Shown: positions 1 through 64,000 of the stretch, piece by piece | Layout of the letters: each line of letters begins with the position of its first letter | Position numbering within the stretch: position 1 is the stretch's first letter | Source: Paracoccaceae bacterium | GTDB lineage: Bacteria; Pseudomonadota; Alphaproteobacteria; Rhizobiales; Stappiaceae | Reading direction: 5' to 3' | Length of the DNA: 64,000 nucleotides | Assembly: GCA_002709505.1 (NCBI GenBank) | Contig: PARB01000045.1 | Location: 21,502 to 85,501, forward strand | Notes under the pieces: model-generated | Databases searched by the model: none | What the model saw: the letters and a program-made list of their open reading frames with translations, nothing else | Told to the model about the DNA's origin: nothing | Made by a program: the position numbers and the translations under genes

Positions 1-1222
1 CGAAGGGCGGCAGGCCGGCCATCGACAGGCTGGCCAGAATGGCGGCGATGCCCGTCAGCGGCAGCACCGTGAAGAGCGCGCCGAGATCGCGGATGCGCGT
101 CGCGCCGGTCGCGTGGATGACGATGCCGGCGCAGAAGAACAGCGCCGCCTTGTAGAGCGCATGGGCGAGAATGAAGCCGGCGATGCCGACCGAACTGGTC
201 GGTCCGTCGAGACCGATCAGCGTCACCAGAAGGCCGAGCGAGGCGACGGTGGAATGAGCGAGAATGGCCTTCACGCCTTCGGAGCGCAGCGCCAGCACCG
301 CCGAAACCAGCATGGTGAGAAGCCCGGTGCCGACGATGACGAGTGTGACCGCGTGGGAGCTGCTCAGAACCGGATCGAAGCGCGCCAGCAGGAAGACGCC
401 GAGCTTCACCATGGTTGCCGAATGCAGATAGGCGGACGCCGGCGTCGGCGCCTGCATGGCGTTCGGAAGCCAGAAGTGGAAGGGAAACTGCGCCGACTTG
501 GTAAAGGCGCCGATCAGCACCAGCGTCGCGATGACGCCGAACCACGGGCTTGCCGACACGAGAGCGGGATCCTGCGTGATCGCCATCAGCGAGAAGGTGC
601 CCGCCTCCATGCCGATCAGCAGCAGTCCGCCGAAAAGCGCAAGCCCGCCACCGGCGGTGATGACCAGCGACTGGAGCGCGGCCTTGCGCGCCTCCGCCGA
701 CGTCGAGTTGAAGCCGATCAGGAAGAAGGAGATCAGGCTCGTCATCTCCCAGAAGACGAACATGACAATCAGATTGTCGGCGAGCACGGTGCCCAGCATC
801 GCCGACATGAAGAGCAGGATATACGACAGGAACCGACCGCGGTCGGAGGTCGGCTTGTCGGCGTAATAGGAGCCCGCGTAAAGCGCCACCAGCGTGCCGA
901 TGCCAGTGATCATCAGGACGAAAAGCAACGAGAACCCGTCGAGCCTGAGCACGAGGTCGATGCCGAGCGAAGGCACCCAGCTCACCGTCTGCACGATTGC
1001 GGGCACTCCTTCGCCTGCCGACAGGATCGGAACGTAACCCACGAAGGCCGCGAAGAGACCCGCCGGCAGGACGGCAGCCAGCGGCCCCGCCCATCTCCCG
1101 GCCCTCGCGAGCACGAGGAACCCCAGCGCCGACCCCAGAAAGGCGACGAGAAGGAGCGCGGGAAGCGCATCACCGGGCAGCAAAGCCGCGAGTGCGGGAA
1201 TGTCGAAGGTTTCTGAGTTCAT
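1..1222 (-). CDS. mrpA: Mrp/Mnh Na+/H+ antiporter subunit A (5' part; runs off the left edge)
   Basis: Hand translation of the minus strand from ATG at 1222 (absent from the ORF track because it has no stop in the window): WVPSLGIDLVLRLDGFSLLF...KSAQFPFHFWLPNAMQAPTPASAYLHSATMVKLG, typical MrpA/NuoL motifs. Confidence 0.88.
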   Translation of the reverse strand, partial: MNSETFDIPALAALLPGDALPALLLVAFLGSALGFLVLARAGRWAGPLAAVLPAGLFAAFVGYVPILSAGEGVPAIVQTVSWVPSLGIDLVLRLDGFSLLFVLMITGIGTLVALYAGSYYADKPTSDRGRFLSYILLFMSAMLGTVLADNLIVMFVFWEMTSLISFFLIGFNSTSAEARKAALQSLVITAGGGLALFGGLLLIGMEAGTFSLMAITQDPALVSASPWFGVIATLVLIGAFTKSAQFPFHFWLPNAMQAPTPASAYLHSATMVKLGVFLLARFDPVLSSSHAVTLVIVGTGLLTMLVSAVLALRSEGVKAILAHSTVASLGLLVTLIGLDGPTSSVGIAGFILAHALYKAALFFCAGIVIHATGATRIRDLGALFTVLPLTGIAAILASLSMAGLPPF

Positions 1223-1525
1223 GTCGGCACCTCAAGAAAGACGATGCCGTCATGTGAGCAAAAGCGATGCCAGAATAGTTACATGATATTTTTCAATGAT
1301 TTGCCCATCCAGCCAGCCGCCGGACGTTCAGCTGTTCGAACATCCGGCGGCTCGCGCGTTCGAAAATCCGAACGCCTGGCGACCGATCCAGACACCGAAC
1401 CGCCCCAGCCATATGGACGCCTTCAAGTCGCGTGTGGACCCCAGCCAGCACCCGCCTTCGGTTGCTCCGCACAGCAAACGCTCGCAACCCGGCAGGTCTC
1501 ACAATATTTCGCATGTATTGGAAAG

Positions 1526-1572
1526 TGGTAGCGGAGAGAGGGATTCGAACTGCCGACACGCGGACTATGATT
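1526..1572 (-). repeat. Degenerate copy of the tRNA 3' half (outer att of the older island)
   Basis: tggtagcggagagagggattcgaactgccgacacgcggactatgatt versus tRNA 30509-30554: 4 substitutions and 1 insertion, ending at the anticodon loop. Confidence 0.9.
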
Positions 1573-2137
1573 TTGCATTAATTTCAATAACTTACCTACA
1601 AATCGACCCAAACCGTTTCATGGACTATTTGAACGCGCGCAGAAAAGGGTCGCCAAACTTTCTCAAGGTTTTTTAAGCGTTACATCCCAGCCCACCAACA
1701 GATGCACGCCCATTGCAACCCAGAGACAACAGGTACGAGACGAAGGGTGAAACGCTGCCCAAAGCCGCCGATCCCAAAAATCAGTTTCGAAAGCCTCCCG
1801 AGCAATAATCTTCGTTCTCCGAAGTTGCGAAATACGCCGCCGTTCCTATCGTGTCGCCGTGTCGCCTGAAGGCCCCATCGCCTTCGATCTGGAAATGTTC
1901 TTTCATCCCCTCCGGGCTCAGAAACTCCAAGTGTTCTTCACTGTCTGCTTCCATTTCGACCAGAATTTGAGCTTTCCGCTGATCCACACGCCTGCCGGAA
2001 ATCCGCGACAGGCTGAAAAGGGTCGCAGGCAACCTCTCGGGATCAACGTACTTGCCGACGGAGGTCAGTCCTCGACTGCTTTGGCAGCGCGCACACAAGG
2101 ACACCTCATGAGGTCGAGATTGCCCACGTGATCGCCC

Positions 2138-2153
2138 TCCCCCATTTGAGGGA
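2138..2153 (+). promoter_or_regulatory. Palindromic operator, copy 1 (TCCCCCATTTGAGGGA)
   Basis: 67 bp upstream of ATG 2221; near-identical to sites at 10965, 13143 and 14331. Confidence 0.7.
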
Positions 2154-2220
2154 CGGCAGCCGGTTTACGACGGTGTAACTCTGAAACACCGAAGCATGAC
2201 ACGGATGGAGAACACGCCAC

Positions 2221-3555
2221 ATGATCCGGCAGTTTGCAGGAAGGGCTACCGGTCTGGTGCGCTCGTGGGCGGCGGCGGCGGCGCTTGTCGCGATGTCGAC
2301 GGTGGGGGCCACAGGCCAGATTCAGTTGCCGGAAGGCACGGTCGCCAGAAGCGTGATCCTTTCACTCTACACAATCAATTCCATGATGGAGCAGCAAGGC
2401 GCCGGACTTGAGGGTGGCACACATGTGATGACCTCCTTTCGCGCATTCCTCGCTCCCGAACTCATCAAGGAGATCGCAGCCAGCGACGGTGGCTTTCGTC
2501 CATTGGTCGGCGCGTATGAAGGCACCGTGGACGACTATGAACTGCGGATGTCAGCGGATCAGCCGGACGACAGCAGCATCGTTTTCGAGGCCGCAGTGGA
2601 ATCCAAAGGCACCGTCCGATTGGTTTCCTTCGCCCTCACGCAATCGGGTAGCCGCCCGTTGATAACGCGGATATGGGGAGATGGCTGGTCTTTCGGCAAA
2701 GGAAGCGCCGAGGCCGCGCTGCGGGCGCCTGCCGCATCCGCGCAGCCACCGGGCAAGCAAGAACAAGCGGCCGTTGCGGCAGCGGATGAAAGCGATGTCG
2801 CGGCCGGCAATGTCCCCGCCGGCACGGCAACACCTTCCCTGCCATTTCAGGACTCATTCGATGGCGCGGCTTTGGGCCCCCAATGGACTGTGATCGGCGA
2901 AGCCCCCGACAAATTCGTGGTCGAGGACGGGGTCATCTATCAGATTGCGACAGGCGGCGACGACGACTTCCGCAACGAGGGCAGCGAAAACATCTTCCAG
3001 CTGGGGGGAGCTCCGGAAGGCGATTTCGATATGACCTTGACCGGGAAACTCGAAGCCAAGACGGGCAGAGAAGGCGTGTGGCTGGGGCTCTATGAGGCTT
3101 CAACCAGCTTCCTTGCAGCCAATCTCTACGTCTACACCAATGGCTGCGGTCCCTATCTCGGCCTCTGGATCGTCAACCGGCAGCCCGTCGCCAATCTGGA
3201 CAAGCCGCTGACCAGCGAGTTCGACGACAATCTCTTCGACAAGGGCCCCGTTTTGTCCAGCACCTGCAATGCCGGCAACCGGGAAATTGCCGATACCATC
3301 TTGCAACGCCTCAACGAAACCGGCTTCTCGCTGACCCTGTCACGCCGCGGATTTCGCTATTTCGCGACAGCCGAACTCGATCTTCCAGCCTTCGGCGACA
3401 ATCCTGGCGGTCCGGTCACTGCAGTGACCAACAAGGTGGCCCGGACAACGGCAGCCGGCAATCCCGCCTTCATGCTGGGGCAATTCCGGCGCGCTGGAAA
3501 AGGTGAGTCAGTCGCGCAGTTCGACAGCTTTTCAATATCGGCACCGGTGAACTGA
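2221..3555 (+). CDS. Secreted protein: DUF3828-like N-domain plus concanavalin-like beta-sandwich C-domain
   Basis: Signal-like N-terminus. C-domain FQDSFDG..LGPQW...PEGDFD...GCGPYL...GESVAQFDSF aligns with the C-domain of 3573-5600. Confidence 0.7.
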   Translation: MIRQFAGRATGLVRSWAAAAALVAMSTVGATGQIQLPEGTVARSVILSLYTINSMMEQQGAGLEGGTHVMTSFRAFLAPELIKEIAASDGGFRPLVGAYEGTVDDYELRMSADQPDDSSIVFEAAVESKGTVRLVSFALTQSGSRPLITRIWGDGWSFGKGSAEAALRAPAASAQPPGKQEQAAVAAADESDVAAGNVPAGTATPSLPFQDSFDGAALGPQWTVIGEAPDKFVVEDGVIYQIATGGDDDFRNEGSENIFQLGGAPEGDFDMTLTGKLEAKTGREGVWLGLYEASTSFLAANLYVYTNGCGPYLGLWIVNRQPVANLDKPLTSEFDDNLFDKGPVLSSTCNAGNREIADTILQRLNETGFSLTLSRRGFRYFATAELDLPAFGDNPGGPVTAVTNKVARTTAAGNPAFMLGQFRRAGKGESVAQFDSFSISAPVN

Positions 3556-3572
3556 CGGCAGCCAACCGCACA

Positions 3573-5600
3573 ATGGGAACTCGGCCTATGTTTCGAACTC
3601 TGAGGATTGCATCTTGCGGCCTGTCCATGTCTCTGCTCGCGGCGTTCGGGGCGAGCGCTCAGGCACAGGACATCAATTCGGCTATCGCGCTTGTCGAGCA
3701 GTTTATCGATGCGCACAGGACCAGTCTCGACACCAGGAACGGCCCGTTGCTCAACAATGCGCAGGCGGCCGCGCCCTATGTGGTCGACGGATTGGCGGTA
3801 GACGGGTTGCAGGGACAACTCGGGTTCGACCCGGTCTACAACGCGCAGGATTATGAAATCTCGAACATCCGGGTCTTCGCCGACACCGAGACACCCTTCC
3901 TGCGCGGGGCGGCGCAGATACGCGTGACGCTTGAGAATTTCGGGCAGCGCCAGGAATTCGTCTACACGCTCGTGCCGGTATCACCCGACAATGTCTGGCA
4001 GATTTCCGATATCTACTCGGTCTCGAGCAACTGGTCGCTTGCCGACATGGCATACGATCTCGGGATCGACCTGAGTGGCGGAACGGGACCTGAAACAACC
4101 CTGGAAAATGCAGGTCCACCGATCCCCTGCGCAGTCGCATGCGGGACTCCCGTTCAGTCCCAGGCTCAGGATAGTCGCGCCCCGATCGCTTCGTCGGGCA
4201 CCGAAGCCAATACCGTATCCGAGCCGGTCATCGTTCCCGGGATGGAACAGGGCGACCTGCCCGGCAATGGCATCAATCCCGAGGGACGCAACCTCTTGAT
4301 CATTTTCGACGCCTCGGGATCGATGTGGGGGCAGATCGACGGCGTAGCCAAGATCACCACGGCCCGGCAGGCGCTTTCGGGAATCGTCGGGGATCTCGAT
4401 CCGGCGATGAATGTGGGGCTCCTGGCCTATGGGCATCGGCGGAAGGTAGATTGTACCGATACCGAACTCCTGTACCCGGTCGCCAACTATGATGCGGGAC
4501 GACTGCTACCGGCAATAGAGGGAATTTCTCCGCTCGGGAAAACGCCAATTGCCGGCGCACTGGAACAGGCGGCGGCCGCGATGCCCAAATCCGGGCAATC
4601 CTCGAGCGTGCTCTTGATATCGGACGGGCTGGAAACCTGCGGCGGCGATCCGTGTGCCGCAGCAGCCCGGCTGGCCGAGAGCAGGATCAAGACTCGCGTT
4701 CACGTCGTCGGCTTCGATCTGAGCGAGGAAGAGCATGCTGCGCTCCAGTGTATCGCAGACAACGGAAATGGCACCTATTATCCGGCAAACAACGCCCAGA
4801 GCTTTGTTGCCGCCGTCAACGACGTGGTCCGACAGGTCGAAGAAACAGCGCCAACCGCGCCGGAAGCTACCTCAGAACCTGCGTCAGAACCTGCAACGGC
4901 AATCGTTTTCGAGGAGACCTTTGACGGCCCGACGCTTGATGCCGCATGGCGGATAGACAATCCCGTCGAGGAACTCACCGCGTTTACACCCGAGGGCGCG
5001 ATGTTCGTGGCCGCGATTGGCAAGGCGCCCTACTTCAAAAATTCGGATGCAACAAATCGTTTCGTCCTGGAGCGCCCGCTCCCCGAGGGGGACTTCGATC
5101 TGGTTGTCGACGTCAGGATGAATGTGCAGACCAGGCATGAGGGGGTCATGTTGTCGCTGTTCAACGCCGCCCACCAGCAAATCGGCGCCCACATGTGGCT
5201 CGAGCCTCTAGGCTGCGGCAACTATCTCAACCTGTCGCTGGTCAGATTGTCCGGCAGCGAGGATGACCCGCAGACGACCTCATTTGACACCAGTCTGTTC
5301 AGCGGGCCATGGGCGGACGAGGTCTGCTACGATGGGCGCGCGCGGGCCGATGCGATTCTGGAGGCCCTGGCCCGGGACGGCGCCAAACTGCGTCTGAAGC
5401 GGCGTGACCGGGAAATCACGGCATCCCTGGAGCTGCAGATGCCGGGAAACGGAGAAACGCTCTCCTACACGACCGAACCGATCACGATGCTCCGCCTGTC
5501 GGGCGCCCCTAGCCTGCTTGCAGGGCACTGGCACAAGGCGCAGCCCGGCGAGAGCCATTTCGAGTTCGACCGCTTCGCCATAGAGGTTCCCCGGCAATGA
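3573..5600 (+). CDS. Secreted DUF3828-like + VWA + beta-sandwich protein
   Basis: Signal peptide (ASAQA); FDPVYNAQD motif; VWA MIDAS DASGSM, GKTPIA, LISDGLETCGGDPC, VHVVGF. Confidence 0.85.
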   Translation: MGTRPMFRTLRIASCGLSMSLLAAFGASAQAQDINSAIALVEQFIDAHRTSLDTRNGPLLNNAQAAAPYVVDGLAVDGLQGQLGFDPVYNAQDYEISNIRVFADTETPFLRGAAQIRVTLENFGQRQEFVYTLVPVSPDNVWQISDIYSVSSNWSLADMAYDLGIDLSGGTGPETTLENAGPPIPCAVACGTPVQSQAQDSRAPIASSGTEANTVSEPVIVPGMEQGDLPGNGINPEGRNLLIIFDASGSMWGQIDGVAKITTARQALSGIVGDLDPAMNVGLLAYGHRRKVDCTDTELLYPVANYDAGRLLPAIEGISPLGKTPIAGALEQAAAAMPKSGQSSSVLLISDGLETCGGDPCAAAARLAESRIKTRVHVVGFDLSEEEHAALQCIADNGNGTYYPANNAQSFVAAVNDVVRQVEETAPTAPEATSEPASEPATAIVFEETFDGPTLDAAWRIDNPVEELTAFTPEGAMFVAAIGKAPYFKNSDATNRFVLERPLPEGDFDLVVDVRMNVQTRHEGVMLSLFNAAHQQIGAHMWLEPLGCGNYLNLSLVRLSGSEDDPQTTSFDTSLFSGPWADEVCYDGRARADAILEALARDGAKLRLKRRDREITASLELQMPGNGETLSYTTEPITMLRLSGAPSLLAGHWHKAQPGESHFEFDRFAIEVPRQ

Positions 5601-6904
5601 TGCAGCGTCGCGCACTCGCTCCCGTTCTGCTGGCAACGGCCCTTGCCGCCATTCCGGCACTCCCGGTCTCGGCGCAGAGCGACATGGGCACTGCGGAGGG
5701 CGGCGAAAGCCTGTTCGATTGGCTGGAGACGCGGCAGGACAAAAAGAGCGATGGCTCCGGAATGAGCTTCGACGAGACGTCGGTTGCCGAGCATGACGCA
5801 CTGGCCTGCGCGGCCGGCATGGGCTGCGAGGGACTGGGCGTGAACCAGGACGACGCGCTGGTCCTGACCGGACACGATACCGCCGACACCGCGCGCGAGG
5901 CCTACCGCGAACAATATGGGGAGCCGCTTTCGGATCAAGGCTCGCCGAGCGATGGCGACGCCGCCAGCAACAATGAAATGAGCTTCGACGACACGTCCGT
6001 TGCCGAGCATGACGCGCTGGCCTGTGCGGCCGGCATGGGCTGCGAGGGACTGGGCGTGAACCAGGACGATGCGCTTGTCCTGACCGGACACGACACCGCC
6101 GACACCGCGCGCGAGGCCTACCGTGAACAGTACGGGGAGCCGCTTTCGGATCGGGACCCGCCGATCGATGGCGACGGCGCCGATCAGACCGGGGCCGGAA
6201 ACGAGGCAGAGCAGGACGGAAGCCTGTTCGACCGCGTGGAAACCGGACAGAAAGACGGCTCCAGCGGCAATGAAATGAGCTTCGACGATACGTCCGTTGC
6301 CGAGCATGACGCGCTGGCCTGCGCGGCGGGCATGGGCTGCGAGGGACTGGGCGTGAACCAGGACGACGCGCTGGTCCTGACCGGACACGACACCGCCGAC
6401 ACCGCGCGCGAGGCGTTCCGCGAAAAATATGGGGACCAGGAGTCAAGTACCGCCGAGGAGGCTACAGAACCGGACCTCTCCGTCGACACGAAAGACGGCG
6501 ACATGTCGTTCACTGAGGATGACGTCACCGACGACGGTGCCGACATGTCTTTCTCCGAGGACGAGGTGGTGCAGGACGGCTCGAATATGTCCTTCACCGA
6601 AGAGGAAGCGCTGGACAACCAAGACGGCGCGTTGCCCGAAAACAGGTTCACCGATGCAGACATCACCTCTTTCAGTCAGGAAGAACGCGCACTATGGGCA
6701 TGTGCTGCCGCTTTCGGCTGCAAGGGTGCTGCCGCAGGACTGACGCCTCACCAGGCTCTGCATCGGCTGGAATTGCCCGACTTTTCCTACGAATGGCCAC
6801 TTGCAGCCTGCGCGACCAACGCCCCGGGCGCCTGCGAGGAAATCGGCATCAGCTTGATGGATGCAATGCGGATCATGTCGCATCTGGCCAATCCCAACCG
6901 GTGA
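5597..6904 (+). CDS. Secreted acidic protein with three ~55-aa Cys-containing repeats
   Basis: Signal peptide ending PVSA; ATGA overlap with the upstream gene; three copies of MSFD.TSVAEHDALACAAGMGCEGLGVNQDDALVLTGHDTADTAREA.RE.YG. Confidence 0.8.
   Translation: MMQRRALAPVLLATALAAIPALPVSAQSDMGTAEGGESLFDWLETRQDKKSDGSGMSFDETSVAEHDALACAAGMGCEGLGVNQDDALVLTGHDTADTAREAYREQYGEPLSDQGSPSDGDAASNNEMSFDDTSVAEHDALACAAGMGCEGLGVNQDDALVLTGHDTADTAREAYREQYGEPLSDRDPPIDGDGADQTGAGNEAEQDGSLFDRVETGQKDGSSGNEMSFDDTSVAEHDALACAAGMGCEGLGVNQDDALVLTGHDTADTAREAFREKYGDQESSTAEEATEPDLSVDTKDGDMSFTEDDVTDDGADMSFSEDEVVQDGSNMSFTEEEALDNQDGALPENRFTDADITSFSQEERALWACAAAFGCKGAAAGLTPHQALHRLELPDFSYEWPLAACATNAPGACEEIGISLMDAMRIMSHLANPNR
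5762..6434 (+). repeat. Three intragenic direct repeats of ~160-175 bp
   Basis: Units start at atgagcttcgac at 5762, 5978 and 6275; in frame, differing mostly at synonymous positions. Confidence 0.95.
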
Positions 6905-7154
6905 CCGCGTTCGTCAGGCAGCCCTTCGGATCGGATGTGGCGCGGATTGCCGGTCTTGCCGCAGCAGCGGACTGCGACTGCGACGTCGCCGCGCCGGCGC
7001 AGCGACCTGGCAGCTGGAGTATTCAGGGCCTGTGAGCGCGAGGTGATTTCAGATTGCACCTGGTCATTCTGTCCGTCTCCGGCATCGCGGTGGGGGCGGT
7101 CAACGGCCGTGGCGGCATAGCGCGCGGGAGCGTCAAGGCGCCTCGTCCAAGTGC

Positions 7155-8972
7155 TCACCCCAGCCAGCCAAGCGGCCCCGACAGGAGCCGTGAGGTCAGC
7201 TCCGATTGGCTATGGACATTCATTTTGGAGAACGCCTTCTTCAGATGGCCGCGCACGGTGCTGACCAGAATGCCCAGCGTTTCCGCTGCTTCCTCCGGAG
7301 ACTTGCCGCCGGCGATGAGAAGCGCGACTTCGGCCTCCTTGCCCGTCAGGCCGTATGCAAGCTCGATGAGCGCCATGCGCGAGTCCGCCTCGAGATCCCG
7401 GCCGAGACTGGTACGCAGCACCAGAACGGAGGCAGGCCCCTGCCGCTGCAGGCCCGTGTGCTTCAACGCCTCGGGATAGAACCGGAAGCCAACAGGTGTG
7501 CCGTCGTGAAGAATGATCGTGTCGCCTCGGCCTGCCTGGTTGGCGGGATCGGCAAGCTCTCCGGTCAACAACTCGCGCGTGAGAGAGCTGGCAATCCCCT
7601 GTTCGGAACTTGGCAGGACACTTTCCGGGAAAAGCCGGGTGAGCGCCTCGAAGTAGGTTTGGTTGGAATGAAGCAACGCGCCGTCGCTATCGAGAATGGC
7701 GACGCCGATCTGAAGCCTTTCGACAACCGACTGTAGCAGGACGCCCAGCGTGGCGTTCATCATCACCTGCCGGTTCAGGTTGAACGAACGCTCCCAGTGC
7801 GGCATCAGCGACAGGATGCGCTTGTGCAGCGCCGCCTCCGCCAGATCGCCCGCGCGTTCGGCTTCATAGATCATCCGGTAGATGATCTCGTTCCAGCGGC
7901 TTTCGTCATCGATGGCGTTGTAACACAGTTCAACAAGCTCTCCCGGGCTCAACTCCGTGGACGCCCCGAGGGTGCTGGTCTTGGCCAACAGTTCCGATGT
8001 GAGTTCCGCGACCCCGATCTCGTCCCCCTCGTCGACCGGATGCCACTCCTCGCCGACCCAGCGGACAATGCGCTCGGCTATGCCGAAGCGCTTCTCCTCG
8101 AGAAACAGCGCCGACCGCGCGCCTTCGATCCGGGCCGACGCGATGTCATCGAAACCGACGCGTTCGAGAAAACGTTCCACAGGCGGCAGAAACCCGCCGT
8201 CGCGCAGCATGGCATCCTCGCCGCCGAACAGGATCAGGCAGCGCGTCCCCGGCAGAACGGAGGCCCCCTTTGGCCACTTCCAGGCTGAAAGCATGCCCGA
8301 AAAGATGTTGTACCAGTATGCGGGAGTGGGGGTCGGCCACCCCAGAGGATCGGCAACCACGGACTCGATCAGGGCGCGATCCGTGCTCATCACGTCTGCG
8401 GGATGATGGCGCTCCTTGAGGTGCGAGCCCAGGAACGCATAAAGGTGATGCAAGGACTGCTCGTCGGGAGCGTCCGGAGAGCCAAGTATGCAGCGTGTTC
8501 GCGAGAAGGTCTTGCCGAACATGGCAAGGGCACGCTGGTTCGGCGGTGGCGATATCAGGACAATATGGCGTGCGAGATCCGGCCAGGTCTTGAGCACTTC
8601 GAGCGTTAGCAGCGCCGTGATGTTGGGAACGACGACCAGCCGGTGCTCCCACGGGATGCCGGCGAAGCTCCTTTCGAATAGGAGGCGCATGTCCGCGACA
8701 GCGCGTTGCCAGCCATCTTCGTAGTCGAGATGTCCGAGAGGGGTTTGGCTGCCGGTAGACTTGCCGTGTCCGCGGATATCGCCCGAATAGGCATTCCATC
8801 CCAATTGGCGAAAGCCCGCCCCCAGATCGTGAAGCATCCCGGAATGGGTGGGCTGGCTATGCCCCAGAAACACCGCCCTATGGCCCTGAGCCGGCCTGTT
8901 GCCCGGGTCTACCGCCCACTTGCGCAAGAACAGCGGCTGGTTGCTCTCGCCCACCAGGAATTCCGCATCCAT
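7155..8972 (-). CDS. Alpha/beta-hydrolase-like (lysophospholipase-family) domain fused to PAS-like and LuxR HTH domains
   Basis: N-terminal DIRGHGKS and GGED motifs; C-terminal YGLTGKEAEVALLIAGGKSPEEAAETLGILVSTVRGHLKKAFSKMNVHSQSEL LuxR HTH; central VERLQIGVAILDSDGALLHSN PAS-like segment. Confidence 0.88.
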   Translation of the reverse strand: MDAEFLVGESNQPLFLRKWAVDPGNRPAQGHRAVFLGHSQPTHSGMLHDLGAGFRQLGWNAYSGDIRGHGKSTGSQTPLGHLDYEDGWQRAVADMRLLFERSFAGIPWEHRLVVVPNITALLTLEVLKTWPDLARHIVLISPPPNQRALAMFGKTFSRTRCILGSPDAPDEQSLHHLYAFLGSHLKERHHPADVMSTDRALIESVVADPLGWPTPTPAYWYNIFSGMLSAWKWPKGASVLPGTRCLILFGGEDAMLRDGGFLPPVERFLERVGFDDIASARIEGARSALFLEEKRFGIAERIVRWVGEEWHPVDEGDEIGVAELTSELLAKTSTLGASTELSPGELVELCYNAIDDESRWNEIIYRMIYEAERAGDLAEAALHKRILSLMPHWERSFNLNRQVMMNATLGVLLQSVVERLQIGVAILDSDGALLHSNQTYFEALTRLFPESVLPSSEQGIASSLTRELLTGELADPANQAGRGDTIILHDGTPVGFRFYPEALKHTGLQRQGPASVLVLRTSLGRDLEADSRMALIELAYGLTGKEAEVALLIAGGKSPEEAAETLGILVSTVRGHLKKAFSKMNVHSQSELTSRLLSGPLGWLG

Positions 8973-9288
8973 AAGTCATCTCCCAAGCCAATCAGGCCTT
9001 CACAAAAACGCGTAGGACAACCTGGAAATTGCCTACCGGTGATTGTGTGAACCTGCCCTGAATGGACCTGACAGCTTTTATGGTGCACGGGCGCGACTAG
9101 GAAAAGCCCTGGCGGAGATGAAGCGGACTGCGGCAAGGCAATTGAACCGCTCTTTCGGTGTGTCGTGGAGGAAAATCCAGTTTTCGAAGCAGGTCAATGT
9201 CCCGGTTTCGGTTCGGAACCTTCGCAAGCAGCAGGATCTTCCAGCACATCGGGCAGCGCGGCGGTGAATGCTGCGCGATCCCGCTGGA

Positions 9289-10314
9289 TCATTCGACATA
9301 GCGTTTGATGGAAAGCTTTGCGGCTTCGAATTCCTCCAGCATGCCAGGCAGCAAGCGGTCGATACCGCCCTCCGAGGCATTCTCACCAACCAGTTTGTCC
9401 TGCGCCATAAAGAACAACACATCGTCTGCAACGATGAACCCGACCGTGTGAAAGCGCGTCAGGAGATCGAGCATGGTGGCCTGGGTGGCCGGCGTGAGGA
9501 TTTGCAGAATTTCGCGCGAGACGTCGGTTTCGCTTCCTGCCGACAGGCAGCGCCCGGAGATATGAAATCGCTCGTTGAACTGGATCGACTCGGTCTTGAT
9601 GTCGCGATCCAGGGGGCCCTTGTTCACGATGTTCTCGGGGCGGACGACGGCGCGGATACCCGTTTTCCGGTCGATCCGATAGGCTCCGAGCACTGAAAAA
9701 AACTGGCCGTATCCGCCCCTGCCACCGCGGGCGTCCCGCCGCATGCCACGCGTGCCGAGACCGGCTTCCATCTGCATGGCACCGACCGCGATCCACAAGG
9801 GCAGCCCGTCCTGCGCACTCTCGCCCCAGAATTCCCCATCGAGCCGCGCGCCCATGAAGGAGCCGGCCTGAACCTTCGTCAGTTCGGGAATATGCGCCTC
9901 GATCTTTCTCAGGCGCGGCGGCTTTACGCGTTGCGAGCGGCGCTCGTAATTTCCATCGGAGTCCCGCAACGGCATCCGTTCGATCTGCCATTCCAGGAAT
10001 TTTCCAGTGTAGGACCAGCCCTTGTCCTGCGCGATACGGACCCTGCGGTGGGTTCTGCGACCGTCGACGTTCTCCAGTGCATCCACCAGAAAGATCGCGC
10101 CGAAGGCAAAAGTGGTCACGGCAACCGGAACAAAGGGAAAGCTGCTGCCGACAAAACCCGCTGCCAACGTCCACATCAGAGCGAGCAGCGCGGCCGGCAG
10201 GGGGAGACGTTTCAGCCAGATCGGAAGCGCAATGCCCTTGCGGCTTCCGGAAATATCGGGCGTTTCGACGACGATCTCGCCGTCGAACGGATCCCAATGC
10301 CGGCGCGTGCTCAT
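9289..10314 (-). CDS. DUF3137-like membrane protein
   Basis: Two N-terminal TM helices; DIKTESIQFNERF...ILTP motif; ATGA-coupled to lemA. Confidence 0.6.
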   Translation of the reverse strand: MSTRRHWDPFDGEIVVETPDISGSRKGIALPIWLKRLPLPAALLALMWTLAAGFVGSSFPFVPVAVTTFAFGAIFLVDALENVDGRRTHRRVRIAQDKGWSYTGKFLEWQIERMPLRDSDGNYERRSQRVKPPRLRKIEAHIPELTKVQAGSFMGARLDGEFWGESAQDGLPLWIAVGAMQMEAGLGTRGMRRDARGGRGGYGQFFSVLGAYRIDRKTGIRAVVRPENIVNKGPLDRDIKTESIQFNERFHISGRCLSAGSETDVSREILQILTPATQATMLDLLTRFHTVGFIVADDVLFFMAQDKLVGENASEGGIDRLLPGMLEEFEAAKLSIKRYVE

Positions 10315-10886
10315 GGGCGGCTTCCCGGCAGATCTATCCGGGGCATTGTGCGTACCGCTTCGGCCTCCGCCGTGGCCAGGGCGAACGGTTTTGCATGCTC
10401 GAACCGCATGACGCGGGCGATCCAGTTGGACGGAATTGCATCGAGCTGGGTGTTGTAGCGCTCGACATTGGCGTTGTAGAGCCGCCTCGCCGCGCTGATC
10501 TGGTCTTCGGTTTCTTCCAACTGCTTTTGCAACGCGCGGACATTGCCCGTCGAACCGATCTCCGGCGTATCCTCGGAGTAGGCGACAAAGGCGCTTAGTG
10601 CGGCAGACAGTTCCGCCTCGGCCTCTTGAACGCTTGCGATGTCGCCGTTGCGCGCGCTCATGGCAGCCCGGCGTGCATCGAGAAGCCTGTCGAAGATCCG
10701 GTTTTCCTGCGCCATCGCGCCCCTGACGGAATCGACAAGGGCGGGGATGAGGTCGTGACGGCGCTTGAGCTGCACGTCGATCCCCGAATAGCCGGTCGTC
10801 ACCGCGTTCTTCGCCGCTGCCAGCCGGTTCTGCAGGTAGATGAATATGAGTATGCCCGCGGCAATGGTGAGGATAGTCGCGATCAT
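10311..10886 (-). CDS. lemA: LemA family protein
   Basis: N-terminal TM helix; IDVQLKRRHDLIP and ETEDQISAARRLYNANV..YN signatures. Confidence 0.93.
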   Translation of the reverse strand: MIATILTIAAGILIFIYLQNRLAAAKNAVTTGYSGIDVQLKRRHDLIPALVDSVRGAMAQENRIFDRLLDARRAAMSARNGDIASVQEAEAELSAALSAFVAYSEDTPEIGSTGNVRALQKQLEETEDQISAARRLYNANVERYNTQLDAIPSNWIARVMRFEHAKPFALATAEAEAVRTMPRIDLPGSRP

Positions 10887-10964
10887 GTCCGGTGCCGGTT
10901 GCCTCCTGAAACGCGGCGCGTCTTGCGCCGATTAATGACGTAACCGGGCACGGATATGACGGCG

Positions 10965-10980
10965 TCCCCCAAATGAGGGA
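10965..10980. promoter_or_regulatory. Palindromic operator, copy 2 (TCCCCCAAATGAGGGA)
   Basis: In the divergent lemA/symporter intergenic region; 14 of 16 positions identical to copy 1. Confidence 0.7.
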
Positions 10981-11070
10981 GGAGGCAAGGCCGTGGCAAG
11001 GATCGAGGCAAACAGGGGCTGCGCGAACAATAGCTGGCGATTGGGCGGCGACGAATGATACGTGTCACCG

Positions 11071-12405
11071 ATGCAATTGCCCGCTGACATTCTGGAACTC
11101 GGCCCCGTCGTCTTCGTGCTGCTCGCGCCACTTGTCTATGCGCTTGTGCGCGCGCGCAATGCGACACGTGCCGATTTCATTTTCAATTCGGGCCGCACCG
11201 GAACCCTCGCGACCGTTGCGGGGATCGTTTGCGGGAACATCGGCGCCGGCACCTTCGTCGCGCTCCTGCTCTTTTCGGATGCCAGCCCGATACTTGGCGT
11301 TTCGCTGGCCGCCGCATATGCGCTCGGTCTTGTTATATGCGCTGCGATCGCGCCAGCGGTTCACCGGCAGTCTCGCCGGTATGGCGTTCATGGGCTCGTC
11401 GACCTCATCGTGGCGGCCCATGGCGTGCGTCACCCATTGGCGATCTGGCTCCCGATCGCTTTCGTTTTTCTGCTGCGCACGGCGGTGCAACTTCTGGCGC
11501 TGGCGGCGATCCTGGCCGCGATCATGCCAGTCTCGAACCTGGCAGCGCTGGTTCTGGCGAGCGCGCTCACCGGGATCTACACCGCCATTGGCGGCTATCG
11601 CGTGGCGACGGAAACCGATATCTTTCAGGCCATTGTCATCCTCGCCGGGATTGGCGTGCTCACGGTCACGAATGCCGGCGGCATGCCGCACATCGAAAAC
11701 ATATTCGATCTCGGCCCCTATAAATTGCCGCTGCTTGTCGGCATCTGGTTGTTCATTCCCGTCAGCGCGGTCCTTGCCATCGACAATTGGCAACGAATGG
11801 CAACCGCCCGCGCGCCGGCAGTCGCGCGCAGGGGGTTCCTGCTCGCTGCTCCCCTTTGTCTGTTTTGCTACATGGGCATTGTCTGGCTGGGGCTCAAAGG
11901 CCATGCGGGCGAAGAGGTTCTCGCCGTATTGCGCGCGACCATGCCCGATCACTGGAGGTGGCTGGCCGATGTCATGCTGATTGCAGTGCTCATGTCGACC
12001 ATGGACACATTCGTCATGCCACTCGTCACCAGTCTGGAACGGACGCGCTATACATTGCGTCAGCTCCAGTTAATCGTTCTGACGCTGTTTGCCGTGCTTG
12101 CCATCGCCGCCTACACCATGGGGCCGCTGCTCAATTCGATCATTGCCGCATTCAGCTCGCTGGTGGTTTTCCTGCCTGCGGTCCTCGCCGCGCTGCTCTG
12201 GCGGCGGCTCAGCGCCGCCGCCGCAATCGTCTCGCTGAATCTCGGCGTGGCGGTCAGCCTGATCCTCGTCGGCGTCGATCTGAACTACGCCGCCTTCGGG
12301 GGCTTCGCGGCCGCATCGTTCACCTATGGCATTGCATGGATGCTTGCCTTGCGAAAAGACGCGCGGCCTCGTCGAAACGACGAGTTGCTGCGAAACGACC
12401 GATGA
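11071..12405 (+). CDS. Sodium:solute symporter (SSS) family permease
   Basis: Polytopic membrane protein; GNIGAGTF and GIYTAIGGYRVATETDIFQ motifs. Confidence 0.85.
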   Translation: MQLPADILELGPVVFVLLAPLVYALVRARNATRADFIFNSGRTGTLATVAGIVCGNIGAGTFVALLLFSDASPILGVSLAAAYALGLVICAAIAPAVHRQSRRYGVHGLVDLIVAAHGVRHPLAIWLPIAFVFLLRTAVQLLALAAILAAIMPVSNLAALVLASALTGIYTAIGGYRVATETDIFQAIVILAGIGVLTVTNAGGMPHIENIFDLGPYKLPLLVGIWLFIPVSAVLAIDNWQRMATARAPAVARRGFLLAAPLCLFCYMGIVWLGLKGHAGEEVLAVLRATMPDHWRWLADVMLIAVLMSTMDTFVMPLVTSLERTRYTLRQLQLIVLTLFAVLAIAAYTMGPLLNSIIAAFSSLVVFLPAVLAALLWRRLSAAAAIVSLNLGVAVSLILVGVDLNYAAFGGFAAASFTYGIAWMLALRKDARPRRNDELLRNDR

Positions 12406-12415
12406 CGCAAGCCGA

Positions 12416-12937
12416 TCACTCGGTCCCTTCGATTTCGGGAAGGTCCTGGCTCCGGTCCGTCTCGATCACGATCCCGGCGAACCCCTCGCCGTTGAGGTGA
12501 ATTTCCGGACAGGCCCTGGGCTCGTGCCTGGACTGATCGTACAGACACTCCTTGATCTCGTAGGCGATCTTCAAATCGGCACAAGGCGTTTGCGTGTTGA
12601 TCCCGGTGGTGCTGCGAAATTCCGACATGCCCTCATCGTTCCAGCCCCTGAAGACCCATTGCAGCGGCAAACCGGTCGACGTGTCATCGCGCGTATCGAT
12701 ATAGCGCTCTTCACCATAGAGGGCGTAGAAGCCCTGTGCCTGCTTGTTCACGGTGACGAAGGTTTCGGGTCTGCAGACGCCATTCTCGGTTTCCTCCGCC
12801 CGCACCACCACCTCCAATTCTCCCGGAGGGACGGTACTGGCAGGCTCCCGCTCGCTGAGAGCGACAGCAACGATGCCTGCGGCGAGCACCAGGCCGCCAA
12901 CAAATGAGGATGCGATCAGATACTTTCGAACCGGCAT
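12416..12937 (-). CDS. Exported or membrane-anchored hypothetical protein with 4 Cys
   Basis: Hydrophobic N-terminal segment; AGGAGA RBS upstream. Confidence 0.7.
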   Translation of the reverse strand: MPVRKYLIASSFVGGLVLAAGIVAVALSEREPASTVPPGELEVVVRAEETENGVCRPETFVTVNKQAQGFYALYGEERYIDTRDDTSTGLPLQWVFRGWNDEGMSEFRSTTGINTQTPCADLKIAYEIKECLYDQSRHEPRACPEIHLNGEGFAGIVIETDRSQDLPEIEGTE

Positions 12938-13142
12938 TGCCTTCTCCTAGCAAGCTGTTGCGGGACGGCAGCGGCCTTTGCTCGGCCCGTGACCGCGCGC
13001 ATTCGGCACGAGAAGAACGAAGCCGGAAAGTCCGACCGTTGCAGCCGGCGTCAATTGATTGAAACGTCTGCGCGTGAGCAATGCATATCTCCTGACAGGT
13101 GGGGGTCGGAAGCATTGCTGCATCGGAAGGCCGGCGGTCTCC

Positions 13143-13158
13143 CCTCCCAAATGGGAGA
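13143..13158 (-). promoter_or_regulatory. Palindromic operator, copy 3 (CCTCCCAAATGGGAGA)
   Basis: About 205 bp upstream of the 12937 start; same CCCA-WW-TGGG core. Confidence 0.6.
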
Positions 13159-13233
13159 GAAAGATCTCTTTTTTGAAGGCAGACGCTTTGGTGCTTCATC
13201 AGGTCGCCTAACCTGCCGCAGCCGGTGCCGTGC

Positions 13234-14163
13234 TCAGGTACCGCGCGCGTCGGCGAGGCCGAGACCGTCAATGATGTCGGTCACCAGCTCGAGCTCGGCC
13301 AACAGGTTGTAGGCACGTTCCTTCCCATCGCGAACTTCACGAAAAACGTTTCCGATCTCGAAACGCCGGGCCGCCGAGCCGAGACGTATGGTGATCAGCA
13401 ACCGATTGCCCACGAACGACATCGACACGCCCCGCCGGTTGTTGAGATGTTCGGTAAGTTCCACGATCCGTTCCATGAAGCGCGGAGTAAACAGCTGCCC
13501 CGCTTCAATCGGATTCGTGGAAAAGACCTCGAACCGATCTTCGAACCGGGAATCCTGCAGCCGGACGCGCTCGCCGTTCTGGCGAAATCGTTCCAGCGCG
13601 TTCCCGATCCAGTCGGTATCGGCAACGACAACTGTTTCGCCGTCGAAAGGCTTGTTGAAGCTGTAAGCCAGCATCAAGGCACGCCACTTGCTCTCCCTTT
13701 TCGAAAACCGGCCCTCGCACAGCTCGAAATCCACACCGCCGACACGCCCGTTGATGCGGTCTTCAAGCTTCGCGCTCTGATAAAACGGCAAGAGCGGCTC
13801 GAAGCGATCCAGAGGAAAGTCGAATTTTCCGAGCGCATATTCAAAGCCGAGATACGCGCAGACGCCCCCGTTCAGAACCTGCTTGTAGCGTTTGGCGAAC
13901 CCCAGATAGGCCAACCCCGCGCCCAACAAACCACAGAAGCCGACAGCAAAGGCAGCCAGCGCGATCGGACCATCGGATCGGCCCATCTGCGCCAGGAGCG
14001 CAACAGCGCCGAAGCCGGCTACGCCGAGTGCTCCAAGCCCCGCCACGAGCCACATCCGCGTCTTGCGTTGTGCTTCGAGACCGACGAGCGCCGGTTCGAT
14101 CTCGCGCGCGTAATAGCTGTCGAAATCCTGTTCGCGGGCATTGATCCCGCCGGGTGCAGTCAT
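13234..14163 (-). CDS. DUF3137 family membrane protein
   Basis: Two TM helices; EDRINGRVGGVDFELCE and RVRLQDSRFEDRFEVFSTNPIEAGQLFTPRFMERI motifs; GGGAGAGG RBS before ATG 14163. Confidence 0.8.
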   Translation of the reverse strand: MTAPGGINAREQDFDSYYAREIEPALVGLEAQRKTRMWLVAGLGALGVAGFGAVALLAQMGRSDGPIALAAFAVGFCGLLGAGLAYLGFAKRYKQVLNGGVCAYLGFEYALGKFDFPLDRFEPLLPFYQSAKLEDRINGRVGGVDFELCEGRFSKRESKWRALMLAYSFNKPFDGETVVVADTDWIGNALERFRQNGERVRLQDSRFEDRFEVFSTNPIEAGQLFTPRFMERIVELTEHLNNRRGVSMSFVGNRLLITIRLGSAARRFEIGNVFREVRDGKERAYNLLAELELVTDIIDGLGLADARGT

Positions 14164-14330
14164 GGCGCCTCTCCCGCGCGGCAAATCGGAGGAGAATGCG
14201 ACATTGCGCAATATGCGCTGGCGTCGACCGGACTGGCAGCTGGGAACCAGATCATGAAAACTCCCGGTCCTTCGAAAGGACAGTTGAACTCACTTCTGGT
14301 CAAGCTTGGTCCAGCCATGAGCCACACGCC

Positions 14331-14347
14331 TCTCCCATATTGGGGGG
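14331..14347 (-). promoter_or_regulatory. Palindromic operator, copy 4 (TCTCCCA-TAT-TGGGGGG, 3-bp spacer variant)
   Basis: About 167 bp upstream of ATG 14163; same half-sites with one extra central base. Confidence 0.45.
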
Positions 14348-14413
14348 GCATGTCGCCGATCCAGTTTCACACTGGAAGCAGACATCGCGAGATCATTTGC
14401 ATGGGAGAAAGTG

Positions 14414-14429
14414 TTGGTAGCGGAGGAGG
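14414..14429. repeat. att core direct repeat (ttggtagcggaggagg)
   Basis: Exact 16-bp match to 30508-30523 at the tRNA 3' end; 149 bp upstream of the integrase. Confidence 0.93.
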
Positions 14430-14552
14430 CCACCAAGTTACCGTCCGACGATGTTTTTCGATGCCCTTTTTTGTCTATGTAAATCAGACATTTATCTGAA
14501 TTCTATGTCCACATAGGTCTTGATGTGCCTACATGTTTCCTCCATATTTTAG

Positions 14553-14569
14553 GGGTAGAAAATGGGTAG
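14553..14569 (+). promoter_or_regulatory. Putative integrase arm-type sites GGGTAG-N5-GGGTAG
   Basis: Same motif and spacing at 30450-30466 inside the other end of the element. Confidence 0.75.
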
Positions 14570-14578
14570 GGATGGGTC

Positions 14579-15874
14579 ATGGCGAGTGGCATTCATCGGC
14601 TTTCAGATCGGCAGATCAAGGCATACAAGCAACGCGGGCGGCTATCGGACGGCGGCGGGCTTTACCTGCAAGTCAGCAAGTGGGGCACGAAGTCATGGGA
14701 ATTCCGGTTCACGCTTCACGGCAAGACCCGCACCATGGGGCTAGGCCAGTACGAACTTGTGCCGCTCAAGAAGGCAAGGGAAGAGGCCGAAGCGCTTCGT
14801 CAAATTGTGCGCGAAGGCAACGACCCTATAGAGGCACGCAATGCTGCGAAGCTGAAAGCGCAGCTAGAGGCCGCAACGTCCATTCTGTTCAAAGACGCCG
14901 TTGAAAAGTGCATCGCGCGAAAGGAAGGCGAATTCCGCAGCGATAGGCACCGTAAGAACTGGCGTCGCAGCATGGATGCGTATGCGGTGCCGGTCATTGG
15001 TGACATGAACGTTGCGAATGTCACGACGCAAGACATTCTGCGAGTGCTGAACCAGCCGGTTGACGATGGCACCCTGCGGGAAAACAGAACCGAAACCGCG
15101 TCGCGCCTTCGTGGCCGCATTGAAAACGTCCTGTCGTGGGCCACGGTCGCGGGCTTCCGTACCGGCGACAATCCGGCGCGATGGATGGGCAACCTAAAGG
15201 AACTTCTGCCGACGCCTTCCAAGGTGGCGAAGGTCACGAAGCAACCGGCACTTTCGCAAGCGGACCTCCCCAAGTGGTTTGCCGACCTACGCAAGCGCGA
15301 CGGCATCGCCGCGCGGGCGTTGGAATTCTTGACGTTGTGCGCGTCGCGTTCGGGCGAAATACGCGGCGCGACATGGCAGGAAATCGACCTAGACGCCCGC
15401 ATGTGGAAGATACCGGGCGCGCGGATGAAAATGGAACGCGACCACCGCGTGCCGCTGTCCGACGCCGCTGTTGCGGTGCTAGAGGCGCTTCCTCGCATTG
15501 AGGGGTCAGACTATGTGTTCCCTGCCGTCCGGGGTGGTTCCCTGTCCGATGCGGCCCTGTCAGCCGTCATGCGCCGGATGCACGCTGCCGAAGAGAAGGC
15601 GGGCCGGAAAGGGTGGCTAGACCCGGACAGCGGGCTTCCTGCCGTGCCCCACGGCTTGCGCTCGACCTTTCGCGTATGGACGGCAGAACGGGGCTACGAC
15701 CACCACATGTCGGAAATGGCCCTTGCCCACAACGTAGGCTCGACAGTCGAACGGGCGTATCAGCGTAGCGACATGGTAGAACGCCGTCGCGCCATGATGG
15801 CGGATTGGGCGGCGTATTGTCGTGGCGAGGCAACCGCCGATAACATCGTGCATCTTCGCGCGGAGGCTGTTTAA
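14579..15874 (+). CDS. int: P4-family tyrosine integrase
   Basis: Arm-binding domain (DGGGLYLQV...MGLGQY); catalytic R (RSGEIRG), K (MKM), HGLR, LAH and Y (AYQRS) all present. Confidence 0.96.
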   Translation: MASGIHRLSDRQIKAYKQRGRLSDGGGLYLQVSKWGTKSWEFRFTLHGKTRTMGLGQYELVPLKKAREEAEALRQIVREGNDPIEARNAAKLKAQLEAATSILFKDAVEKCIARKEGEFRSDRHRKNWRRSMDAYAVPVIGDMNVANVTTQDILRVLNQPVDDGTLRENRTETASRLRGRIENVLSWATVAGFRTGDNPARWMGNLKELLPTPSKVAKVTKQPALSQADLPKWFADLRKRDGIAARALEFLTLCASRSGEIRGATWQEIDLDARMWKIPGARMKMERDHRVPLSDAAVAVLEALPRIEGSDYVFPAVRGGSLSDAALSAVMRRMHAAEEKAGRKGWLDPDSGLPAVPHGLRSTFRVWTAERGYDHHMSEMALAHNVGSTVERAYQRSDMVERRRAMMADWAAYCRGEATADNIVHLRAEAV

Positions 15875-16302
15875 TGGAGAAAAATACGAAGTTGCCCTAT
15901 GGCTACGACGCAAATGCGCAGTACCCATATAATTGCCCCCAAAACGAAGTAGAAGCATGGGAACGGCTAGCCGAAATTCAGTTATCGCTTGATAAAGGCG
16001 AAGCTATCCCATCCGAACTGGCAAGTTGGCTTGGTAATGCAATTGCGTATTCAGGCCAAAACCCCGACGAACTATTGCGGCGTTTGGGCTTGAAGCGCGG
16101 ACGCGGCGCGACGAAGCGCAACCCGAATGCATGGCGCGTATACGGTCGCCGTGTGTGCGAACTTGAAGACGAAGGAATGAAGGCCGAAGAAGCCCTTGCG
16201 CAAGTCTTATCCGAGACAGACGACATGTTCAGCCGGTCGCAGCTTCAAAACCTTCGTGACGAATACCGCGCAACGCGCGATGCTGCACTGAACCCCGAAT
16301 AA
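15874..16302 (+). CDS. Hypothetical protein, possibly DNA-binding
   Basis: TAATG overlap with int; basic LGLKRGRG motif followed by helices. Confidence 0.65.
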   Translation: MEKNTKLPYGYDANAQYPYNCPQNEVEAWERLAEIQLSLDKGEAIPSELASWLGNAIAYSGQNPDELLRRLGLKRGRGATKRNPNAWRVYGRRVCELEDEGMKAEEALAQVLSETDDMFSRSQLQNLRDEYRATRDAALNPE

Positions 16303-16895
16303 TGCCAACGATGAACGATGACGAAGTGAACCGCTCGATTATTGACCGGGACAATCTGCCCGCGAATTTTCCTACCCACAGGCATTCGCCGGAATTTTGG
16401 GAACAGCTTGGCCGCACCGTGGCGACCTTCGGATTTCTGGAAGAAGTCTTAGGCAAAGCAATCTTCGCGTTCACGGCAACGCGGAATTATTCCGCCGAAG
16501 AAATCGACGCGGCCTATCGGGAATGGCTACCGCAGCTTGAACGCGCGTTGACCGATCAGCTTTGGAACTTGGCCGAATGCTACGGAAAGGCCGCACGCGA
16601 CAATCCTGCGACAACGACGACGAACATAGACGAATTGGTTGAAGACATTAAGAAAGCGACCGTCATTCGCAATGTGCTTTGCCATGGGTCGTGGCGAACG
16701 CCGGATGCAAACGGCGCGTCCGTGCCGCTATTCATCAACCGGCAAAAGCAAAAATTCGATACGGCAATAGACCTCGCGTATTTGAAGCAAGTGCAAGCGT
16801 ACGTAGCGGAACTGGCGTGCAGCGTCGTAGACACCGTAACGCACATGGGTTGGCAGTTTCCCGGCGGGGCGGGCTCGGGAAAACCGATCATTTAG
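16302..16895 (+). CDS. HEPN-like protein
   Basis: TAATG overlap; LGRTVATFGFLE helix and RNVLCH (R-x4-H) motif. Confidence 0.6.
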   Translation: MPTMNDDEVNRSIIDRDNLPANFPTHRHSPEFWEQLGRTVATFGFLEEVLGKAIFAFTATRNYSAEEIDAAYREWLPQLERALTDQLWNLAECYGKAARDNPATTTTNIDELVEDIKKATVIRNVLCHGSWRTPDANGASVPLFINRQKQKFDTAIDLAYLKQVQAYVAELACSVVDTVTHMGWQFPGGAGSGKPII

Positions 16896-16998
16896 CAAGG
16901 TTCAACGCGTCTGCCACCAATTCCCCCGGTTCGGTGGCAGCTTGCGTAAGGGAACCTTGGCAAACCTTGGACTTATCAGTGACCAAGGAGCCAACCCA

Positions 16999-17274
16999 AT
17001 GAACACCCAAGCCAACACCCCCGCGCCGCCCGCCGCCTGCACCCTCATGCGTCCCGCCGACGTGTCCCGGATTACCGGCATGAAACGCAGCACGCTTTAC
17101 AACCATATCGACAAGGGCACGTTCCCCCGCCCCGTAAAGTTGGGCGAGCGTTTCGCCGTGTGGCCGTCCGACGAAGTGCAGGCAATCTTGAACGCCCGCA
17201 TTGCCGGAAAGGGTGACGACGAAATCCGCGTGCTTGTCGGCGAACTCATGGAAGCGCGAAAGCATCGCGCGTAG
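16999..17274 (+). CDS. alpA: AlpA family regulator/excisionase
   Basis: AAGGAG RBS; LMRPADVSRITGMKRSTLYNHIDKGTFPRPVKLGERFAVWPSDEV. Confidence 0.93.
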   Translation: MNTQANTPAPPAACTLMRPADVSRITGMKRSTLYNHIDKGTFPRPVKLGERFAVWPSDEVQAILNARIAGKGDDEIRVLVGELMEARKHRA

Positions 17275-17398
17275 CCGTACGGTAGAGAATGTCTCTACCG
17301 CGCTGTTCATTCAACTCACTTGAATTCCATCAAAAATATCTGGGATCGTGCAAATCAGAGCACTCTACCCACGTACTACCCACAGGCGCGCTGCGAAA

Positions 17399-18886
17399 AT
17401 GTCGAATAGTCCGCTTCTAACCCCATCGCCCGGCACACTTGGCTTGCTAGAAGACATTGCCGATTACGTCTACCGGCAAGCCCCGCGCCCGACACATGAA
17501 GCCGCCATGGTGGCAGCGATTGCGCTTTCAGCGGGCATCTATGGCCGGGCGTTCAACGTGTCTGGCACAGGGTTGAACGTGTGGTTGCTGTTTCTCGCGC
17601 TGACCGGCACCGGCAAGGACGCTATCGCTTCCAGCCTATCGAAGTTAATGCAGGCGGTCGTTCACGGCGGCAACATGAGGCCGGGAGCACCGGAAGTCTT
17701 TCCCGCTGCAAAGGAATTCGTGTCGTTCAGCGACATGGCGTCCGGGCAGGCCATGCACAAGCACCTAGCGAAGTGTACCAGCACGCTATTCGTGAACGGC
17801 GAAGCCGGGATCAGCTTTTCGCAGATGAACAGCCCAAAAGCGCCGCAACATGTCCAGAACATGAAGAAACTTCTTCTCATGTCCTACAGCAAGAGCGGCG
17901 CAGGCGAGACGCTTGGCGGCATCAAATACAGCGAACGGGAAAAAGACATTGCGCCCATCGCATCCCCGGCACTTAGCATCGTGGCCGAAAGCGTGCCTGA
18001 AACGGTCTTCGCCTTGCTGGACGAAACGCAAATCGCCGATGGCTTCATGCCGCGCTGGACTATCATAGATTACCCCGGCGACCGCCCATACCTGAATGAG
18101 CATCGGCTAAAACAGCCGCCAGAAGCCTTAGTGGGAAAGCTGACCGAGCATTGCGAACTTGCGCACCGGATCAACCAAGGCGGTGTGCCCACAACGGTCA
18201 ATATGACTGAAGACGCGGAATGGGAACTTCGCGGCTTCAACGATTATTGCGATAGTCAAATCCGAGGTAGCGGCGAAGTGCACCGCCAGCTTTGGAACCG
18301 CGCGCACCTCAAGGCAATGAAGCTTGCCGCAATTGCCGCCGTCGCTGTTGACCCGCTTAACCCTGTCGTGAACTTCGACCAAGCCCGTTGGGCCGCAATG
18401 ATCGAACACGATAGCGTCCAACGCCTCTTGCGTCGCTATGAAGCGGGTGAAGTTGGCGACCAATCGAAGTCGGACAAGGCACAACAAGAGCATGTGCGAC
18501 GTGTTATCCGCGAATGGATCGAACGCCCGTGGTCTGAAATGCAGCGTTACAAGATCGCGGACGCTGACGTGCACGGAAAGCAGGTTATCCCGTGGTCCTA
18601 TATTTCCAAGCGCCTAACGAACGTTGTGGCATTCAAACAAGCCCGAAACGGAGCAACGAGCGCAATCCGCCAAGCCGTCAGGGAATTGATGGCCTGTGGG
18701 GAAATCGTACGTGTGCCGAATGAGCAATTAGCGAAGATTACAAATAGCAACGCCGAATTTTTTATGCTGGCGGAAGAAAGCGACGTGTTCGGCGGCGAAT
18801 TCAAACGACGCGTTGGCGAAGACCGAAGGGCAAAGCAAGCCCTCAAGGGCATCATGGCGGGCACGCCGCCGGGGGAGGAAATCTAA
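17399..18886 (+). CDS. DUF3987-like P-loop helicase/replication protein with no primase domain
   Basis: Walker A ALTGTGKD, DGFMPRW, LWNR...AMKLA; located directly after alpA. Confidence 0.7.
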   Translation: MSNSPLLTPSPGTLGLLEDIADYVYRQAPRPTHEAAMVAAIALSAGIYGRAFNVSGTGLNVWLLFLALTGTGKDAIASSLSKLMQAVVHGGNMRPGAPEVFPAAKEFVSFSDMASGQAMHKHLAKCTSTLFVNGEAGISFSQMNSPKAPQHVQNMKKLLLMSYSKSGAGETLGGIKYSEREKDIAPIASPALSIVAESVPETVFALLDETQIADGFMPRWTIIDYPGDRPYLNEHRLKQPPEALVGKLTEHCELAHRINQGGVPTTVNMTEDAEWELRGFNDYCDSQIRGSGEVHRQLWNRAHLKAMKLAAIAAVAVDPLNPVVNFDQARWAAMIEHDSVQRLLRRYEAGEVGDQSKSDKAQQEHVRRVIREWIERPWSEMQRYKIADADVHGKQVIPWSYISKRLTNVVAFKQARNGATSAIRQAVRELMACGEIVRVPNEQLAKITNSNAEFFMLAEESDVFGGEFKRRVGEDRRAKQALKGIMAGTPPGEEI

Positions 18887-18935
18887 GGTTTCAAAGGGTC
18901 GATAATCGCCTAAGTGCATGGAATTGCGAAGATAT

Positions 18936-19096
18936 AATGTTCTAATGTTTCTAACGCCAGAAACATCAAACCAGCCCAAATGCCAACCGGGCAATACACG
19001 CAATACCCTTAGACCATTAGAAAATTTATGTATTTGACATTATTTTCAATCGCTTATGGCGTCTAATGCCGCCGACGAAGGACTTAGAGGCTAAGA
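18936..19096. other. Putative replication origin with TCTAA/TTAGA iterons
   Basis: TCTAA at 18941, 18950 and 19062; TTAGA at 19009, 19017 and 19084; AT-rich tract at ~19020-19050; immediately downstream of the rep gene. Confidence 0.55.
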
Positions 19097-19127
19097 ACCG
19101 CCGCAACGTAGAGAAAGGGGCGTAACT

Positions 19128-19547
19128 TTGACGACGCGGAAACCAAAAGCGCCTTCACCCGCTGATGATACAGCGGAAAACAGCGCTGTGGGCAAGCCGT
19201 TCAAAAAGGGTCAGAGCGGCAACCCGGCAGGCAGACCGAAAGGCGCGCGCAGCAAGCTATCCGAAGCATTCCTTTCGAGCTTGGCGGATGATTTCGATGT
19301 GTATGGGTTGGATGCCATTGAGGCGTTGCGACGTACCGACCCAAAATCCTACCTGCAAATCATTGCTGCCGTTACGGCCAAGGTTCCACTGGCAGAAGTC
19401 ACCGTGACCAACAACACGCTCGTAGACCAGCGCCGCGTCATGGTGGTTAAAGATCACGGCACGGATGCCGAGTGGGAGGCCAAGCTGCGGACACAACAGC
19501 GCGCGCTTACCGAAGCCGCTACGGTCAGCGAACCCGAGAAAAAGTGA
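19128..19547 (+). CDS. DUF5681 / terminase small subunit-like protein
   Basis: PFKKGQSGNPAGRPKGARSKLSEAFL motif. Confidence 0.75.
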   Translation: MTTRKPKAPSPADDTAENSAVGKPFKKGQSGNPAGRPKGARSKLSEAFLSSLADDFDVYGLDAIEALRRTDPKSYLQIIAAVTAKVPLAEVTVTNNTLVDQRRVMVVKDHGTDAEWEAKLRTQQRALTEAATVSEPEKK

Positions 19548-19830
19548 AACCCCGCGCACGTTCCCGCCGCATTATCTCAGAGCGTACCCGCGCCCACCGT
19601 CCCTGCTCAAAAATGTCGCTGTCGTACCACGCGCGATGCTCTTCCATGCAGACGATATCAAACGCCCGCTCGCCGTGCTGGGCGTAGACCTCTTCGACCT
19701 TCGCGGCGATTTCGCGACGCGGGATGAGGCGGGGGCGAACGGAACCCTGCCAGACCGACCAGAGTAGCGTTCCCCAAATCGGCGACAAACAAACCACCCA
19801 AATTATGGCGGATACCCATGTTTCCGACAT
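19525..19830 (-). CDS. Small membrane protein
   Basis: N-terminal TM helix (WVSAIIWVVCLSPIWGTLLWSVW); divergent from the XRE gene. Confidence 0.55.
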   Translation of the reverse strand: MSETWVSAIIWVVCLSPIWGTLLWSVWQGSVRPRLIPRREIAAKVEEVYAQHGERAFDIVCMEEHRAWYDSDIFEQGRWARVRSEIMRRERARGFTFSRVR

Positions 19831-19908
19831 ATCCCGCACCACACGAACGTTGACTACAATATGTTCTTATATCACTACATATCGTACGTGGCCAGAAGTG
19901 TGTCTATG

Positions 19909-19925
19909 GGGAACAGAATGTTCCC
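19909..19925. promoter_or_regulatory. Inverted repeat GGGAACA-gaa-TGTTCCC abutting the XRE start codon
   Basis: Perfect 7-bp arms ending 1 nt before ATG 19926. Confidence 0.6.
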
Positions 19926-20255
19926 ATGGAGATATTCGCTAAACGGCTACAGGAACGCGCGAAGCAACTCGGCATATCAAATGCCGAAGCTGCACGGCGT
20001 GTGGGATTGGAAGAGCGGCGCTACGCACACTATGCGTCGGGACGACGGGAACCGGACTTGGCCACTTTGAAGTCTATATCGGAAGCGCTCGGGATCACGC
20101 CAAACTGGCTGCTTGGCGTGATCGACAAGCTTGAGAAAGAACCGGAAAAAGCTGCATTGATTGATAGATTTTCAAATGCTGCTTTAGGAATGACTAGAGA
20201 AGAACTTGAACTCTGCGTCATACAGGCTGAAGCGGTAGTTGCGTCTAAGAAATGA
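19926..20255 (+). CDS. XRE/Cro-family HTH regulator
   Basis: FAKRLQERAKQLGISNAEAARRVGLEERRYAHYASGRREPDL. Confidence 0.92.
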   Translation: MEIFAKRLQERAKQLGISNAEAARRVGLEERRYAHYASGRREPDLATLKSISEALGITPNWLLGVIDKLEKEPEKAALIDRFSNAALGMTREELELCVIQAEAVVASKK

Positions 20256-20288
20256 TTCGGAACTTGTTGGTGAAAGTATTTTGGGGGA

Positions 20289-22673
20289 GTGTTTTTGGAG
20301 ACCGAGGCCGACACATGCCGGAAAGAGGTGATACCGAAACTTGTTGAAGCTGGATGGGATAACCCACCCTACGCCATCAACGAGCAACGGTCTTTCACGG
20401 ACGGACGCATCGTGTTCGTTGGCGGTAAGGCGCGTCGGGGGCGGCAAAAGCGAGCCGACTTCATCCTGCGCTATCGGTCAGACTTCCCCATTGCTGTAGT
20501 CGAGGCAAAATCCAAATACAAACACGCTGCCGACGGCCTCCAACAAGCAAAAGATTACGCGGAAATCCTTGGTCTGAAGTTCGCCTACGCAACCAATGGC
20601 CGGGAAATCGTTGAGATAGACTACACCACCGGCATTGAACGCGATTTGACCTCGTTCCCGTCACCCGAAGAACTTTGGCAGCGCCTTTCACAATCCGAAA
20701 ATCTTGACGACGATATCAAGGAACACCTGCTCTCACCGACCTTTCCCGACAAGGACAAGCCGCTTCGATACTATCAGGAAATCACGGTCAATCGCGCAGT
20801 GCAATCGATCCTTCAGCAACGCAAGCGCGTTCTGCTCACGCTTTGCACCGGCGCAGGAAAGACCGCTGTTGCATTCCAGATTTGCTGGAAGCTGTGGAAC
20901 GGTGGCTGGAACCCGAAGGGCAAGAACCGGAAACCGAAAATCCTGTTCTTGGCTGACCGGAACGTTCTGGTAGACGATCCCAAAGACAAGGACTTTAGCG
21001 CCTTTGGTGATGCCCGCTTCAAAATCAGCGGCGGGGAGATTAGCAAGGGGCGCGACATCTATTTCGCAATCTATCAGGCGATTGCGGGCGATGAATCCCG
21101 CGACGGCTTATTCAAGGAATATGCGAAGGATTTCTTCGACCTCATCATCGTTGATGAATGCCACCGTGGCAGCGCCCGCGACGACAGCAATTGGCGTGAA
21201 ATTCTCGAATGGTTTGAGCCTGCCTACCAGATCGGAATGACCGCGACGCCTAAGCGGGAAGACAACGCCGACACCTATAATTACTTCGGCGATCCAGTTT
21301 ACGAATATAGCCTTGCTCAAGGCATCGCCGATGGCTTCTTGGCACCCTACCGCGTTCACCGCGTGATTTCCGATTTTGATGCGGCGGGCTGGCGTCCGTC
21401 TCAAGGCGAACTCGACCGCTACGGACGTGAAATCCCCGATGCGCAGTATGGAACACGCGATTTCGAACGCGTCGTTGCTCTACGTGCGAGAACCGAGGCT
21501 TTCGCAACGCACCTTACAAGCTTCCTCAAGCAAACAGATCGCTTCGCGAAAACCATCGTCTTTTGCGTGAACCAAGAACACGCCCTTGAGATGCGCAATG
21601 CACTTGCACGTCTAAACGCCGATCTTGTGAAACAGCACCCCGACTATGTGTGCCGCGTCACTTCCGACGAAGGCGACGTTGGCTCCGCGCACCGCGCCAA
21701 ATTTCAGGACATCGACAAGGCGACGCCGGTTATCCTCACAACGTCACAATTGCTGACAACCGGTGTCGATGCACCGACGTGCAAGAACGTGGTGCTGGCG
21801 CGTGTCGTCGGCTCAATGCCGGAATTCAAGCAGATTATCGGGCGCGGAACACGGCTGCGGCCCGATTACGGCAAGCTTGCTTTCAACATCATTGATTACA
21901 CCGGCACCGCCACCGAAAAATTCGCCGATCCCGCTTTTGACGGCGATCCGGTCAGAGAGCGTGAACAGGTCATCGACGAAGACGGCGATGTTGTAGACGA
22001 AACTGAAATCACCGAAGAAACCGATACCCCCGGCGACATCGACACGACCGAAATAGACGGTACGAACGGTGGCCTACCCGACGACACAGAACCGGGCTTG
22101 CCACGAAAATTCTACTATGACGGTGGCAGCGTCGAGATTATCCGCCAACTGGTCTACGAACTCGATTCCGAAGGCAAACAACTCGCAGTCCGCCAACTGA
22201 CCGACTACACCGGCGAAAAGGTTCGCACGCTCTATCCCAACGCTTCCGAACTCAGGAAGGATTGGCTCGACCCTGCACGCCGCGCCGATATCATCGAACA
22301 GCTTGAGGACAAGGGCATCGACACGCAAACGCTTGGTGAGGCTGTGGGCAAGCCCGATGCCGATCCGTTCGACCTGCTTTGCCATCTGGCCTACAACGCA
22401 CCACTTCGCACGCGCCGTGAGCGCGCCGAACGCCTGAAGCGTGAAGAAACGGCCTTCTTCGAACAGCACGGGGACAAAGCCCGCGAAGTGCTCGACGCGC
22501 TCATTGAGAAATATGCGGAGCACGGAACCGCGCAATTCAAAATGCCCGACGTGCTCGAAATCCCGCCTTTCAACGATTGGGGCAACGTCGTGGAAATCGC
22601 CGCCCGCTTCGGCGGCGGCAAGGCCATGCGCGAAGCCGTCAACGAACTGCAAAAGCGCCTATACGGCGCATAA
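20289..22673 (+). CDS. hsdR: Type I restriction subunit R (EcoEI-like)
   Basis: Nuclease RADFIL...VVEAK; Walker A CTGAGKT; DECH; QIIGRGTR; EcoEI-type C-terminus (DPFDLLCHLAY). Confidence 0.95.
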   Translation: MFLETEADTCRKEVIPKLVEAGWDNPPYAINEQRSFTDGRIVFVGGKARRGRQKRADFILRYRSDFPIAVVEAKSKYKHAADGLQQAKDYAEILGLKFAYATNGREIVEIDYTTGIERDLTSFPSPEELWQRLSQSENLDDDIKEHLLSPTFPDKDKPLRYYQEITVNRAVQSILQQRKRVLLTLCTGAGKTAVAFQICWKLWNGGWNPKGKNRKPKILFLADRNVLVDDPKDKDFSAFGDARFKISGGEISKGRDIYFAIYQAIAGDESRDGLFKEYAKDFFDLIIVDECHRGSARDDSNWREILEWFEPAYQIGMTATPKREDNADTYNYFGDPVYEYSLAQGIADGFLAPYRVHRVISDFDAAGWRPSQGELDRYGREIPDAQYGTRDFERVVALRARTEAFATHLTSFLKQTDRFAKTIVFCVNQEHALEMRNALARLNADLVKQHPDYVCRVTSDEGDVGSAHRAKFQDIDKATPVILTTSQLLTTGVDAPTCKNVVLARVVGSMPEFKQIIGRGTRLRPDYGKLAFNIIDYTGTATEKFADPAFDGDPVREREQVIDEDGDVVDETEITEETDTPGDIDTTEIDGTNGGLPDDTEPGLPRKFYYDGGSVEIIRQLVYELDSEGKQLAVRQLTDYTGEKVRTLYPNASELRKDWLDPARRADIIEQLEDKGIDTQTLGEAVGKPDADPFDLLCHLAYNAPLRTRRERAERLKREETAFFEQHGDKAREVLDALIEKYAEHGTAQFKMPDVLEIPPFNDWGNVVEIAARFGGGKAMREAVNELQKRLYGA

Positions 22674-22688
22674 GAAAGAGAAATACCC

Positions 22689-24245
22689 TTGGCCCGCCAA
22701 CCGAAGAAGAAGCAGCCACAGACAACAGCTCAACGCCTTGACAGCATCATCAAGTCGGCGCGGAAGATCATGCGCAAGGACAAGGGACTGAGCGGCGACC
22801 TTGACCGTCTGCCGATGCTCACTTGGATTATGTTCCTGAAGTTCTTGGATGACATGGAGCATATTGAGGAAGAGCGCGCAGAGATCGCGGGCAAGGCTTA
22901 TCGCGGCGCTGTCGAAGCACCCTACCGTTGGCGCGATTGGGCTGCGGAAGAAGGCGGCATCACCGGCCCCGACCTGATTGACTTCTTGACGTTGGACGTA
23001 GCCGAACGCCCGGACGGAACCAAAGGGCCGGGCTTGTTCGCCTATCTGCGAAGCCTTCGCGGAAACAATGGCACGCGCGGGCGCAAGGACGTGATCGCGA
23101 CCGTGTTCCGTGGTCTGTCGAACCGCATGGAAAGCGGCTATCTGCTGCGCGATGTCATCAATCTTATTGACGGCATTCACTTCGATTCCTCCGACGAAAT
23201 TCATACGCTCGGTAGGCTATATGAAACCCTGCTGCGCGAAATGCGCGATGCCGCAGGCGATTCCGGCGAGTTCTACACGCCGCGTTCCATTGTGCGTTTC
23301 ATGGTCGAGGTTACGGACCCACAGCTTGGTGAAGCGGTTCTTGATCCGGCCTGCGGCACAGGCGGTTTTTTGACCGAAGCCTATGCGCACATGGCCAAAC
23401 AGGCCGATACGGTCGAAAAGCGCGAAATCCTCCAATCGTCGAGCATCTTCGGCGGGGAAGCGAAGCCGCTTCCCTTCCTTCTGGTGCAAATGAACCTTCT
23501 GCTACACGGTTTGGAGGCCCCAAAGATCACGCCGGACAATTCATTGAAAGTTCGCCTGTCGGAGATTGGCGAGGCCGACCGTGTGGACGTTATTCTGACG
23601 AACCCTCCCTTCGGTGGTGAGGAAGAAACCGGCATTCTGAACAACTTCCCCGAAGACCGGCGCACGGCGGAAACGGCGCTGCTTTTCCTGCAACTCATTA
23701 TGCGGCGAGTGAAGCGGGGCGGAAAAGGTCGCGCCGCTGTTGTCGTGCCGCACGGCGTTCTGTTTGGCGGGGGCATTGCTGCGCGTATCAAGGCGGACCT
23801 GTTGAAGGAATTCAATCTGCACACTGTCATGCGTCTACCTGAAGGCGTCTTTGCGCCCTATACCGATATTTCCACAAACATAATCTTTTTCGACACGACC
23901 AAGGCAACCGGCGACATTTGGTTCTACGAACAACCCAAGCCGGAAGGGCGGAAGAAGTACTCCAAAACTGCGCCGCTAACCTTCGACGAACTCAAGCCCT
24001 GCATCGATTGGTGGAACGCCCGCGAAGAAAACGAACAGGCGTGGAAAGTGCATGGTCCCGACCTTATCGAAACGGACGATGCAGGCCGGATTAGCGCCTG
24101 CAATCTTGACCTGAAAAACCCGAACGCAACCGGTGTGGTAGATCATCGCACTCCACTCGAAATCGTCGAAAGCATTGAGGTCAAGGAACAGCGTATTCTC
24201 TCCATAATGGGCGATATCAAGCGCACTCTGTCGGAGATGGCATAG
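22689..24245 (+). CDS. hsdM: Type I m6A methyltransferase
   Basis: GEFYTPR, DPACGTGGFL and NPPF motifs. Confidence 0.96.
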   Translation: MARQPKKKQPQTTAQRLDSIIKSARKIMRKDKGLSGDLDRLPMLTWIMFLKFLDDMEHIEEERAEIAGKAYRGAVEAPYRWRDWAAEEGGITGPDLIDFLTLDVAERPDGTKGPGLFAYLRSLRGNNGTRGRKDVIATVFRGLSNRMESGYLLRDVINLIDGIHFDSSDEIHTLGRLYETLLREMRDAAGDSGEFYTPRSIVRFMVEVTDPQLGEAVLDPACGTGGFLTEAYAHMAKQADTVEKREILQSSSIFGGEAKPLPFLLVQMNLLLHGLEAPKITPDNSLKVRLSEIGEADRVDVILTNPPFGGEEETGILNNFPEDRRTAETALLFLQLIMRRVKRGGKGRAAVVVPHGVLFGGGIAARIKADLLKEFNLHTVMRLPEGVFAPYTDISTNIIFFDTTKATGDIWFYEQPKPEGRKKYSKTAPLTFDELKPCIDWWNAREENEQAWKVHGPDLIETDDAGRISACNLDLKNPNATGVVDHRTPLEIVESIEVKEQRILSIMGDIKRTLSEMA

Positions 24246-26041
24246 TGGCGTGGCGAACTGTTCAATTAGGCGAAGTTCTAAGGCAAAAGCGCGACAGGGT
24301 TCGAATAGAACCCGGTAAGCCCTACAAACAGATCACGGTACGGCTGTGGGGTAAGGGCCTTGCGCTGCGCGGCACAAGCGATGGTTCGGAAATCGCCGCC
24401 GAAAGCCAAGTCGCGGTTGGAAGGAACGATTTTTTAATATCGAAGATCGATGCGCGACACGGAGCGTTCGGGCTAGTGCCTGCCGACCTTGAAGGCGCGG
24501 TGGTGAGTAACGACTTCCCGTGCTTCACAGTGAGGCAAGACCTGCTTGATTCCCGCTTTCTCGAATGGTTTTCAAAAACGGAGACCTTTGTATCCGTCTG
24601 CCAACAGGCAAGCACAGGCTCTACCAATCGCGTTCGTTTAAAGGAAGGAAGCTTCCTCGGCTTCGAAATTCCGCTTCCTTCGCTGGATGAACAACAAGCA
24701 ATTGCCAGCCGGCTGGACGAGGTACACGCGAAGCTCGGAGAGCGAGAAGTCGAACTTGCAGCCGTCGAACGCGAAGCCAACGCCATGTTGTTCAACGCGT
24801 TTCAAGAAATTACCGACGGCATTGAGTACCTACCGCTTTCCGAAGTGGCACCGCTCGTACGGCGTCCCGTCGATATCGAGCCAGATGTTGAGTATCCTGA
24901 ATTGGGCGCGCGTTCATTTGGGCGCGGACTATTCCATAAACCATCCCTGCTCGGAGCGAAGATAACTTGGCAAAAGCTGTTTTGGATACATCGTGGCGAC
25001 CTCGTTTTGAGCAATATCAAGGCATGGGAGGGCGCGTTCGGCGTCGCTAGTGATAACGATCATTTGCGCGTCGGTTCCCACCGATATCTGACCTGTGTTC
25101 CGAAGACCGACGTCATTTCCGGCCATTTCCTTTGGTACTACCTCCAATCAAGGGAAGGGCTGGAAAAGGTCGGTGCGGCTTCACCCGGAAGCGCAGATCG
25201 CAATCGCACACTTGGCCAGAAGGCGTTGATGGCCATTGAAGTTCCCGTTCCCAATCTGAAAGTTCAACAGCGCTTTACGAGGTTGCACGCCTTAGTCGAA
25301 CAGGTGCGCGCCATTCGTGCTTCCACAGCGAAGGACGCGGAAGCCCTTATCCCCGCCATGCTGCACGAGATTTTCGAGCGGCAAGCAAACAAGCCTGACG
25401 CGGCTCCTTTGACATCGGAGGCAAACGTTGTTCAGCTTCCGACCAAACAAAAGCCTAAGATCGATACACCCTTCAAGGAAGCGGTTCTTGTCGGAGCCAT
25501 CGTCAAAGCCTTCCACGAAGACAACGGTCAACCGATAGGCAACTTCCGTCTGCAAAAGGCGGTTTACTTCGCGCGTCGCCAAATGGGCGAAAGCGCGCTC
25601 GACAAGGATTATCTCCGCAAGGCCGCAGGCCCATACAATCCGAAAATGCGCTATTCCGGTGGTATCAAAATCGCCACGGACAAGAACTGGATCAAGCGTG
25701 CGACCGGCAAATATGGCGAAGGCAACGCGTTGGGCGATGCCGCCGCAGAAATGGACGAATGGATTGAACGCTACCAGTTCGCCCCCGCCGCAGCGTGGGT
25801 GCGCGACCGTTTCAAATACATCAAGAACGACCTGTGGGAAACGCTCGCAACCATCGACTACGCCATGCTGGCATTAGACCATGACGGCAAACGCCCAACC
25901 CCGGAAGCAATCCTTTCCTACATCGAAGCCGACGACGAATGGCGTCCCAAGATCGCAAAGCTACGCCTCACCCAAGCGTCGATCCAAAACGTCACGGTCG
26001 AGCTTGAGAGCTTGTTTGCAGATGTGGGAGGTGTCGTCTGA
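24245..26041 (+). CDS. hsdS: Type I specificity subunit with a ~200-aa C-terminal extension
   Basis: Two TRD/conserved-helix units (IPLPSLDEQQAI, VPVPNLKVQQRF), then a linker and an extra domain. Confidence 0.9.
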   Translation: MAWRTVQLGEVLRQKRDRVRIEPGKPYKQITVRLWGKGLALRGTSDGSEIAAESQVAVGRNDFLISKIDARHGAFGLVPADLEGAVVSNDFPCFTVRQDLLDSRFLEWFSKTETFVSVCQQASTGSTNRVRLKEGSFLGFEIPLPSLDEQQAIASRLDEVHAKLGEREVELAAVEREANAMLFNAFQEITDGIEYLPLSEVAPLVRRPVDIEPDVEYPELGARSFGRGLFHKPSLLGAKITWQKLFWIHRGDLVLSNIKAWEGAFGVASDNDHLRVGSHRYLTCVPKTDVISGHFLWYYLQSREGLEKVGAASPGSADRNRTLGQKALMAIEVPVPNLKVQQRFTRLHALVEQVRAIRASTAKDAEALIPAMLHEIFERQANKPDAAPLTSEANVVQLPTKQKPKIDTPFKEAVLVGAIVKAFHEDNGQPIGNFRLQKAVYFARRQMGESALDKDYLRKAAGPYNPKMRYSGGIKIATDKNWIKRATGKYGEGNALGDAAAEMDEWIERYQFAPAAAWVRDRFKYIKNDLWETLATIDYAMLALDHDGKRPTPEAILSYIEADDEWRPKIAKLRLTQASIQNVTVELESLFADVGGVV

Positions 26042-27189
26042 TGCGGGCAACGGAAAAAGCGCTGATGGCGCGCGGTATGGATTCCGTTAGCGCGGCGAAG
26101 CTTGCTCAAGACGGCTGGACGCTCAACAAGCTGAAGTTGGCCAGCGAGGCTGAGCTAAAGGCCTTAGGGCTGGTTGAAGGCTTCATCAAAGCGTTACTCA
26201 AAGAACAGCGCCCGCCTATTCCAATCGACAATCTCATGAAGGTGCTTTTCGACAATCGCTTTCAGTGCTGCGTGTGTAGAGACCCCAAGCAGTCAATTAT
26301 CGTTCATCACATAGACGAGTGGGCGCACAGTCGTAGTCATAACATCAAAAACTTGGCGGTTCTGTGCCTCCAACATCACGACAAGGCGCATACAAGAAGC
26401 ACTTTGTCGCAGAATTTGGACGCAGCCACGCTGCGCGGTCTGAAGGCGGGATGGGAATCTGAAGTCAAAAAGCGAGACGCCGAATCTATTTACGCTGCAA
26501 TGCGCCTCGAATACAGCAACTGGAATTACATCAATGAGTTGCGCGTTTTTGAGATTGCAAACAAACTGAAAATAGATTTTTCGAGTGTCAAGTATTTTTT
26601 TAACGCAAGCGCGGCGGGTGTGATTGACTCAGATGGGATGCCCATTCCAGTTAATAACGATGAACTGTTTTACATGTACCAAGGCGCAGCAGTTTTGCAG
26701 CGCTATCATTACATAGCCAACGTATTCAACGAAGTTGTCAAGAGAATACCAATAGTTAATGTTTCGGACTTTCTCGACAAAGGTGTTTTGGGCTTTGCTC
26801 TGGTTCCGGGCGAATTCATATTCGTTCAGGGGAAGCACATCTTTTCGCCCATAGAGAATAGGCATAAATATCAAGGTCGCGGGCAAATATGTGAGGGCGT
26901 ACGACGCGCGAATGAAGTTGAGGTTCGGTTTGTTTTTGACCGGTGGGAAGCAACTTCAAGTTCCGCACAAAGCCAATGGCTTACCGGAACCCGTGATCAA
27001 GGCAGTCTAGTTCACGTGAAAGACTTATCCCGCGAAGAGGGGCGTTTGGTCATTCGTGGAACAGTCCTCGGAATTGGTTCCAACTTCGGTGATCTCAAAA
27101 CGCGTGAATATGCCCAGAGTTGGTTGGAATGGATGCCCACGCGTCAGGAAGATGACGACATAGACGACGATTGGCTGGATGACGAATGA
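26041..27189 (+). CDS. HNH endonuclease-domain protein
   Basis: CCVC...VHHI...NLAVLCLQHHDKAH; TGATG overlap with hsdS. Confidence 0.85.
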   Translation: MRATEKALMARGMDSVSAAKLAQDGWTLNKLKLASEAELKALGLVEGFIKALLKEQRPPIPIDNLMKVLFDNRFQCCVCRDPKQSIIVHHIDEWAHSRSHNIKNLAVLCLQHHDKAHTRSTLSQNLDAATLRGLKAGWESEVKKRDAESIYAAMRLEYSNWNYINELRVFEIANKLKIDFSSVKYFFNASAAGVIDSDGMPIPVNNDELFYMYQGAAVLQRYHYIANVFNEVVKRIPIVNVSDFLDKGVLGFALVPGEFIFVQGKHIFSPIENRHKYQGRGQICEGVRRANEVEVRFVFDRWEATSSSAQSQWLTGTRDQGSLVHVKDLSREEGRLVIRGTVLGIGSNFGDLKTREYAQSWLEWMPTRQEDDDIDDDWLDDE

Positions 27190-28238
27190 CAGAAGAGCGG
27201 ATCGAACGGTTTTTCTGCAATGCCTGCAAACAGAAGACCAAGCACTTCATTCGTGGCGAATACAACAAACACGATGGCGACGCTGCCTACTGGTACAAGC
27301 ACCGTATGCTAATCATTGAGTGCTGCGGTTGCGAGAATCTTGAACTCGTCAAGATGACGTTGTTTTCGGAAGATGTTGAGTATTTCGACAACCCGGATAC
27401 CGGTGAACCGGACAGCGAAGGCAAGTGGGATGAGGTCATTTATCCGCCCGTAACCTACCGTAACCCCCCAACGTGGTTCGAAGACTTGCCGGACCCAACG
27501 CTTCGGGCAATTTCCGACGAAATCTACAACTCTCTGCAAACCGGCTCCAATTATCTCGCGACCTTCGGTTCGCGGACGCTGATTGACCGTTTGATTGTTC
27601 TGACTGTCGGCGATAAGGGCAACTTCCCAAAGGGGCTGCAAGCCCTACAGGACGGCGGCATGCTGTCCCAACATGAGCGGGATATCTTGAACCCCGTTGT
27701 CGATGCCGGGAACGCCGCAGCCCATCGCGGCTGGGCACCAACGAAGGAACAAATCGCCGTCATACTCGACACCGTTGAAGGGCTGATACACAGGCTTCTT
27801 GTATTGCCGAAACTGGCTGAAGAGCTGGAAGAGGCTGTGCCAAGCCGTGGGGGCGGTGGGAAGGCAAAAGCTGGGAAGCCAGTCGTCACCGTGAAGGACA
27901 AGATCGACGCAGCACCAAAGGATTTGCGCGCGATCTACGACGAACTTGCCGGAAAGCTTCGGGCGCTGGGCGACGACGTGACGGTCCACCCACAGAAACA
28001 CTATATGGCTTTTCGCCGGAACAGAAATTTCGCGTCCGTCCAAATCTACAACCAAAAACGTGTTGTGCGCGTCTACCTGAATCTCGATCCCGACGCCGTT
28101 GAGTTTGACCCGGCTATGATGCGCGACGTTCGCCAGATCGGCCATTTCGGCACGGGCGACTTGGAGATCACCCTTAAGTCGAAGAAGGATATCGAGAAGG
28201 TATCTGCGCTGATAGAGACGAGTTATGAGGCGTCATGA
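27186..28238 (+). CDS. Zn-ribbon + DUF4145 + DUF5655 fusion protein
   Basis: CNAC..TKH and CCGC; GNAAAH; C-terminal YMAFRRNRNFASV...GHFGTGDLEI. Confidence 0.8.
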   Translation: MTEERIERFFCNACKQKTKHFIRGEYNKHDGDAAYWYKHRMLIIECCGCENLELVKMTLFSEDVEYFDNPDTGEPDSEGKWDEVIYPPVTYRNPPTWFEDLPDPTLRAISDEIYNSLQTGSNYLATFGSRTLIDRLIVLTVGDKGNFPKGLQALQDGGMLSQHERDILNPVVDAGNAAAHRGWAPTKEQIAVILDTVEGLIHRLLVLPKLAEELEEAVPSRGGGGKAKAGKPVVTVKDKIDAAPKDLRAIYDELAGKLRALGDDVTVHPQKHYMAFRRNRNFASVQIYNQKRVVRVYLNLDPDAVEFDPAMMRDVRQIGHFGTGDLEITLKSKKDIEKVSALIETSYEAS

Positions 28239-28289
28239 AGCCAATGGGATAATGATTTGTGACTTTCGCGCATGTCGGAGAAATTTTGA

Positions 28290-29627
28290 ATGAGTAGTTC
28301 CGCTAAATCTACTGCCGTCGCAGTCAAAAAGGTTTCGATGCCGGACGTTCTGGCTTCGTCTGAATCGATGATTGTGAAGGTGACGGATGCCCTTGGGCTG
28401 CCACGGGATATTTTGCCGAGCGATGACCAGATTAAGCACGCTTGGGACCAATTGCCCCGCCTACTTACAAGCATCCCGCCAGAACTACGTGATGAGCGCC
28501 TTGTCAAAATGTGCGTGGCAGTTTCGTGCGGCCTATTTGATGCCGGGATCAATTATGTCTGGAACGCCGCAGTTCTGGAACTTCGCAATAAAGTTCGACA
28601 CTTCGGAATCGAAATTATTCCGCAAGTCCTTGATAAGTCTAACTTCGATGAATCAACGCTCGTCGATCTGAAAGATTCCGAACTTCTGGATTTATGTCTC
28701 AAGTTAAATTTGATCGGAGATGATGATTTCTTCTTCTTGGATCAATGTCGAGCGACCCGAAACAATTTCTCCGCTGCTCATCCTGCCGACGGTGCGATAG
28801 ATGAATATGAATTCATCAATTTTGTAAATCGCTGTCGAAAGCACGCGTTGGTCAGCCAGAAAAACCCCAAAGGAGTAGATGTACGCAAGCTCATTACGGC
28901 ACTAAAGGCGGGTAGATTTACGAAAGATCAACGCGACGAATGGCTTCGTAGAATTGAAGAAACATTTGACGCGCAACGTGAGCTTATTTTTCCGATGCTC
29001 CATGGCATTTATTGTGACCCGGCAGCAGGAGAAGAAGCCAGAAACAACGCGCTTACGATATGTGAAAAACTAGCGAAGAGCTTCAGTCCAAAGGCTCGTT
29101 CAGCGCTCATCGATCAGCACCAAGATTACAAAGCAAAAGGCGAAGACAAGCGGGCATCCGCATCCAGCTTGTTCTTTGAAAAGATCGGTTTTCTTGGCCT
29201 GCTTGGCGAAGCAGAAGTGCACGGCGCGATAACCAAGGCTTGCCAGAAACTGCTGACCGTCCACAATGGGTTTGACAACTTCTATAATGAACCCCCATTC
29301 GCCGAACGCCTTGCTGCACTTTCCGAAAAGAACTCCGTTCCAAACACTGCGCAGGCCGTATTTGTCGAAGCCGTGATCACATGCGGCATTGGGAATCAGT
29401 ACGGGGTTTCTCACGCAGCGATGCCATCATATAGGCAAATGGTCCGTTCGTTTTCTCCGGCAGAAATCCAGATAATGTTCCAACTTACAAAGGGGACAGG
29501 AACGGTTGCGGCCCGGCTGAAAAGCTATGAGAAGTGTCGTACTAAGTTCAAATCTCTGGTTGGCGAACTCAGTGCTAAGAGCGTTCCAACGGCTGTAAAA
29601 GCGGATTTTGGAAAGTGGTCGTCCTAG
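28290..29627 (+). CDS. HEPN-like hypothetical protein (candidate defence effector)
   Basis: AGINYVWNAAV helix and RNNFSAAH (R-x6-H) motif; AT-rich codon use. Confidence 0.65.
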   Translation: MSSSAKSTAVAVKKVSMPDVLASSESMIVKVTDALGLPRDILPSDDQIKHAWDQLPRLLTSIPPELRDERLVKMCVAVSCGLFDAGINYVWNAAVLELRNKVRHFGIEIIPQVLDKSNFDESTLVDLKDSELLDLCLKLNLIGDDDFFFLDQCRATRNNFSAAHPADGAIDEYEFINFVNRCRKHALVSQKNPKGVDVRKLITALKAGRFTKDQRDEWLRRIEETFDAQRELIFPMLHGIYCDPAAGEEARNNALTICEKLAKSFSPKARSALIDQHQDYKAKGEDKRASASSLFFEKIGFLGLLGEAEVHGAITKACQKLLTVHNGFDNFYNEPPFAERLAALSEKNSVPNTAQAVFVEAVITCGIGNQYGVSHAAMPSYRQMVRSFSPAEIQIMFQLTKGTGTVAARLKSYEKCRTKFKSLVGELSAKSVPTAVKADFGKWSS

Positions 29628-29630
29628 GCA

Positions 29631-30434
29631 ATGCTTGTTGCCGAACTTAATGGGGGCCGAATCGACGCATTTTCTGCCGAACGCGGGCCAACCTATAATT
29701 GTCCGAAGTGCCGTGGCGAGGTCGTGCTTAAGAAGGGCCGGAAGGTCGTTCACCACTTCGCGCACAAGCCGCCGACAGACTGCACATGGGCGACAGGCGA
29801 GACACGCGCCCATATGGAAGCAACGATTCTTGTGTCGAACGCACCAAAGGTGCGCGGGCTACGGGAGGAAGTTGAATTCATCGTCAACACCTTGCCGGGC
29901 GACCGCCGCGCCGATGTTATGGCGTGGTCGCCGAAGGGGCTTCAAATCGCGTTCGAACTGCAACACACGCCGATAGGTCTAGACGAAATCGAGCGGCGCG
30001 CTTTGTCGTATGCGCGTGCGGGCATCGCTCAAATCTGGATACCCTTCCTCAAATCGAACGTTTGGGATGAAGGCGCGCCACGACACGGCGGCTGGTTTGT
30101 CGAGCGTTACTCGCCTCGCACCTTCGAACGGTGGGTTCACGGTTTCAACGGCAAGAACGGCATGTGGATGTACGACCCCAAAGACAAGGCGTTTTGGCTA
30201 TGTCGTCTCGCAGGGCACCAATCCTACGTCGAAGAAACAACGTGGTATTCAGAAGGCGGCGAAGAAAACTACGGCGGCGGGTTCTGGAAGTATTCCAAAC
30301 GCTTCAAGGAGCTTAGCCTTGAGGGGCCGTACGGGGCCGAAGACCTGTTGATAGAGGTATCGTCGCGTCGCGCGTTCAGCACGTCCGGCTACAACTGGCC
30401 CGCCGCGCGCATCACCAATCTTGTGCCCGCCTGA
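29631..30434 (+). CDS. CoiA-like nuclease
   Basis: CPKC...HHFAH...C Zn finger, ETRAH, RRADV...AFELQ. Confidence 0.82.
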   Translation: MLVAELNGGRIDAFSAERGPTYNCPKCRGEVVLKKGRKVVHHFAHKPPTDCTWATGETRAHMEATILVSNAPKVRGLREEVEFIVNTLPGDRRADVMAWSPKGLQIAFELQHTPIGLDEIERRALSYARAGIAQIWIPFLKSNVWDEGAPRHGGWFVERYSPRTFERWVHGFNGKNGMWMYDPKDKAFWLCRLAGHQSYVEETTWYSEGGEENYGGGFWKYSKRFKELSLEGPYGAEDLLIEVSSRRAFSTSGYNWPAARITNLVPA

Positions 30435-30449
30435 ACCTCGCTCCGCATG

Positions 30450-30466
30450 GGGTAGATTGAGGGTAG
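30450..30466 (+). promoter_or_regulatory. Putative integrase arm-type sites GGGTAG-N5-GGGTAG
   Basis: Matches 14553-14569; 41 bp inside the att core. Confidence 0.75.
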
Positions 30467-30508
30467 GATTTCTTATACTGAAAATTCATCAATAAAATTG
30501 ATGAGATT

Positions 30509-30585
30509 TGGTAGCGGAGGAGGGACTCGAACCCCCGACACGCGGATTATGATTCCGCTGCTCTAACCGGCTGAGCTACTCCGCC
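30509..30585 (-). tRNA. tRNA with CAT anticodon (probably elongator tRNA-Met)
   Basis: Reverse complement GGCGGAGTAGCTCAGCCGGTTAGAGCAGCGGAATCATAATCCGCGTGTCGGGGGTTCGAGTCCCTCCTCCGCTACCA; 77 nt with encoded CCA. Confidence 0.97.
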
Positions 30586-30626
30586 GTCCGTGTCGCGGAA
30601 ATGGCTCCCGCGCGGATGTGAGCCGC

Positions 30627-30655
30627 ATATAGTCGCCGGCGCGGCGAACTGTCAA
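30627..30655 (-). promoter_or_regulatory. Sigma70-type promoter of the tRNA
   Basis: Minus strand TTGACA-N17-CTATAT. Confidence 0.75.
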
Positions 30656-31173
30656 GCCACCTGATGCGTTTGCCGGGCGTTCTCCCCAGGCCGAAGCCCT
30701 CCGTCGGTTGTCCGCCCCGGACGGAAGGAATGGGACGGAGGAACGCGGCATGCGGAAATGCCGTCGCCCGCGCCTGCCCAAGCGACGTCTCGGCAGGGAC
30801 GGCGGCGCGTCCGCCACACCCGCATCTCGGCATGTCCTCCCCTTTCCCGCTCCCGGTCCGGCCCGCGTCGCGGCACCAGCCGCTGGGGGCGGGGATGGCA
30901 AGACGCCTGTCGCCACGCCCGCTTCCGCTGCCGGTCCACGCGCGCACATGCCGCCAATGCTTGCCCGCGGGCCAAGGGAAGGGTACGAGAAGGCCGCACC
31001 GTTTTGCAGCGCGGCGGGCTCCCGGAATGCTGCCCGACGAGGGTCCGACGGCGGAGACGACCGGGCACGGGCTTCGTCCTCGACACGGCCACCGGAAGAC
31101 GGGCTTGCGAAACGCGCGTTGCGGCTTTCCATGGAGGCGCGCGCGAGGCAACGCGAAATCAGGGGAGCAACGC

Positions 31174-32865
31174 GTGAGCGCTGCGAAAGACACGAAATCG
31201 GCGGCGGGTAATCTCTTCCTGCTGTTTTCCTTCCTGATACGGGACGGCAACCTGCTGCGCTCGCCGGTGCTCGCCTACGCGATCCTTGCAAGCTTCACCC
31301 GGTCGGGAATGATTTTTGCCATCAACGCGATCGCCGGCGGGGCGGCCATCGCCTTCGGCAATGTCGCGCTGCTCGCCGTCACGGTGATCTCGACGCTGAC
31401 CTTCTCGCATCTGGCCCGGGTCAATTCGTTCAAGCTCGTCGAAACCACCAAGCGGCGGATGCGCACCCGGCTGAGCCGCCGCCTGCTGGATGCGCGCGCG
31501 GACTATCTGGCAACCCGCGACCAGGGCAAGGTCTATTCCATCGTCACCCATGAGGTGAACCAGATCTCCAGCGCCTCGACCAACTTCATCGAATCGCTCG
31601 AGGCCTGCCTGCTGATCGCCTTCTGCATTCCCTATCTTTTCTACCTGTCGTGGCCGAGCGGCGCGGCGACGCTGACGGCCGTCATCGTCGGCGGTCTCGG
31701 CTATCTTCTCGCGCAGGGGCCGGCCCAGGCCAGCGCGGAAGCCGCGTCGCGCATCGAATGGCAGTTCTTCGACCGGATCAACGACGTGCTGCGCGGCTAC
31801 AAGGAATTGCGCCTGCGCGAAGCGCGCAAGGACGAGCTGCAAAACGACATCGTCGAGATCTCCCTGCGCGAGCGCGCGCTGAAGCTCGTGGCGGAACGCT
31901 ACTACAGCCTCGGCCAGGTCTTCGCCCAGGGGGCGATGATGGGGCTGCTCTGCGGCATCGTCGTCGGCCTGCCGCTGCTGGCGGGAACCGAAACCGCGAC
32001 CGTCCTTCAGATCCTGACAGTCGTGCTCCTGACCTACGGGCCGATCGAGACGGTAATGGGCAACCTCTCCTCCTTTTCGCGCGCAACCGTTGCCAAGCGG
32101 CTGATCGACGGGCTGGAGCGCGATCTCATCCGCGAGACGGAAGATCCGGCGACGCTCGACCGGTCGCCCGCTCCCGCATCCTTCCGTCGCATCGAGCTCA
32201 AGGGGGCAACCACGGTCCTGACGAGCACCAGCACCTCGGGCGACGACGAGACCTTCACGGTCGGCCCCCTCGATCTGACGCTGGTGCCGGGCGAGGTCGT
32301 GTTCATCTGCGGCGGCAACGGCGCTGGCAAGTCGACGCTGATTTCATTGCTGACCGGGCTGCGCCAGCCGGACGGGGGCCAGATCCTGCTCGACGGCCAG
32401 CCGGTCGGCGACAGGGATCTGGCCCGCTACCGCAGCCTGTTCAGCGCGGTGTTCAGCGAGTTTCACCTGTTTTCGCGGCTCTATGGACTGAGCGAAGACG
32501 AAAAGGCCGCGATCCCCGGTCATCTGGCCGATCTCGACCTCGCTCACCGCGTTTCGGTCACGGAGGAAAAATTCTCCACGCTGGCGCTGTCGTCGGGTCA
32601 GAAGCGGCGGCTGGCGCTATCGGTCGCGCTCGCTGAAAGACGCCCGATCATCGTGCTGGACGAATTCGCCGCCGATCAGGATCCGGTCCGCCGCGCGCTC
32701 TTCTACGACATTCTGGTGCCGCAGATGGCCCGCGACGGCCATCTCGTCCTCGCCGTGACCCATGACGAGCACCGCTTCGCGCAATGCGACCGCCTGATCC
32801 GGATGGAAGCGGGACAGATCGTCTCCGACGAACGCATGGACGGCGGCGCGCGCAAGGCCGTATAG
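31174..32865 (+). CDS. Cyclic-peptide export ABC transporter (PvdE/SyrD/YojI family)
   Basis: AGGGGAG RBS before GTG 31174; TM domain with GYKELRL; GGNGAGKST, LSSGQKRR, LDEFAADQDP, VTHD. Confidence 0.92.
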   Translation: MSAAKDTKSAAGNLFLLFSFLIRDGNLLRSPVLAYAILASFTRSGMIFAINAIAGGAAIAFGNVALLAVTVISTLTFSHLARVNSFKLVETTKRRMRTRLSRRLLDARADYLATRDQGKVYSIVTHEVNQISSASTNFIESLEACLLIAFCIPYLFYLSWPSGAATLTAVIVGGLGYLLAQGPAQASAEAASRIEWQFFDRINDVLRGYKELRLREARKDELQNDIVEISLRERALKLVAERYYSLGQVFAQGAMMGLLCGIVVGLPLLAGTETATVLQILTVVLLTYGPIETVMGNLSSFSRATVAKRLIDGLERDLIRETEDPATLDRSPAPASFRRIELKGATTVLTSTSTSGDDETFTVGPLDLTLVPGEVVFICGGNGAGKSTLISLLTGLRQPDGGQILLDGQPVGDRDLARYRSLFSAVFSEFHLFSRLYGLSEDEKAAIPGHLADLDLAHRVSVTEEKFSTLALSSGQKRRLALSVALAERRPIIVLDEFAADQDPVRRALFYDILVPQMARDGHLVLAVTHDEHRFAQCDRLIRMEAGQIVSDERMDGGARKAV

Positions 32866-33043
32866 CCCTGGAGGCGCGCAACGCGCGACCGCGCGGCGGC
32901 GTGTCCCCGGTCCGCCACACCCTTGCCCGACAACCGCCGTTTGCCGTTGGCGGCAATCTCCAGTAGGAAACGGACGCAGCACTAGCCTTGCCGACATGCA
33001 CGTCGGACAGGAATCACCGGGATCATTTGGAGACACGCGTCAC

Positions 33044-34330
33044 ATGGCCGATCTTTTCGTCGACGGCGGACATCCGATTGCGGGCACGGTCAGCCCGTCG
33101 GGAAACAAGAACGCCGTCCTTCCCATGCTGTGCGCGACACTGCTCACCGACGAGCCGGTGACGCTGGAAAACGTTCCCGAAATCAGCGACGTGGAAAAGA
33201 TCCTCGCCTATTTCGAGCGCATGGGCTCCACGGTGGCCCGCGCCGACGATGGCGCGACGCTGACCATTCGCCACGATTTCGCGGCCTTTCGCGACGCAAA
33301 GGCAGAACTGCCGCTCGGCATCCGCTCCGCCGTGCTTCTGCTCGCGCCGGTGATGGTGCGCACCGGCACCTTGCGCTTCGACACCGATGCAAAGGGCTGC
33401 GCGCTGGGCCTGCGCGAGATCGATCCGCATCTGGAAATTCTGGAGCAATTCGGCAGCCGGATCGTTGCGACGCAACCCTATGACATCCGCCGCGACGGCA
33501 CGCTCGAAGGCCAGGAGATCTGGGCCGACTACGCCTCCGTCACCGCGACCGAGACCTTCGCCATGATGGCGGCCACCGCCAGGGGCACCTCAGTCCTGAT
33601 GAATGCCGCCTCCGAGCCGCATGTGCAGGCACTGTGCCGGATGCTCACCGACATGGGCGCGCAGATCGACGGCCTCGGCACCTCGCGGTTGACGATCACC
33701 GGCGTGGAGAAGCTCTCCGGCACCCGCGCGCGCGTGCCCGACGATCACCATGAGGTCGCGACCTTCCTGGCGATCGGCGGCGTCACCGGCGGCCGGCTGA
33801 CCGTCAAGACCGACGTGACCGAACACATGACGCTGATCCTGCGCCAGCTTTCCAAGCTTGGTCTGCAGTTCGAGGTGGAAGACGGCGCGATCACCGTGAC
33901 CGGCTGGACGCGCGAGGTGCAGCGTCCCTACACCCGCGAGATGCTGCCCAAGATCGAGGCCGCGCCCTGGCCCTATTTCCCGGCCGATCTCCTGCCCCAG
34001 GCCATCGGCGTCGCGGTCGGCTGCAATTCGGAGATCATGTTCTGGAACAAGATCTACGAAGGCGCGCTGGGCTGGAGCTCCGAACTCGCCAAGTTCGGCG
34101 CACGTGTGCATCTGTCCGACCCGCACAGGCTGATCGTCTTCGGCGGCAACTCCTTGCGCCCGGCGGTGGTGGAAGCGCCCTATATCATCCGCGTGGTGCT
34201 CGGGCTGTTCCTGGCCGCGATCCAGGTGGAAGGCCAGTCGCTGATCAAGAACGCCGATCCGATCCGCCGCGCCCACCCGCGCTTCGTCGAAAAGCTCACG
34301 GAGCTGGGCGCAAAGGTCCGCTGGACCTGA
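33044..34330 (+). CDS. murA: UDP-GlcNAc 1-carboxyvinyltransferase (divergent type)
   Basis: SGNKNAVLP, GCALGLREIDPH, NAASEPHV, PWPYFPADL. Confidence 0.88.
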   Translation: MADLFVDGGHPIAGTVSPSGNKNAVLPMLCATLLTDEPVTLENVPEISDVEKILAYFERMGSTVARADDGATLTIRHDFAAFRDAKAELPLGIRSAVLLLAPVMVRTGTLRFDTDAKGCALGLREIDPHLEILEQFGSRIVATQPYDIRRDGTLEGQEIWADYASVTATETFAMMAATARGTSVLMNAASEPHVQALCRMLTDMGAQIDGLGTSRLTITGVEKLSGTRARVPDDHHEVATFLAIGGVTGGRLTVKTDVTEHMTLILRQLSKLGLQFEVEDGAITVTGWTREVQRPYTREMLPKIEAAPWPYFPADLLPQAIGVAVGCNSEIMFWNKIYEGALGWSSELAKFGARVHLSDPHRLIVFGGNSLRPAVVEAPYIIRVVLGLFLAAIQVEGQSLIKNADPIRRAHPRFVEKLTELGAKVRWT

Positions 34331-34462
34331 GGCGGACCGGCGAACGGACAACGATGGAGCCGATGGAAGGCGCATCTTGCGCGCTCCCGTCGTCAACAGC
34401 ATCCCCTCCATGACGCCCGTTTCGGTGTGCCGCGCCCCTGAGGCCGCGGCACGCGGCGTACG

Positions 34463-35743
34463 TCAGCCGTTCAAGTCGCGGTCGAGACGCGCACCGACGC
34501 TGAGGACACGCGTGTCCTGTCCTTTCGCGCCGCCGATCATCAGCGCTCCGGGACGTCCGGTGCCGGTCGTGCGCGTCGGCATGGTCATGGCGCAGGCATC
34601 GGCCAGATTGAGCAGCGACGTGTTGCGCAGCATCGCCGCATTGACCCGGTCGAAGTCGGCTTCGGCCTCGCGGATCGACGGCGGCAGGATCTGCAGCGTC
34701 GGCGCGATCAGCGCATCGAAGCCGGACAGCGCCTCGGCAAGGCGGGCAATCACGGCCCGACGCTGCGCATAGGCCTCGGCAATTTCTTCGGCGGAGGACG
34801 CCTCGCTGATGCGGATGCGCGCCAGCACGCGCGGATCGCCGATTACGGCCAACTGATCCAGGTCGTCCTTGTAAACCTCATGCGCTTCCGCCGAAACCAG
34901 CAGACGATTGAGACCGAGCGCTTCGTGCAGGAAGGTCAGGTCCAGCTCGACAAGCGTGTGGCCGCTGTCCTCAAGCCGCGCCTTCGTCGTCTCGAAGTGA
35001 CCACTCGACCAGCCATCGAGATCGTTGGTGAAGGCGCCTTTGGGCACCGCAAGCCGCAGCGGACCCGATGCCGCCTCGACCGCCTCGGCGGGTGTCGCGC
35101 TCATCACCGCGAAGGCGGCGAGCATGGTTGCGAAATCACGGGCCAGCGGCCCGCAGGAATCGAAGGAACCCGCCAGCGGATGCACGCCCTGGAGCGGCAC
35201 CGCGTCCTGGCTCGGCTTGTGGCCATAAAGACCGTTGATGGCGGCCGGAATGCGCACCGACCCGCCCGTGTCCGTTCCAAGCGCGACATCGGCAAGACCG
35301 AGCCCTACGGTCACGGCGCCGCCGGAGGTCGACCCGCCAGGGATCCCGTCCGCGTCGAACACATTGACCGGCGTTCCGTAGTGCGGGTTGAGACCGACCC
35401 CGGAATAGGCGAGCTCGCTCATTGTGGTGCGGCCGAAGGGAATGCCGCCGGCGTGTTTGATCCGCTGCACGACCGGACAATCCGCAGTCGCCGGCTCACG
35501 GTCGCGCAGGAGGCGGGAGGCCGCAGTCGTGCGCTGGCCCGCCTCGTCGTAGAGATCCTTGACGCTGACCAGAAGGCCTGCGAGCGGCAAGGGCCGGTCG
35601 GCCGCGGCAACGCGGGCTTCCGCCGCGCTTGCGTCCCTGCGGATCCGTTCCGGGTCAAACTGCGTGAACAGCTTACCCGCCGCCTCGCCCATGGCCTCCA
35701 CCCGCGCAATCGCGGCCTCGGCCTTCGTGACTATCTCTCCCAT
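34463..35743 (-). CDS. Amidase signature family enzyme
   Basis: SVKDL, PGGSTSGGA, GTDTGGSVRIPA. Confidence 0.93.
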   Translation of the reverse strand: MGEIVTKAEAAIARVEAMGEAAGKLFTQFDPERIRRDASAAEARVAAADRPLPLAGLLVSVKDLYDEAGQRTTAASRLLRDREPATADCPVVQRIKHAGGIPFGRTTMSELAYSGVGLNPHYGTPVNVFDADGIPGGSTSGGAVTVGLGLADVALGTDTGGSVRIPAAINGLYGHKPSQDAVPLQGVHPLAGSFDSCGPLARDFATMLAAFAVMSATPAEAVEAASGPLRLAVPKGAFTNDLDGWSSGHFETTKARLEDSGHTLVELDLTFLHEALGLNRLLVSAEAHEVYKDDLDQLAVIGDPRVLARIRISEASSAEEIAEAYAQRRAVIARLAEALSGFDALIAPTLQILPPSIREAEADFDRVNAAMLRNTSLLNLADACAMTMPTRTTGTGRPGALMIGGAKGQDTRVLSVGARLDRDLNG

Positions 35744-35790
35744 GTCTCCTCCGGTCGGGCGACCGCGCGCCCACGTCAAACGAACGCCGA

Positions 35791-36462
35791 TCAGGATATG
35801 ATCGGCAGTGTCCTGATCTGGTAGCGGTGCGCGATGGTGCGATCAAGCTCGGGATCGCGCAGTTCCATCCGGAAGGCGGCAGCCGGGCGGACCCCGCCGA
35901 TGGCGCCGAAGGTTCCGCACAAGACGGCAGCGGCGCCCCGGGCAGAAGACGCAAGCCCCGCACCGTCGATCAGCTCCTGCAGTGGCCGGATCGAGGCGAT
36001 GGTCCCCTCCTGATAAAGGGTCCACTCCGCGTCCGGCGTTTCCTGGATCCAGGAGCGCAGCTCAAGGCTTTCCAGCCGCGCGGCGACCTCGGACAGGCGC
36101 CACAGATCGCGCGCGACGGGCTTGGCGCAGATCTGCTTGGACAATGCGACCGAATGCGCTTCCAGCTCGCGGTCGGTGTGATCGGAGGCAAGGCCGAGGT
36201 AGTATTCGCCGGCATGAGACACGATGAAGGGTTCGACCTCGCCCGACGTGCCCGCGCCGACGACCTCGATTTCGGCCGCCTGGGTCAGCTGGTCGGCCGC
36301 GCAGCGATAATAGAGCGGCACCGTAGACGGCGGCGCCACGCCAAGCGCGGCAAGCTCGTCGATGTGATGGCGGATCGCCTCCGGATCGCGTCCCGTCCAG
36401 CCGGCGACGGTGAGATCGCGGACGTCGATGGAAATGACGCCATCGTCGAGAAAGAATTCCAT
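35791..36462 (-). CDS. DUF2848 family protein
   Basis: AGWTGRD..AIRHHIDEL, TSGEVE, SDHTDRELE, SKQIC. Confidence 0.88.
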   Translation of the reverse strand: MEFFLDDGVISIDVRDLTVAGWTGRDPEAIRHHIDELAALGVAPPSTVPLYYRCAADQLTQAAEIEVVGAGTSGEVEPFIVSHAGEYYLGLASDHTDRELEAHSVALSKQICAKPVARDLWRLSEVAARLESLELRSWIQETPDAEWTLYQEGTIASIRPLQELIDGAGLASSARGAAAVLCGTFGAIGGVRPAAAFRMELRDPELDRTIAHRYQIRTLPIIS

Positions 36463-36475
36463 TTCAGACCCTTTT

Positions 36476-37756
36476 TTAAAGACTGTTCGGAAGGAAGAGG
36501 GCGACATCCGGCACGAGGACGAGCAGTGCCACCATCGCCAGCATCACCAGCACATAGGGAATGGTCCCGACCATCACCTCCGACAGGGTGCCGGATTTGC
36601 GCGCACCTTGAACGACATAGAGGTTCAGCCCAACCGGCGGCGTGATCAGCGCCATTTCCACCAGCACAATCATCAGGATGCCGAACCAGACCGGATCGTA
36701 TCCAAGGCCGATGACCACGGGCACGACGATGGGAATGGTCGCCACCATCAGCGACAGCGTCTCGATGAAGAACCCGAGCACGATATAGAGCAGGATCACG
36801 ACGAGGAGCGTGCCGATGGGCGGCAGGTCCAGGCCGGTAAGCATCGCCTGCAACTCCCGTCCAAGCCCTGCCGAGGCCAGTGTGAAATTGAGGAAATAGG
36901 CGCCGGTGATCACCAGCATGATCATCGCGGTGATGCCGATGGTGCCGAGCAGGCTGTCGCGCATCATGCGCATCGACACACCGCCATGCGCGGCGGCAAT
37001 GGCAAGCGCGATCGCCACACCAACGGCTGCCGATTCCGTAGGCGTCGCCCAGCCGGCGTAGATCGTGCCGATCACCACGGTGAAGAGAATGATGATCGGG
37101 ATAAGCTGCAACAGGCTGGCGAAACGCTCGCCCCAGCCAAAGCTGCGGCTTTCGCCGCCGAGCGAGGGCCTGATCTTGCACAGGATGGCGGTGATCACGA
37201 TGAAGGCCAGCGCCATCATCAGTCCCGGCAGCAGTCCGGCAAGGAAAAGCCGCGGGATCGAGGTCTGGGTCAGAAAGCCGTAGACGATCAGGTTGATCGA
37301 CGGCGGGATCAAAATGCCGAGCGTTCCGCCAGCGGCAATCGCCCCGGAGAAGAGACGCGGATCGTAGCCGAGCCGTTCCGCCTGCGGCATGGCGACGGTG
37401 GCGACCGTCGCGGCGGTTGCCACCGACGATCCCGACGTCGCCGAAAACATCGTCGCCGTGCCGATGTTGGCGTGGATCAGCCCGCCCGGGAGCCAGGAGA
37501 ACCACTTGTCGAGGGAGGCATAGGTTTTTTCCGCCACCCCGCCGCGCACCAGGATTTCTCCCAAAAGCACGAAAAAGGGAATGGCGATCAGTGTGGCGTG
37601 ATTGGAGGCAGACCAGACCACCTGCCCCAGGCCGCGCATCAGCGGAAAGGCGGAGAAGAACTGGTCGATGCCGAACCCGAGCAGGAACAGCACGATGCCG
37701 ACGGGAATGGAGAGGGACAAGAGCCCCAGCAGCGCGACCGCGACGCTCCAGATCAT
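36476..37756 (-). CDS. dctM: TRAP transporter large permease
   Basis: AIPFFVLLGE, GGTLGILIPPS, TPTES, TPPVG. Confidence 0.95.
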   Translation of the reverse strand: MIWSVAVALLGLLSLSIPVGIVLFLLGFGIDQFFSAFPLMRGLGQVVWSASNHATLIAIPFFVLLGEILVRGGVAEKTYASLDKWFSWLPGGLIHANIGTATMFSATSGSSVATAATVATVAMPQAERLGYDPRLFSGAIAAGGTLGILIPPSINLIVYGFLTQTSIPRLFLAGLLPGLMMALAFIVITAILCKIRPSLGGESRSFGWGERFASLLQLIPIIILFTVVIGTIYAGWATPTESAAVGVAIALAIAAAHGGVSMRMMRDSLLGTIGITAMIMLVITGAYFLNFTLASAGLGRELQAMLTGLDLPPIGTLLVVILLYIVLGFFIETLSLMVATIPIVVPVVIGLGYDPVWFGILMIVLVEMALITPPVGLNLYVVQGARKSGTLSEVMVGTIPYVLVMLAMVALLVLVPDVALFLPNSL

Positions 37757-38301
37757 TGCTCGGTCTCCACTTCAGATCCCGGCCCGACAAGGGCTTCCAC
37801 CTTGGAAAAGTCTCGGCGCAGCAGAAGCGCGCAGGTCAGCGCGACCAGCACGCAGGCCGAGACCGCGAACCAGACCCAGCCGGAGAACCACACGGCCTGC
37901 GGGATCCACAGGGGCGTTTCCAGCGGCGTGTTCGCCCGCGACGACCGGGTGATCGATTTTTCCAGAACCGGCCAGGCCTGGAAGGCGATGATGCTGACGG
38001 TCGCGGCCAGGACGGTGATCGCGAAAAGGTCCATCAGCGCCTTGCCGCCGGCGCGAAGCTTGTGGCGGATCAGGTCGATGCGCACATGGGCAAGCTCGGT
38101 AAGCGCATAGGAAAGGCCCCAGCTCGCCACACCGGCCATGACATAGCCGGAGATCTCGTCGGATCCGCCCAATGAGCGGGCGAACTGGCGCATGGTGATG
38201 TCGACAATGATGAACCCGGCGGTGACGAGAAGCACCGCTCCAAGGACCAGTGCGATCATCTTATTGAGACGGCGCAGGGCCGTTGCAATTGTATCGATCA
38301 T
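37753..38301 (-). CDS. dctQ: TRAP transporter small permease
   Basis: Four TM helices, HVRID motif, ATGA overlap with dctM. Confidence 0.92.
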   Translation of the reverse strand: MIDTIATALRRLNKMIALVLGAVLLVTAGFIIVDITMRQFARSLGGSDEISGYVMAGVASWGLSYALTELAHVRIDLIRHKLRAGGKALMDLFAITVLAATVSIIAFQAWPVLEKSITRSSRANTPLETPLWIPQAVWFSGWVWFAVSACVLVALTCALLLRRDFSKVEALVGPGSEVETEQ

Positions 38302-38329
38302 GTCTCGGTCTCCGCCGGGTTCCTTCTCA

Positions 38330-39379
38330 TCAGTTCAGCGGGATCGACACGCCGACAACCTGGCCGACGCTGTCGTTCCAGCGCTTGGCCCAGTCGTCGC
38401 CCGCGCGCTCCGCCCACTCGGGCAGCACCGTTTCGGTCAGGATAGCGCGGGCCTTGGCAATATCGGCCTCGCTCGGCTCAACGAGCTTCAGCGATGCCGG
38501 ATCGCCGGCGGCGCAGTCGCCTTTTCCGGTCAGGCAGGCGATGTCGCCTTCGAGCGCGCCTGCCGCCACATCCCAGGCCGGAGCCTCGAAGTTGGTGGTG
38601 ACCTGCTCCTGGATCAGGGTCTTGGTCTCATCCGACAGGCTGTTCCAACGGTCCATGTTCATCGCCGTCACGACGGCATCCCAGCCGCCCAGCGGCAGCG
38701 TCATCAGCGTGTCGGTGACTTCCCACCAGCCGGCGGAATAGCCCGAACCGGAGCCGGTCACGGCGCAATCGATCACGCCACGCTCCAGCGCGCCCGGCAC
38801 TTCCGAGAAGCCGACGTTGACGCCTTCGGCGCCCAGCGCCTCCAGGAACTTCGTCGTCATGCGGCCGGATCCGCGGATCTTCTTGCCTTCAAGATCGGCA
38901 AGCGACGACAGCTCGCCCTTGCAGAAGACGACCTGCGGCGGATAGGGCGCGATCGCGAGCAGCTTGGCGTTGAAGCGGTTCGCGAAGATCTCGTCCACCA
39001 TCGGGCGGGCGGCTTCGACCATCGCCTTGGCCTCTTCGGCGGTCGTCGCGAGCAGCGGCACATCGAGCCCTTCCAGCTCCGGCGCATCGCCCACGGCGTA
39101 GTCGGCGACCGTCATGCCGACGTCGAACACGCCATCGCCCAGCATGCGGAAGACGTCGCCGCCCTTGATGCCCATCTGGTCGTGGGTGGTCAGCTGCACG
39201 GTGATGTCACCGCCGGACGCCTCGGGAAGCGTCTCGGTCCAGAACGGCGCCTCGAACTGCTTGTGCAGCGGCAGGCCGCTCCAGCTGCCCACCACGGAAA
39301 TCTCCTCGGCCGCGACCGGCGCGAGCGCCAGCAGGGATACCGCCGATGCGGCTGCGATGCGGGTTAGGGCATGTTTCAT
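38330..39379 (-). CDS. dctP: TRAP substrate-binding protein
   Basis: Signal peptide; DLEGKKIR and EVPGALERGVID. Confidence 0.93.
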   Translation of the reverse strand: MKHALTRIAAASAVSLLALAPVAAEEISVVGSWSGLPLHKQFEAPFWTETLPEASGGDITVQLTTHDQMGIKGGDVFRMLGDGVFDVGMTVADYAVGDAPELEGLDVPLLATTAEEAKAMVEAARPMVDEIFANRFNAKLLAIAPYPPQVVFCKGELSSLADLEGKKIRGSGRMTTKFLEALGAEGVNVGFSEVPGALERGVIDCAVTGSGSGYSAGWWEVTDTLMTLPLGGWDAVVTAMNMDRWNSLSDETKTLIQEQVTTNFEAPAWDVAAGALEGDIACLTGKGDCAAGDPASLKLVEPSEADIAKARAILTETVLPEWAERAGDDWAKRWNDSVGQVVGVSIPLN

Positions 39380-39399
39380 GTCAACTCTCCTCTGGGTTT

Positions 39400-40263
39400 T
39401 CAGGTCGACGATTGGCGGGCGCCGCCGAGGGAAAATTCGGCCGCATCCGCGGATAGATCGGTGACGAGCATGTGGCCCGGCTCATGGGTAATCGCGAGGT
39501 CCGGGCGGGCCGCGCGGATCGCCATTTGCGGGGTCACGCCGCAGGCCCAGAACACCGGAACGTCACCGGGCTCAAGGGTCGGCACTTCGCCGAAGTCGGG
39601 GGACATGAGATCCGCGATGCCGATTTGGGCGGGATCGCCGATATGCACCGGCGCGCCATGGGCAAGACGATAGCGATCGGACAGAAGCACCGCCTGGATC
39701 GCGTCAGCGGCCTTGAAGGCGCGCATCGACACGACCATCGGGCCGGAAAACCGTCCGGCCGGCTCGGTCTGGATCGAGGTGATGTACATCGCCACATTTT
39801 GTTTACGCGCGATATGCGGAAGCGGAATGCCGGCCCTTAGAATGGCCGCCTCGAAGGAAAAGGAACAACCGAGCACGAAGGAGACGAGATCGTCCCTCCA
39901 GACCTCTTCGAGATCGGACACGCGGGCAAATCCCTCCTGATCGGCCTTGAAAACCCGGTAGGCGCCGATGTCGGTGCGAATGTCGAGATCGCCCCCGAGC
40001 GCGGGGATCCTCGGATCGCCCGGCTCGGAGATCCCGATCACCGGACAGGGTTTGGGGTTGCGCTGGCAGTAGCGCAGGAAATCCCCCGCAAGCGCGCTCG
40101 GCAGAATGGCGAGATTGCCTTGAAGGGCACCCTCGGCATAGCCGGATGTCGGGCTGCGAAAGTCGCCTGCGCGAATGGCGCGGCGCAGGTCTTCCGGAGA
40201 CATCCGGCGCGGGTCGAGCGCCGCCTCGAGCTGTGTCTTGGCTGTGGCCGTCACGGTCCGCAT
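39400..40263 (-). CDS. DUF1445 putative hydro-lyase (D-glutamate cyclase-like)
   Basis: CQRNPKPCP, GCSFSFE, FWACGVTPQ, THEPGHM. Confidence 0.92.
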   Translation of the reverse strand: MRTVTATAKTQLEAALDPRRMSPEDLRRAIRAGDFRSPTSGYAEGALQGNLAILPSALAGDFLRYCQRNPKPCPVIGISEPGDPRIPALGGDLDIRTDIGAYRVFKADQEGFARVSDLEEVWRDDLVSFVLGCSFSFEAAILRAGIPLPHIARKQNVAMYITSIQTEPAGRFSGPMVVSMRAFKAADAIQAVLLSDRYRLAHGAPVHIGDPAQIGIADLMSPDFGEVPTLEPGDVPVFWACGVTPQMAIRAARPDLAITHEPGHMLVTDLSADAAEFSLGGARQSST

Positions 40264-40286
40264 ACCCTCCCTTGTATGACAAGTGA

Positions 40287-40354
40287 AGGATTGCGGCCGA
40301 AATTGATCTTGTCAAGTTATCGTCTAAAGATTTTTATGATCTATTTAAACGATC
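40287..40354 (-). promoter_or_regulatory. Promoter and LysR-type box for the catabolic operon
   Basis: Minus-strand TTGACA at 40310-40315; gATC-N9-GATc (T-N11-A) at 40338-40354; ATC-N7-GAT at 40319-40331. Confidence 0.55.
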
Positions 40355-41239
40355 ACCTTGATCGCAGGCCAGAGCGATCGAGGCCACCGCCGCGCCGAGC
40401 TCGGCATTGCGCTCGGGCATATAGGCGACCATGAAGCGCAGATTTGCGAGCTTCGCGGCATCGACAACGGGCAAGGGCTTGATGCGCTTGCCGAAGGGTT
40501 CGGCCTCCGCCATGCGCTCGGGCAGGACCCCGATGCCGAAGCCGTCCGCGACCAGGTGAATGACGGTCGAGAGCGATGCGGACCCGTGCAGCTCGAGCGC
40601 TGGCAAGTCCGGCGCGGAGAGCAGAGCCTCAAGTTCGCGAAACGGCGGCGTCGCCTTGGGAAAGGTGACGATGGTATGGCCGGCCAGTTCCGCCAGCGAC
40701 ATCGGTTCGGCCGGCAGGTGCATGTCGAGGGTTCCGTACCAGCCGAGCTTCAGCGGGGCCAGGGCGACGGAGGCGGCGCCGCGCGGAACGCTCTCGCGCA
40801 GCAGGATGGCGACATCCAGTTCATCGTCGGCAAGAGCCGCGCTCAATTGCCCGGACGTGTCCACCGACAGCTCGAAACGCACCTTCGGATGCGCGTGCTT
40901 CAGCTGCGCGAGAAGATCCGACAGCAGCGTGTGAACGATGGTTTCCGCGACACCGATGCGAACGGTGCCGCTCAACCCGCCGGGCCGCGTGACCTCCTGC
41001 ACCAGCCGATCGCGCGCCGCGACAAGCCGATGCGCTTCCTCCAGAAAGCGCCGCCCGACGGGGGTCAGGCGAACCTGCCTCCGGGCCCGGTCGAAGATCT
41101 GGATCCCGAGGCGCTTTTCCAGCGCCAGCACCCGGTTGGAGATCGCCGACTGCGACAGTCCGTACTTTTGCGCCGCAGCGCGAAACCCGCCGGCGCGCAC
41201 GATGTCCTGCAGGATCTCGATATCTTTCAGTTCAAACAC
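40334..41239 (-). CDS. LysR family regulator
   Basis: GGAGG RBS before GTG 41239; GGFRAAAQKYGLSQSAISNRVLALEKRLG HTH. Confidence 0.94.
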   Translation of the reverse strand: MFELKDIEILQDIVRAGGFRAAAQKYGLSQSAISNRVLALEKRLGIQIFDRARRQVRLTPVGRRFLEEAHRLVAARDRLVQEVTRPGGLSGTVRIGVAETIVHTLLSDLLAQLKHAHPKVRFELSVDTSGQLSAALADDELDVAILLRESVPRGAASVALAPLKLGWYGTLDMHLPAEPMSLAELAGHTIVTFPKATPPFRELEALLSAPDLPALELHGSASLSTVIHLVADGFGIGVLPERMAEAEPFGKRIKPLPVVDAAKLANLRFMVAYMPERNAELGAAVASIALACDQGDRLNRS

Positions 41240-41542
41240 CAACCGCCTCCTCGCACGCACCGGTCCCCGCCACGGCGCAAGCACCTTAGCCAATTGCTGC
41301 GCCCTGTCACGCAGACAGCAAGCATTCGATCCAGAAGGCTTTAATCTGCCAGACGGTGGACATCGCGGATTTTCAAGACTTGATTGTCTTGAGCGGGATC
41401 GTTTTATTTTCAAGGCTCCCGCCCGGTGCCATCGCCTCTCCGGCGACATCACGCATCGCCCTCATGATCCGCAGCCGATCGCCAGATTGTCGAATGCCGG
41501 CTTCCCCACCCGCATCGCCTGAAAACCGAAACGAACCGCTCC

Positions 41543-42154
41543 ATGCCCTTCGACCAGCTCTTTGCCTTCGCCACTTTCGCCTATGTGGCCTCGGCAACCC
41601 CCGGCCCGAACAACATCCTCTTGACCGCTGTCGGCGGCGCCGGCGGTATTCGCGGCGGGCTTCCGGTCTTGTTCGGCATCGTCTTCGGATTTTCCGCGAT
41701 GGTCTTCCTGCTGGCCTTCGGCCTCGGGCGCACGGTCTTCACCATGGACGCCGTGCTCGACACCATCCGATACGGCGGCCTCGCGGTGCTCGCCTGGCTT
41801 GCCTGGAAGATCGCCACCGCGCCCGTCGCCCAGGCCGACGAACCCGTGCCGGACCTCGGCAGGCGCGGCAGTTTCCTCGGCGCGGCGCTGTTTCAATGGG
41901 TCAACCCGAAGGCCTGGATCGTGGCGGCGGGCGCGATCACCTCGTTCCTGCAGCCCGACCTGCCGGTGCTCGCCCAGGCCACGACGCTCGCTGCCGTCTT
42001 CATCCTGGCCGGCGCCTTCGGCTGCCTGCCGTGGCTCGCTTTCGGCGCGGTGGTCAAGCGCTTCCTGCGCGATCCGCTGCATGCCCGCCTCTTCAATGTG
42101 GCGATGGCGTTGCTGCTCGTGATCTCGATGCTGCTGGTGATCTTCGGCGGCTGA
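41543..42154 (+). CDS. LysE family exporter
   Basis: TPGPNN and FQWVNPKAW motifs. Confidence 0.92.
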   Translation: MPFDQLFAFATFAYVASATPGPNNILLTAVGGAGGIRGGLPVLFGIVFGFSAMVFLLAFGLGRTVFTMDAVLDTIRYGGLAVLAWLAWKIATAPVAQADEPVPDLGRRGSFLGAALFQWVNPKAWIVAAGAITSFLQPDLPVLAQATTLAAVFILAGAFGCLPWLAFGAVVKRFLRDPLHARLFNVAMALLLVISMLLVIFGG

Positions 42155-42195
42155 CGCGGGCATCGCGCCAGCCGCCCTTTTGTCACTCAAAGGGA

Positions 42196-44193
42196 TCAGA
42201 CGAGGCCCTTGCGCATGACCTCGCCGAGACGGCGCGCAAAGGCGGCCGTATCGCTCGGGGCGTCGCCGTCCAGGATCCGCGCCTGATCGAAGAGCAGCCA
42301 CGCCATGTCGGCGAGTTCCGCCTTGTCGCCATCGCCGCTCAAACGTCTGGACAGCCCCTCCACAAGGGCGTGGGACGGGTTGAACTCAAGAACCGGCGCA
42401 AAGGCCCCGGACGCCGCCCCGGTCTGCCGGGCCATCAGCTTTTCCAGCTGCCGGTCGGGACCATGCTCGGGTGCGACCAGACACACGGGGCTCTCCGAAA
42501 GCCGGGAAGACGAGCGCACGTCGGACACGCTCTCTCCGAGCGTTTCCTTCAGGAACGCTGTGACCAGCCCGATATCGGCCTTCTCGCCGGCATCAGAATC
42601 CTTGGCCTTGTCCTCCGTGTCCGCGTCGCCTTCGACGGGGATGGCATCGAGCGCCGCCGCGCCCTGGGTGACCGACTGGAACGGCTTGCCCTCGAAGCCC
42701 TGGGCCATCTGCACCCAGAAGGCATCGACCGGATCGGCGAGATAGAGCACCTCGACGCCGCGCGCGCGAAACCCTTCCAGATGCGGGCTGGAAGCAATCG
42801 CCTCGACGCTCGAACCGGTCGCATAGAAGATCTGCGTCTGGTTTTCCTTCATGTCGGCGACATAGTCGGCAAGCGTGCGCCAGCCTTCGCCCTTGTTCTT
42901 GCTGGAGCGGAAGCGGGCCAGCGCCAGCAGTTTGTCCTTGCGCTCGAAGTCCTCGTAGATGCCTTCCTTCAGCACCGGGCCAAAGTTTTCCCAGATCTTG
43001 AGGAAGGTCTCGGGGTCGTTCTCCGACAGCTTCTGCAGCTCGCTCAGGATGCGGTTGGTCACGCCCTTGCGGATCGATTCCAGCACCGGATTGTGCTGCA
43101 GCATCTCTCGCGACAGGTTGAGCGGCAGATCGGCGCTGTCGATCACCCCGCGCGCAAACCTGAGCCAGGCCGGCAGCAGATCGACATCGTCTGCAATGAA
43201 CCCCCGCCGCACGTAGAGCTTCACCCGCCCCTTGCGGTCGGGGTCGAACAGGTCGAAGGGCTTCATCGACGGCAGGAAGATTAGCACGGAATACTCGTGC
43301 CGGCCTTCCGCGCGATAATGCAGCGTCAGCGCCGGATCGTCGTACTGGCCGGATACATGGCCGTAGAATTCCTTGTATTCCTCCGCCGAGACATCGGACT
43401 TCGACTTCGTCCAGAGCGCCGTGCCGTCGGCAAGCTGACGTTCGGCCGGAGCCTTTGCCAGTTGCGCGTTTTCCTCGTCTTCCGTCGCCGCCTCCGGCGC
43501 GGCGTCCTCCGCCGCCTTGGCCTCAAGGTCGACGAGCAGGATCGGCACGGGGACATGGGCGGAATAGGCCCGCACGACCCGCTCGACATTCCCCGCCTTC
43601 GCATAGGACAGCGCATCGTCCTTCAAGTGCAGCACCACGCGCGAGCCGCGCGCAGGCGCATCGGCAAGATCCACCGGCTCGACGGTGAACTCGCCCATGC
43701 CATCGGAGCTCCAGCGCCAGGCCTCGTCGCTGCCGGCCGCCCGGCTGACGACCTCCACCTGATCCGCCACCATGAAGGCGGAATAGAAACCGACGCCGAA
43801 CTGCCCGATCAGCGCGGAGCCGTCCTTGGCCTCGCCGAGCTTGTCCATGAAGGCGCGGGTGCCGGAGCGGGCGATGGTGCCGAGATTTCCGATCATCTCC
43901 TCCTGCGTCATGCCGATGCCGTTGTCGGCAACGACAAGACGCTTGGCCGCCTCATCAACCTCGAGGCGGATGGCGAACTCCGGATCGTCCCTGATCAGGT
44001 CGGGCGCGGTCAACGCGCTGTGGCGCAGCCGCTCGCAGGCGTCCGCCGCGTTGGAAATCAGCTCCCGCAGGAAGATGTCCTTGTTGGAATAGACGGAATG
44101 CACCATCAGGTGCAGAAGACGGGCCACCTCGGCCTGGAAGGCATGCGCCTTGGGGGCGGCATCGTCCGTCTTGGTCTTGGTTTCGGTCGTCAT
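42196..44193 (-). CDS. htpG: Chaperone HtpG (Hsp90)
   Basis: FQAEVARLLHLMVHSVYSNKDIFLRELISNAADA, IGQFGVGFYS, LPLNLSRE. Confidence 0.97.
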   Translation of the reverse strand: MTTETKTKTDDAAPKAHAFQAEVARLLHLMVHSVYSNKDIFLRELISNAADACERLRHSALTAPDLIRDDPEFAIRLEVDEAAKRLVVADNGIGMTQEEMIGNLGTIARSGTRAFMDKLGEAKDGSALIGQFGVGFYSAFMVADQVEVVSRAAGSDEAWRWSSDGMGEFTVEPVDLADAPARGSRVVLHLKDDALSYAKAGNVERVVRAYSAHVPVPILLVDLEAKAAEDAAPEAATEDEENAQLAKAPAERQLADGTALWTKSKSDVSAEEYKEFYGHVSGQYDDPALTLHYRAEGRHEYSVLIFLPSMKPFDLFDPDRKGRVKLYVRRGFIADDVDLLPAWLRFARGVIDSADLPLNLSREMLQHNPVLESIRKGVTNRILSELQKLSENDPETFLKIWENFGPVLKEGIYEDFERKDKLLALARFRSSKNKGEGWRTLADYVADMKENQTQIFYATGSSVEAIASSPHLEGFRARGVEVLYLADPVDAFWVQMAQGFEGKPFQSVTQGAAALDAIPVEGDADTEDKAKDSDAGEKADIGLVTAFLKETLGESVSDVRSSSRLSESPVCLVAPEHGPDRQLEKLMARQTGAASGAFAPVLEFNPSHALVEGLSRRLSGDGDKAELADMAWLLFDQARILDGDAPSDTAAFARRLGEVMRKGLV

Positions 44194-44308
44194 CGGGCTC
44201 GCGGCTCCTGTTGGATACGTCTGGATCGATCTGGGGGAGCGGCACGCGGGCCGCTCCGGCGGCTCAGATATCGGTGAAGCGACGGGCCGTTTCAAGCACC
44301 GCGAATAC

Positions 44309-45076
44309 TCACCACACGCCTTCTTCCTGCGCCACACGCTTGAGTACCGACGGCCGGTCGGTGACGATGCCGTTGACGCCGAGCCGGATGAGCCGGCGCA
44401 TCTCCGCCTCCTCGTCGATGGTCCATACGTGAACCGCGATGCCGTGGCGATTGCAGTGGCGCAGAAAGCCCCCGGTCGCCAGCGGCACGCCGTATTGCGA
44501 CAGCGGGATCTGCGCGCAGGCGACATCGGGAACGCCGACCGGCGCGCGCCAGGACCCGAACCGAAGCACGGCGACGCTGCGCGGGCCGGAACTCAGGCAG
44601 ACCCGCTCGCCGAAGCGGGCCCGCGCGGCGCGCAACCGGCTATCCGAAAAGGATGCAACACACACCCGGTCGAGACAGTTCATCCGCTCCAGCAGGTCCA
44701 GCGTCGGCGCGAGCGCGTGATCGGTCTTGATATCGATGTTGAAGCGCATCTCGGGCTGTTCTTCCAGAGCTTCCGCCAGGGTCAGCAGCGGCTCGCCGCC
44801 CGCAATCCGCACGCCTTGAAGATCCTGCATGTGCTGCGCGGAGACCACGCCGCGCCCGTCGGTGGTGCGCTCCAGCCGGTCGTCGTGGAAGACGACGACC
44901 GTTCCGTCGGAACTCGCCTGCACGTCGATTTCGATGAACCGGTAGCCCATCGCCGCCACGGCGCCAAAGGCGGCACGGCTGTTTTCCGGCTGCTCCAGCC
45001 CGCCGCCGCGATGGGCAAGGGCGGCAAACCGCTGATCGGCCAGATAGGGGTGGACGGGGGAAAAACCGTCGGCCAT
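44309..45076 (-). CDS. Glycerophosphodiester phosphodiesterase
   Basis: AHRGG..PENS, IEIDV, FHD, NIDIK, GIVTDRP. Confidence 0.93.
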   Translation of the reverse strand: MADGFSPVHPYLADQRFAALAHRGGGLEQPENSRAAFGAVAAMGYRFIEIDVQASSDGTVVVFHDDRLERTTDGRGVVSAQHMQDLQGVRIAGGEPLLTLAEALEEQPEMRFNIDIKTDHALAPTLDLLERMNCLDRVCVASFSDSRLRAARARFGERVCLSSGPRSVAVLRFGSWRAPVGVPDVACAQIPLSQYGVPLATGGFLRHCNRHGIAVHVWTIDEEAEMRRLIRLGVNGIVTDRPSVLKRVAQEEGVW

Positions 45077-45258
45077 GAAACACTGATCCTGCTGGCGCCC
45101 GGCACCCGGGCCATCCCCCAAGTCCTAGGACCGGGTCGCGGAATGTGCAATCGGGAGCGGAAAGATTGACGCCAATGTCCCGATCGGCTGCAATCGGCAA
45201 GAGTGCGGCCCTTGCGTGAAGGAGGCCGATGACAATGAGCGGCAAGGGAGCTGACGTC

Positions 45259-47454
45259 ATGAGACAGTCCTGGAAGAACGGCGGTTCCCGCAGTCGCATC
45301 TCCGGCCTTGCAGCCGTCCTCATGACCCTTCTGTTCAGCATCGCGCTCCCGGCGAGCACCCCTGCCGCGGACAGACATGCGCTGGTCATCGGCAACGCCG
45401 ACTATACGGGCGACACCCTGTCGGCCCTGAAGAATCCGGCCAACGATGCGGCGCTGATCGCCGACACGCTGGAAAAGGCCGGCTTCAAGGTGACGCTGGT
45501 GCTGGACGCCGACCTGCGCGACATGAAGCGCGCGGTGCGCGACTTCACCGAAACACTCGGAGCGGCCGGTCCCGGCGCGCTGGCGGCCGTCTACTACTCC
45601 GGCCACGGTTTCCAGGCCGGCGGGCGCAACTATCTCGCTCCGCTCGGCGCGGACCTGCGCGACGAGGTCGATGCCGAATTCGAGGCGCTTTCCGTCGACT
45701 GGGTGCTGTCGCGGGTCGAAGCCGCCCATGACGGTGCAAACATCGTCATTCTGGACGCCTGCCGCAACACCGCGCTGAGCCGCTCCATCGGCACCGGCAG
45801 CGAAGGCTTTGCGCTGCTGCAAAGCACGCCACGCGGCAGCTTCATCTCCTTCGCTACCGCGCCGGGCAGCACGGCCGCCGACGGCACCGGCCTCAACAGC
45901 CCCTATACAGCGGCCATCGCGGCGGAAATGCTCGTGCCCGGCCGCACGGTGGAAGCCGTCTTCAAAGCCGTGCGCCGGCGCGTCGTGGAAACCACCGGCG
46001 GCGAGCAGGTTCCCTGGGACCACTCCTCGCTGACCGCCGACGTGGTGTTCCTCCCCGACGGCTCCAGCGATATGGCGCCGGGCGACGCCACGGGTGCGGC
46101 CGTCTCGGACATGCAGATCGAGCTGCAGCTGTGGAACGACGTCAAGGACAGCAATGCGCCCGAGCAACTGCAGGCCTATCTCGACCGCTTCCCGCAAGGC
46201 GCCTTTGCGGCACTTGCCAGGTCCCGGCTGGAAACGGCGCAACAGGGCGGCACCGGCGAGGTCGAGAAGCTCTTCGCGCAGCTCGCCAGCCGCTCGCTCC
46301 TCGTCGACAATCCGACCCGGCCGCATGAGTTCTACAGCAACGCGCGCCTGCGCGAGATCCGCGGCGACTACCCCAAGGCGCGGCAGGACTATCTGAAATA
46401 CTTCGCCTTCGGCATGCCCCAGGTCGACCCGCATCTGCGGTTTCAGGCCGTGCTCAAGATCCAGGAGGGCCGCGAGGGAGCCCGGGAGGTCTACCGTGCG
46501 CTGTCGCAGGGCCGGCAGGACCCGACAACCCTTTTTGCGGAGATCCTGCTCGCCGAGCGCGAGGAACGCGTGCGCCGGCTGACGGCGTTTCTCACAGCGA
46601 ACCCGGAGTTCACGCCCGCCTATTACGCGCTGTCGCAGGACTTCAGCCTTGCCCGGCTCGGCCAGCAGTCGACGACCGACAAGACCCGCGAACACGAGCT
46701 CCTGACCCGCTTCATGGACGGCGTGGAGAGCGGACGTTTCCTGAGGTTCTATCTGGACCAGCAGATGGCCGCGGAGCAGATCGAGGACGCCAGGACGCGC
46801 CTTGCCGCGCTTTCCTTCCTCAACACCGCCGCGCTCGCCAATCCGGTGAAGCTCAACGCCATGCGCAGCAATCAGGGCTGGATGCTGACGCTCGCCATCG
46901 CCGACCGGGCACGGGAAATCTTCGTCCAGCTTCCCGGCGAGGACTTCAAATCGACCGGATTCGTCAATGGCGCGCTCGATCCGACCACGGGGCAGAAGAT
47001 CCCCTATCCGGCCTTCGAACTGCCGGGGACGGTTGGGGATACGGCGATCAATGTGCGCTACCGCGACATCCGCGACGAGATGCAGGGCCCCTTCACCGTC
47101 AGCTTCACACCGGCGACCGCGCTTGTCGCAGGGCAGAAGGACATTCTGGAGCGCCTGTCGAGCGGCTGGGTCAGCTTCCGCGACTGGGACGGCAAGCGCC
47201 TTGTCTACTTCTCGCATCTGATCAGCTACCGCTGCGCCATCGACAAGGTGATGTATGCAGTCGACGGCGACACGCCGGACACGCCTTTCGAGACCGGCCC
47301 CTGCGATCCGGACAATCCCCATGCCGTGCCCGACAGCGGGCCGGGATCGAAAATCCATATCACCGTGCCAAAGGCGACGGACTATGTGAGCGTCCAGCTC
47401 ACCTATGCGGACGGAACCCGCTCCGAGATCAAACGCTTCGACGCACCGAAATGA
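45259..47454 (+). CDS. Exported caspase-like (C14) protease with TPR-like and beta C-terminal domains
   Basis: Signal/TM segment; ALVIGNADY, YSGHG and ILDACRN (His-Cys dyad intact). Start could be 45229-45259. Confidence 0.9.
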   Translation: MRQSWKNGGSRSRISGLAAVLMTLLFSIALPASTPAADRHALVIGNADYTGDTLSALKNPANDAALIADTLEKAGFKVTLVLDADLRDMKRAVRDFTETLGAAGPGALAAVYYSGHGFQAGGRNYLAPLGADLRDEVDAEFEALSVDWVLSRVEAAHDGANIVILDACRNTALSRSIGTGSEGFALLQSTPRGSFISFATAPGSTAADGTGLNSPYTAAIAAEMLVPGRTVEAVFKAVRRRVVETTGGEQVPWDHSSLTADVVFLPDGSSDMAPGDATGAAVSDMQIELQLWNDVKDSNAPEQLQAYLDRFPQGAFAALARSRLETAQQGGTGEVEKLFAQLASRSLLVDNPTRPHEFYSNARLREIRGDYPKARQDYLKYFAFGMPQVDPHLRFQAVLKIQEGREGAREVYRALSQGRQDPTTLFAEILLAEREERVRRLTAFLTANPEFTPAYYALSQDFSLARLGQQSTTDKTREHELLTRFMDGVESGRFLRFYLDQQMAAEQIEDARTRLAALSFLNTAALANPVKLNAMRSNQGWMLTLAIADRAREIFVQLPGEDFKSTGFVNGALDPTTGQKIPYPAFELPGTVGDTAINVRYRDIRDEMQGPFTVSFTPATALVAGQKDILERLSSGWVSFRDWDGKRLVYFSHLISYRCAIDKVMYAVDGDTPDTPFETGPCDPDNPHAVPDSGPGSKIHITVPKATDYVSVQLTYADGTRSEIKRFDAPK

Positions 47455-47469
47455 CGGCCGGCTAGAAAG

Positions 47470-49392
47470 ATGACACCCGTACCCGCGCGCCGCCACCGGC
47501 GGCTGCAGGCGCTCGCCGCCGTCGTCATCGCGGCAGTGAGCGCCCTCGCCGCCGCTCCCTGGCTGGAACCGCGCGCCGGCGATCTGGCGCTGGTCCTCGC
47601 CCCCTCGCCCGAGACGGCGGTCGCCGATCAAATCGTCGTCGCGGCGATCACGGAGGAGACGCTTGCCGGTTTTCCATATCGCTCGCCCATCGACCGCGCG
47701 TTTCTCGCCGGACTGATCGAGCGACTGGACGCGGCCGGCGCGCGCACCATCGGTCTCGATATCCTGATCGACCAGCCGAGCGATCAGCAAAAGGATGCGC
47801 GCTTCTTTCAGGCCCTCGATGCATCAGCAACACCGGTGGTGCTGGCGCTGGCAACCCGCGACCACGGGCTGACAGACCGCCAGGCCGACTATGTCGCGCG
47901 CGCAATCGCCCCCCGCCCCGCCGGACTGATCGCGCTGGCCCGCGACGAGATCGACGGTGTTCTGCGGCATCTGCCGGGCGCGCGCCCGGGCATGGCCACT
48001 TTCGCGCAGGTCCTTGCAGGTGCCGGACCGGAGATGCCATCGGGGCGGATCCTCTATTCGCGTGCCATCAACGACGCCAGCCCGTTTCCCCTCTATCCGG
48101 CGCATCTGATCGCACAGCTTCCCGATGACTGGTTTGCCGGAAAGGTCGTCCTGATCGGTACGGACCTGCCGACCATCGACCGCCATCCGACGCCGATGAC
48201 GACGCTTGACGGGAGTGCCGCCGGCACCCTGCCCGGCGTCGTCATCCACGCGCATATCCTTGCACAAGCACTCGCCGGCCTCAGCCTGCGCCCGCTGTCC
48301 CCGCTGGCGGTCGGCATCGCGATCCTGGTAGCCGCGATCCTTGCAGCCGTCGCCTTTTCCACCCGCGCCGCGCCCCGGCATCTGGTTCTCGGCCTTGCGC
48401 TCACGCTTGTCGCCTATCTTGCCGTCGCTGGCATGCTGATTGCCCGCGCCGGCATCCTGCCGCCGCTCATCGCCCCGCCGCTGGCGGCAGTTGTTGCCGG
48501 CGGGCTGGTCGCGCTGGCGCGCTGGCGCGCGGATCATGCCGACCGCAGCTTTCTGCGCCATGCCTTCGCGCGCTACGTCAGCCCGTCGGTGGTGGAACGG
48601 ATCGCGAGCGGCCGACTGCAGCTCGCGCTCGGCGGGGAAAAGCGCGAGGTCACCTATCTCTTCACCGACCTGGAGGGCTTTACCAGCCTGTCGGAACGCC
48701 TGCCGCCCAACGAGGTCGCCGACCTGCTCAATGGCTATCTCGACCGCATGTGCGACCTGATCACCGAGCATGGCGCCACCATCGACAAGATCATCGGCGA
48801 TGCGGTCGTCTGTTTCTTCGGCGCGCCCGATAACGACCCGGACCAGGCGGACCATGCGCTCGCACTCGCGCTCGCCCTCGATGCCTTTGCCGAAACCCAT
48901 CGCGCGCGCCTTTTGGAGGAGAAAGGCATCGCGCTTGGCGTCACCCGGATCGGCGTGCATCGCGGCGAGGCGGTCATCGGCAATTTCGGAGGACGCCGCT
49001 TCTTCGATTACACCGGCGTCGGCGACACGGTGAACACCGCCGCCCGCCTGGAAGGCGCCAACAAGTATCTCGGCACGCGGATCCTGGTCAGCGAAACCGT
49101 CGCGCGCGATGGCGCTGCGGCCTGCGTTCTGCGCCCGGCCGCCACTCTGGTTCTCAAGGGACGCGCCAGCGCGCTTGCCTGTTTCGAACCCCGCCCGGCG
49201 GAAGACGCACAGGCGGAATGGCTGGCGACTTATGACGCTGCCTTCGCCCGGCTCGATGCACACAGCGAGGAGGCGCAGGCTGCCTTCGAAGCGGTGCTTG
49301 CGCTGAAGCCGGACGACCCGCTGGCACACCTTCATCTGGAGCGGTTGCGGCGGGGCGAGGAAGGCGCGACACTCACCCTTGGCGGAAAATAG
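47470..49392 (+). CDS. CHASE2 class III adenylate cyclase
   Basis: CHASE2 (RSPIDR, IGLDILID, GKVVLIG, PGVVIHA), three TM helices, FTDLEGFT, DKIIGDAV, DYTGVGDTVNTAARLE. Confidence 0.94.
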   Translation: MTPVPARRHRRLQALAAVVIAAVSALAAAPWLEPRAGDLALVLAPSPETAVADQIVVAAITEETLAGFPYRSPIDRAFLAGLIERLDAAGARTIGLDILIDQPSDQQKDARFFQALDASATPVVLALATRDHGLTDRQADYVARAIAPRPAGLIALARDEIDGVLRHLPGARPGMATFAQVLAGAGPEMPSGRILYSRAINDASPFPLYPAHLIAQLPDDWFAGKVVLIGTDLPTIDRHPTPMTTLDGSAAGTLPGVVIHAHILAQALAGLSLRPLSPLAVGIAILVAAILAAVAFSTRAAPRHLVLGLALTLVAYLAVAGMLIARAGILPPLIAPPLAAVVAGGLVALARWRADHADRSFLRHAFARYVSPSVVERIASGRLQLALGGEKREVTYLFTDLEGFTSLSERLPPNEVADLLNGYLDRMCDLITEHGATIDKIIGDAVVCFFGAPDNDPDQADHALALALALDAFAETHRARLLEEKGIALGVTRIGVHRGEAVIGNFGGRRFFDYTGVGDTVNTAARLEGANKYLGTRILVSETVARDGAAACVLRPAATLVLKGRASALACFEPRPAEDAQAEWLATYDAAFARLDAHSEEAQAAFEAVLALKPDDPLAHLHLERLRRGEEGATLTLGGK

Positions 49393-49419
49393 GCAATCGG
49401 GGCCGGACAAACGCAGGAG

Positions 49420-50205
49420 ATGGACATGAAACGGCTTTCTGGGAGGCACCCGCGCCATGCCGCGCGCACGGCCTTCCGCGCCACGGTTGCGCTTGTGACC
49501 TTGTCCCTGACCGTCGGCATGGCGCGCGCGGATTTCGTCGTTTTGGCCGCAAGCGGAGCGTCCGGCGCGCTCCAGCCGGGAGCGCGCCTTGCAGACGACG
49601 CGACGCTCACCTTGCCCGACGGCGCCAAGGTCACGCTGATGTCCAAAGACGGGCGCATGCTGACCCTTGAGGGCGTCTATTCGGGTCCGGTCGACCCGCA
49701 GCAGGATGCATCGGCGACAGCGACCGGCAGCGACGGGACCCTGAAGAAACTATCGAAACTGCTTCAGGGCGCCGATGCCCGCTCCACCGTGCTGGGCGCC
49801 GCCCGCGCCGGTGCTGGCGACATTCCCCCGCCGCCGGGCATCTGGCACATCAGCGTCGACAGCTCGGGTCCGCGCTGCGTGCAGCCGGGAGCGCTTCAGC
49901 TCTGGCGGCGCGATGCCGGGCAGGACAGCCCCGTCACCCTGCGCAGCGGCTCCGGCCGGCGCGACGGCCTCACTTTCGCGAAAGACAGGCATGTGCTGGC
50001 GGTCGAGAATGCGGTGAGCGAAGACGACGACCGGCTGCTGGTCTCGCTCGGAGACGACCTGCGCGACCTCGCACTCGCCCACCGTCCGGACACGCTTGCC
50101 GACGCCTCTCCCGGCGAACTCCTCGTCTGGATGCTGGACAGCGACTGCAAGCGCCAGGCGCTCACCCTGATCGGACGCGTTCACGCCGGACAACCGCTCG
50201 ACTGA
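49420..50205 (+). CDS. Periplasmic protein with a FecR-like beta N-domain
   Basis: Signal peptide (ARA); LQPGARL...LTLPDGAKVTL; co-oriented directly after the cyclase. Confidence 0.7.
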   Translation: MDMKRLSGRHPRHAARTAFRATVALVTLSLTVGMARADFVVLAASGASGALQPGARLADDATLTLPDGAKVTLMSKDGRMLTLEGVYSGPVDPQQDASATATGSDGTLKKLSKLLQGADARSTVLGAARAGAGDIPPPPGIWHISVDSSGPRCVQPGALQLWRRDAGQDSPVTLRSGSGRRDGLTFAKDRHVLAVENAVSEDDDRLLVSLGDDLRDLALAHRPDTLADASPGELLVWMLDSDCKRQALTLIGRVHAGQPLD

Positions 50206-50241
50206 TCCGGCAAGCCGAGGCTTTCGCGAAGGGTAACTGTC

Positions 50242-51480
50242 TCAGGCGAGTGCCGGACGCGGAGTGCGGGTACGCCACATCACCAGGCAGATGACCGCGA
50301 TATTCAGCAGGTTCCAGGCGATGCCATTGAGGAATGCCGCCTGATAGGACGCCGTCAGGTCGTAGATCCAGCCGGACATCCACCCGCCGAGCGCCATGCC
50401 GACGATTGTCGCGGTGATCACCATGCCGACGCGCCGGCCGGCCTCGCGCGCGGGCATATATTCGCGTACCACGATGGCATAGCTCGACACGATACCGCCC
50501 TGCGACAGACCGAAGATCAGCGACACCATATAGAGCGACGCCAGACCGTCGTAGGGAATATAGAGCAGGAGCGCCAGACACTGCAGCACGGCGCCGATCA
50601 GCAGGGTCGGAACGCCGCCGATCTTGTCGGCCAGCACCCCCGAGATCAGCCGGCTGGCAATCCCGCCGGCAAGCATCAGCGACAGCATTTCCGCGCCCCG
50701 CGCCACGCCGTAGCCGAGATCGACGCAATAGGCGACGATATGAACCTGTGGCATCGACATGGCGACGCAGCAGCCCAGACCGGCGATGATCAAAAGCCCC
50801 TGCAGGGCGCGCGGCGACATGGCGATCTGCCGGGCGGGCGGGGCCTCGGGAACGGACTGGGCAAGACCGCGCGATGCCATATGCGGCGGCGGACGACGCA
50901 GCAGGAAGGCGACCGGGATCAGCACGCAGAGACAAACGGTGCCGACGAAAAGATAAGCGCCGCGCCAGCCATGATCCTGCATCACCGCCTGAAGCACCAG
51001 CGGCCAGATCGCGCCGGCGAAATAATTGCCCGAGGCGGTGGCGGCGACCGCAAGACCGCGCCGCTTGGCGAACCAGTGCGAGACATCGGCGAGCAGCGGG
51101 CCGAAGGTCGCGGCGGACCCGAAACCGATGAGTGCGCCCTGCAGGATTGCGAAAACGAGCAGGGACTGGGCCTGCGACGCGAGCAGGAACCCGGAGCCGA
51201 GCGCGGCGGAGGCAATGGCGAGCGGTGCGGTGACGCCGTAGCGATCGACGAAGCGGCCGATCAGCAGATTGCCGAGCGCGAAGCCCATCATGGTGGCTGT
51301 ATAGGGCAGCGAGGCGTCCGCGCGGTCGACCCCGAACTCGGCTTCCACCGAGGGCAGCACGACGATCACCGACCACATGCCGACGCCGCCGACGGTGGCG
51401 AGCAGCATCGACAGGCCGAGGCGCAGCCAGGCATAGGCGCTATCGACGCCGCCGGGCGTCGGGGTGTCCGCAGTCGACAT
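50242..51480 (-). CDS. MFS transporter
   Basis: About 12 TM helices; GRFVDRYG, WFAKRRGLA, GVLADKIG. Confidence 0.93.
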   Translation of the reverse strand: MSTADTPTPGGVDSAYAWLRLGLSMLLATVGGVGMWSVIVVLPSVEAEFGVDRADASLPYTATMMGFALGNLLIGRFVDRYGVTAPLAIASAALGSGFLLASQAQSLLVFAILQGALIGFGSAATFGPLLADVSHWFAKRRGLAVAATASGNYFAGAIWPLVLQAVMQDHGWRGAYLFVGTVCLCVLIPVAFLLRRPPPHMASRGLAQSVPEAPPARQIAMSPRALQGLLIIAGLGCCVAMSMPQVHIVAYCVDLGYGVARGAEMLSLMLAGGIASRLISGVLADKIGGVPTLLIGAVLQCLALLLYIPYDGLASLYMVSLIFGLSQGGIVSSYAIVVREYMPAREAGRRVGMVITATIVGMALGGWMSGWIYDLTASYQAAFLNGIAWNLLNIAVICLVMWRTRTPRPALA

Positions 51481-51568
51481 GCGCGGGAAATCCTCGGATC
51501 ACTTCAGGCGTGGTCCTTTCGAGGTACAACCGCCTGATCGTTCTGGCAATCCCGGAGCGACTGATTTC

Positions 51569-52636
51569 CTAGCAGGCTTTGACGAGAGCGTCGGTCGCCG
51601 CTTCCATGGTTTGCTCCGCTGCGCGCGGCGCCGGCTCACCGGCCAGCCGTTTCATCAACCAGGCGCCATCACCATCGCTGGAGCGGCGATAGGACATGTC
51701 CCGTTCCGGCGGGATCGACGCGATGCCGTCAAGCGTGCGCTCACCGATGGCAAAGCGGAATGCGTAGCCGGGCGTCAGACCCATGCGCAGGTCCGAGACC
51801 ACCACCTTGCCGCCGGCTTCCTCAGCGCGGAAATAGCCCCGGCTGAACCAGACGAGTTTCTCGAACGCGTCGGAGCCGGACAGGCAGGCGACGAGATCGG
51901 GTCGACGCGGGTGGGTGTAGATCGGGGTATCCGCCCCGTCGGGATCGAGCAGCGACAGATAAACATTGTGATATCGATCCTCTTCAAGCCCGATGACCTT
52001 CCAGACGACGGTCGTGAAGGGCGCTGCGATGGCGAAGACCCGGTCGGGTTCGACGCCGGCCCGCGCGAACACCGCCTTGGCCCGCGCCTCCATATGCCCC
52101 TGAAGGATGACCGACAGGCCGAGATAGGCCGTACTGACGACAAGTGCCGTCGTCAGCCCGCGCGCGAACCCGCGCCCCCAATCACGCTTGAACAGCGCCC
52201 ACACGGTCACAAAGAGAAGCGGCAGAGTGTAGAGCGGATCGATGATGAAGACCGATCCGACCCCCACCGGATCTGGATAAAGCGGCCAGAACAGCCGCGT
52301 CCCGTAGACCGTCATCGCATCGATGATCGCGTGGGTCGACAGACACAGATAGACGGTGAGCCAGACAAGCCAGCGCTTGTCGCGCAGCACGCGAAAGATC
52401 CGCATCAGCGCCTCGCCGATCACCGGCGCGGCCAGCGCCTGGATGAACAGCGAATGCGTCGCCCCGCGATGCAGCACGAAACTGTCGACCGGATCGTCGA
52501 AGGGAATGAAAACGTCGAGGTCCGGCAAGGTGCCGAGCGCACCGCCGACGAGAGCGGCCTTGCGCGGACCGAGCGTCTTGCCGAGGCAGGCGGTGGAGAC
52601 CGCCGCACCGAGGAGAAATTGGGTAAGCGAATCCAT
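51569..52636 (-). CDS. Membrane metal-dependent hydrolase (YdjM/YfhP-like)
   Basis: MDSLTQ, PDLD, HRGATHS, THAIID..T.YGT, FIIDPLYT. Confidence 0.9.
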   Translation of the reverse strand: MDSLTQFLLGAAVSTACLGKTLGPRKAALVGGALGTLPDLDVFIPFDDPVDSFVLHRGATHSLFIQALAAPVIGEALMRIFRVLRDKRWLVWLTVYLCLSTHAIIDAMTVYGTRLFWPLYPDPVGVGSVFIIDPLYTLPLLFVTVWALFKRDWGRGFARGLTTALVVSTAYLGLSVILQGHMEARAKAVFARAGVEPDRVFAIAAPFTTVVWKVIGLEEDRYHNVYLSLLDPDGADTPIYTHPRRPDLVACLSGSDAFEKLVWFSRGYFRAEEAGGKVVVSDLRMGLTPGYAFRFAIGERTLDGIASIPPERDMSYRRSSDGDGAWLMKRLAGEPAPRAAEQTMEAATDALVKAC

Positions 52637-52785
52637 GCGGGTCTTTTCCGGGTCCGGAACGGGCGGCGGGCGGTCCGCCAAGCCGTCTCGCCCACGGCGA
52701 GCTGGCACGGCGACTTGACGCGATGCGCCGAACATAGGGCATCGCCTCAGGGAGACCAGCCCGCAAACTGCCGGCCAGCCGCCCC

Positions 52786-54885
52786 TTACCCCTCGCTGTT
52801 CAGCGAGGCGAAGGTCTTTCCCTCCTCCGCCAGACGCACGAGCAATGGCGCCGGCTCCCAGAAGAAGGCATCCTCCTTCGCGAACTCGCGAAGATCGGCG
52901 AGGATGGTTTTCAGGCCCACCGTGTCGGCGTAATGCATCGGCCCGCCGCGCCAGCGCGGGAAGCCGTAGCCGAACAGCATCGTCACATCGACGTCGAGCG
53001 GACGCAGGGCAATGCCTTCCTCGACCGTCTTCGCCGCCTCGTTGATCATCGCCGCCATATAGCGGCGGATGATCTCGGCGTCGCTGAAGTCGCGCGGCAC
53101 GATCCCCTTGGCCTCGCGCTCGGCCGCGATGATCGCCTCCACCTCCGGGTCGGGCGTGCCCCGGCGTGCACCTTCCTCGTAGCGGTAGAACCCGCGGCCC
53201 GTCTTCTGGCCGAACCATTCGCGTTCGCACAGCCGGTCGGCGAAACCGACGACACGCTCGCGCGGGTCACGGGTCGCGGCGCGCCGCTTGCGGCCGGCCC
53301 AGGCGATATCGAGACCGGCGAGGTCGCCGACCGCAAAGGGCCCCATCGGAAAGCCGAAATCCACCAACGCGGCATCGATCCGGTAGGGGCTTGCCCCGTC
53401 CTCGACCATATAGTCGGCAGCCTTGCGATAGGTGTTCAGCAGCCGGTTGCCGATGAAGCCGTCGCACACGCCGGCGCGCACCGCGACCTTCTTCATCCGC
53501 TTGGCGAGCGCGAAGCCGGTGACGACCACGTCGGCGGCGGTCTTGTCGGCAACAACCACCTCCAGCAACCGCATGACATGCGCCGGCGAGAAGAAGTGAA
53601 ACCCGATCACGTCCTGCGGCCGGGCCGTCGCCGCCGCGATCTCGTTGACATCAAGATAGGAGGTGTTGGTCGCCAGGATCGCGCGGTCCTTGCACACCGC
53701 GTCGAGCTTGCGGAACACCTCCTTCTTGACCTCCATGTCCTCGAACACCGCCTCGATGACCAGGTCGGCCTCCGCGAGCGCCGCGTAGTCCGTTGCGACC
53801 CGGAAGAGACCGGCCAGGATTCCGTCGCGCTTGGAAGCATCCATCTTCCCGCGCCGCACGCCATCGTCGAGGAGACGCGCCACCATCGCATGAGCGCGCT
53901 CGGCGCTCGCGTCATCGCGCTCGACCAGGGTCACGTCGAGACCGCTTCCAAGTGCTGCGACCGCGATGCCGCTGCCCATGGTGCCGCCGCCGATGATGCC
54001 GACCGTATGGAGCGGGCGTGCCGTCGCCTGACCGGCTTCCGGGATTTTGGCAACCGCGCGTTCGGCGAAAAACGCATGGATCAGCCCGGCGCGCTGGTCG
54101 GAGGCCATCAGCTCGGTAAAGAGCGCCCGCTCGCGCGACAGCCCCTCAAGGAACGGCAGGTCGTAGGCCGCCTCCACCGCGTCGATCGCGATCATCGGCG
54201 ACAGCTGCCCGCGCGCGCGCTTCTGCGTCGCCTTTCGCACGTCTGCGAACAGCGCCTCGTCCTTCGCTCCCGGATCGATCTCGCCCGTGCGTATGAGCGC
54301 CGGCGCCTTGTCGAGATAGGATCGCGCGAATGCCAGACCCGCGTTGAGCGCATCATCGTCGCGCGACACCGCATCGACGATCCCGAGCGTTTCGGCCTCG
54401 GTCGCACCGACATGGCGGCCCGAAGTGATCAGGTCGAGTGCGGCCTTCGCGCCGGTGAGGCGCGGCAGCCGCTGGGTGCCGCCGGCGCCGGGAAGAATGC
54501 CTAGCGTCACTTCCGGAAGCCCGACGCGGGCGCTTTCCAGTGCCACGCGCGCGTGACAGCCGAGCGCAACCTCGAGCCCGCCGCCAAGCGCGGTGCCATG
54601 AAGGGCTGCCACAACCGGCTTGTCGCAGGCCTCGATTCCATTGATCACGTCGGGAAGAAACGGTTCGGCCATCGGCTTGCCGAACTCCTTGATATCCGCA
54701 CCCGCAATGAAGGTCCGCCCGACGCCGTAAAGCACCGCGATGCGGGCGCTGTCGTCCTGCGCGAAGCGGGCGAGCGCGTCGTCGAGCCCGGCCCGCACGG
54801 CCTGCGACAGGGAATTCACCGGCGGATTGTCCACCGCGATGCGCGCAATGCCATTTTCAACGGAGTAGCGAACGGGGTCTGTCAC
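52786..54885 (-). CDS. Enoyl-CoA hydratase / 3-hydroxyacyl-CoA dehydrogenase
   Basis: NPPVNSL, GGGLE, GGGTMGSG, TNTSYL, HFFSPA. Confidence 0.95.
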   Translation of the reverse strand: MTDPVRYSVENGIARIAVDNPPVNSLSQAVRAGLDDALARFAQDDSARIAVLYGVGRTFIAGADIKEFGKPMAEPFLPDVINGIEACDKPVVAALHGTALGGGLEVALGCHARVALESARVGLPEVTLGILPGAGGTQRLPRLTGAKAALDLITSGRHVGATEAETLGIVDAVSRDDDALNAGLAFARSYLDKAPALIRTGEIDPGAKDEALFADVRKATQKRARGQLSPMIAIDAVEAAYDLPFLEGLSRERALFTELMASDQRAGLIHAFFAERAVAKIPEAGQATARPLHTVGIIGGGTMGSGIAVAALGSGLDVTLVERDDASAERAHAMVARLLDDGVRRGKMDASKRDGILAGLFRVATDYAALAEADLVIEAVFEDMEVKKEVFRKLDAVCKDRAILATNTSYLDVNEIAAATARPQDVIGFHFFSPAHVMRLLEVVVADKTAADVVVTGFALAKRMKKVAVRAGVCDGFIGNRLLNTYRKAADYMVEDGASPYRIDAALVDFGFPMGPFAVGDLAGLDIAWAGRKRRAATRDPRERVVGFADRLCEREWFGQKTGRGFYRYEEGARRGTPDPEVEAIIAAEREAKGIVPRDFSDAEIIRRYMAAMINEAAKTVEEGIALRPLDVDVTMLFGYGFPRWRGGPMHYADTVGLKTILADLREFAKEDAFFWEPAPLLVRLAEEGKTFASLNSEG

Positions 54886-55035
54886 GAACCAAGTCTCCCT
54901 GACGAGTGTCTGAAGGCGGGTGTCACGCGCCGCGCAGTCTAAGCAGCGGCCGAGTTGTTTCAATCTTAAAATATGTCGCGCGGGCTGCTGCGCAGGCTGC
55001 GCCTGCACGCCGAACGGCGCGCACGCCTTGCACGC

Positions 55036-55866
55036 TCACGCGGTGATCTCAAGCGCGATATCGGCAAGCGGCACCCCCTCCACCCGGGTCGCCCAGGTCT
55101 CGCCCGGCGCGACGGGAAAGGCCCGCGTCAGCGTCCCCGTCGTTACGATCGCACCGGGACCCACAGGTTCGGCCAGCGCCGTCGCCGGCAGCCCGTCGAC
55201 CATCGCCTTCAGGGCACTTAAGGGCCCGCCGAGCACATTCTCCGACGCGCCCCGGTCGATGACCTCGCCGTCCTTTGCCAAGGACAGCGTGAAAGCGGAC
55301 AGGGCCGCGAACCAGCCATCGCGGTTGTCATCCGTCACCGCGACAAAAGGACGATGCCTGAGCAATCCATGCAGCGCAAAAGCGGCAACCGTGTCGGGCG
55401 CGCAAAACCGCCAGTCGGGATAGGGGGACTGCACGAGTTCAAAGCCGAGCGCGACGCCGTCGATACAGGCAAGAAGCTCCGCCTCGCTCGATCCCTCACG
55501 CAGCGGCCTTGCGACCCGGAACACGATCTCCGGCTCGATCCGCGGTTCCATCAGCCGCGCAACGCCGCAGCTTGCCGTCCTATCATCCGTCGCGACATCG
55601 ACGGTGCTGTCATAGACCGGGCCCCAGATCGGCGCATGCACGTCGTATTCGTCCCAGATCGTCCTGTTGGTGAAACCGATTTTCCAGCCGACCGGCGTCT
55701 CGCCGCCCGCGATCCGATGCGCCCGTATCTCAGCCGACACACCGTAGGCAGCCGCAAGATCGAAACCGGGGTCACGGTCGGTGACCGGCGCGCGGGATCC
55801 CGCACGTCGAGCGACCTCGAGCAAGGTCCGGGCAATCTCGCCGCGCGTGGCGTCCTGGCCGTTCAT
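55036..55866 (-). CDS. 2-keto-4-pentenoate hydratase-like (FAH family)
   Basis: GWKIGFTN, EPRIEPEIVF, VTTGTLT. Confidence 0.9.
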   Translation of the reverse strand: MNGQDATRGEIARTLLEVARRAGSRAPVTDRDPGFDLAAAYGVSAEIRAHRIAGGETPVGWKIGFTNRTIWDEYDVHAPIWGPVYDSTVDVATDDRTASCGVARLMEPRIEPEIVFRVARPLREGSSEAELLACIDGVALGFELVQSPYPDWRFCAPDTVAAFALHGLLRHRPFVAVTDDNRDGWFAALSAFTLSLAKDGEVIDRGASENVLGGPLSALKAMVDGLPATALAEPVGPGAIVTTGTLTRAFPVAPGETWATRVEGVPLADIALEITA

Positions 55867-56113
55867 AGCGTTACTCCCGGTCCCGCGGTCGGCGCGCAAG
55901 GCGCCCCATGCAATTGTTTCGCGCGCAACGATGCCGAGCCGGACGGAGCTTGGCAAGCCATGCTTCGGTCAATATTGCAAGGGAAGAGGGATAACGAGGG
56001 CGCTTGCGCTTGCGCCCTTGGCGGCGCGCGCTCGTGTGCGCCGCTTTGCAACATGATCGCATTCCGGCGAGCCGCCGGAATTTCAAAAGATATTCAAGCC
56101 CCTGCGAGGACCC

Positions 56114-56500
56114 ATGAAACGTTTGCTGACCGCGCTGAGCGCCCTTTTCCTCACGGTCGCGCCGGTGGCCGCGGCCGACCTGCAAGTGACCGACGTCACC
56201 GTCGGCAGCGGCGCCAAAGCCGTTGCCGGCTCGACGGTCACGGTGCATTACACCGGCTGGCTGATGGACGGCACGAAATTCGATTCCAGCCGCGACCGGG
56301 GCGAGCCCTTCTCCTTCCCGCTCGGCGCCGGCCGCGTGATCCGCGGATGGGACGAAGGCGTTGCCGGGATGAAGGTCGGCGGACGCCGCGAACTCGTCAT
56401 CCCGCCGGAAATGGGTTATGGCGCGCGCGGTGCGGGCGGCGTGATCCCGCCGAACGCCACGCTGAAATTCGACGTGGAGCTCCTCGACGTCTCCAACTGA
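56114..56500 (+). CDS. Exported FKBP-type PPIase
   Basis: Signal peptide; [32 protein letters not shown]. Confidence 0.97.
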
Positions 56501-56563
56501 TCGTCGCAAGGAAGGCGACCGACTCCCTTGAGAGACCATCCGCCGGGCCGGAGGACCTCCGTG

Positions 56564-57214
56564 TCACTCCGGCCCGACCCCCTCTTGCCCTTTGTTGTCG
56601 CTGTCGGCTGCCCGAAGCAGCCCAACGGCGCGCCGCATGCGCTGCACGGCCGTCAGATGCGACAGCACGCCGTAGACACCAAGGCCGGCGGCAATCACGC
56701 TTGCCCCGGCAATGCCGGCAAGCGGCGCCGCCCCGGCCGCCAGCAACATCGCGCACAGAAAGATTATCCGCTCCAACCGCTCGAAAAAGTCCGGCCAAGC
56801 CTCGTTGCTGATCGGGATCTCGATGGCGGTTCTTGCCTTGGCGTAGCTCGTCAGTACACCGCCGGAAAAGGCAAAGAGCGCCAGTCCCCACATGTCCTGC
56901 GCGGCGGCGATTGCCGCCAGCACCGCGAGCTCCTGGTAACGGTCGACCATTGCGTCGAAATAGCCGCCCCAGCGCGTGCACATGTTGCGCCGCCGCGCCA
57001 CCGCCCCGTCCAGCGCATCGAAGGCGAAGGACACAGCCAGCGTCACCCCGAAAAGCGCGGCATTGCCGTGCCAGAGATAGGCGAGCGAGGCGAGGCAAAT
57101 CAGCACGAGACCCGTTGCGGTCACCTGGTTCGGCGTCACCCGCGCGCGCACCAGCGGCGTTGAGAAGCTTTCCCACAAAGGGTCGATATGGCGCTTGAAC
57201 AATCCGTCGATCAT
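56564..57214 (-). CDS. CDP-alcohol phosphatidyltransferase (PIP synthase-like)
   Basis: TPNQVT, DALDGAVAR...GGYFDAMVDR, SYAKAR, ERLER. Confidence 0.92.
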   Translation of the reverse strand: MIDGLFKRHIDPLWESFSTPLVRARVTPNQVTATGLVLICLASLAYLWHGNAALFGVTLAVSFAFDALDGAVARRRNMCTRWGGYFDAMVDRYQELAVLAAIAAAQDMWGLALFAFSGGVLTSYAKARTAIEIPISNEAWPDFFERLERIIFLCAMLLAAGAAPLAGIAGASVIAAGLGVYGVLSHLTAVQRMRRAVGLLRAADSDNKGQEGVGPE

Positions 57215-57280
57215 CGGTGCGGGATCCCTTGAAGGCGCCGTCTCCGGCGGCGATTTCGGTTTGAAGACATGCGTCCGGCC

Positions 57281-58843
57281 CTATCGGTAAAGGGACAAAA
57301 GCCCCTTGCGGTGACGGTCGAGCCGCGCCGCGCGGGCCGCGCAGCGCGCTACACCGGCGGGCTCGGGATCATAGATCTCGACCGGGCCGGAGGACAGAGC
57401 GGGCGCCGCCGCCTGAACGCTGTCGAACCAGCCGAGCGCCGCACCGGCAATGGCGGCGGCTCCGCGCACGCCCGCATGGCGCGGCGCGCGCACCTCGACC
57501 CTGCGGTCAAGCGCATCGGCGAGCAATTGGGCGAACCGGGGATTGACGGCGGCACCGCCGACCAGCGGCAACGGCAGGTCGTGGCGCACGCCCTTCTGGC
57601 GCGCGACCTTCGACATAGCCCAGCGCAGATTCAGCGCAACGCCCTCCAGGGTCGCCCGCAAAACCGCGTTTCGGTCGTGGCGCACGCTCAGACCATAAAG
57701 CACCCCGCGCAGACGGTCGTCGTCGACGGGAACACGCTCGCCGGCGAGCCACGGCACGAACAGCGGATCATCGTCCTGCAACTCGCCGATACCGTCATAA
57801 AGCGTGTCCAGCGCGCTGTCGCTGTCGCCGGCGGATTCGCCGACGAGACGGGCGGCCCAGGCGAAAGCCGTTCCAGCACTTTCCTGGGTCGCGATCAGAA
57901 GCGGCCGGAACCCGACGCTGCTGGCAATGGTGGCGTAGGAGTGGAACACATCGAGCCGGCGGGACGGAAAAAAGCCGCTCAGCCACGCGCTCGTGCCGGC
58001 ATAGACGTGAAGCTGGCCGTCCTCCACCGCCCCCGAACCGATCGCCGTCGCCCCGACATCGCCGGCACCGGCGACGACGGGAAGCGCCGCCGAAAGTCCA
58101 AGGTCCTCCGCCGCCCTCTCGGCGAGACGGCCTGCAATGGAGGCGCCGTCGACGATCTCCGGCAGCTTGTCGAGCGGAATTCCGAGCCGGCCGGCGAGAA
58201 AGGGCGACCAGCCCTCCCGCCCCGGGCGCGTGTCCATCATCCACGTCAGGTTGGCGCTGTCGGCGGTCGTGGTGAGAGCGCCGGTGGCGCGGAAGATCAG
58301 CCAGTCCTTGACGTCGAGAAGCTTGTGCGACGCAGCCCAAACCTCCGGTTCATGGGTCTTGATCCACAGCATCTTGGCCGGCGGGTCCATGCCGTTGTGC
58401 GACGGCGCGCCATTGGCGATCCTTGTCCAGGTGAACAATTTGTCCGCACGGTATCCGGCAACCGCGGGAAATCCACCGTTCATCTTGCGCGACATTGCGC
58501 CGGCGCGCTTGTCGAGCGAGATCAGGGCCGGGCGCAGCACATCGCCCGCGCGGTCGACGCACACCAGCCCGCACATCTGCGCGCAAGGGACCAGCGCCAC
58601 CGCGCGCTCCCTCAGGTCCGGGATCTGGTCGTGCAGCGCGGCAATGCCCCGGCGCAGGGCCTGCCACCAGTCGTCCGGCTGTTGTTCGGCCCTGTCCGGA
58701 CCGGGCAAGGAAAGCGGATAGGCTTCGGCCGCGGTCGCCAGGAGCGACAGCGAGCGATCGAGCGCTGCAAGCTTGACGCCCGATGTTCCGAAGTCGGCCG
58801 CAATCACCAGTTCGCGACTGTTCTGCTCGTCCCGTATCACCAC
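57281..58843 (-). CDS. FGGY carbohydrate kinase (xylulokinase-like)
   Basis: DFGTSGVK, GAGDV, GTS, PWLAGER, EGVA. Confidence 0.92.
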   Translation of the reverse strand: MVIRDEQNSRELVIAADFGTSGVKLAALDRSLSLLATAAEAYPLSLPGPDRAEQQPDDWWQALRRGIAALHDQIPDLRERAVALVPCAQMCGLVCVDRAGDVLRPALISLDKRAGAMSRKMNGGFPAVAGYRADKLFTWTRIANGAPSHNGMDPPAKMLWIKTHEPEVWAASHKLLDVKDWLIFRATGALTTTADSANLTWMMDTRPGREGWSPFLAGRLGIPLDKLPEIVDGASIAGRLAERAAEDLGLSAALPVVAGAGDVGATAIGSGAVEDGQLHVYAGTSAWLSGFFPSRRLDVFHSYATIASSVGFRPLLIATQESAGTAFAWAARLVGESAGDSDSALDTLYDGIGELQDDDPLFVPWLAGERVPVDDDRLRGVLYGLSVRHDRNAVLRATLEGVALNLRWAMSKVARQKGVRHDLPLPLVGGAAVNPRFAQLLADALDRRVEVRAPRHAGVRGAAAIAGAALGWFDSVQAAAPALSSGPVEIYDPEPAGVARCAARAARLDRHRKGLLSLYR

Positions 58844-59011
58844 TCGTCCCCCGACCTGGCCCGGCCATATATTGCCCGTGCGCCGGGACCGGGTTTATAG
58901 AGATCGACGACAAAAATGAACTCCCGAACGCATCCTGCGGCGCGAAAGGCCGGTCGAGGACACCGGCGCGAGGATCCGGACCGGATCCCAAACAGGGAAA
59001 ACCGACCAGCC

Positions 59012-60001
59012 ATGTCCGAAGGCGAGAAGACGGCCCAGACATCACCCCGCATCGACGTGGTCTACACATGGGTCGACGACACATTTCCCGGATATGCCGA
59101 GACACTGCGGCACTTCGCGACGAACCGGCACGACACCAATCCCAACCGGACACGCGACAATCTGGAGATGCTGCGCTATTCGCTGCGCTCGCTGGAACGT
59201 CACGTGCCCTTCGTCGGCCGCGTGCATCTGCTGACCTGCCGCCCGCAGGTGCCGGACTGGCTGAACGCCGAACACCCCGACATTTCGGTCGTGCACCACG
59301 ACGAGATCATGGCGCCGGAGATCCTGCCGACCTTCAATTCCTTCGCCATCGTCAGCCATCTGGGCAAGCTGCCCGGCGTGAGCGAGCGCTTTCTCTATTG
59401 CGAGGACGACATGCTGTTCCTGGCGCCGGCGCAACTGGCGGACTTCGTCGAGGACGACGGCCGCGCGCGTGTCTTCGCCAAGAACAGGGATGCCCCCGTC
59501 CAGGCGCGGACGAAGCCCGAAGACAGCCCGTGGAACCGGTCCATGGCAAACGCCAATGCGGCCCTCGACCGTGAATTTGCGTCGCATCGCCGGCGGTTCC
59601 TCGCCCATGGCCCGCGGCTGATCGAGCGCAACTCGTTCGAGGAAATGTGCAACCGCTTCCCGGGCGAGATCGCGGCGACGCGGGCGTCGCGTTTCCGCGG
59701 CGGCGACAACGTGCCACCAGAGTATCTTTATCCGCACTATCTGCTGGAGGAAGACGCGGCCGTGCTTGCGTCGGACGCCGAGAAGCGGCGGATGACCGGC
59801 TATGCCTCGATCGACAATTTCCTGCCCTGGACCTGGTTGCAGCTTGCAAGGCTCGACCGCCTGCGCCCCGTCACGGCAACGCTCAACGACAATTTCAACA
59901 ACCATCCGAACCCGCGTGTCGTTGCCCATCTGCGCAAGCGGCTGAACCGCTGGTTTCCCGAGCCGTCGCGCTTCGAGCGTCCCGACTGCCCGCCGGCCTG
60001 A
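59012..60001 (+). CDS. Stealth family sugar-1-phosphate transferase
   Basis: IDVVYTWVD, LRYSLRSLE, LPTFNS, FLYCEDDM. Confidence 0.92.
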   Translation: MSEGEKTAQTSPRIDVVYTWVDDTFPGYAETLRHFATNRHDTNPNRTRDNLEMLRYSLRSLERHVPFVGRVHLLTCRPQVPDWLNAEHPDISVVHHDEIMAPEILPTFNSFAIVSHLGKLPGVSERFLYCEDDMLFLAPAQLADFVEDDGRARVFAKNRDAPVQARTKPEDSPWNRSMANANAALDREFASHRRRFLAHGPRLIERNSFEEMCNRFPGEIAATRASRFRGGDNVPPEYLYPHYLLEEDAAVLASDAEKRRMTGYASIDNFLPWTWLQLARLDRLRPVTATLNDNFNNHPNPRVVAHLRKRLNRWFPEPSRFERPDCPPA

Positions 60002-61147
60002 TCAGGACTGCAACGCGTCCCGGTAGATCTCCACGAAGGCCGGCCCCGTGGCCTCGACGCCAAAGGAAAGCGCATGCGGCAACGCCCAGGCAGTGAGCGC
60101 CCGGCGCGCCGATACGTCACCGCATAGCTCGATCAGCTTCGCCGCGAGCGCCGGCGCATCACCCGGCGGCACCAGCAGCCGCTCGCCCGGCCCGGTAAGC
60201 ACGGTGCGATAGCCCTCGTTGGCGGCCGCCACCGGCAGGGTTCCGGCCGCCATCGCCTCGATAAGAATGAGCCCGAAGCTTTCGCCGTAAAGCGACGGCG
60301 CCACCAGCAGATCCGCCTCCGCGACACGCCGGCGCGCGCTCTCAGCATCCGGCGAGGGGACGAACCGGATGCGCTCGCCCGCCGTGCCCTGCATGGCCGC
60401 ATGCACCAGATCCTCCTGCGGACCGCCCCCGGCAACGGTCAGCCGAACGCCGGGAAGCCGTGCCGCCACCTCCGGCCATGCCCCGAGCAGGACGCCCAGC
60501 CCCTTGCGCGCCTCGAAGCGGCCGAGAAAAACGATCTCCGTGTCCGTGGCGCCATCCGCCCGCCTCAGGTGGGCGCCGGCAGCCTGCCAGGGAGCGAGAT
60601 CGATGGCCGGCGGCAGGACATGCGCCGCGACCCCGGCATCCTGCGGCCGCAAATGGGCAAGCGGCGTGGCGGAAGGCACGATGGCGGCACGCGAATGCGT
60701 CAGGAAATGCCTCGCGGCCCGGCGCAGGGCGCGCGCGGCAAGGCCGCCCGTCCTGTCCTGCGGCAAGGTCGCATGAAAGGTGGTGACGGTCGGCAGGTCG
60801 AGATCGCGCCAGACCTGCCAGGCCATGAAAGGGGTCCAGGGCGTGTGCAGGTGAACGAGCTCCGCGCCCCAGCTGCGCAACGAGGCAACCAGCGCGCGAC
60901 GGTCGCGCGAGCGGGCATGGCTGACCTCGAAGCCGGTCCCGAACAGCTGCGCCTTGACGGCCCGCCCGCAATGATCGACCCCGGCAAGCGGCGCCTTGTC
61001 GAGCGGATAAGGCGCGACGACACGCACCTGGTGACCGGCGCGCTCAAGCCATGCGGCGAGGTCGCGGACGTGCGCCTGCACGCCGCCCGGACGGACAAGG
61101 TCATAGGGGCAGATCTGGACGATCTTCATCGCGCGCGCATCATCCAT
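60002..61147 (-). CDS. GT4 glycosyltransferase, PimA-like
   Basis: CPYDLVRPGGVQAHV, TFHA, FLGRFEARKG, GESFGLILIEAMAAG. Start is 61147 or 61129. Confidence 0.9.
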   Translation of the reverse strand: MDDARAMKIVQICPYDLVRPGGVQAHVRDLAAWLERAGHQVRVVAPYPLDKAPLAGVDHCGRAVKAQLFGTGFEVSHARSRDRRALVASLRSWGAELVHLHTPWTPFMAWQVWRDLDLPTVTTFHATLPQDRTGGLAARALRRAARHFLTHSRAAIVPSATPLAHLRPQDAGVAAHVLPPAIDLAPWQAAGAHLRRADGATDTEIVFLGRFEARKGLGVLLGAWPEVAARLPGVRLTVAGGGPQEDLVHAAMQGTAGERIRFVPSPDAESARRRVAEADLLVAPSLYGESFGLILIEAMAAGTLPVAAANEGYRTVLTGPGERLLVPPGDAPALAAKLIELCGDVSARRALTAWALPHALSFGVEATGPAFVEIYRDALQS

Positions 61148-61877
61148 CGCGCCGGGCAAGCGTTTCGACCAGACCCTCGGCGACATCGGCAAGCGCATAG
61201 ACGAGCAGGAAGACGATCAGCCAGGTCAAGGTCCCGCTCCACCAGGCAAGCAGCAGAGCCGGCGGGATCGCCCCGCTCAGCCCGGCAAAGAACCAGAGCA
61301 CGACATCCAGCGGGCCGGCCGGCCGTTTCTCACCGGCCGCATCGGCCGCGTGGACCGCGTCGGCGCCGCCCGCGCCGGCATCGCGCACGACCCTGGCGTA
61401 GAGCCGGACCCAGGCGGCCGCGCAGCCTACCGCCGTCCAGAGCGCGCCGGCGTCGAGCGCCCGGTCCGCCAGGAGCCCGATGCTGCCGTAGAGCAGGCCC
61501 CACTGCGCCATGTCGATCAGGAAGTCGAGCGTTCCGCCAAGCCGTGACGTGCGCCCGGTGCAGCGGGCGAGCCCGCCGTCGACGCAATCGAGGATCTGGA
61601 ACACAATCGCGACCAGCCCCACCCCGAGAGCGGCCTGCTCGAGCGGCAGCGCCAGCGCCAGCACCGGCATGGACAGGGCCAGCGGCACGGAGGACAGCGT
61701 GACGGCGGTCGGCGAGACAGGCGTGCGCGCAAGCAGCCAGATAAGCGGAAAACTCCAGATGCGATAGAACAGCAAGACGGCCCAGTCGCCCCGCAATTCC
61801 CCCTGCCGCTTGTCCCGTCCATAGTCCCGAAGGACGCTGGCGAAGGTCGGGGCGCCATTCAATCCCGTGTTGCTCAC
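61140..61877 (-). CDS. CDP-alcohol phosphotransferase
   Basis: PVSPTAVT, DCVDGGLAR...GGTLDFLID. Confidence 0.88.
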   Translation of the reverse strand: MSNTGLNGAPTFASVLRDYGRDKRQGELRGDWAVLLFYRIWSFPLIWLLARTPVSPTAVTLSSVPLALSMPVLALALPLEQAALGVGLVAIVFQILDCVDGGLARCTGRTSRLGGTLDFLIDMAQWGLLYGSIGLLADRALDAGALWTAVGCAAAWVRLYARVVRDAGAGGADAVHAADAAGEKRPAGPLDVVLWFFAGLSGAIPPALLLAWWSGTLTWLIVFLLVYALADVAEGLVETLARRDG

Positions 61878-61946
61878 CTGCCCTCTCTTGCCCCGTTGCC
61901 GGGCCTCGCTTATGACAGGATCGACTTATCATATTCCGGCGGTTCA

Positions 61947-62717
61947 ATGGTCGACATCACTGCAATTTTTCTGGCCGCCGGGCGTGGCATGCGCATGGGC
62001 GAACGCGGACGCATGATCCCCAAGGGATTGCTGTCGATCGGCGAGGCGACCTTCGTCGAGGAAGCGGCCAGCACCTTGCGCGCACACGGGATTTCGGCGC
62101 CGCGCATCGTCACCGGCCACCTGGCGGATCAATATGCAACGCTGGCGAGCGAACGCCTGCCCGACGCCGAGCTGCGCCACAATCCGGACTTCGCCACCAA
62201 GGGCTCGCTCCACAGCCTGCTCGTCGGACTGCGAGGCCAGACCGGACCGTGCCTGCTGCTGGAATCCGACCTGATTTTCGAGCCGCGCGCCGTGGCGGCC
62301 GCGATTGCCGACCCGTCGCAGGCCGCCCTTCTTGTATCCGGCGCAACGGGCGCGGGCGACGAGGTCTATGTCTGGGCCGACGAGAAAGCCGGCCGGAACT
62401 GTCTGCGCGACATGTCCAAAGACGCCGCGCGCTGGCCGGATCGCCATCATGGCGAGCTGGTCGGACTGACCTATCTGACCGAACGGGCCGTGGCGCATCT
62501 GAACGCCATCGGCGCCGCAATGGTCGCGCGGGACCCGATGGCAGACTATGAAAGCGGCATCGTCGCCCTCGCCGGTGAGGAGCCGGTCGCCTGTCCGCGG
62601 ATCGACGATCTCGCATGGGCGGAAGTCGACAACGAGGCAATGCTGGAACGCGCCGCGACCCTCGTCTATCCGCGCATTGACGCGGCCCGCAGGGCACACC
62701 CGCTAATGCGGGCGTGA
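61947..62717 (+). CDS. Cytidylyltransferase / NTP transferase (LicC/IPCT-like)
   Basis: LAAGRGMRM...PKGL, ESDL, WAEVD. Confidence 0.88.
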   Translation: MVDITAIFLAAGRGMRMGERGRMIPKGLLSIGEATFVEEAASTLRAHGISAPRIVTGHLADQYATLASERLPDAELRHNPDFATKGSLHSLLVGLRGQTGPCLLLESDLIFEPRAVAAAIADPSQAALLVSGATGAGDEVYVWADEKAGRNCLRDMSKDAARWPDRHHGELVGLTYLTERAVAHLNAIGAAMVARDPMADYESGIVALAGEEPVACPRIDDLAWAEVDNEAMLERAATLVYPRIDAARRAHPLMRA

Positions 62718-63929
62718 CAGGACGGCCTGCGCGACAAGCGTTCCGACGAGGGCGAAGACAACGGCGATCCAGCTGCTGGTAAAGCCGGACAGCGCGCCGA
62801 TCTCGCCCATCGCCCAGGACACCTTCGTGGCCACGAGCGCGAAATAGCCGCACAGCGCCAGCCCGACGATCCTCCCAGGCGAGACGATCCGGCCGGAGCC
62901 GGCGATCGGCGCCAGACTGGCCCCAAGCAGCGCATAGGCTCCGGGAAGGAAAAACGCCGCGATGCGCCGCCAAAGCGCCGCGTCGACATCCGGCCCCTTT
63001 AACGGATTGGCGTCCGCCGCCAGAAGTTCAAGCGGCTGTTGCGGAAGATAGAAGGCCGGAATGTCGAAATACGTCAGGGTCGACGGAAGCACATCCAGGC
63101 GAATGTCGAGCGTTGAATAGCGCGAGATCAGATAGAGCGGTCGCTCCGCATACCCCTCCGATCCCGCCTCGCCCTCGTCCCCGCTTCTATCGTCGGGCGG
63201 CAAGCTCGCCCAAAGGTCCACGTCGTGAAACCGCCAGAAACCGCCCTGCCCCAGGGGCTCTGCCTTGCGCGCAACGATCACGTCGCGCAAGTCGCCGGAA
63301 ACCACCCCTCGATAGAGCTCCACATCCCTGAATTCCGGCCGATCGGCACGCACGATCCGTGCCCTCAGCGTCGTGTCGTTGACCACGAGCCAGCGCTTCT
63401 CCGCAAGCACGCCCCGTTTGAAACGGCCGCCATAGGCGCCAAGTTCGAGATCCGCCTGGGCGAAGACCGCGGCCGGTCGCCACCAACGTTCCAGCGACCC
63501 CTGCAACGCGCCGCTGAGGCAGGCAAAGGCGGCAACGGCCACCAGCGTCTGCCGCGGCGACCAGCCGGCGGCGGCAAGGATCGTCGTCTCGCGATTGAAC
63601 AGACGATAGAGTTCCGCCGCGAACACCCCGATGAAACAGGCGACCGGAAAGAGCCGCGTCACGATATCGACCGTGCGAAATCCGAGATAGGTCGCAAGAA
63701 GCACAGGGCCGGACCGCTCGAGCTCGACGGCGCGGGCGAGCACGCCGTCGAGGTTCTGCGCCAGATCGATCGCCCAGGCGATGATCAGGAACATCGTCAT
63801 CACAAGCGCCGTCACTTTCACGTAGAGCGCAAGCGCCCGGCGGGCGGCAATGCCGAACAGCGCGACAGGAGGTCCGGCGGCGATCCGCCACCCGTAGCTG
63901 CCTTTTGCCTGCGCCGCCCCCATGCTCAT
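62703..63929 (-). CDS. LptF/LptG family permease (divergent paralogue)
   Basis: Three TM helices, beta-rich periplasmic region, three TM helices; LFNRETTILAAAGWS motif. Confidence 0.8.
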   Translation of the reverse strand: MSMGAAQAKGSYGWRIAAGPPVALFGIAARRALALYVKVTALVMTMFLIIAWAIDLAQNLDGVLARAVELERSGPVLLATYLGFRTVDIVTRLFPVACFIGVFAAELYRLFNRETTILAAAGWSPRQTLVAVAAFACLSGALQGSLERWWRPAAVFAQADLELGAYGGRFKRGVLAEKRWLVVNDTTLRARIVRADRPEFRDVELYRGVVSGDLRDVIVARKAEPLGQGGFWRFHDVDLWASLPPDDRSGDEGEAGSEGYAERPLYLISRYSTLDIRLDVLPSTLTYFDIPAFYLPQQPLELLAADANPLKGPDVDAALWRRIAAFFLPGAYALLGASLAPIAGSGRIVSPGRIVGLALCGYFALVATKVSWAMGEIGALSGFTSSWIAVVFALVGTLVAQAVLSRPH

Positions 63930-64000
63930 GCCCGTTCGTTCACCGGACGCAGCAACGCCGCCGATCGCGCCCCGACCGTCAGCACCAGGAGCAACGCAAG
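63926..64000 (-). CDS. 3' end of a membrane protein, probably the partner LptF/G
   Basis: Hydrophobic C-terminus whose TGA overlaps the ATG at 63929; truncated by the window edge. Confidence 0.4.
   Translation of the reverse strand, partial: LALLLVLTVGARSAALLRPVNERA

Follow-up and report, generated by a model that had tools for sequence, protein, structure and literature searches.

A predicted mobile regulon marked by a 7-2-7 palindrome and a regulator with a lipase-like domain

In the window analysed here (the whole 64,000-nucleotide stretch of contig PARB01000045.1), a gene cluster in a probable tRNA-associated island carries four copies of one palindrome upstream of its genes. These copies are the four best matches to the motif in the 4.11-Mb genome, and across related loci the motif travels with a single regulator gene, here called R, which joins a monoglyceride-lipase-like domain to a LuxR-type helix–turn–helix (HTH). 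We propose, with a probability of about 0.72, that the cluster is a mobile regulon with its own one-component regulator, that R binds the palindrome and that it most likely acts as a class II-type activator.

Palindrome sites and target genes

The palindrome is a 16-bp inverted repeat of two heptamers separated by 2 bp (7-2-7), with the consensus TCYCYCA-WW-TGRGRGA. Four copies had been reported in a preliminary description at 2138-2153, 10965-10980, 13143-13158 and 14331-14347, and their sequences were verified at these positions. All were scored with a symmetrised, 22-nt weight matrix trained on 23 sites of loci L001-L008, all from other species, from which the window was left out, and none is assigned a strand. 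Site 1 (TCCCCCA-TT-TGAGGGA; 2138-2153; 26.6 bits) is the predicted operator of the A-B-C operon and, when the upstream sequences of nine loci are aligned, the one block that is conserved. Site 2 (TCCCCCA-AA-TGAGGGA; 10965-10980; 27.9 bits), the top match in the genome, lies between the divergent LemA and symporter genes and is the only block conserved in an alignment of that intergenic region. Site 3 (core CTCCCA-AA-TGGGAG; 13143-13158; 25.0 bits) lies upstream of E173 and has an orthologue of 23.9 bits in L004. Site 4 (TCTCCCA-TA-TTGGGGG; 14331-14346; 21.6 bits), upstream of the DUF3137 gene F, had been read as a 7-3-7 repeat. That reading is corrected here, because L001-L004 have orthologous sites (23-25 bits) ahead of their DUF3137 genes that read CTCTCCAA-TT-TGGGAGAG in the gene sense, which places site 4 in the 7-2-7 register with one variant half-site.

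The motif is exclusive to the cluster, where its enrichment greatly exceeds chance. By eye, no copy had been seen outside the island, and the matrix scan of the whole genome bears this out, with the four sites as its best four matches; CCCCCAWWTGAGGG occurs twice in the genome, both times inside the cluster. The fifth-ranked match (19.7 bits; C88:7275) falls within an AAA-ATPase open reading frame and the sixth (18.5 bits; C6:1859) after ribBA; both were rejected as regulon sites, as no tie to the regulon was found for either. The motif is also not common genome-wide in relatives: the strict matches in the whole genomes of four of them are all internal to the cluster, and a reversed-motif control gave 0 strict matches in the same four genomes. 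In 1.12 Mb of control loci, which contain relatives of the VWA gene and lack R, the motif was absent and the best score was 13.6 bits.

The operon behind site 1 encodes three exported proteins. A444 (2221-3555, + strand) has a signal-peptide-like N-terminus and a C-terminal ConA-like beta-sandwich; it matched no Pfam or NCBIfam family, and its Atlas matches to GH43_C2/DUF1349 ConA-like clusters all lie below 0.9, so that they, and the ConA-like assignment of the C-terminal domains of A and B that is drawn from them, serve as leads only. A444 is a paralogue of both ends of B (residues 209-442 of A against 431-673 of B, ~32%). B (3573-5600, + strand) is a VWA protein (VWA_2, 1.3e-10) with N- and C-terminal domains like those of A; its AF2 model is of moderate quality (pLDDT 63) and gives a beta-sandwich for the C-terminal domain. 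C (5597-6904, + strand) is an acidic Cys-repeat protein with three ~70-aa repeats (direct repeats D1) and is the variable member of the operon, being weakly conserved or missing in distant loci.

On one side of site 2, a LemA-family membrane protein (10311-10886, − strand; PF04011, 2.1e-42) is encoded by the first gene of a LemA-D341(-R) unit. The second gene, D341 (9289-10314, − strand), encodes a membrane protein that is distantly DUF3137-like (E 0.045 against the DUF3137 profile, under the cut-off); it overlaps the LemA stop and follows LemA in 19 of the 22 R-bearing loci mapped for both genes. On the other side lies a permease of the sodium:solute symporter family (11062-12405, + strand; SSF, 1.4e-07), which probably starts at the ATG at 11071 and shows a weak likeness to PanF/PutP, far under the cut-offs. 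E173 (12416-12937, − strand) is small, exported or membrane-anchored and Cys-containing; it has homologues in L001, L002, L004 and L006, and profile searches assigned it to no family. F (13234-14211, − strand; PF11335, 1.3e-25) is a DUF3137 membrane protein with a probable true start at the ATG at 14163.

A degenerate partial copy of tRNA-Met (31/35; 1538-1572, − strand; direct repeat D8) is probably the left end of a tRNA-Met-associated island that carries the cluster; its D8 partner (30520-30554) lies within tRNA-Met itself (30509-30585). Between the cluster and tRNA-Met is an integrase-bearing element (14430-30508, + strand; integrase at 14579-15874), which is a separate insertion and outside the regulon. 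In contigs of a close strain (X13, X15 and X16), the 14430-30508 insert is missing and the cluster joins the tRNA-Met sequence directly at 14429; this strain, which lacks the integrase element, retains site 4. In L002, the cluster likewise adjoins tRNA-Met.

Conservation of the motif and its co-occurrence with R

The association with promoters extends to orthologous loci. In 17 loci from two orders (Nitratireductor, Pelagibacterium, Hoeflea, Stappia, Maritalea, Mesorhizobium, Pseudooceanicola and Roseovarius), the motif occupies the corresponding promoters, with a palindrome at the position of site 1 in 17/17 and a score of at least 19 bits in 15/17. Across 22 loci that carry R, 62 sites score at least 16 bits. 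Where the regulators are 37-47% identical and the gene orders are shuffled, the palindrome is still found in intergenic regions, the promoter of R itself among them, and its outer flanks have drifted. Diverged copies lie upstream of A, at 11.3 bits in the Maritalea loci and at 12.7 bits in Fulvimarina (L025, with an R 41% identical), where this degenerate site is the only one. Co-evolution of half-site and recognition helix (TCYCYCA with STVRGHLKK versus GTCACYCA with NTVRTHLKR) was considered and rejected: CTCACCCA half-sites are found in the close clade as well and it is chiefly the outer flank that drifts, so these differences are not counted as evidence of covariation.

Among 401 sampled genomes, R was found in six, all of which have sites adjoining it, and in these samples loci with at least two sites occur only where R is present. 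Apart from the target genes, R alone is a constant companion of the motif. The preliminary description had noted that no copy precedes the regulator gene; this holds for the present genome and fails in the relatives L015, L020, L023 and L118, each of which has such a site. Autoregulation of R is a probable feature of the relatives, and here it may possibly occur by read-through from the LemA promoter. Lone look-alike palindromes are found in ~5% of related genomes without R, versus ~1% for the reversed control, so a lone match to the motif is not diagnostic. Some of them adjoin genes for other GerE-HTH proteins and LysE exporters (L104, L105 and L114, in genomes without R). The look-alikes imply that other GerE-family proteins of similar specificity exist, and some such protein could in principle cross-bind the sites. 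Judged on these sequence patterns, it is very probable that the regulator encoded in the cluster docks on DNA at the palindrome. The earlier proposal that the seemingly unrelated island genes form one regulon is thus supported by an exclusive and conserved palindrome at their promoters.

Domain architecture of R

R (7155-8972, − strand; Hydrolase_4, 50.5 bits; GerE, 36.6 bits) consists of a pseudo-monoglyceride-lipase domain (residues 1-310), a long helix (358-417), a PAS-like domain (423-519) and a GerE HTH (529-597), as delineated with an AF2 model of pLDDT 86. It had been described as the only transcription factor of the island, and no other product with a DNA-binding domain was found between 1.2 and 14.4 kb. 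The C-terminus is a GerE HTH (PF00196, residues 542-594, 36.6 bits against a cut-off of 23.5), with sequence matches in the PDB to the HTH domains of VraR, DesR and the LuxR family. Pfam searches of R gave no match to the autoinducer-binding domain PF03472, to a Response_reg receiver domain or to an AAA or NB-ARC domain. The NCBIfam TraR and PA1136 models matched the HTH part only, far under their cut-offs, as did the MalT model (17 bits against a cut-off of 537).

The N-terminal domain has an alpha/beta-hydrolase fold with a cap (PF12146, 50.5 bits against a cut-off of 27), and residues 1-310 are closest to monoglyceride lipases (profile E 2.6e-07; Foldseek TM 0.74-0.79). Residues were matched to these lipases by motif spacing and the AF2 model. 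The Ser-Asp-His triad with a GxSxG elbow is absent from R. At the nucleophile elbow, where strand 111-116 meets helix 117-129, the sequence is V-P-N-I-T and N117 takes the place expected for Ser; this Asn does not vary among 30 homologues, the most distant of them 37% identical. The position of the triad His is S/T/A/G/Q among homologues, and Asp253 is the only triad residue kept. Invariant residues are H38, D65, R67, H69, D253 and R286. On this modelled correspondence, the domain is most likely a catalytically dead, ligand-binding sensor rather than an enzyme, and it could instead be a protein-interaction domain. The signal is possibly a lipid, the one pointer to this being the monoglyceride-lipase-like fold with its dead active site.

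Structure prediction with two copies of residues 330-605 gave an ipSAE of 0.63, compared with 0.01 for the best control, a between-run contact agreement of at least 60% and a partner pLDDT of at least 69. Of 30 solved homodimers, 20 attained the mark used, as did 1 of 23 monomers; these counts are only rough because our own alignment was used. The modelled interface comprises the invariant 402-417 helix and the last helix of the HTH, residues 588-604 included. As a prediction, the model supports pairing of R as a homodimer.

Promoter architecture

A-B-C, LemA-D341, E173 and F all have cover from metatranscriptome contigs that match the window at 100% identity. Three of their ends provide candidate transcript 5′ ends: 2188 for A-B-C (+ strand; contig start; motif centre at −42.5), 10929 for the LemA operon (− strand; end of contig 10458-10929; motif centre at −43.5) and 13107 for E173 (− strand; end of contig 12468-13107; motif centre at −43.5). 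Such ends, here from a single study, are poor proxies for transcription starts; lying 42.5-43.5 nt from the motif centre at the three promoters, they are a weak hint that the motif occupies the position of a class II activator site. Elements resembling a −10 hexamer are found at the A-B-C promoter (TAACTC, 2176-2181) and at the E173 promoter (AGCAAT, 13119-13114, minus strand); a proper −35 hexamer at the right spacing from them was found at neither. A consensus scan detected no sigma-70 promoter at any of the four motif sites, its sole match being at 2196-2225, downstream of site 1, and terminator-like hairpins were at chance level (10 versus 12.1 expected).

Metatranscriptome cover is absent over 1200-2187 and 14538-15031 and low over R and the symporter, a pattern that is not readable as silence. 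Read-through over the 316-bp gap after D341 was not seen, the depth there being near zero. The RNA runs X13, X15 and X16 (‘organism A’) were set aside as expression data: they show even cover of the whole window and contigs of up to 229 kb and thus behave like DNA, which makes them uninformative on expression.

Discussion

In the mechanism that we favour, a dimer of R would grip the 7-2-7 repeat through its GerE-type HTH at four units, namely A-B-C, LemA-D341 with the divergent symporter, E173 and F, and the LemA-D341 unit would probably read on into R. The repeat would be centred ~42-44 bp ahead of the probable starts of transcription, where a proper −35 hexamer is missing; given this position and the want of a proper −35, class II-type activation is the most likely mode of action of R. 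The pseudo-lipase domain, with its invariant polar pocket residues, would act as a ligand sensor and control the activity of R.

The opposite sign of regulation, in which R blocks the −35 region until a ligand frees the DNA, seems unlikely to us. The lack of a properly spaced −35-like hexamer is typical of activator-dependent promoters, and LuxR at the lux box and NarL at yeaR activate from just such a class II position, with a centre near −42.5. A repressor would nevertheless be consistent with the overlap between the site and the −35 region at three promoters, provided that contig ends are transcript starts, and with metatranscriptome cover of the target genes when that of R itself is low; moreover, NarL also represses from 7-2-7 sites (PMC4549865).

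It is far less likely that a regulator from another part of the genome, whether another GerE-family protein or an unrelated dimeric factor, binds the palindrome and that R controls something else. The lone palindromes beside other GerE-HTH genes in L104, L105 and L114, where R is missing, lend this idea some substance. Yet such a factor acting in trans would have to span two orders and still target only a patchy island (6/401 genomes). The motif is missing from the rest of this genome, from the rest of the four relatives' genomes and from the R-less loci of VWA homologues, and follows R through rearranged clusters and into the R promoter itself. Least probable of all is that the repeat forms a hairpin in RNA or DNA, as an attenuator or terminator would, or is left over from a mobile-element repeat or an integrase arm site, as might be thought of an inverted repeat in a tRNA-associated island beside an integrase-bearing element. 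The variable half-site positions are symmetric in ~50% of sites (30/60 versus 30.8 expected; 31/60 versus 21), and this lack of pairing covariation argues that the repeat is not a hairpin; its 2-nt centre is also too short for a loop. The flanks are dissimilar, and the transcript contigs start downstream of the repeat. A mobile remnant is further at odds with conservation at promoters in genomes where the cluster has no adjoining integrase, and with the presence of site 4 in the close strain without the element.

Binding and most likely activation by R thus remain our preferred reading. A bolder extension of it, which we offer tentatively and think rather improbable as a whole, is that R founds a bacterial class of hydrolase-fold receptors coupled directly to DNA, in which a lipid-like or other small cue, bound by the dead lipase domain, switches on a portable surface or adhesion programme made up of the secreted ConA-like/VWA proteins and the LemA-DUF3137 membrane proteins. 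The cue might be imported by the symporter or be related to its substrate, and the signal might pass through the PAS-like dimer module; marine alphaproteobacteria would then swap the programme as a plug-in island, operator code included.

Literature searches on LemA with DUF3137, on LuxR proteins with a hydrolase domain or pseudoenzyme, and on LemA, VWA, LuxR and Nitratireductor returned no paper on the R family or the cluster. The family comprises no fewer than 76 sequence clusters, none of which has an annotation beyond ‘alpha/beta hydrolase’ or ‘serine aminopeptidase domain-containing’, and this uncharacterised family now gains a testable candidate operator, a defined target set and cultivable carriers such as Nitratireductor aquibiodomus JCM 21793, N. 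rhodophyticola L1-7-SE and Pelagibacterium xiamenense HS1C4-1. R would be a clear case in which a bacterial one-component transcription factor takes its input through an alpha/beta-hydrolase pseudoenzyme domain. The cluster also joins five families of unknown role (LemA, DUF3137, the ConA-like/VWA pair, the Cys-repeat protein and the small exported proteins), for whose function the predicted co-regulated programme is the best available handle. Regulator, operators and targets move jointly between families and orders, and many marine alphaproteobacteria carry them together; the cluster would thus also offer a natural instance of a regulatory circuit that is portable and insulated.

Comparison with known systems

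The N-terminal domain of R shares the DxxGHGxS motif and the triad Asp (D253) with monoglyceride lipases such as human MGLL and M. tuberculosis Rv0183. It differs from them in that Ser is replaced by Asn117, His by Ser287 and the oxyanion HG by HS; with the triad Ser and His replaced and the domain fused to PAS-like and HTH domains, an enzymatic role is not expected. Hydrolase-fold receptors that perceive small molecules include plant D14/KAI2 and GID1 and RsbQ of Bacillus subtilis, all of which act via protein partners (F-box proteins, DELLA and the RsbP phosphatase). D14, KAI2 and RsbQ retain the catalytic triad, and GID1 is without a working one, in which R resembles it. In contrast to all of these receptors, R carries the fold fused directly to a DNA-binding domain and has Asn as the nucleophile residue in every member of the family.

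Members of the LuxR/TraR group are one-component, ligand-controlled GerE-HTH dimers that bind palindromes of 16-20 bp, and LuxR acts from the class II activator position, with the lux box centred at −42.5. R would resemble them as a one-component GerE-HTH dimer, and the probable position of its site is like that of the lux box; it differs in having an alpha/beta-hydrolase sensor fold and no autoinducer-binding domain, and the cluster has no LuxI. A close parallel for the operator is the NarL family, whose output domains bind as dimers to inverted heptamers 2 bp apart and activate from approximately −42.5/−44.5, as NarL does from a class II position near −42.5 at yeaR (PMC4549865). R shares with NarL the GerE-type HTH and the pair of C-rich heptamers with a 2-bp gap (TACCCCT-AA-AGGGGTA for NarL; TCCCYCA-WW-TGRGGGA here); NarL dimerizes through its last helix, and the predicted interface of R includes 588-604. 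The half-site sequence is unlike that of NarL, and so is the input of R, a pseudo-lipase with a PAS-like domain: NarL, as a phosphorylated response regulator, carries a receiver domain, which R lacks, and the cluster of R has no partner kinase.

A cluster-specific palindrome and its associated genes

The preliminary description proposed that a palindrome before the transcription units of an island marks a single inducible envelope regulon under one regulator. All four of its sites are present exactly as reported (2138–2153, 10965–10980, 13143–13158 and 14331–14346) amid the genes described. The register of the fourth is corrected here from 7-3-7 to 7-2-7 with a variant half-site, as given by alignment with its orthologous sites; the motif is the inverted repeat TCYCYCA-WW-TGRGRGA. 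On the forward strand, the cluster encodes A444 (2221–3555; exported, with a signal peptide), B (3573–5600; VWA domain and signal peptide), C (5597–6904; an exported Cys-repeat protein) and an SSF-family symporter (11062–12405). The reverse strand carries the regulator R (7155–8972; Hydrolase_4 and GerE domains by Pfam), the membrane proteins D341 (9289–10314) and LemA (10311–10886), the exported, Cys-containing E173 (12416–12937) and the DUF3137 membrane protein F (13234–14211). Between 1.2 and 14.4 kb, no other open reading frame (ORF) has a recognisable DNA-binding domain, which leaves R as the island's only transcription factor.

Neither R nor any of the cargo proteins fits an NCBIfam model. 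A and B have a C-terminal β-sandwich in common, which only Atlas leads suggest to be ConA-like. The small additional proteins of related loci, like C and E173, are exported and contain Cys. The cargo resembles a programme of surface, matrix or adhesion functions plus an uptake permease. Three direct repeats of 205 nt each (81–92% identical; 5761–6478) encode the repeats of C. One metatranscriptome contig joins 5331 to 5879, skipping 547 nt; the short side of this joint has only 21 letters, and it may be an assembly effect.

The genome of the window is a 4.11-Mb draft (65.4% GC), in which the strict core CCCCCAWWTGAGGG occurs twice, both times in the cluster. To avoid circularity, a symmetrised 22-nt weight matrix was built without the window's own sites, using only 23 sites, all from the loci of eight other species. 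The best four matches in the whole genome were the same four sites, at 27.9, 26.6, 25.0 and 21.6 bits; the motif is therefore not common genome-wide. The only others above 18 bits, at 19.7 and 18.5 bits, lie respectively within an AAA-ATPase ORF (contig C88, 7275–7296) and 107 bp after ribBA, before an unknown 236-aa ORF (contig C6, 1859–1880), and we found nothing connecting either to the cluster. At 14342, the G-run of site 4 is one letter shorter in the close strain from which three DNA-like runs derive (TTGGGGGGG); the weakest site therefore differs between strains.

Conservation at orthologous promoters

Seventeen loci carry homologues of R, at identities between 87% and 48%; they come from Nitratireductor, Pelagibacterium, Hoeflea, Stappia, Maritalea, Mesorhizobium and two Rhizobiaceae MAGs, and from Pseudooceanicola and Roseovarius in the Rhodobacterales. 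All 17 have A–B(–C) convergent with LemA–D341–R, together with variable extras, and the motif is conserved at the same promoters. It lies upstream of A in 17 of 17 loci, scoring at least 19 bits in 15 of them and having diverged in the two Maritalea loci. A copy upstream of LemA is common to the divergent symporter or DUF3137 gene, and others precede F in four loci (L001–L004), E173 in one (L004) and, in 10 of the 17, a gene shortly after R for an additional small exported protein. In promoter alignments, the motif is the sole block kept between the Nitratireductor and Hoeflea groups.

Co-occurrence of the motif with R

Across the order, R was present in 6 of 401 sampled genomes and 5 of 149 genera, and is thus a patchy accessory gene; in all six positive genomes, matrix matches lie beside it. 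Four clusters with distant R (41–47% identity; Aquibium, Pseudahrensia, Jannaschia and Pelagibacterium montanilacus) contain the same gene kinds in shuffled order. Their palindromes are still intergenic, with flanks drifted to GTCACYCA-WW-TGRGTGAC, and also occur at the regulator's own promoter. In P. montanilacus, two convergent paralogous Hydrolase_4–GerE genes adjoin (locus L023, 10001–11911, forward; 11988–13670, reverse).

The negative control comprised 80 loci (1.17 Mb) surrounding VWA-protein relatives; 12 of these loci have a homologue with the VWA and C-terminal domains but lack R. A match above 14 bits was found only in a locus also encoding a close R, and none exceeded 13.6 bits in the R-free control. 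When four carriers were scanned genome-wide, all strict matches fell within the cluster and the reversed pattern had 0 matches. Loci with at least two matches were found only where R is present.

About 5% of R-free genomes contain the strict 16-mer once, versus ~1% for the reversed control, and at least three of these singletons lie beside a LysE exporter. Look-alike 7-2-7 palindromes of 25–26 bits occupy 5998–6019 in each of L104, L105 (both from one genus) and L114 (from another family), beside a LysE-type exporter gene. Those in L104 and L114 adjoin a different GerE-HTH protein (614 aa in L104), in both cases unrelated to R outside the HTH. These palindromes are probably operators of another LuxR-family regulator; similar C-rich 7-2-7 palindromes thus serve other members of that family, and a lone match is not diagnostic of the R regulon. 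In L109, from an R-free genome, palindromes at 5874–5895 and 5998–6019 (21.8 and 29.2 bits, 124 bp apart) are flanked by two ORFs that belong to no known family.

Nature of the element and sign of regulation

Among 60 distinct sites, one variable half-site position is symmetric in 30, against 30.8 predicted by independent half-sites; the other is symmetric in 31, against 21 predicted, a modest excess. This near-independence and the 2-nt centre argue against an RNA or DNA hairpin, and from sequence they argue for recognition by a dimeric protein that would tolerate C or T at two positions per heptamer.

Contigs of a marine metatranscriptome, 100% identical to the window, cover A–B–C, D341, LemA, E173 and F; none covers 1200–2187. 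The promoter-side ends of three of them (2188, 10929 and 13107) lie 42.5, 43.5 and 43.5 nt from the respective motif centres, with TA-containing −10-like elements at the right distance. Neither sequence inspection nor a promoter scan found a proper −35 element at these promoters. Concordance at three promoters within this one study weakly hints that the ends are transcript starts, and their spacing, again as a weak hint, fits R as a class II activator; the sites through which NarL activates napF and yeaR lie at −40 to −49 and −38 to −47 (PMC4549865). The main alternative is that R is a repressor occluding the −35 region. Provided that R binds the motif, we favour activation over repression by roughly three to one.

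A pseudoenzyme-like putative sensor

Pfam places Hydrolase_4 at residues 32–292 of R and GerE at 542–594. A confident AlphaFold model from 30 homologues (pLDDT 86, pTM 0.78) adds a 60-residue helix after the N-terminal domain and a PAS-like domain (423–519) before the HTH. The N-terminal domain best matches monoglyceride lipases (TM 0.74–0.79; profile E-value 2.6e-07). At the nucleophile elbow (strand 111–116, helix 117–129), Ser is replaced by Asn117, which does not vary in 30 homologues, the most distant 37% identical. The catalytic His position holds S, T, A, G or Q, and H38, D65, R67, H69, D253 and R286 are invariant. Together, these features point to a conserved pseudoenzyme pocket, not a decaying enzyme. 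Given its monoglyceride-lipase ancestry, a lipid-like ligand is a reasonable first guess for this putative sensor.

Two copies of residues 330–605 are predicted to pair (ipSAE 0.63 versus 0.01 for the best control; contact agreement at least 60% and partner pLDDT at least 69 across runs). Of 30 solved homodimers, 20 attain the ipSAE mark, as does 1 of 23 monomers; these counts are rough because our own alignment was used. The modelling supports, but does not show, that R pairs as a dimer. The predicted interface comprises the last HTH helix, the PAS-like domain and the helix at 402–417, the most conserved segment of R, within the 60-residue helix. The family has at least 76 sequence clusters, none functionally named, and our literature search found no paper on it. 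A homologue labelled Ferrimonas balearica, a gammaproteobacterium, is identical to a Pseudooceanicola regulator in the HTH and pocket segments bar a few substitutions, the result of a recent transfer or of an assembly that is contaminated or mislabelled.

A tRNA-associated island

A degenerate copy of the tRNA-Met sequence lies at 1538–1572 and an intact tRNA-Met at 30509–30585. In close-strain contigs, F and site 4 are joined at 14429 straight to tRNA-Met sequence, and the N. rhodophyticola cluster likewise adjoins tRNA-Met. Hence the cluster is an island associated with tRNA-Met. Its GC content is 0.60–0.63, versus 0.654 for the genome. Because of the close-strain joint, the integrase-bearing, low-GC (0.51–0.59) element at 14430–30508, between the cluster and tRNA-Met, is a later, separate and strain-specific insertion. 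The Pelagibacterium R shares 87% identity; within the window's own genus, one of the genomes sampled has a paralogue clade at 47%, and this query gave no R match in two more, the pattern expected of horizontal transfer. Depending on the species, the cluster neighbours tRNA-Thr (L009, 3863–3937), tRNA-His (L014, 6947–7023) or tRNA-Met (L002, 4125–4201), which fits repeated integration as an island.

Relation to known systems

The palindrome is confirmed and, as far as sequence comparison reaches, the cluster is supported as a regulon under R, with the palindrome as its putative operator. As a dimer, NarL's GerE-type output domain binds heptamers in inverted orientation, 2 bp apart (PMC4549865), and the motif here has the layout of these '7-2-7' sites. 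NarL dimerises on DNA through the last HTH helix, the same helix that lies in the predicted interface of R. One-component regulators of the LuxR family with palindromic operators are a known kind; new here are the pseudo-hydrolase as putative sensor and a portable, insulated regulon.

What the first reader, a model, noticed from the sequence alone, without database searches (positions are those of the whole stretch)
7155..8972. Catalytically dead alpha/beta-hydrolase apparently repurposed as the sensor domain of a LuxR regulator
Seen: the N-terminal ~310 aa follow the PldB/monoacylglycerol-lipase pattern (DIRGHGKS, LGH...GW...VADM, GGED). The nucleophile elbow GHSMG is replaced by VVVPNITA, the oxyanion HG by HS, and the catalytic-His motif GARHE by GARSA. 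A shortened helical segment, a PAS-like segment and an intact LuxR HTH follow in one reading frame. Known: hydrolase folds act as receptors in plants (GID1, D14, KAI2) and RsbQ works beside a PAS protein in Bacillus, but I do not know a characterised pseudo-hydrolase-LuxR fusion. Inference: a one-component receptor for a lysophospholipid, acylglycerol or acyl-type signal.
Basis: partly seen in the sequence, partly recalled or inferred. Interest (0 to 1): 0.82.

Follow-up and report, generated by a model that had tools for sequence, protein, structure and literature searches.

The report
Dead-lipase sensor fused to LuxR regulator
This gene encodes a DNA-binding switch whose large lipase-like front domain lost its catalytic serine and histidine long ago yet is the best-conserved part of the protein; it belongs to a rare, unstudied family that always sits beside a matching 16-bp palindrome in front of genes for secreted and membrane proteins.

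Summary
Observation confirmed. ORF 7155-8972 (-) encodes a 605-aa protein with four parts: a monoacylglycerol-lipase/esterase-like alpha/beta-hydrolase domain (1-310), a helical linker with a 60-residue helix, a PAS-like domain and a GerE/LuxR HTH.

Against its closest active relatives (HG, GHSMG, D, GARHE) it reads HS, VPNIT, D, GARSA. In 75 homologue clusters (31-87% identity) Asn is at the nucleophile position in 71 and no member has the His. This is not decay: dN/dS of the hydrolase domain is 0.04-0.06, as low as the HTH, while the PAS-like part is 0.2-0.35.

The C-terminal half folds like VqmA and EL222 (PAS plus LuxR HTH), and the model supports a homodimer.

A 16-bp palindrome (YCNCYCAWWTGRGNGR) lies before four transcription units around the gene. 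The three perfect copies are the only ones in the 4.1-Mb genome. The same palindrome flanks the homologue in all 11 other loci examined.

Best reading: a dimeric one-component regulator of a small, horizontally moving set of secreted and membrane-protein genes, with the dead hydrolase as its input domain. The acyl or lipid ligand is untested.

The scan noted this family before on other DNA (e1-5226153, e1-4180868), with similar conclusions. I found no paper on it.

The parts
7155..8972 (-). Whole gene: 605-aa pseudo-hydrolase / PAS-like / LuxR regulator (P0001)
   Evidence: ORF list and translation. Pfam Hydrolase_4 plus GerE. 76 homologue clusters with the same architecture. Single copy in its own genome.
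8043..8972 (-). Residues 1-310: alpha/beta-hydrolase domain (MGL/carboxylesterase-like), catalytically dead
   Evidence: Pfam PF12146, E 2e-13. AF2 pLDDT mostly above 90. Foldseek top hits are human MGL, Mtb Rv0183, 6KHK lipase and 5O7G esterase, with target TM 0.73-0.79. Profile match to 5O7G, E 1.6e-53. dN/dS 0.044 and 0.056.
8856..8861 (-). H38-S39: oxyanion 'HG' motif changed to 'HS'
   Evidence: Alignment A2 with active relatives. In 75 family members H38 is present in 73; position 39 is S in 60, G in 10, T in 3 and A in 1.
8613..8636 (-). V113-A120 (VVVPNITA): former nucleophile elbow; Asn117 (nt 8622-8624) replaces the catalytic Ser
   Evidence: A2 aligns PNI with HSM of GHSMG. N117 is present in 71 of 75 members, with G in 2, S in 1 and T in 1. 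Coordinates checked.
8283..8534 (-). Residues 147-230: five-helix cap (lid) domain, retained at full length and highly conserved
   Evidence: AF2 helices 147-163, 171-181, 191-194, 199-207 and 217-230. No large gaps against active relatives. 20 of 84 columns are at least 90% conserved, and dN/dS is 0.047-0.078.
8214..8216 (-). D253: catalytic-acid position, retained
   Evidence: Invariant in 75 of 75 members and aligned with the acid Asp of active relatives.
8109..8123 (-). G284-A288 (GARSA): former catalytic-His motif GARHE; Ser287 replaces His
   Evidence: A2 alignment. Position 287 is S in 52, T in 9, A in 8, G in 3, Q in 2 and C in 1; His occurs in none of 75. R286 is invariant.
7713..8042 (-). 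Residues 311-420: linker, two short helices and one ~60-residue helix (358-419) leading into the PAS-like domain; its C-terminal end lies in the modelled dimer interface
   Evidence: AF2 secondary structure. Dimer-model interface covers residues 402-426. Conserved motifs ELVELCYNAIDDE and LMPHWxRS.
7398..7712 (-). Residues 421-525: PAS-like alpha/beta domain
   Evidence: AF2 five-strand sheet with helices. Foldseek of the C-half hits VqmA and EL222. ~375-aa LuxR relatives aligned here have weak PAS_4/PAS_8 hits. This is the least constrained part, with dN/dS 0.21-0.35.
7158..7397 (-). Residues 526-605: GerE/LuxR-type helix-turn-helix DNA-binding domain
   Evidence: Pfam GerE, E 3e-9. PDB sequence hits LiaR, VraR and NarL. 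pLDDT above 90.
2138..2153 (.). Palindrome site 1 (perfect match to YCNCYCAWWTGRGNGR), 68 bp before the start of the secreted-protein operon
   Evidence: The orthologous position is conserved in L001, L003, L014 and L005.
10965..10980 (.). Palindrome site 2 (perfect), between the divergent lemA operon and the SSF-type symporter gene
   Evidence: The orthologous position is conserved in L001, L003 and L014.
13143..13158 (.). Palindrome site 3 (perfect), upstream of the 173-aa gene (12416-12937, -)
   Evidence: The orthologous site is perfect in L014 and degenerate, about two mismatches, in L001.
14331..14346 (.). Palindrome site 4 (1 mismatch, or a 1-nt insertion), upstream of the DUF3137 gene (13234-14211, -)
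   Evidence: Contigs of closely related strains lack one base at 14342, which makes the site a perfect match (table 4). Orthologous sites occur in L001 and L014.
9289..10886 (-). lemA (10311-10886) and a 341-aa two-TM protein (9289-10314), directly upstream of the regulator on the same strand; likely target operon, possibly co-transcribed with the regulator
   Evidence: Pfam LemA, E 2e-42. Synteny with the regulator in L001, L003, L004, L007 and L014.
11062..12405 (+). SSF-family (sodium:solute symporter-like) membrane protein; conserved neighbour and likely target
   Evidence: Pfam SSF, E 1.4e-7. Atlas neighbours are SSF clusters. Adjacent to the regulator in L001, L003, L004, L007 and L014 at 43-89% identity.
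2221..6904 (+). Operon of three exported proteins (444 aa; 675 aa with VWA; 435-aa acidic repeat protein), convergent with the regulator; likely target
   Evidence: Signal-peptide-like N-termini. VWA_2, E 1e-10. VWA homologue near the regulator in L001, L003, L004, L005, L014 and L016.
12416..14211 (-). 173-aa gene (12416-12937) and DUF3137 gene (13234-14211), each preceded by a palindrome; likely targets
   Evidence: DUF3137, E 1e-25. Homologues in L001 and L014.

Best explanation
The gene encodes a cytoplasmic one-component transcription regulator. Its C-terminal half is a long helix, a PAS-like domain and a GerE/LuxR HTH. This half forms a symmetric dimer that binds the 16-bp palindrome TC(N)C(Y)CAWWTG(R)G(N)GA. 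The palindrome lies in front of four adjacent transcription units: a secreted VWA-protein operon; the divergent lemA operon (lemA and a 341-aa membrane-protein gene) and SSF symporter gene, which share one site; a 173-aa gene; and a DUF3137 gene. Its N-terminal 310 residues are a monoacylglycerol-lipase/carboxylesterase-type alpha/beta-hydrolase that cannot hydrolyse, because Ser is replaced by Asn117, His by Ser287 and the oxyanion Gly by Ser39. This domain has been kept as the signal-input module. Most probably it binds, without turning over, a small hydrophobic or acyl-type ligand under its conserved cap and passes the signal through the long helix to the PAS-HTH dimer. Shown: the architecture, the loss of Ser and His across the family, the purifying selection, the fold matches, and the co-occurrence of palindrome and regulator. 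Inferred: that this protein binds the palindrome, the direction of regulation, that the dead domain binds a ligand, and what that ligand is.
For: Architecture and dead site. In 75 homologue clusters N117 occurs in 71, no member has His at 287, and D253 and R286 are invariant.

Functional constraint: dN/dS of the hydrolase domain is 0.044 and 0.056, against 0.079 and 0.027 for the HTH and 0.205 and 0.346 for the PAS-like part. The cap is as conserved as the core.

Fold: the full-length model has pLDDT 88.3 and pTM 0.77. The N-domain matches MGLs, 6KHK and 5O7G. The C-half matches VqmA-DPO, EL222 and TraR over about 210 residues, E 6e-5 to 2e-3.

Dimer: the model supports binding but does not show it. 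Score 0.61, best of 3 controls 0.00. This mark was reached by 20 of 30 proteins solved as pairs and 1 of 23 solved as single chains. The runs agree in at least 55% of contacts and partner pLDDT is at least 68. The interface is symmetric through residues 402-426, the PAS sheet and the last HTH helix. Because VqmA and TraR dimers are solved, the pass may partly reflect likeness to them.

Operator: the window has 4 sites against 0.53 expected, and 0 of 100 shuffles reach 4. The only 3 perfect matches in the 4.1-Mb genome are these. Eleven other loci carrying a 37-87% identical homologue hold 19 perfect matches in 202 kb, against 0.10 in shuffles and 0 for the reversed pattern. Ten of these 19 are in five loci fetched after the pattern was fixed. 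In five carrier genomes, 10 of 15 genome-wide perfect matches lie within 7 kb of the regulator gene. Five non-carrier relatives have 0, 0, 2, 1 and 2 matches, none of the symmetric TC.C...G.GA type.

Synteny with LemA, the 341-aa protein, SSF and VWA genes.
Against: No experiment links this protein to the palindrome. Another factor could bind it, although this regulator is the only DNA-binding gene common to all loci.

No Pfam PAS model hits this protein itself.

Ligand binding by the dead domain is untested, and the pocket could not be measured because no coordinates are available.

The PAS-like domain could be the true ligand sensor.

The sets of genes behind the palindromes differ between genera (FG-GAP, TMEM43, transglutaminase-like, SH3_3), so the regulon does not point to one pathway or one ligand.

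The window has no palindrome directly before the regulator gene, so autoregulation is uncertain here.

Part of the pattern was tuned on loci L001-L007.
Confidence: 0.6

Rival explanations
1. The dead hydrolase domain is not a small-molecule receptor. It would instead be a protein-protein or intramolecular control module, acting as an autoinhibitory clamp, an oligomerisation scaffold or a docking site for a partner protein. The parallel is the enzyme-fold protein PqsE, which activates the LuxR-type RhlR independently of catalysis. Any chemical sensing would be done by the PAS-like domain, or not at all.
For: pTM 0.77 for the full-length model suggests a defined packing of the N-domain against the rest. 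PAS domains are the usual ligand sites in VqmA and EL222, the closest folds. PqsE-RhlR complexes appear among the fold hits of the C-half (7r3e, 8dq0). The family-specific invariant residues are largely surface-capable aromatic and Pro residues of the cap, such as WPTPT and YW..IF.G..SAW.WP.
Against: The PAS-like part is the least constrained region (dN/dS 0.2-0.35; 6 of 105 columns at least 90% conserved), whereas the residues at the former active site (H38, Q40, N117, I118, D253, R286) are near-invariant. That pattern is expected if the cleft itself is still used. No conserved candidate partner gene is common to all loci.
Confidence: 0.25
2. The N-domain is still an enzyme that uses a non-canonical mechanism or a relocated set of catalytic residues, so the protein is a bifunctional enzyme-regulator.
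For: The acid D253, H38, H69, S72 and R286 are invariant. One divergent member (P0082) has Ser at the nucleophile position.
Against: D65, R67, H69, H38 and R286 are equally conserved in the active stand-alone relatives, where they are not the triad, so they are not new catalytic residues. No member has His at the base position, and 71 of 75 have Asn, a non-nucleophile, at the elbow. The oxyanion Gly is also replaced. P0082 also lacks the His.
Confidence: 0.05
3. The fusion is an accidental or decaying gene, and the domain is a relic without function.
For: Catalytic residues are lost. The family is rare: 0 of 400 class-wide and 5 of 400 order-wide genomes sampled carry it.
Against: There are 76 clusters at full length with no frameshifts. 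dN/dS is 0.04-0.06 at dS of about 0.7-1.2. 56 of 310 columns are at least 90% conserved down to 31% overall identity. The model is confident.
Confidence: 0.02

Closest known systems
VqmA (Vibrio cholerae and phage VP882; PDB 6IDE, 6UGL, 6KJU, 7DWM) and EL222 (Erythrobacter litoralis; 3P7N, 8A5R)
   Same: Both are one-component regulators made of a PAS/LOV domain followed by a GerE/LuxR HTH, and they act as dimers on palindromic DNA. They are the best fold matches to residues 312-605 (E 6e-5 to 4e-4 over about 210 columns). There is a weak profile match to 7DWM across PAS plus HTH (E 1.2e-3).
   Different: Those proteins are about 210-250 aa and sense through the PAS/LOV pocket (DPO or flavin; titles, own knowledge). 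This protein carries an extra 310-aa pseudo-hydrolase and a ~60-residue helix in front, and its PAS-like part is the least conserved region. Sequence identity is 13-20%.
Monoacylglycerol lipases and related esterases of Pfam Hydrolase_4 (human MGL 3HJU/3PE6, M. tuberculosis Rv0183 6EIC, B. coagulans carboxylesterase 5O7G, lipase 6KHK)
   Same: They share the fold, the strand order and the helical cap. Also shared are the D-x-R-G-H-G motif, the acid Asp, and the Arg of the G-A-R-H-E motif.
   Different: The Ser nucleophile, the His base and the oxyanion Gly are replaced by Asn117, Ser287 and Ser39. The cap carries family-specific invariant residues. The domain is fused to a DNA-binding module.
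Plant alpha/beta-hydrolase receptors GID1, D14 and KAI2, and Bacillus RsbQ (own knowledge; PMC3531792, PMC9470386 for D14/KAI2/RsbQ)
   Same: A hydrolase fold is used for signal perception rather than metabolism. GID1, like this protein, lacks the catalytic His.
   Different: D14, KAI2 and RsbQ keep a working triad and hydrolyse their ligand. All of them signal through separate partner proteins (F-box/DELLA, RsbP), not through a fused HTH. They belong to other hydrolase subfamilies, and no sequence relation was tested here. The resemblance is functional analogy only.
PAS4-LuxR solos of Photorhabdus, and the ~375-aa PAS-LuxR regulators of Proteobacteria
   Same: The ~375-aa regulators match residues ~360-604 at about 30% identity and share the helix, PAS-like and HTH module. 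PAS4-LuxR solos are described as non-AHL LuxR receptors (PMC4235431).
   Different: They have a different ~135-aa N-terminal region in place of the hydrolase domain. Their ligands and targets are unrelated or unknown.
PqsE-RhlR of Pseudomonas aeruginosa (PDB 8DQ0, 7R3E)
   Same: An enzyme-fold protein controls a LuxR-type regulator independently of its catalysis (own knowledge). The complexes appear among the fold hits of the C-half.
   Different: PqsE has a metallo-beta-lactamase fold, is a separate polypeptide and is still catalytically competent. RhlR senses an AHL through an autoinducer-binding domain, which is absent here (no PF03472 hit).

Membership tests
Alpha/beta-hydrolase fold, Pfam Hydrolase_4 (PF12146; MGL/lysophospholipase-type) | Profile match above the curated cut-off | tested here: met
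   50.5 bits against a cut-off of 27, residues 32-292.
Alpha/beta-hydrolase fold, Pfam Hydrolase_4 (PF12146; MGL/lysophospholipase-type) | Canonical fold with a helical cap, similar to solved MGLs and esterases | tested here: met
   AF2 pLDDT above 90 over most of 1-310. Foldseek E 1e-13 with target TM 0.73-0.79 to MGL, Rv0183, 6KHK and 5O7G.
Active serine hydrolase (MGL/esterase enzyme class) | Nucleophile Ser in a G-x-S-x-G elbow | tested here: not met
   The elbow reads V-P-N-I-T. Asn117 aligns with the Ser of GHSMG and is Asn in 71 of 75 family members.
Active serine hydrolase (MGL/esterase enzyme class) | Catalytic His after the last core strand (GARHE) | tested here: not met
   The motif reads GARSA. 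No His occurs at this column in any of 75 members.
Active serine hydrolase (MGL/esterase enzyme class) | Catalytic acid Asp | tested here: met
   D253 is invariant and aligns with the acid Asp of the active relatives.
Active serine hydrolase (MGL/esterase enzyme class) | Oxyanion-hole H-G motif | tested here: not met
   The motif is H38-S39. Position 39 is Ser in 60 of 75 members and Gly in 10.
Active serine hydrolase (MGL/esterase enzyme class) | Measurable ester hydrolysis | not testable with these tools
   This needs an enzyme assay.
LuxR/FixJ/GerE-type HTH regulators (PF00196) | C-terminal four-helix GerE domain above the curated cut-off | tested here: met
   36.6 bits against a cut-off of 23.5, residues 542-594. 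PDB sequence hits LiaR, VraR and NarL. Foldseek target TM 0.84-0.87 to LiaR and DegU DNA-binding domains.
LuxR/FixJ/GerE-type HTH regulators (PF00196) | Binds a dyad-symmetric DNA site as a dimer | tested here: inconclusive
   A conserved 16-bp palindrome co-occurs with the gene in 12 of 12 loci. The homodimer model scores 0.61 against controls of 0.00. No binding experiment was done.
PAS-LuxR one-component receptors (VqmA / EL222 type) | PAS fold directly preceding the GerE HTH | tested here: met
   AF2 shows a five-strand sheet at 422-520. Foldseek to VqmA and EL222 covers PAS plus HTH, E 6e-5 to 4e-4. However, no Pfam PAS model hits this protein, and related ~375-aa proteins give only sub-threshold PAS_4/PAS_8 hits.
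PAS-LuxR one-component receptors (VqmA / EL222 type) | Ligand or chromophore bound in the PAS pocket | not tested
   No residue-level comparison with the DPO or flavin sites was made. The PAS-like part is the least conserved region.
Quorum-sensing LuxR receptors (AHL type) | N-terminal autoinducer-binding domain (PF03472) | tested here: not met
   No Autoind_bind hit appears at E up to 1. TraR, SdiA and QscR appear only as weaker fold hits.
Hydrolase-fold receptors (GID1, D14/KAI2, RsbQ) | Ligand bound in the former or actual active-site cleft and required for signalling | not testable with these tools
   Model coordinates are not exposed and no ligand is known. Only indirect support exists: near-invariant cleft residues and a conserved cap.

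The most novel reading that the evidence does not exclude
This would be a bacterial counterpart of the plant hydrolase-fold hormone receptors. A dead monoacylglycerol-lipase-type domain would bind, without cleaving, a lipid-derived cue such as a lysophospholipid, monoacylglycerol, fatty acid or other acyl compound released from the envelope or from a host or alga. Through a fused PAS-LuxR dimer it would directly switch on a horizontally mobile ~12-kb cassette of secreted VWA proteins and membrane proteins (LemA, DUF3137, symporter) marked by its own palindromic operator.
Probability: 0.35. Interest if true: 0.8.

Novelty: new variant of a known kind. Interest (0 to 1): 0.66.

Why it matters
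One-component regulators often borrow enzyme folds as sensors. Four targeted full-text searches found no described bacterial transcription factor whose input domain is a catalytically dead alpha/beta-hydrolase.

This family offers a clean, testable case. The dead domain is the most conserved part of the protein. The likely operator is a defined 16-bp palindrome. The likely regulon is small, local and made of secreted and envelope proteins of unknown function. The whole cassette moves between families of marine Alphaproteobacteria.

Finding the ligand would show what a lipase fold can sense once it stops cutting. It would also give a first functional handle on LemA, DUF3137 and the VWA proteins encoded next to it. 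Finally, databases currently label these proteins 'alpha/beta hydrolase' or 'serine aminopeptidase domain-containing protein', which is misleading for a protein that cannot be a serine hydrolase.

Tried and rejected
1. A 14-nt version of the palindrome (CTCCCAWWTGGGAG, up to 3 mismatches) was not enriched in the window: 6 found against 7.8 expected. It was replaced by the 16-nt degenerate pattern.

2. The sigma-70 promoter scan of 1900-14600 gave 1 hit against 2.7 expected. The position of the palindromes relative to promoters, and hence activator versus repressor, could not be decided.

3. Pfam on residues 300-540 alone gave no PAS hit.

4. NCBIfam gave only HTH-level matches for the regulator and nothing useful for the neighbours.

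5. The class-wide genome sample (400 genomes) had no homologue. This shows rarity in those searched, not absence.

6. Literature searches for hydrolase-LuxR fusions, inactive hydrolase-fold transcription factors and LemA+DUF3137 found nothing relevant.

7. Contigs from RNA libraries of three studies cover the whole cluster, including the regulator. Contigs cannot prove transcription or rank genes, and DNA carry-over is possible, so I do not use this as evidence of expression.

8. I looked for a simple link between the recognition-helix sequence (RGH against RTH) and the arm type of the palindrome (TCCC against TCAC). L005 breaks the pattern, so I dropped it.

10. A relocated triad was considered and rejected, because the invariant His, Ser and Asp residues outside the triad are shared with active relatives.
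Full report
**1. Observation**

The region 7155-8972 holds one open frame on the minus strand of 605 codons. It starts at an ATG preceded by GGGAG. Orthologues begin at the same residue.

Pfam finds Hydrolase_4 (residues 32-292, 50.5 bits against a cut-off of 27) and GerE (542-594, 36.6 bits against 23.5).

**2. The hydrolase domain is catalytically dead, and has been for the whole history of the family**

An exhaustive representative search found about 20 full-length clusters at 50% identity. More distantly it found ~300-aa stand-alone hydrolases matching residues 10-306 at 19-28% identity. Aligned together, twelve stand-alone proteins carry HG, GHSMG, an acid Asp and GARHE. The query and five fused relatives show substitutions at these positions:

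| Position | Active relatives | This protein |
|---|---|---|
| Oxyanion motif | H-G | H38-S39 |
| Nucleophile elbow | G-H-S-M-G | V-P-N117-I-T |
| Catalytic acid | Asp | D253 (kept) |
| His motif | G-A-R-H-E | G-A-R286-S287-A |

In a 75-sequence family alignment reaching 31% identity:
- The nucleophile column is Asn in 71, Gly in 2, Ser in 1 and Thr in 1.
- The His column is never His (S 52, T 9, A 8, G 3, Q 2, C 1).
- D253 and R286 are invariant.

The other invariant polar residues (D65, R67, H69, H38) are equally conserved in the active relatives. They are therefore not a relocated triad.

A profile of this alignment matches the Bacillus coagulans carboxylesterase 5O7G over its full length, cap included (E 1.6e-53). 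It then matches lipase 6KHK and the monoacylglycerol lipases.

**3. It is not decaying**

Codon alignments with the 85% and 87% identical orthologues (L001, L014) give the following dN/dS values, at dS of about 0.7-1.2 over the whole gene:

| Region | dN/dS vs L001 | dN/dS vs L014 |
|---|---|---|
| Hydrolase domain | 0.044 | 0.056 |
| HTH | 0.079 | 0.027 |
| PAS-like part | 0.205 | 0.346 |

The cap, usually the variable part of such enzymes, is as conserved as the core: 20 of 84 columns are at least 90% conserved. The residues that line the former active site (H38, Q40, N117, I118, D253, R286) are near-invariant.

**4. Structure**

AF2 with the family alignment gives pLDDT 88.3 and pTM 0.77. 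The model shows:
- an alpha/beta-hydrolase core with a five-helix cap (147-230);
- two short helices (321-352);
- one helix of about 60 residues (358-419);
- a five-stranded PAS-like domain (422-520);
- a four-helix HTH (529-604).

Foldseek places the N-domain next to human MGL, M. tuberculosis Rv0183, 6KHK and 5O7G (E 1e-13 to 1e-10, target TM 0.73-0.79).

The separately modelled C-half (pLDDT 86.3) is closest to VqmA-DPO (7DWM, 6UGL, 6IDE) and EL222 (3P7N). These alignments span both PAS and HTH (E 6e-5 to 4e-4), with AHL receptors behind them.

By sequence, residues ~360-604 match a large set of ~375-aa LuxR regulators at about 30% identity. Their equivalent segment gives weak PAS_4/PAS_8 hits. 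The query itself gives no Pfam PAS hit.

A homodimer model of residues 312-605 supports binding but does not show it:
- Score 0.61, best of 3 controls 0.00.
- The mark was reached by 20 of 30 proteins solved as pairs and 1 of 23 solved as single chains.
- The runs agree in at least 55% of contacts, and partner pLDDT is at least 68.

The interface is symmetric. It runs through the end of the long helix (402-426), the PAS sheet and the last HTH helix. Because dimers of VqmA and TraR are solved, part of this pass may reflect likeness to them.

**5. DNA target and regulon**

The pattern YCNCYCAWWTGRGNGR, with up to 1 mismatch, occurs four times in the 64-kb window, at 2138, 10965, 13143 and 14331. 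The expectation is 0.53, and no shuffle out of 100 reaches four.

Each site lies in front of a transcription unit flanking the regulator:
- the operon of three exported proteins (444 aa, VWA protein, acidic repeat protein);
- the divergent lemA operon (lemA plus a 341-aa membrane-protein gene) and SSF symporter gene, which share the site at 10965;
- a 173-aa gene;
- a DUF3137 gene.

In the whole 4.1-Mb assembly the only three perfect matches are these.

Eleven loci from other genomes carry a homologue of 37-87% identity. All have the motif in nearby intergenic DNA. They hold 19 perfect matches in 202 kb, against 0.10 in shuffles and 0 for the reversed pattern. Ten of the 19 are in five loci fetched after the pattern was fixed.

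In five carrier genomes, 10 of 15 genome-wide perfect matches lie within 7 kb of the regulator gene. Five related genomes without the gene have 0, 0, 2, 1 and 2 matches, none of the symmetric TC.C...G.GA type.

Distant homologues use TCACYCAWWTGRGTGA, and closer ones use TCCCYC...GRGGGA or TCTCCC...GGGAGA.

In two loci a site lies directly upstream of the regulator gene (L005, one mismatch; L016, perfect). In the window the regulator may instead be read through from the lemA operon.

Contigs of closely related strains lack one base at 14342. That change turns the imperfect fourth site into a perfect one.

**6. Neighbours**

LemA, the 341-aa two-TM protein, the SSF-type symporter and a VWA protein recur beside the regulator across genera. 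More distant loci put FG-GAP, TMEM43-like, transglutaminase-like and SH3_3 proteins behind the palindrome. The common theme is exported or membrane proteins, not a metabolic pathway, so the neighbours do not reveal the ligand.

**7. Distribution**

The family is rare and patchy among sampled genomes: 0 of 400 class-wide and 5 of 400 in the same order. Two of three sampled genus-mates lack the gene, and the third has only a 47% identical homologue. By contrast, a genome of another family carries the whole cassette at 71-89% protein identity. A phage-type integrase gene follows at 14579. The cassette therefore appears to move horizontally. Named carriers are marine Alphaproteobacteria plus one Ferrimonas.

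**8. Interpretation**

Shown:
- the architecture;
- family-wide loss of Ser and His, and replacement of the oxyanion Gly in most members;
- strong purifying selection on the dead domain;
- a PAS-LuxR-like C-half;
- tight co-occurrence of the gene with a specific palindrome.

Inferred:
- the protein binds that palindrome as a dimer and controls the adjacent units;
- the dead domain is the input module;
- it binds a hydrophobic or acyl ligand.

The last point is the weakest. The main rival is that the domain acts through protein contacts, as with PqsE-RhlR, and that any chemical sensing sits in the PAS-like part. The conservation pattern (cleft residues fixed, PAS-like part relaxed) argues moderately against that rival.

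**9. Prior knowledge**

Four targeted full-text searches found no paper on a hydrolase-LuxR fusion of this kind. PAS4-LuxR solos (PMC4235431) and the plant hydrolase receptors with RsbQ (PMC3531792, PMC9470386) are the nearest described concepts.

Within this scan the family was noted before on other DNA. Note e1-4180868 is a first reading only. Note e1-5226153 includes a follow-up that reached similar conclusions: dead domain most conserved, conserved operator, exported-protein neighbours, VqmA and EL222 as closest known. My results on this window were obtained independently up to that point and agree.

Noticed in passing
window 14342 (within palindrome site 4, 14331-14346): Contigs of 95-99% identical strains in two runs of one study lack one base here. 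That converts the one-mismatch site TCTCCCATATTGGGGG into a perfect match of the pattern. The window copy may carry a 1-nt insertion or an assembly error (table 4).
   Followed up: partly
window 2138-14346 versus L014 (G585:C2:934400-954300): The whole ~12-kb cassette is shared in the same order with a genome of a different family, at 71-89% protein identity. It comprises three exported proteins, the regulator, the 341-aa protein, LemA, SSF and the 173-aa gene. Two of three sampled genus-mates lack the regulator. This suggests horizontal transfer of the cassette as a unit.
   Followed up: partly
L006:9991-11670 (-) and L006:12068-13675 (+): Beside one homologue lie two further regulators with the reverse order (N-terminal region, GerE HTH, C-terminal alpha/beta-hydrolase). 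Their elbow reads A-H-D-x-G, with Asp at the nucleophile position, and the His is kept. A similar protein, P0153, has Val at that position and no His. Hydrolase-LuxR fusions therefore exist in at least two orders with different active-site states.
   Followed up: partly
proteins P0082, P0086, P0087, P0089 (31-42% identical full-length homologues): A divergent subclade has G-G-G-(V/L)-S-G or G-Q-S-I-S at the elbow and R-A-N at the former His motif. It is dead by a different set of substitutions.
   Followed up: no
window 2221-3555 and 3573-5600: The 444-aa exported protein and the C-terminal ~240 residues of the VWA protein are paralogous (about 33% identity over about 240 aa). This is seen both in the window's orthologues and in L003.
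   Followed up: no
own genome, contigs C6:1862, C9:32079, C33:4610, C88:7278: One-mismatch copies of the palindrome with symmetric arms, such as TCACCTAAATGGGTGA and TCCTCCATATGGGTGA, occur elsewhere in the genome. The total is 17 one-mismatch-or-better sites against 3 for the reversed control. They could be further targets or chance matches.
   Followed up: no
window 7398-7712 (residues 421-525): The PAS-like segment evolves four to eight times faster than the hydrolase domain (dN/dS 0.21-0.35 against 0.04-0.06). This is unexpected if it were the main ligand-binding site.
   Followed up: partly
window 14579-15874 and 30509-30585: A phage-type integrase gene (Arm-DNA-bind_3, Phage_int_M, Phage_integrase) starts about 230 bp after the last palindrome. 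A tRNA-Met gene lies 16 kb further on.
   Followed up: no
L003:5423-6133: In the Roseibium locus a canonical AHL-type LuxR gene (Autoind_bind plus GerE) sits between the symporter gene and lemA, inside the cassette.
   Followed up: no

Follow-up and report, generated by a model that had tools for sequence, protein, structure and literature searches.

Does an antitoxin-like domain at the end of a type I R-M specificity subunit restrain the nuclease encoded directly behind it, or does it serve the R-M system itself? The question is raised by an hsd operon in the window (the whole analysed stretch of DNA, 64,000 nucleotides), the operon and its downstream cargo lying within a 16-kb island at tRNA-Met. 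Between the direct repeats that flank the island the GC content is 0.51-0.59, compared with 0.62-0.70 in the flanks.

The hsd operon and its genomic island

The features of the island, with coordinates in the window, are as follows.

14414..14429, no strand: attL-like 16-nt direct repeat TTGGTAGCGGAGGAGG, left island end, exact repeat of the tRNA-Met 3' end
14579..15874, + strand: tyrosine integrase (Pfam Arm-DNA-bind_3, Phage_int_M, Phage_integrase)
19926..20255, + strand: Xre-type HTH protein, directly 5' of hsdR (Pfam HTH_3, E 1.9e-12)
20289..22673, + strand: HsdR, type IB-like restriction subunit (Pfam ResIII, EcoEI_R_C, HSDR_N)
22689..24245, + strand: HsdM methyltransferase (Pfam N6_Mtase, E 2.8e-64; HsdM_N)
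24245..25375, + strand: HsdS core, aa 1-377, two TRDs and conserved helices (PDLC03141, Pfam Methylase_S)
25376..25465, + strand: HsdS flexible linker, aa 378-407, Pro/Lys-rich (pLDDT 65-82)
25466..26041, + strand: HsdS DarG-C-terminal-domain-like module (CTD), aa 408-598 and stop (PADLOC DarG HMM, HHalign, AF2)
26041..27189, + strand: HNH nuclease-like protein, 382 aa, translationally coupled to hsdS (Pfam HNH, TGATG overlap)
27186..28238, + strand: Zn-ribbon/DUF4145 and DUF5655 protein (Pfam DUF4145, DUF5655; PADLOC candidate PDC-S18, E 2.1e-39)
28290..29627, + strand: 445-aa protein with Rx6H (HEPN-like) motif (phrog_27609, E 8.7e-40)
29631..30434, + strand: CoiA-like nuclease-fold protein (Pfam CoiA_N, CoiA_nuc)
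30509..30585, - strand: tRNA-Met, integration site, its 3' end forming the attR repeat 30508-30523 (ARAGORN, direct repeat)

HsdS (598 aa, 24245-26041) was found to be laid out exactly as the original prediction had described it, with two TRDs, a linker of ~30 aa and an extra C-terminal domain of ~190 aa. Residues 2-377 matched the PADLOC model Specificity_I PDLC03141 (E 1.4e-108) from position 3 to 378 of its 382 positions, and this complete match implies two TRDs. The protein thus has the two TRDs with conserved regions of a type I HsdS, and HsdM and HsdR are encoded directly upstream with adjacent or overlapping gene starts, hsdM and hsdS overlapping as TAGTG. The Xre-type HTH protein is a possible regulator of the operon; related loci carry an ORF of ~115 aa at the same position. 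In the AF2 model the linker has lower pLDDT values than the CTD (>90), and across the family alignment it varies in both length and sequence. Behind it the CTD signature reads RLQKAVYF...AAGPY...WETLATIDY...EW..K.

The overlap of the hsdS stop with the HNH start was confirmed as TGATG, with a GGGAGG Shine-Dalgarno sequence 8-15 nt upstream, so that an extra effector-like gene is indeed coupled to the hsd genes. Pfam HNH (PF01844) matched aa 76-119 of its product with 23.3 bits (cut-off 21.4), and the translation shows the pattern CxxC...HH...N...H..H; neither the N-terminal ~60 aa nor aa 140-382 had a match in Pfam, among PDB sequences or in the ESM Atlas. The family of its C-domain comprises 68 clusters. 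The HNH gene and the following gene overlap as ATGA, and the 445-aa protein further downstream contains the motif RNNFSAAH and had no Pfam match. The HNH, DUF4145-DUF5655, HEPN-like and CoiA-like genes are most likely defence cargo of the tRNA-Met island.

Homology of the HsdS C-terminal module to DarG

The PADLOC DarG HMM matched the CTD at an E of 3.3e-6 over model positions 162-324 of 329, and HHalign against eight DarG proteins gave 96.1% (E 3.3e-9, 165 columns), compared with 0.1% for the reversed control. The AF2 model of the CTD, predicted by itself and without partner proteins, had a pLDDT of 91.7, and its top Foldseek match was the DarG CTD of M. tuberculosis (PDB 7YK3, probability 1.0, TM 0.54-0.62). 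VIA-align placed 167 of 187 residues on 7YK3 with Z 13.2 and an rmsd of 4.0, the next match having a Z of 7.6. Sequence profile and fold both identify the CTD as a genuine homologue of the toxin-binding C-terminal domain of DarG; profile and fold searches with the C-terminal residues of HsdS thus led to an antitoxin fold, as had been expected, and the possibility that the domain is unrelated to such folds fell away.

The sequence homology spans the entire domain and includes the motifs (Q/H)K..YF, GPY, LE.LATV and W, at an identity of only 12-15%. In both DarG and HsdS the domain sits at the C-terminus, tethered to a DNA-protecting module, but the N-terminal partner is a macrodomain in DarG and HsdS here. 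Furthermore, DarTG has an adjacent DarT, whereas the present hsd operon encodes none, and no ORF of the operon had a Pfam match to DarT or Macro. DarT (PF14487) was likewise not found in the own genome (85% complete), an absence that weighs little since the control genomes also gave no match. The identity of the locus as a DarG antitoxin or DarTG system was rejected, its N-terminal part being HsdS and its operon containing no DarT.

The original prediction had also named SocA/Panacea domains, and this part held up poorly. Pfam PF13274 (SocA/Panacea, DUF4065) did not match the CTD even at E<=10, and HHalign against 25 Panacea proteins gave 73.7% (E 2.9e-5; reversed control 0.07%) with just 21 confidently aligned columns. 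The LQK..YF helix is common to both and the remainder of the CTD does not align; as the putative link depends on this one 21-column helix, it is weak. DUF4065 proteins have been stated to be homologous to the DarG C-terminal domain in a 2026 paper (PMC13621843). Panacea is one antitoxin domain serving many toxins, which resembles the variable neighbours at HsdS-CTD loci, but Panacea proteins are stand-alone antitoxins adjoining their toxin, whereas the HsdS CTD is fused to an R-M subunit. Two ordinary Panacea genes are present at other sites of the own genome.

The CTD family and its downstream genes

The CTD signature is no random match. Its family comprises 427 clusters at 50% identity (E<=1e-3), with the domain at the C-terminus in every case. 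The CTD is invariably fused to a DNA methylase or specificity module: HsdS in three type I lineages, Eco57I/MmeI-like methylases, a PF01555 methylase and an HsdM-HsdS fusion. A split form also exists, in which HsdS is followed by the CTD as a separate gene. At an overall identity of ~30%, K, R, GPY, E, T, D, W and K are invariant (signature positions K50, R57, GPY74-76, Y82, E144, T148, D150, W178 and K181). The identity of the CTD follows that of HsdM and HsdR irrespective of the downstream gene, and close sister systems without it exist. The CTD is an optional module that was gained repeatedly, by methylase as well as specificity subunits and in several R-M classes. It was absent from all plasmids in PLSDB. 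The family is thus substantial and extends to several R-M classes. Few defence systems have been studied as well as type I R-M, yet our full-text literature search turned up no account of an antitoxin-type domain on its specificity or methylase subunits.

We compared 64 CTD loci with 36 CTD-less HsdS control loci, taking a non-R/M downstream gene within <=30 nt as coupled and <=150 nt as a second cut. Among these loci, which are related by descent and for which ORF calls are heuristic, a coupled gene was found in 26 of the 64 CTD loci (41%) and 14 of the 36 CTD-less ones (39%; Fisher p=1), and at <=150 nt in 55% and 42%, respectively (p=0.3). Coupled effectors were not enriched at the CTD loci, nor is the CTD specifically associated with having an effector; the anticipated co-occurrence of the fusion with downstream toxins is neither universal nor enriched, and the case that would speak against guarding, a fusion usually occurring without an effector, is about half true. 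Many CTD loci are minimal M-S-R operons, and all signature residues are intact in these and in loci with nothing coupled downstream. Many genes 3' of CTD loci come from known defence families (retron RT+PRTase, GmrSD, McrBC), and the closest CTD-less sister (HsdM 66% identical) carries SIR2+HerA in the slot downstream of hsdS. Ordinary type I R-M operons share the layout and the variable genes directly after hsdS with the CTD locus, but not the DarG-like domain on HsdS.

Two clades show marked conservation of the coupling to one downstream family. In clade A the HNH gene is found in 6 of 18 loci, and HNH identity tracks CTD identity, whereas in clade B a 229-aa Abi_C protein is encoded in 10 of 13 non-redundant loci.

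Possible roles of the CTD

The explanation that we favour, tentatively and well short of conviction, is that the CTD is a partner-binding clamp intrinsic to the R-M system and not an antitoxin of the HNH protein. On its flexible linker it would bind a partner belonging to the R-M system itself, most likely the system's own restriction component, HsdR. DarG combines enzymatic repair with direct toxin binding; by analogy, the methylase core would give the host a double protection, by methylating DNA and by holding or handing over the nuclease subunit, which could be useful e.g. during establishment of the island in a new host or in restriction alleviation. The HNH, DUF4145-DUF5655, HEPN-like and CoiA-like proteins would then be separate cargo in a variable slot at the 3' end of the hsd operon. 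The intact signature residues in minimal and uncoupled loci point to a conserved partner that all the systems possess, and the invariable fusion to methylase or specificity modules and the tracking of HsdM/HsdR identity speak for such a clamp as well. On the other hand, the HsdR families and nuclease types that accompany the CTD are not related to one another (EcoEI_R_C type versus HSDR_N/T1R_D3 type, and no HsdR match near the Eco57I/MmeI-like methylase-CTD fusions), so that one conserved interface on HsdR is not evident. Since type I HsdR shows no activity unless the methylase core is present, the need for an extra restraint is only an argument. Moreover, sister systems work without a CTD, and the strikingly conserved coupling to one downstream family in two lineages (HNH in clade A, Abi_C in clade B) runs against the clamp. 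Nor did the net charge of the CTD clearly indicate DNA mimicry or DNA binding. If the CTD does restrain the restriction subunit, this would be a new route to R-M systems that are safe to acquire on mobile islands.

The original prediction had instead seen HsdS as antitoxin or sensor for the HNH gene. Here the CTD would be the antitoxin or tether of the coupled HNH protein, and of Abi_C/HEPN, SIR2, RES and similar proteins elsewhere, and phage anti-restriction proteins disturbing the methylase core would release the effector, as in PrrC-EcoprrI and RonA-HsdMS. We consider this possible but rather unlikely. Its precedents are real: PrrC, which had been cited, and Ronin are effectors that the methylase core of a type I system holds in check, and they are proposed to be freed when anti-restriction proteins hit that core (bioRxiv 10.1101/2023.04.06.535777). 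Both have the extra effector gene inside or beside the hsd operon, as at the present locus; unlike Ronin as described, the locus has an added antitoxin-type domain on HsdS and a complete R-M system with HsdR. To our knowledge, no such domain on HsdS is involved in PrrC either.

A guarding role is favoured by the known member of the CTD family (7YK3), which binds and neutralises its toxin, and by gene order: the TGATG junction with the HNH gene persists in 6 loci over CTD identities of 62-92%, with HNH identity falling in parallel from 78% to 64%, and in most clade B loci hsdS and the Abi_C gene share 4 nt. Where HsdM identity is high, CTDs adjoining an HNH gene are slightly closer to that of the window (85-92%) than those adjoining other genes (81-84%), and several HNH-family clusters lie on contigs equal in size to those of CTD-HsdS clusters. 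Partner swapping does occur in the DarG-CTD superfamily, since stand-alone DarG-CTD-like genes adjoin HD-domain hydrolases in two unrelated genomes. The comparative data nevertheless do not support the CTD as antitoxin for the HNH gene, given the lack of enrichment over CTD-less HsdS, the conservation of the CTD in minimal and uncoupled operons and the cargo of CTD-less systems. The same CTD lineage, at 81-84% identity, stands beside RES, a 364-aa protein or nothing; a full-length relative of the HNH protein on Bradyrhizobium plasmids (43% identity, 93% coverage) exists without an R-M system or CTD; and many neighbours are autonomous systems, e.g. SIR2-HerA. A broader version, in which the methylase core is a modular antitoxin platform and the CTD silences swappable effectors (HNH, Abi_C/HEPN, SIR2, RES, Schlafen-like) until anti-restriction attack, appears doubtful; if true, it would extend PrrC/Ronin-type guarding to a general form encoded in a domain. 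Tethering of backup effectors by the CTD would give guarded restriction systems a physical basis, and whether clamp or tether, the shared domain links toxin-antitoxin and R-M biology.

Also unlikely, in our estimate, is a CTD acting as a winged-helix module for binding nucleic acid or else a phage-derived ligand or protein, e.g. an acidic DNA-mimic anti-restriction protein, and so extends or regulates DNA engagement by the methylase core, or serves as sensor or decoy, independently of a nuclease partner. The N-terminal half of the CTD model is a winged helix, and its many wHTH matches at Z 5-7.6 include Lamassu LmuC and regulators that bind DNA. Every module to which the CTD is fused, whether methylase or specificity module, binds DNA, and polar and aromatic residues that stay invariant at ~30% overall identity suggest a single conserved site for a ligand. 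A parallel is offered by the BREX methylase BrxX, reported to have a C-terminal wHTH extending its DNA interface (PMC12839542). About half of the clade C CTDs are basic (pI>8), which would fit DNA binding, but those of clades A and B, including that of the window's HsdS, are near neutral (pI ~6.5). The DarG CTD, the only relative whose structure has been solved, is moreover reported to bind not DNA but the protein DarT, which it inhibits via ssDNA mimicry (work cited in PMC13621843).

That the CTD is an evolutionary leftover without present function, e.g. a relic of fusion with a former TA antitoxin, is very improbable: the domain is rare, with no occurrence among 400 other genomes of the same class, and, as sister systems lack it, dispensable, but invariant residues persist across 427 clusters, its AF2 model is confident, and it has been kept in three R-M lineages while their TRDs recombine freely.

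DarG-like C-terminal domain of HsdS

As predicted originally, the HsdS of the window consists of two TRDs, a linker and an extra domain: residues 2-377 fit a complete two-TRD specificity model (E 1.4e-108) and are followed by a Pro/Lys-rich linker of ~30 aa and a C-terminal domain of ~190 aa (aa 408-598; CTD). The CTD is a member of the DarG-CTD superfamily, since it is matched both by DarG profiles and by the structure of a DarG C-terminal domain. The PADLOC DarG model recognised the CTD with E 3.3e-6, the match falling in the C-terminal half of the model, and a PADLOC type I methylase model bearing a C-terminal extension matched it as well. When the CTD family was compared by HHalign with eight DarG proteins of Alphaproteobacteria (96.1%, E 3.3e-9, 165 columns; reversed control, 0.1%), the motifs (Q/H)K..YF, GPY, LE.LATV and W were aligned. 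The AlphaFold2 model of the CTD from a single sequence (pLDDT 42) was discarded, and the model used, built from a 42-sequence alignment (pLDDT 91.7), places a winged helix ahead of a helical bundle. Over its full length it matches one structure only, that of the DarG C-terminal domain from the DarT-DarG complex of M. tuberculosis (7YK3), with a Foldseek probability of 1.0 and TM of 0.54-0.62, and a VIA-align Z of 13.2 (rmsd 4.0, 167 residues aligned; runner-up Z 7.6).

While the DarG half of the proposed kinship thus stands, the link to Panacea, suggested at the same time, is plausible but weak: with 25 Panacea (PF13274) proteins, confident HHalign alignment was limited to the LQK..YF helix (74%, 21 columns). 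Independently, a 2026 paper describes DUF4065 proteins as homologues of the DarG C-terminal domain (PMC13621843). The window's own genome, G000, has two ordinary Panacea (PF13274) genes at other sites (G000:C1:7373-7705 and G000:C30:3184-3456), which are unrelated to the hsd locus.

No match to the CTD was obtained in Pfam and NCBIfam at permissive thresholds or by phmmer among PDB sequences; the family profile, which also spans part of HsdS, retrieved only HsdS entries from the PDB sequences, and the ESM Atlas yielded only unnamed clusters of ~210 aa. A full-text literature search returned no description of a DarG/Panacea-type domain joined to HsdS or to an R-M methylase. The R-M system in the window is of type I and bears an additional domain of an antitoxin family.

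The hsd operon and its island

The hsd genes belong to a co-directional row that begins with an Xre-type HTH gene.

Genes of the island (window coordinates)
14579-15874, P4-type integrase
17348-18886, primase-like protein (phrog_3022, E 2e-114)
19926-20255, + strand, Xre-type HTH gene, first of the row
20289-22673, + strand, hsdR (ResIII and EcoEI_R_C, type IB-like)
22689-24245, + strand, hsdM
24245-26041, + strand, hsdS
26041-27189, + strand, HNH gene
27186-28238, + strand, Zn-ribbon/DUF4145-DUF5655 gene
28290-29627, + strand, gene for a 445-aa protein of unknown function, without Pfam match (phrog_27609, function unknown, E 9e-40)
29631-30434, + strand, CoiA-like gene

Three junctions overlap, namely hsdM/hsdS (TAGTG), hsdS/HNH (TGATG, with GGGAGG 5' of it) and HNH/next gene (ATGA). 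An integrative island of 16.1 kb (14414-30523) carries the hsd operon and the four genes appended to it as cargo; its GC content is below that of its flanks, and it has an exact 16-nt direct repeat at both ends (14414 and 30508), the repeat at 30508 being the 3' end of tRNA-Met. The 445-aa protein contains an RNNFSAAH motif (Rx6H, HEPN-like), which makes it a candidate for an abortive-infection effector that acts alone. In the CoiA-like protein, the Zn-ribbon region at the N-terminus gave a weak match to PADLOC DruB (Druantia; E 1e-4).

Distribution of the CTD and its downstream genes

Exhaustive search yielded a CTD family of 427 clusters at 50% identity, in which the domain is always C-terminal and mostly on HsdS of ~600 aa. 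Among the 88 loci examined (8 from genomes, 80 from metagenomes), the CTD is borne by HsdS of three type I lineages: clade A (order R-M-S; CTDs 62-92% identical to that of the window), clade B (HsdS ~770-830 aa; CTD identity ~53%) and clade C (order M-S-[X]-R-YgjP; CTD identity ~30%). Other carriers are an HsdM-HsdS fusion, Eco57I/MmeI-like methylases and a PF01555 methylase. The CTD is an optional module: among systems without it, the nearest to clade A (HsdM 66% identical) has an HsdS of 393 aa, and a sister of clade C (HsdR 70-73% identical) one of 430 aa. Moreover, the CTD can act as a free subunit, since one locus (L053:967-2978) encodes a normal 422-aa HsdS and, after a gap of 5 nt, the CTD as a separate gene of 245 aa. 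The domain is rare; it was absent from all 400 other genomes of the class searched, is present in a single copy in its own genome and gave no tblastn match among PLSDB plasmids.

A CTD subfamily (S44, A57, L130, H150) resides on very large Eco57I/MmeI-like methylases (L081:53-4471, L084:2861-7588, L087:1-7577), one such methylase being followed by a 1757-aa DEAD/MZB/DUF559 helicase-nuclease reminiscent of DISARM-type or related systems. Two unrelated alphaproteobacterial genomes encode DarG-CTD-like proteins that stand alone (170-198 aa; L128:1450-2046 and L131:1405-1917, both on the - strand), directly 3' of HD + HD_assoc_2 hydrolases, with which they may form toxin-antitoxin-like or defence pairs.

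Genes directly 3' of CTD-bearing hsdS are highly varied. They encode the HNH family (in the window and five further loci), a 364-aa unknown protein, HEPN/RES, SIR2, a 229-aa Abi_C protein (mostly with a RecD-like helicase), Schlafen/AlbA_2 proteins, a NucS-like nuclease, McrBC, GmrSD, AAA_15 with DUF3226, a retron (PRTase and reverse transcriptase) and a cyclase-STAND protein; in the remaining loci hsdR follows immediately or there is no coupled gene. In a Ruegeria sp. (L005:10935-13506), a retron-like pair, consisting of a PRTase-CE + wHTH protein and a reverse transcriptase, lies 319 nt after the CTD-bearing hsdS. The large C-terminal part of the window's HNH protein had no match in the ESM Atlas and was absent from all 400 other genomes of the class searched.

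Function of the CTD

The original prediction held that the CTD of HsdS acts as antitoxin or sensor, keeping a coupled effector such as the HNH protein silent until anti-restriction attack releases it. PrrC and Ronin are precedents for an effector silenced by a type I methylase core. HNH coupling is kept over 62-92% CTD identity with HNH identity dropping in parallel, several HNH-family clusters lie on contigs equal in size to those of CTD-HsdS clusters, and of 13 non-redundant clade-B loci, 10 have a coupled Abi_C gene. Furthermore, the stand-alone genes beside HD-domain hydrolases indicate that partner swapping occurs in the superfamily. The varied CTD neighbours resemble such swapping, yet ordinary hsdS genes show an equal pattern. 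In a comparison with 36 CTD-less hsdS loci of the same class, analysed identically, a coupled gene (at most 30 nt downstream, neither R nor M) was found in 26 of 64 CTD loci (41%) and 39% of controls (Fisher p=1), and within 150 nt in 55% and 42% (p=0.3), a test which is rough because ORF calls are heuristic and loci are related by descent. Only HsdR and YgjP-like proteins were families shared by embedded genes of CTD and control loci. Since coupled genes are equally frequent after CTD-less hsdS, silencing of an effector by the CTD loses its main comparative argument. Moreover, every signature residue (K, R, GPY, Y, E, T, D, W, K) is kept in minimal M-S(CTD)-R operons and in uncoupled clade-A loci, and CTD identity tracks HsdM/HsdR identity regardless of the downstream gene. 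In the CTD-less clade-A sister (L159:2384-10559), SIR2 and HerA genes occupy the same place directly 3' of hsdS, so operons of this type have a general defence-cargo slot at the 3' end. A full-length HNH relative (43% identity) occurs alone on Bradyrhizobium elkanii plasmids, and the CTD is encoded by no PLSDB plasmid. We regard silencing of the HNH protein by the CTD as unlikely.

The module tethered to HsdS, a DarG-CTD homologue, is under purifying selection independent of neighbouring genes, and its most likely role is to bind a partner shared by all CTD-bearing systems. We tentatively favour the system's own restriction component, a possibility to which we give appreciable though well below even weight. 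A CTD on the methylase core would then provide a DarG-like double protection, by methylation and by direct binding of the restriction component, which could be useful on entry of the mobile island into a new host or in restriction alleviation.

That the CTD instead binds nucleic acid or senses a phage protein is about as unlikely as silencing of the HNH protein. Net charge gave no consistent signature and did not clearly favour DNA mimicry or DNA binding: the pI in this test was ~6.5 in clades A and B, 8.2 (median) in clade C and 5-6.8 in DarG CTDs.
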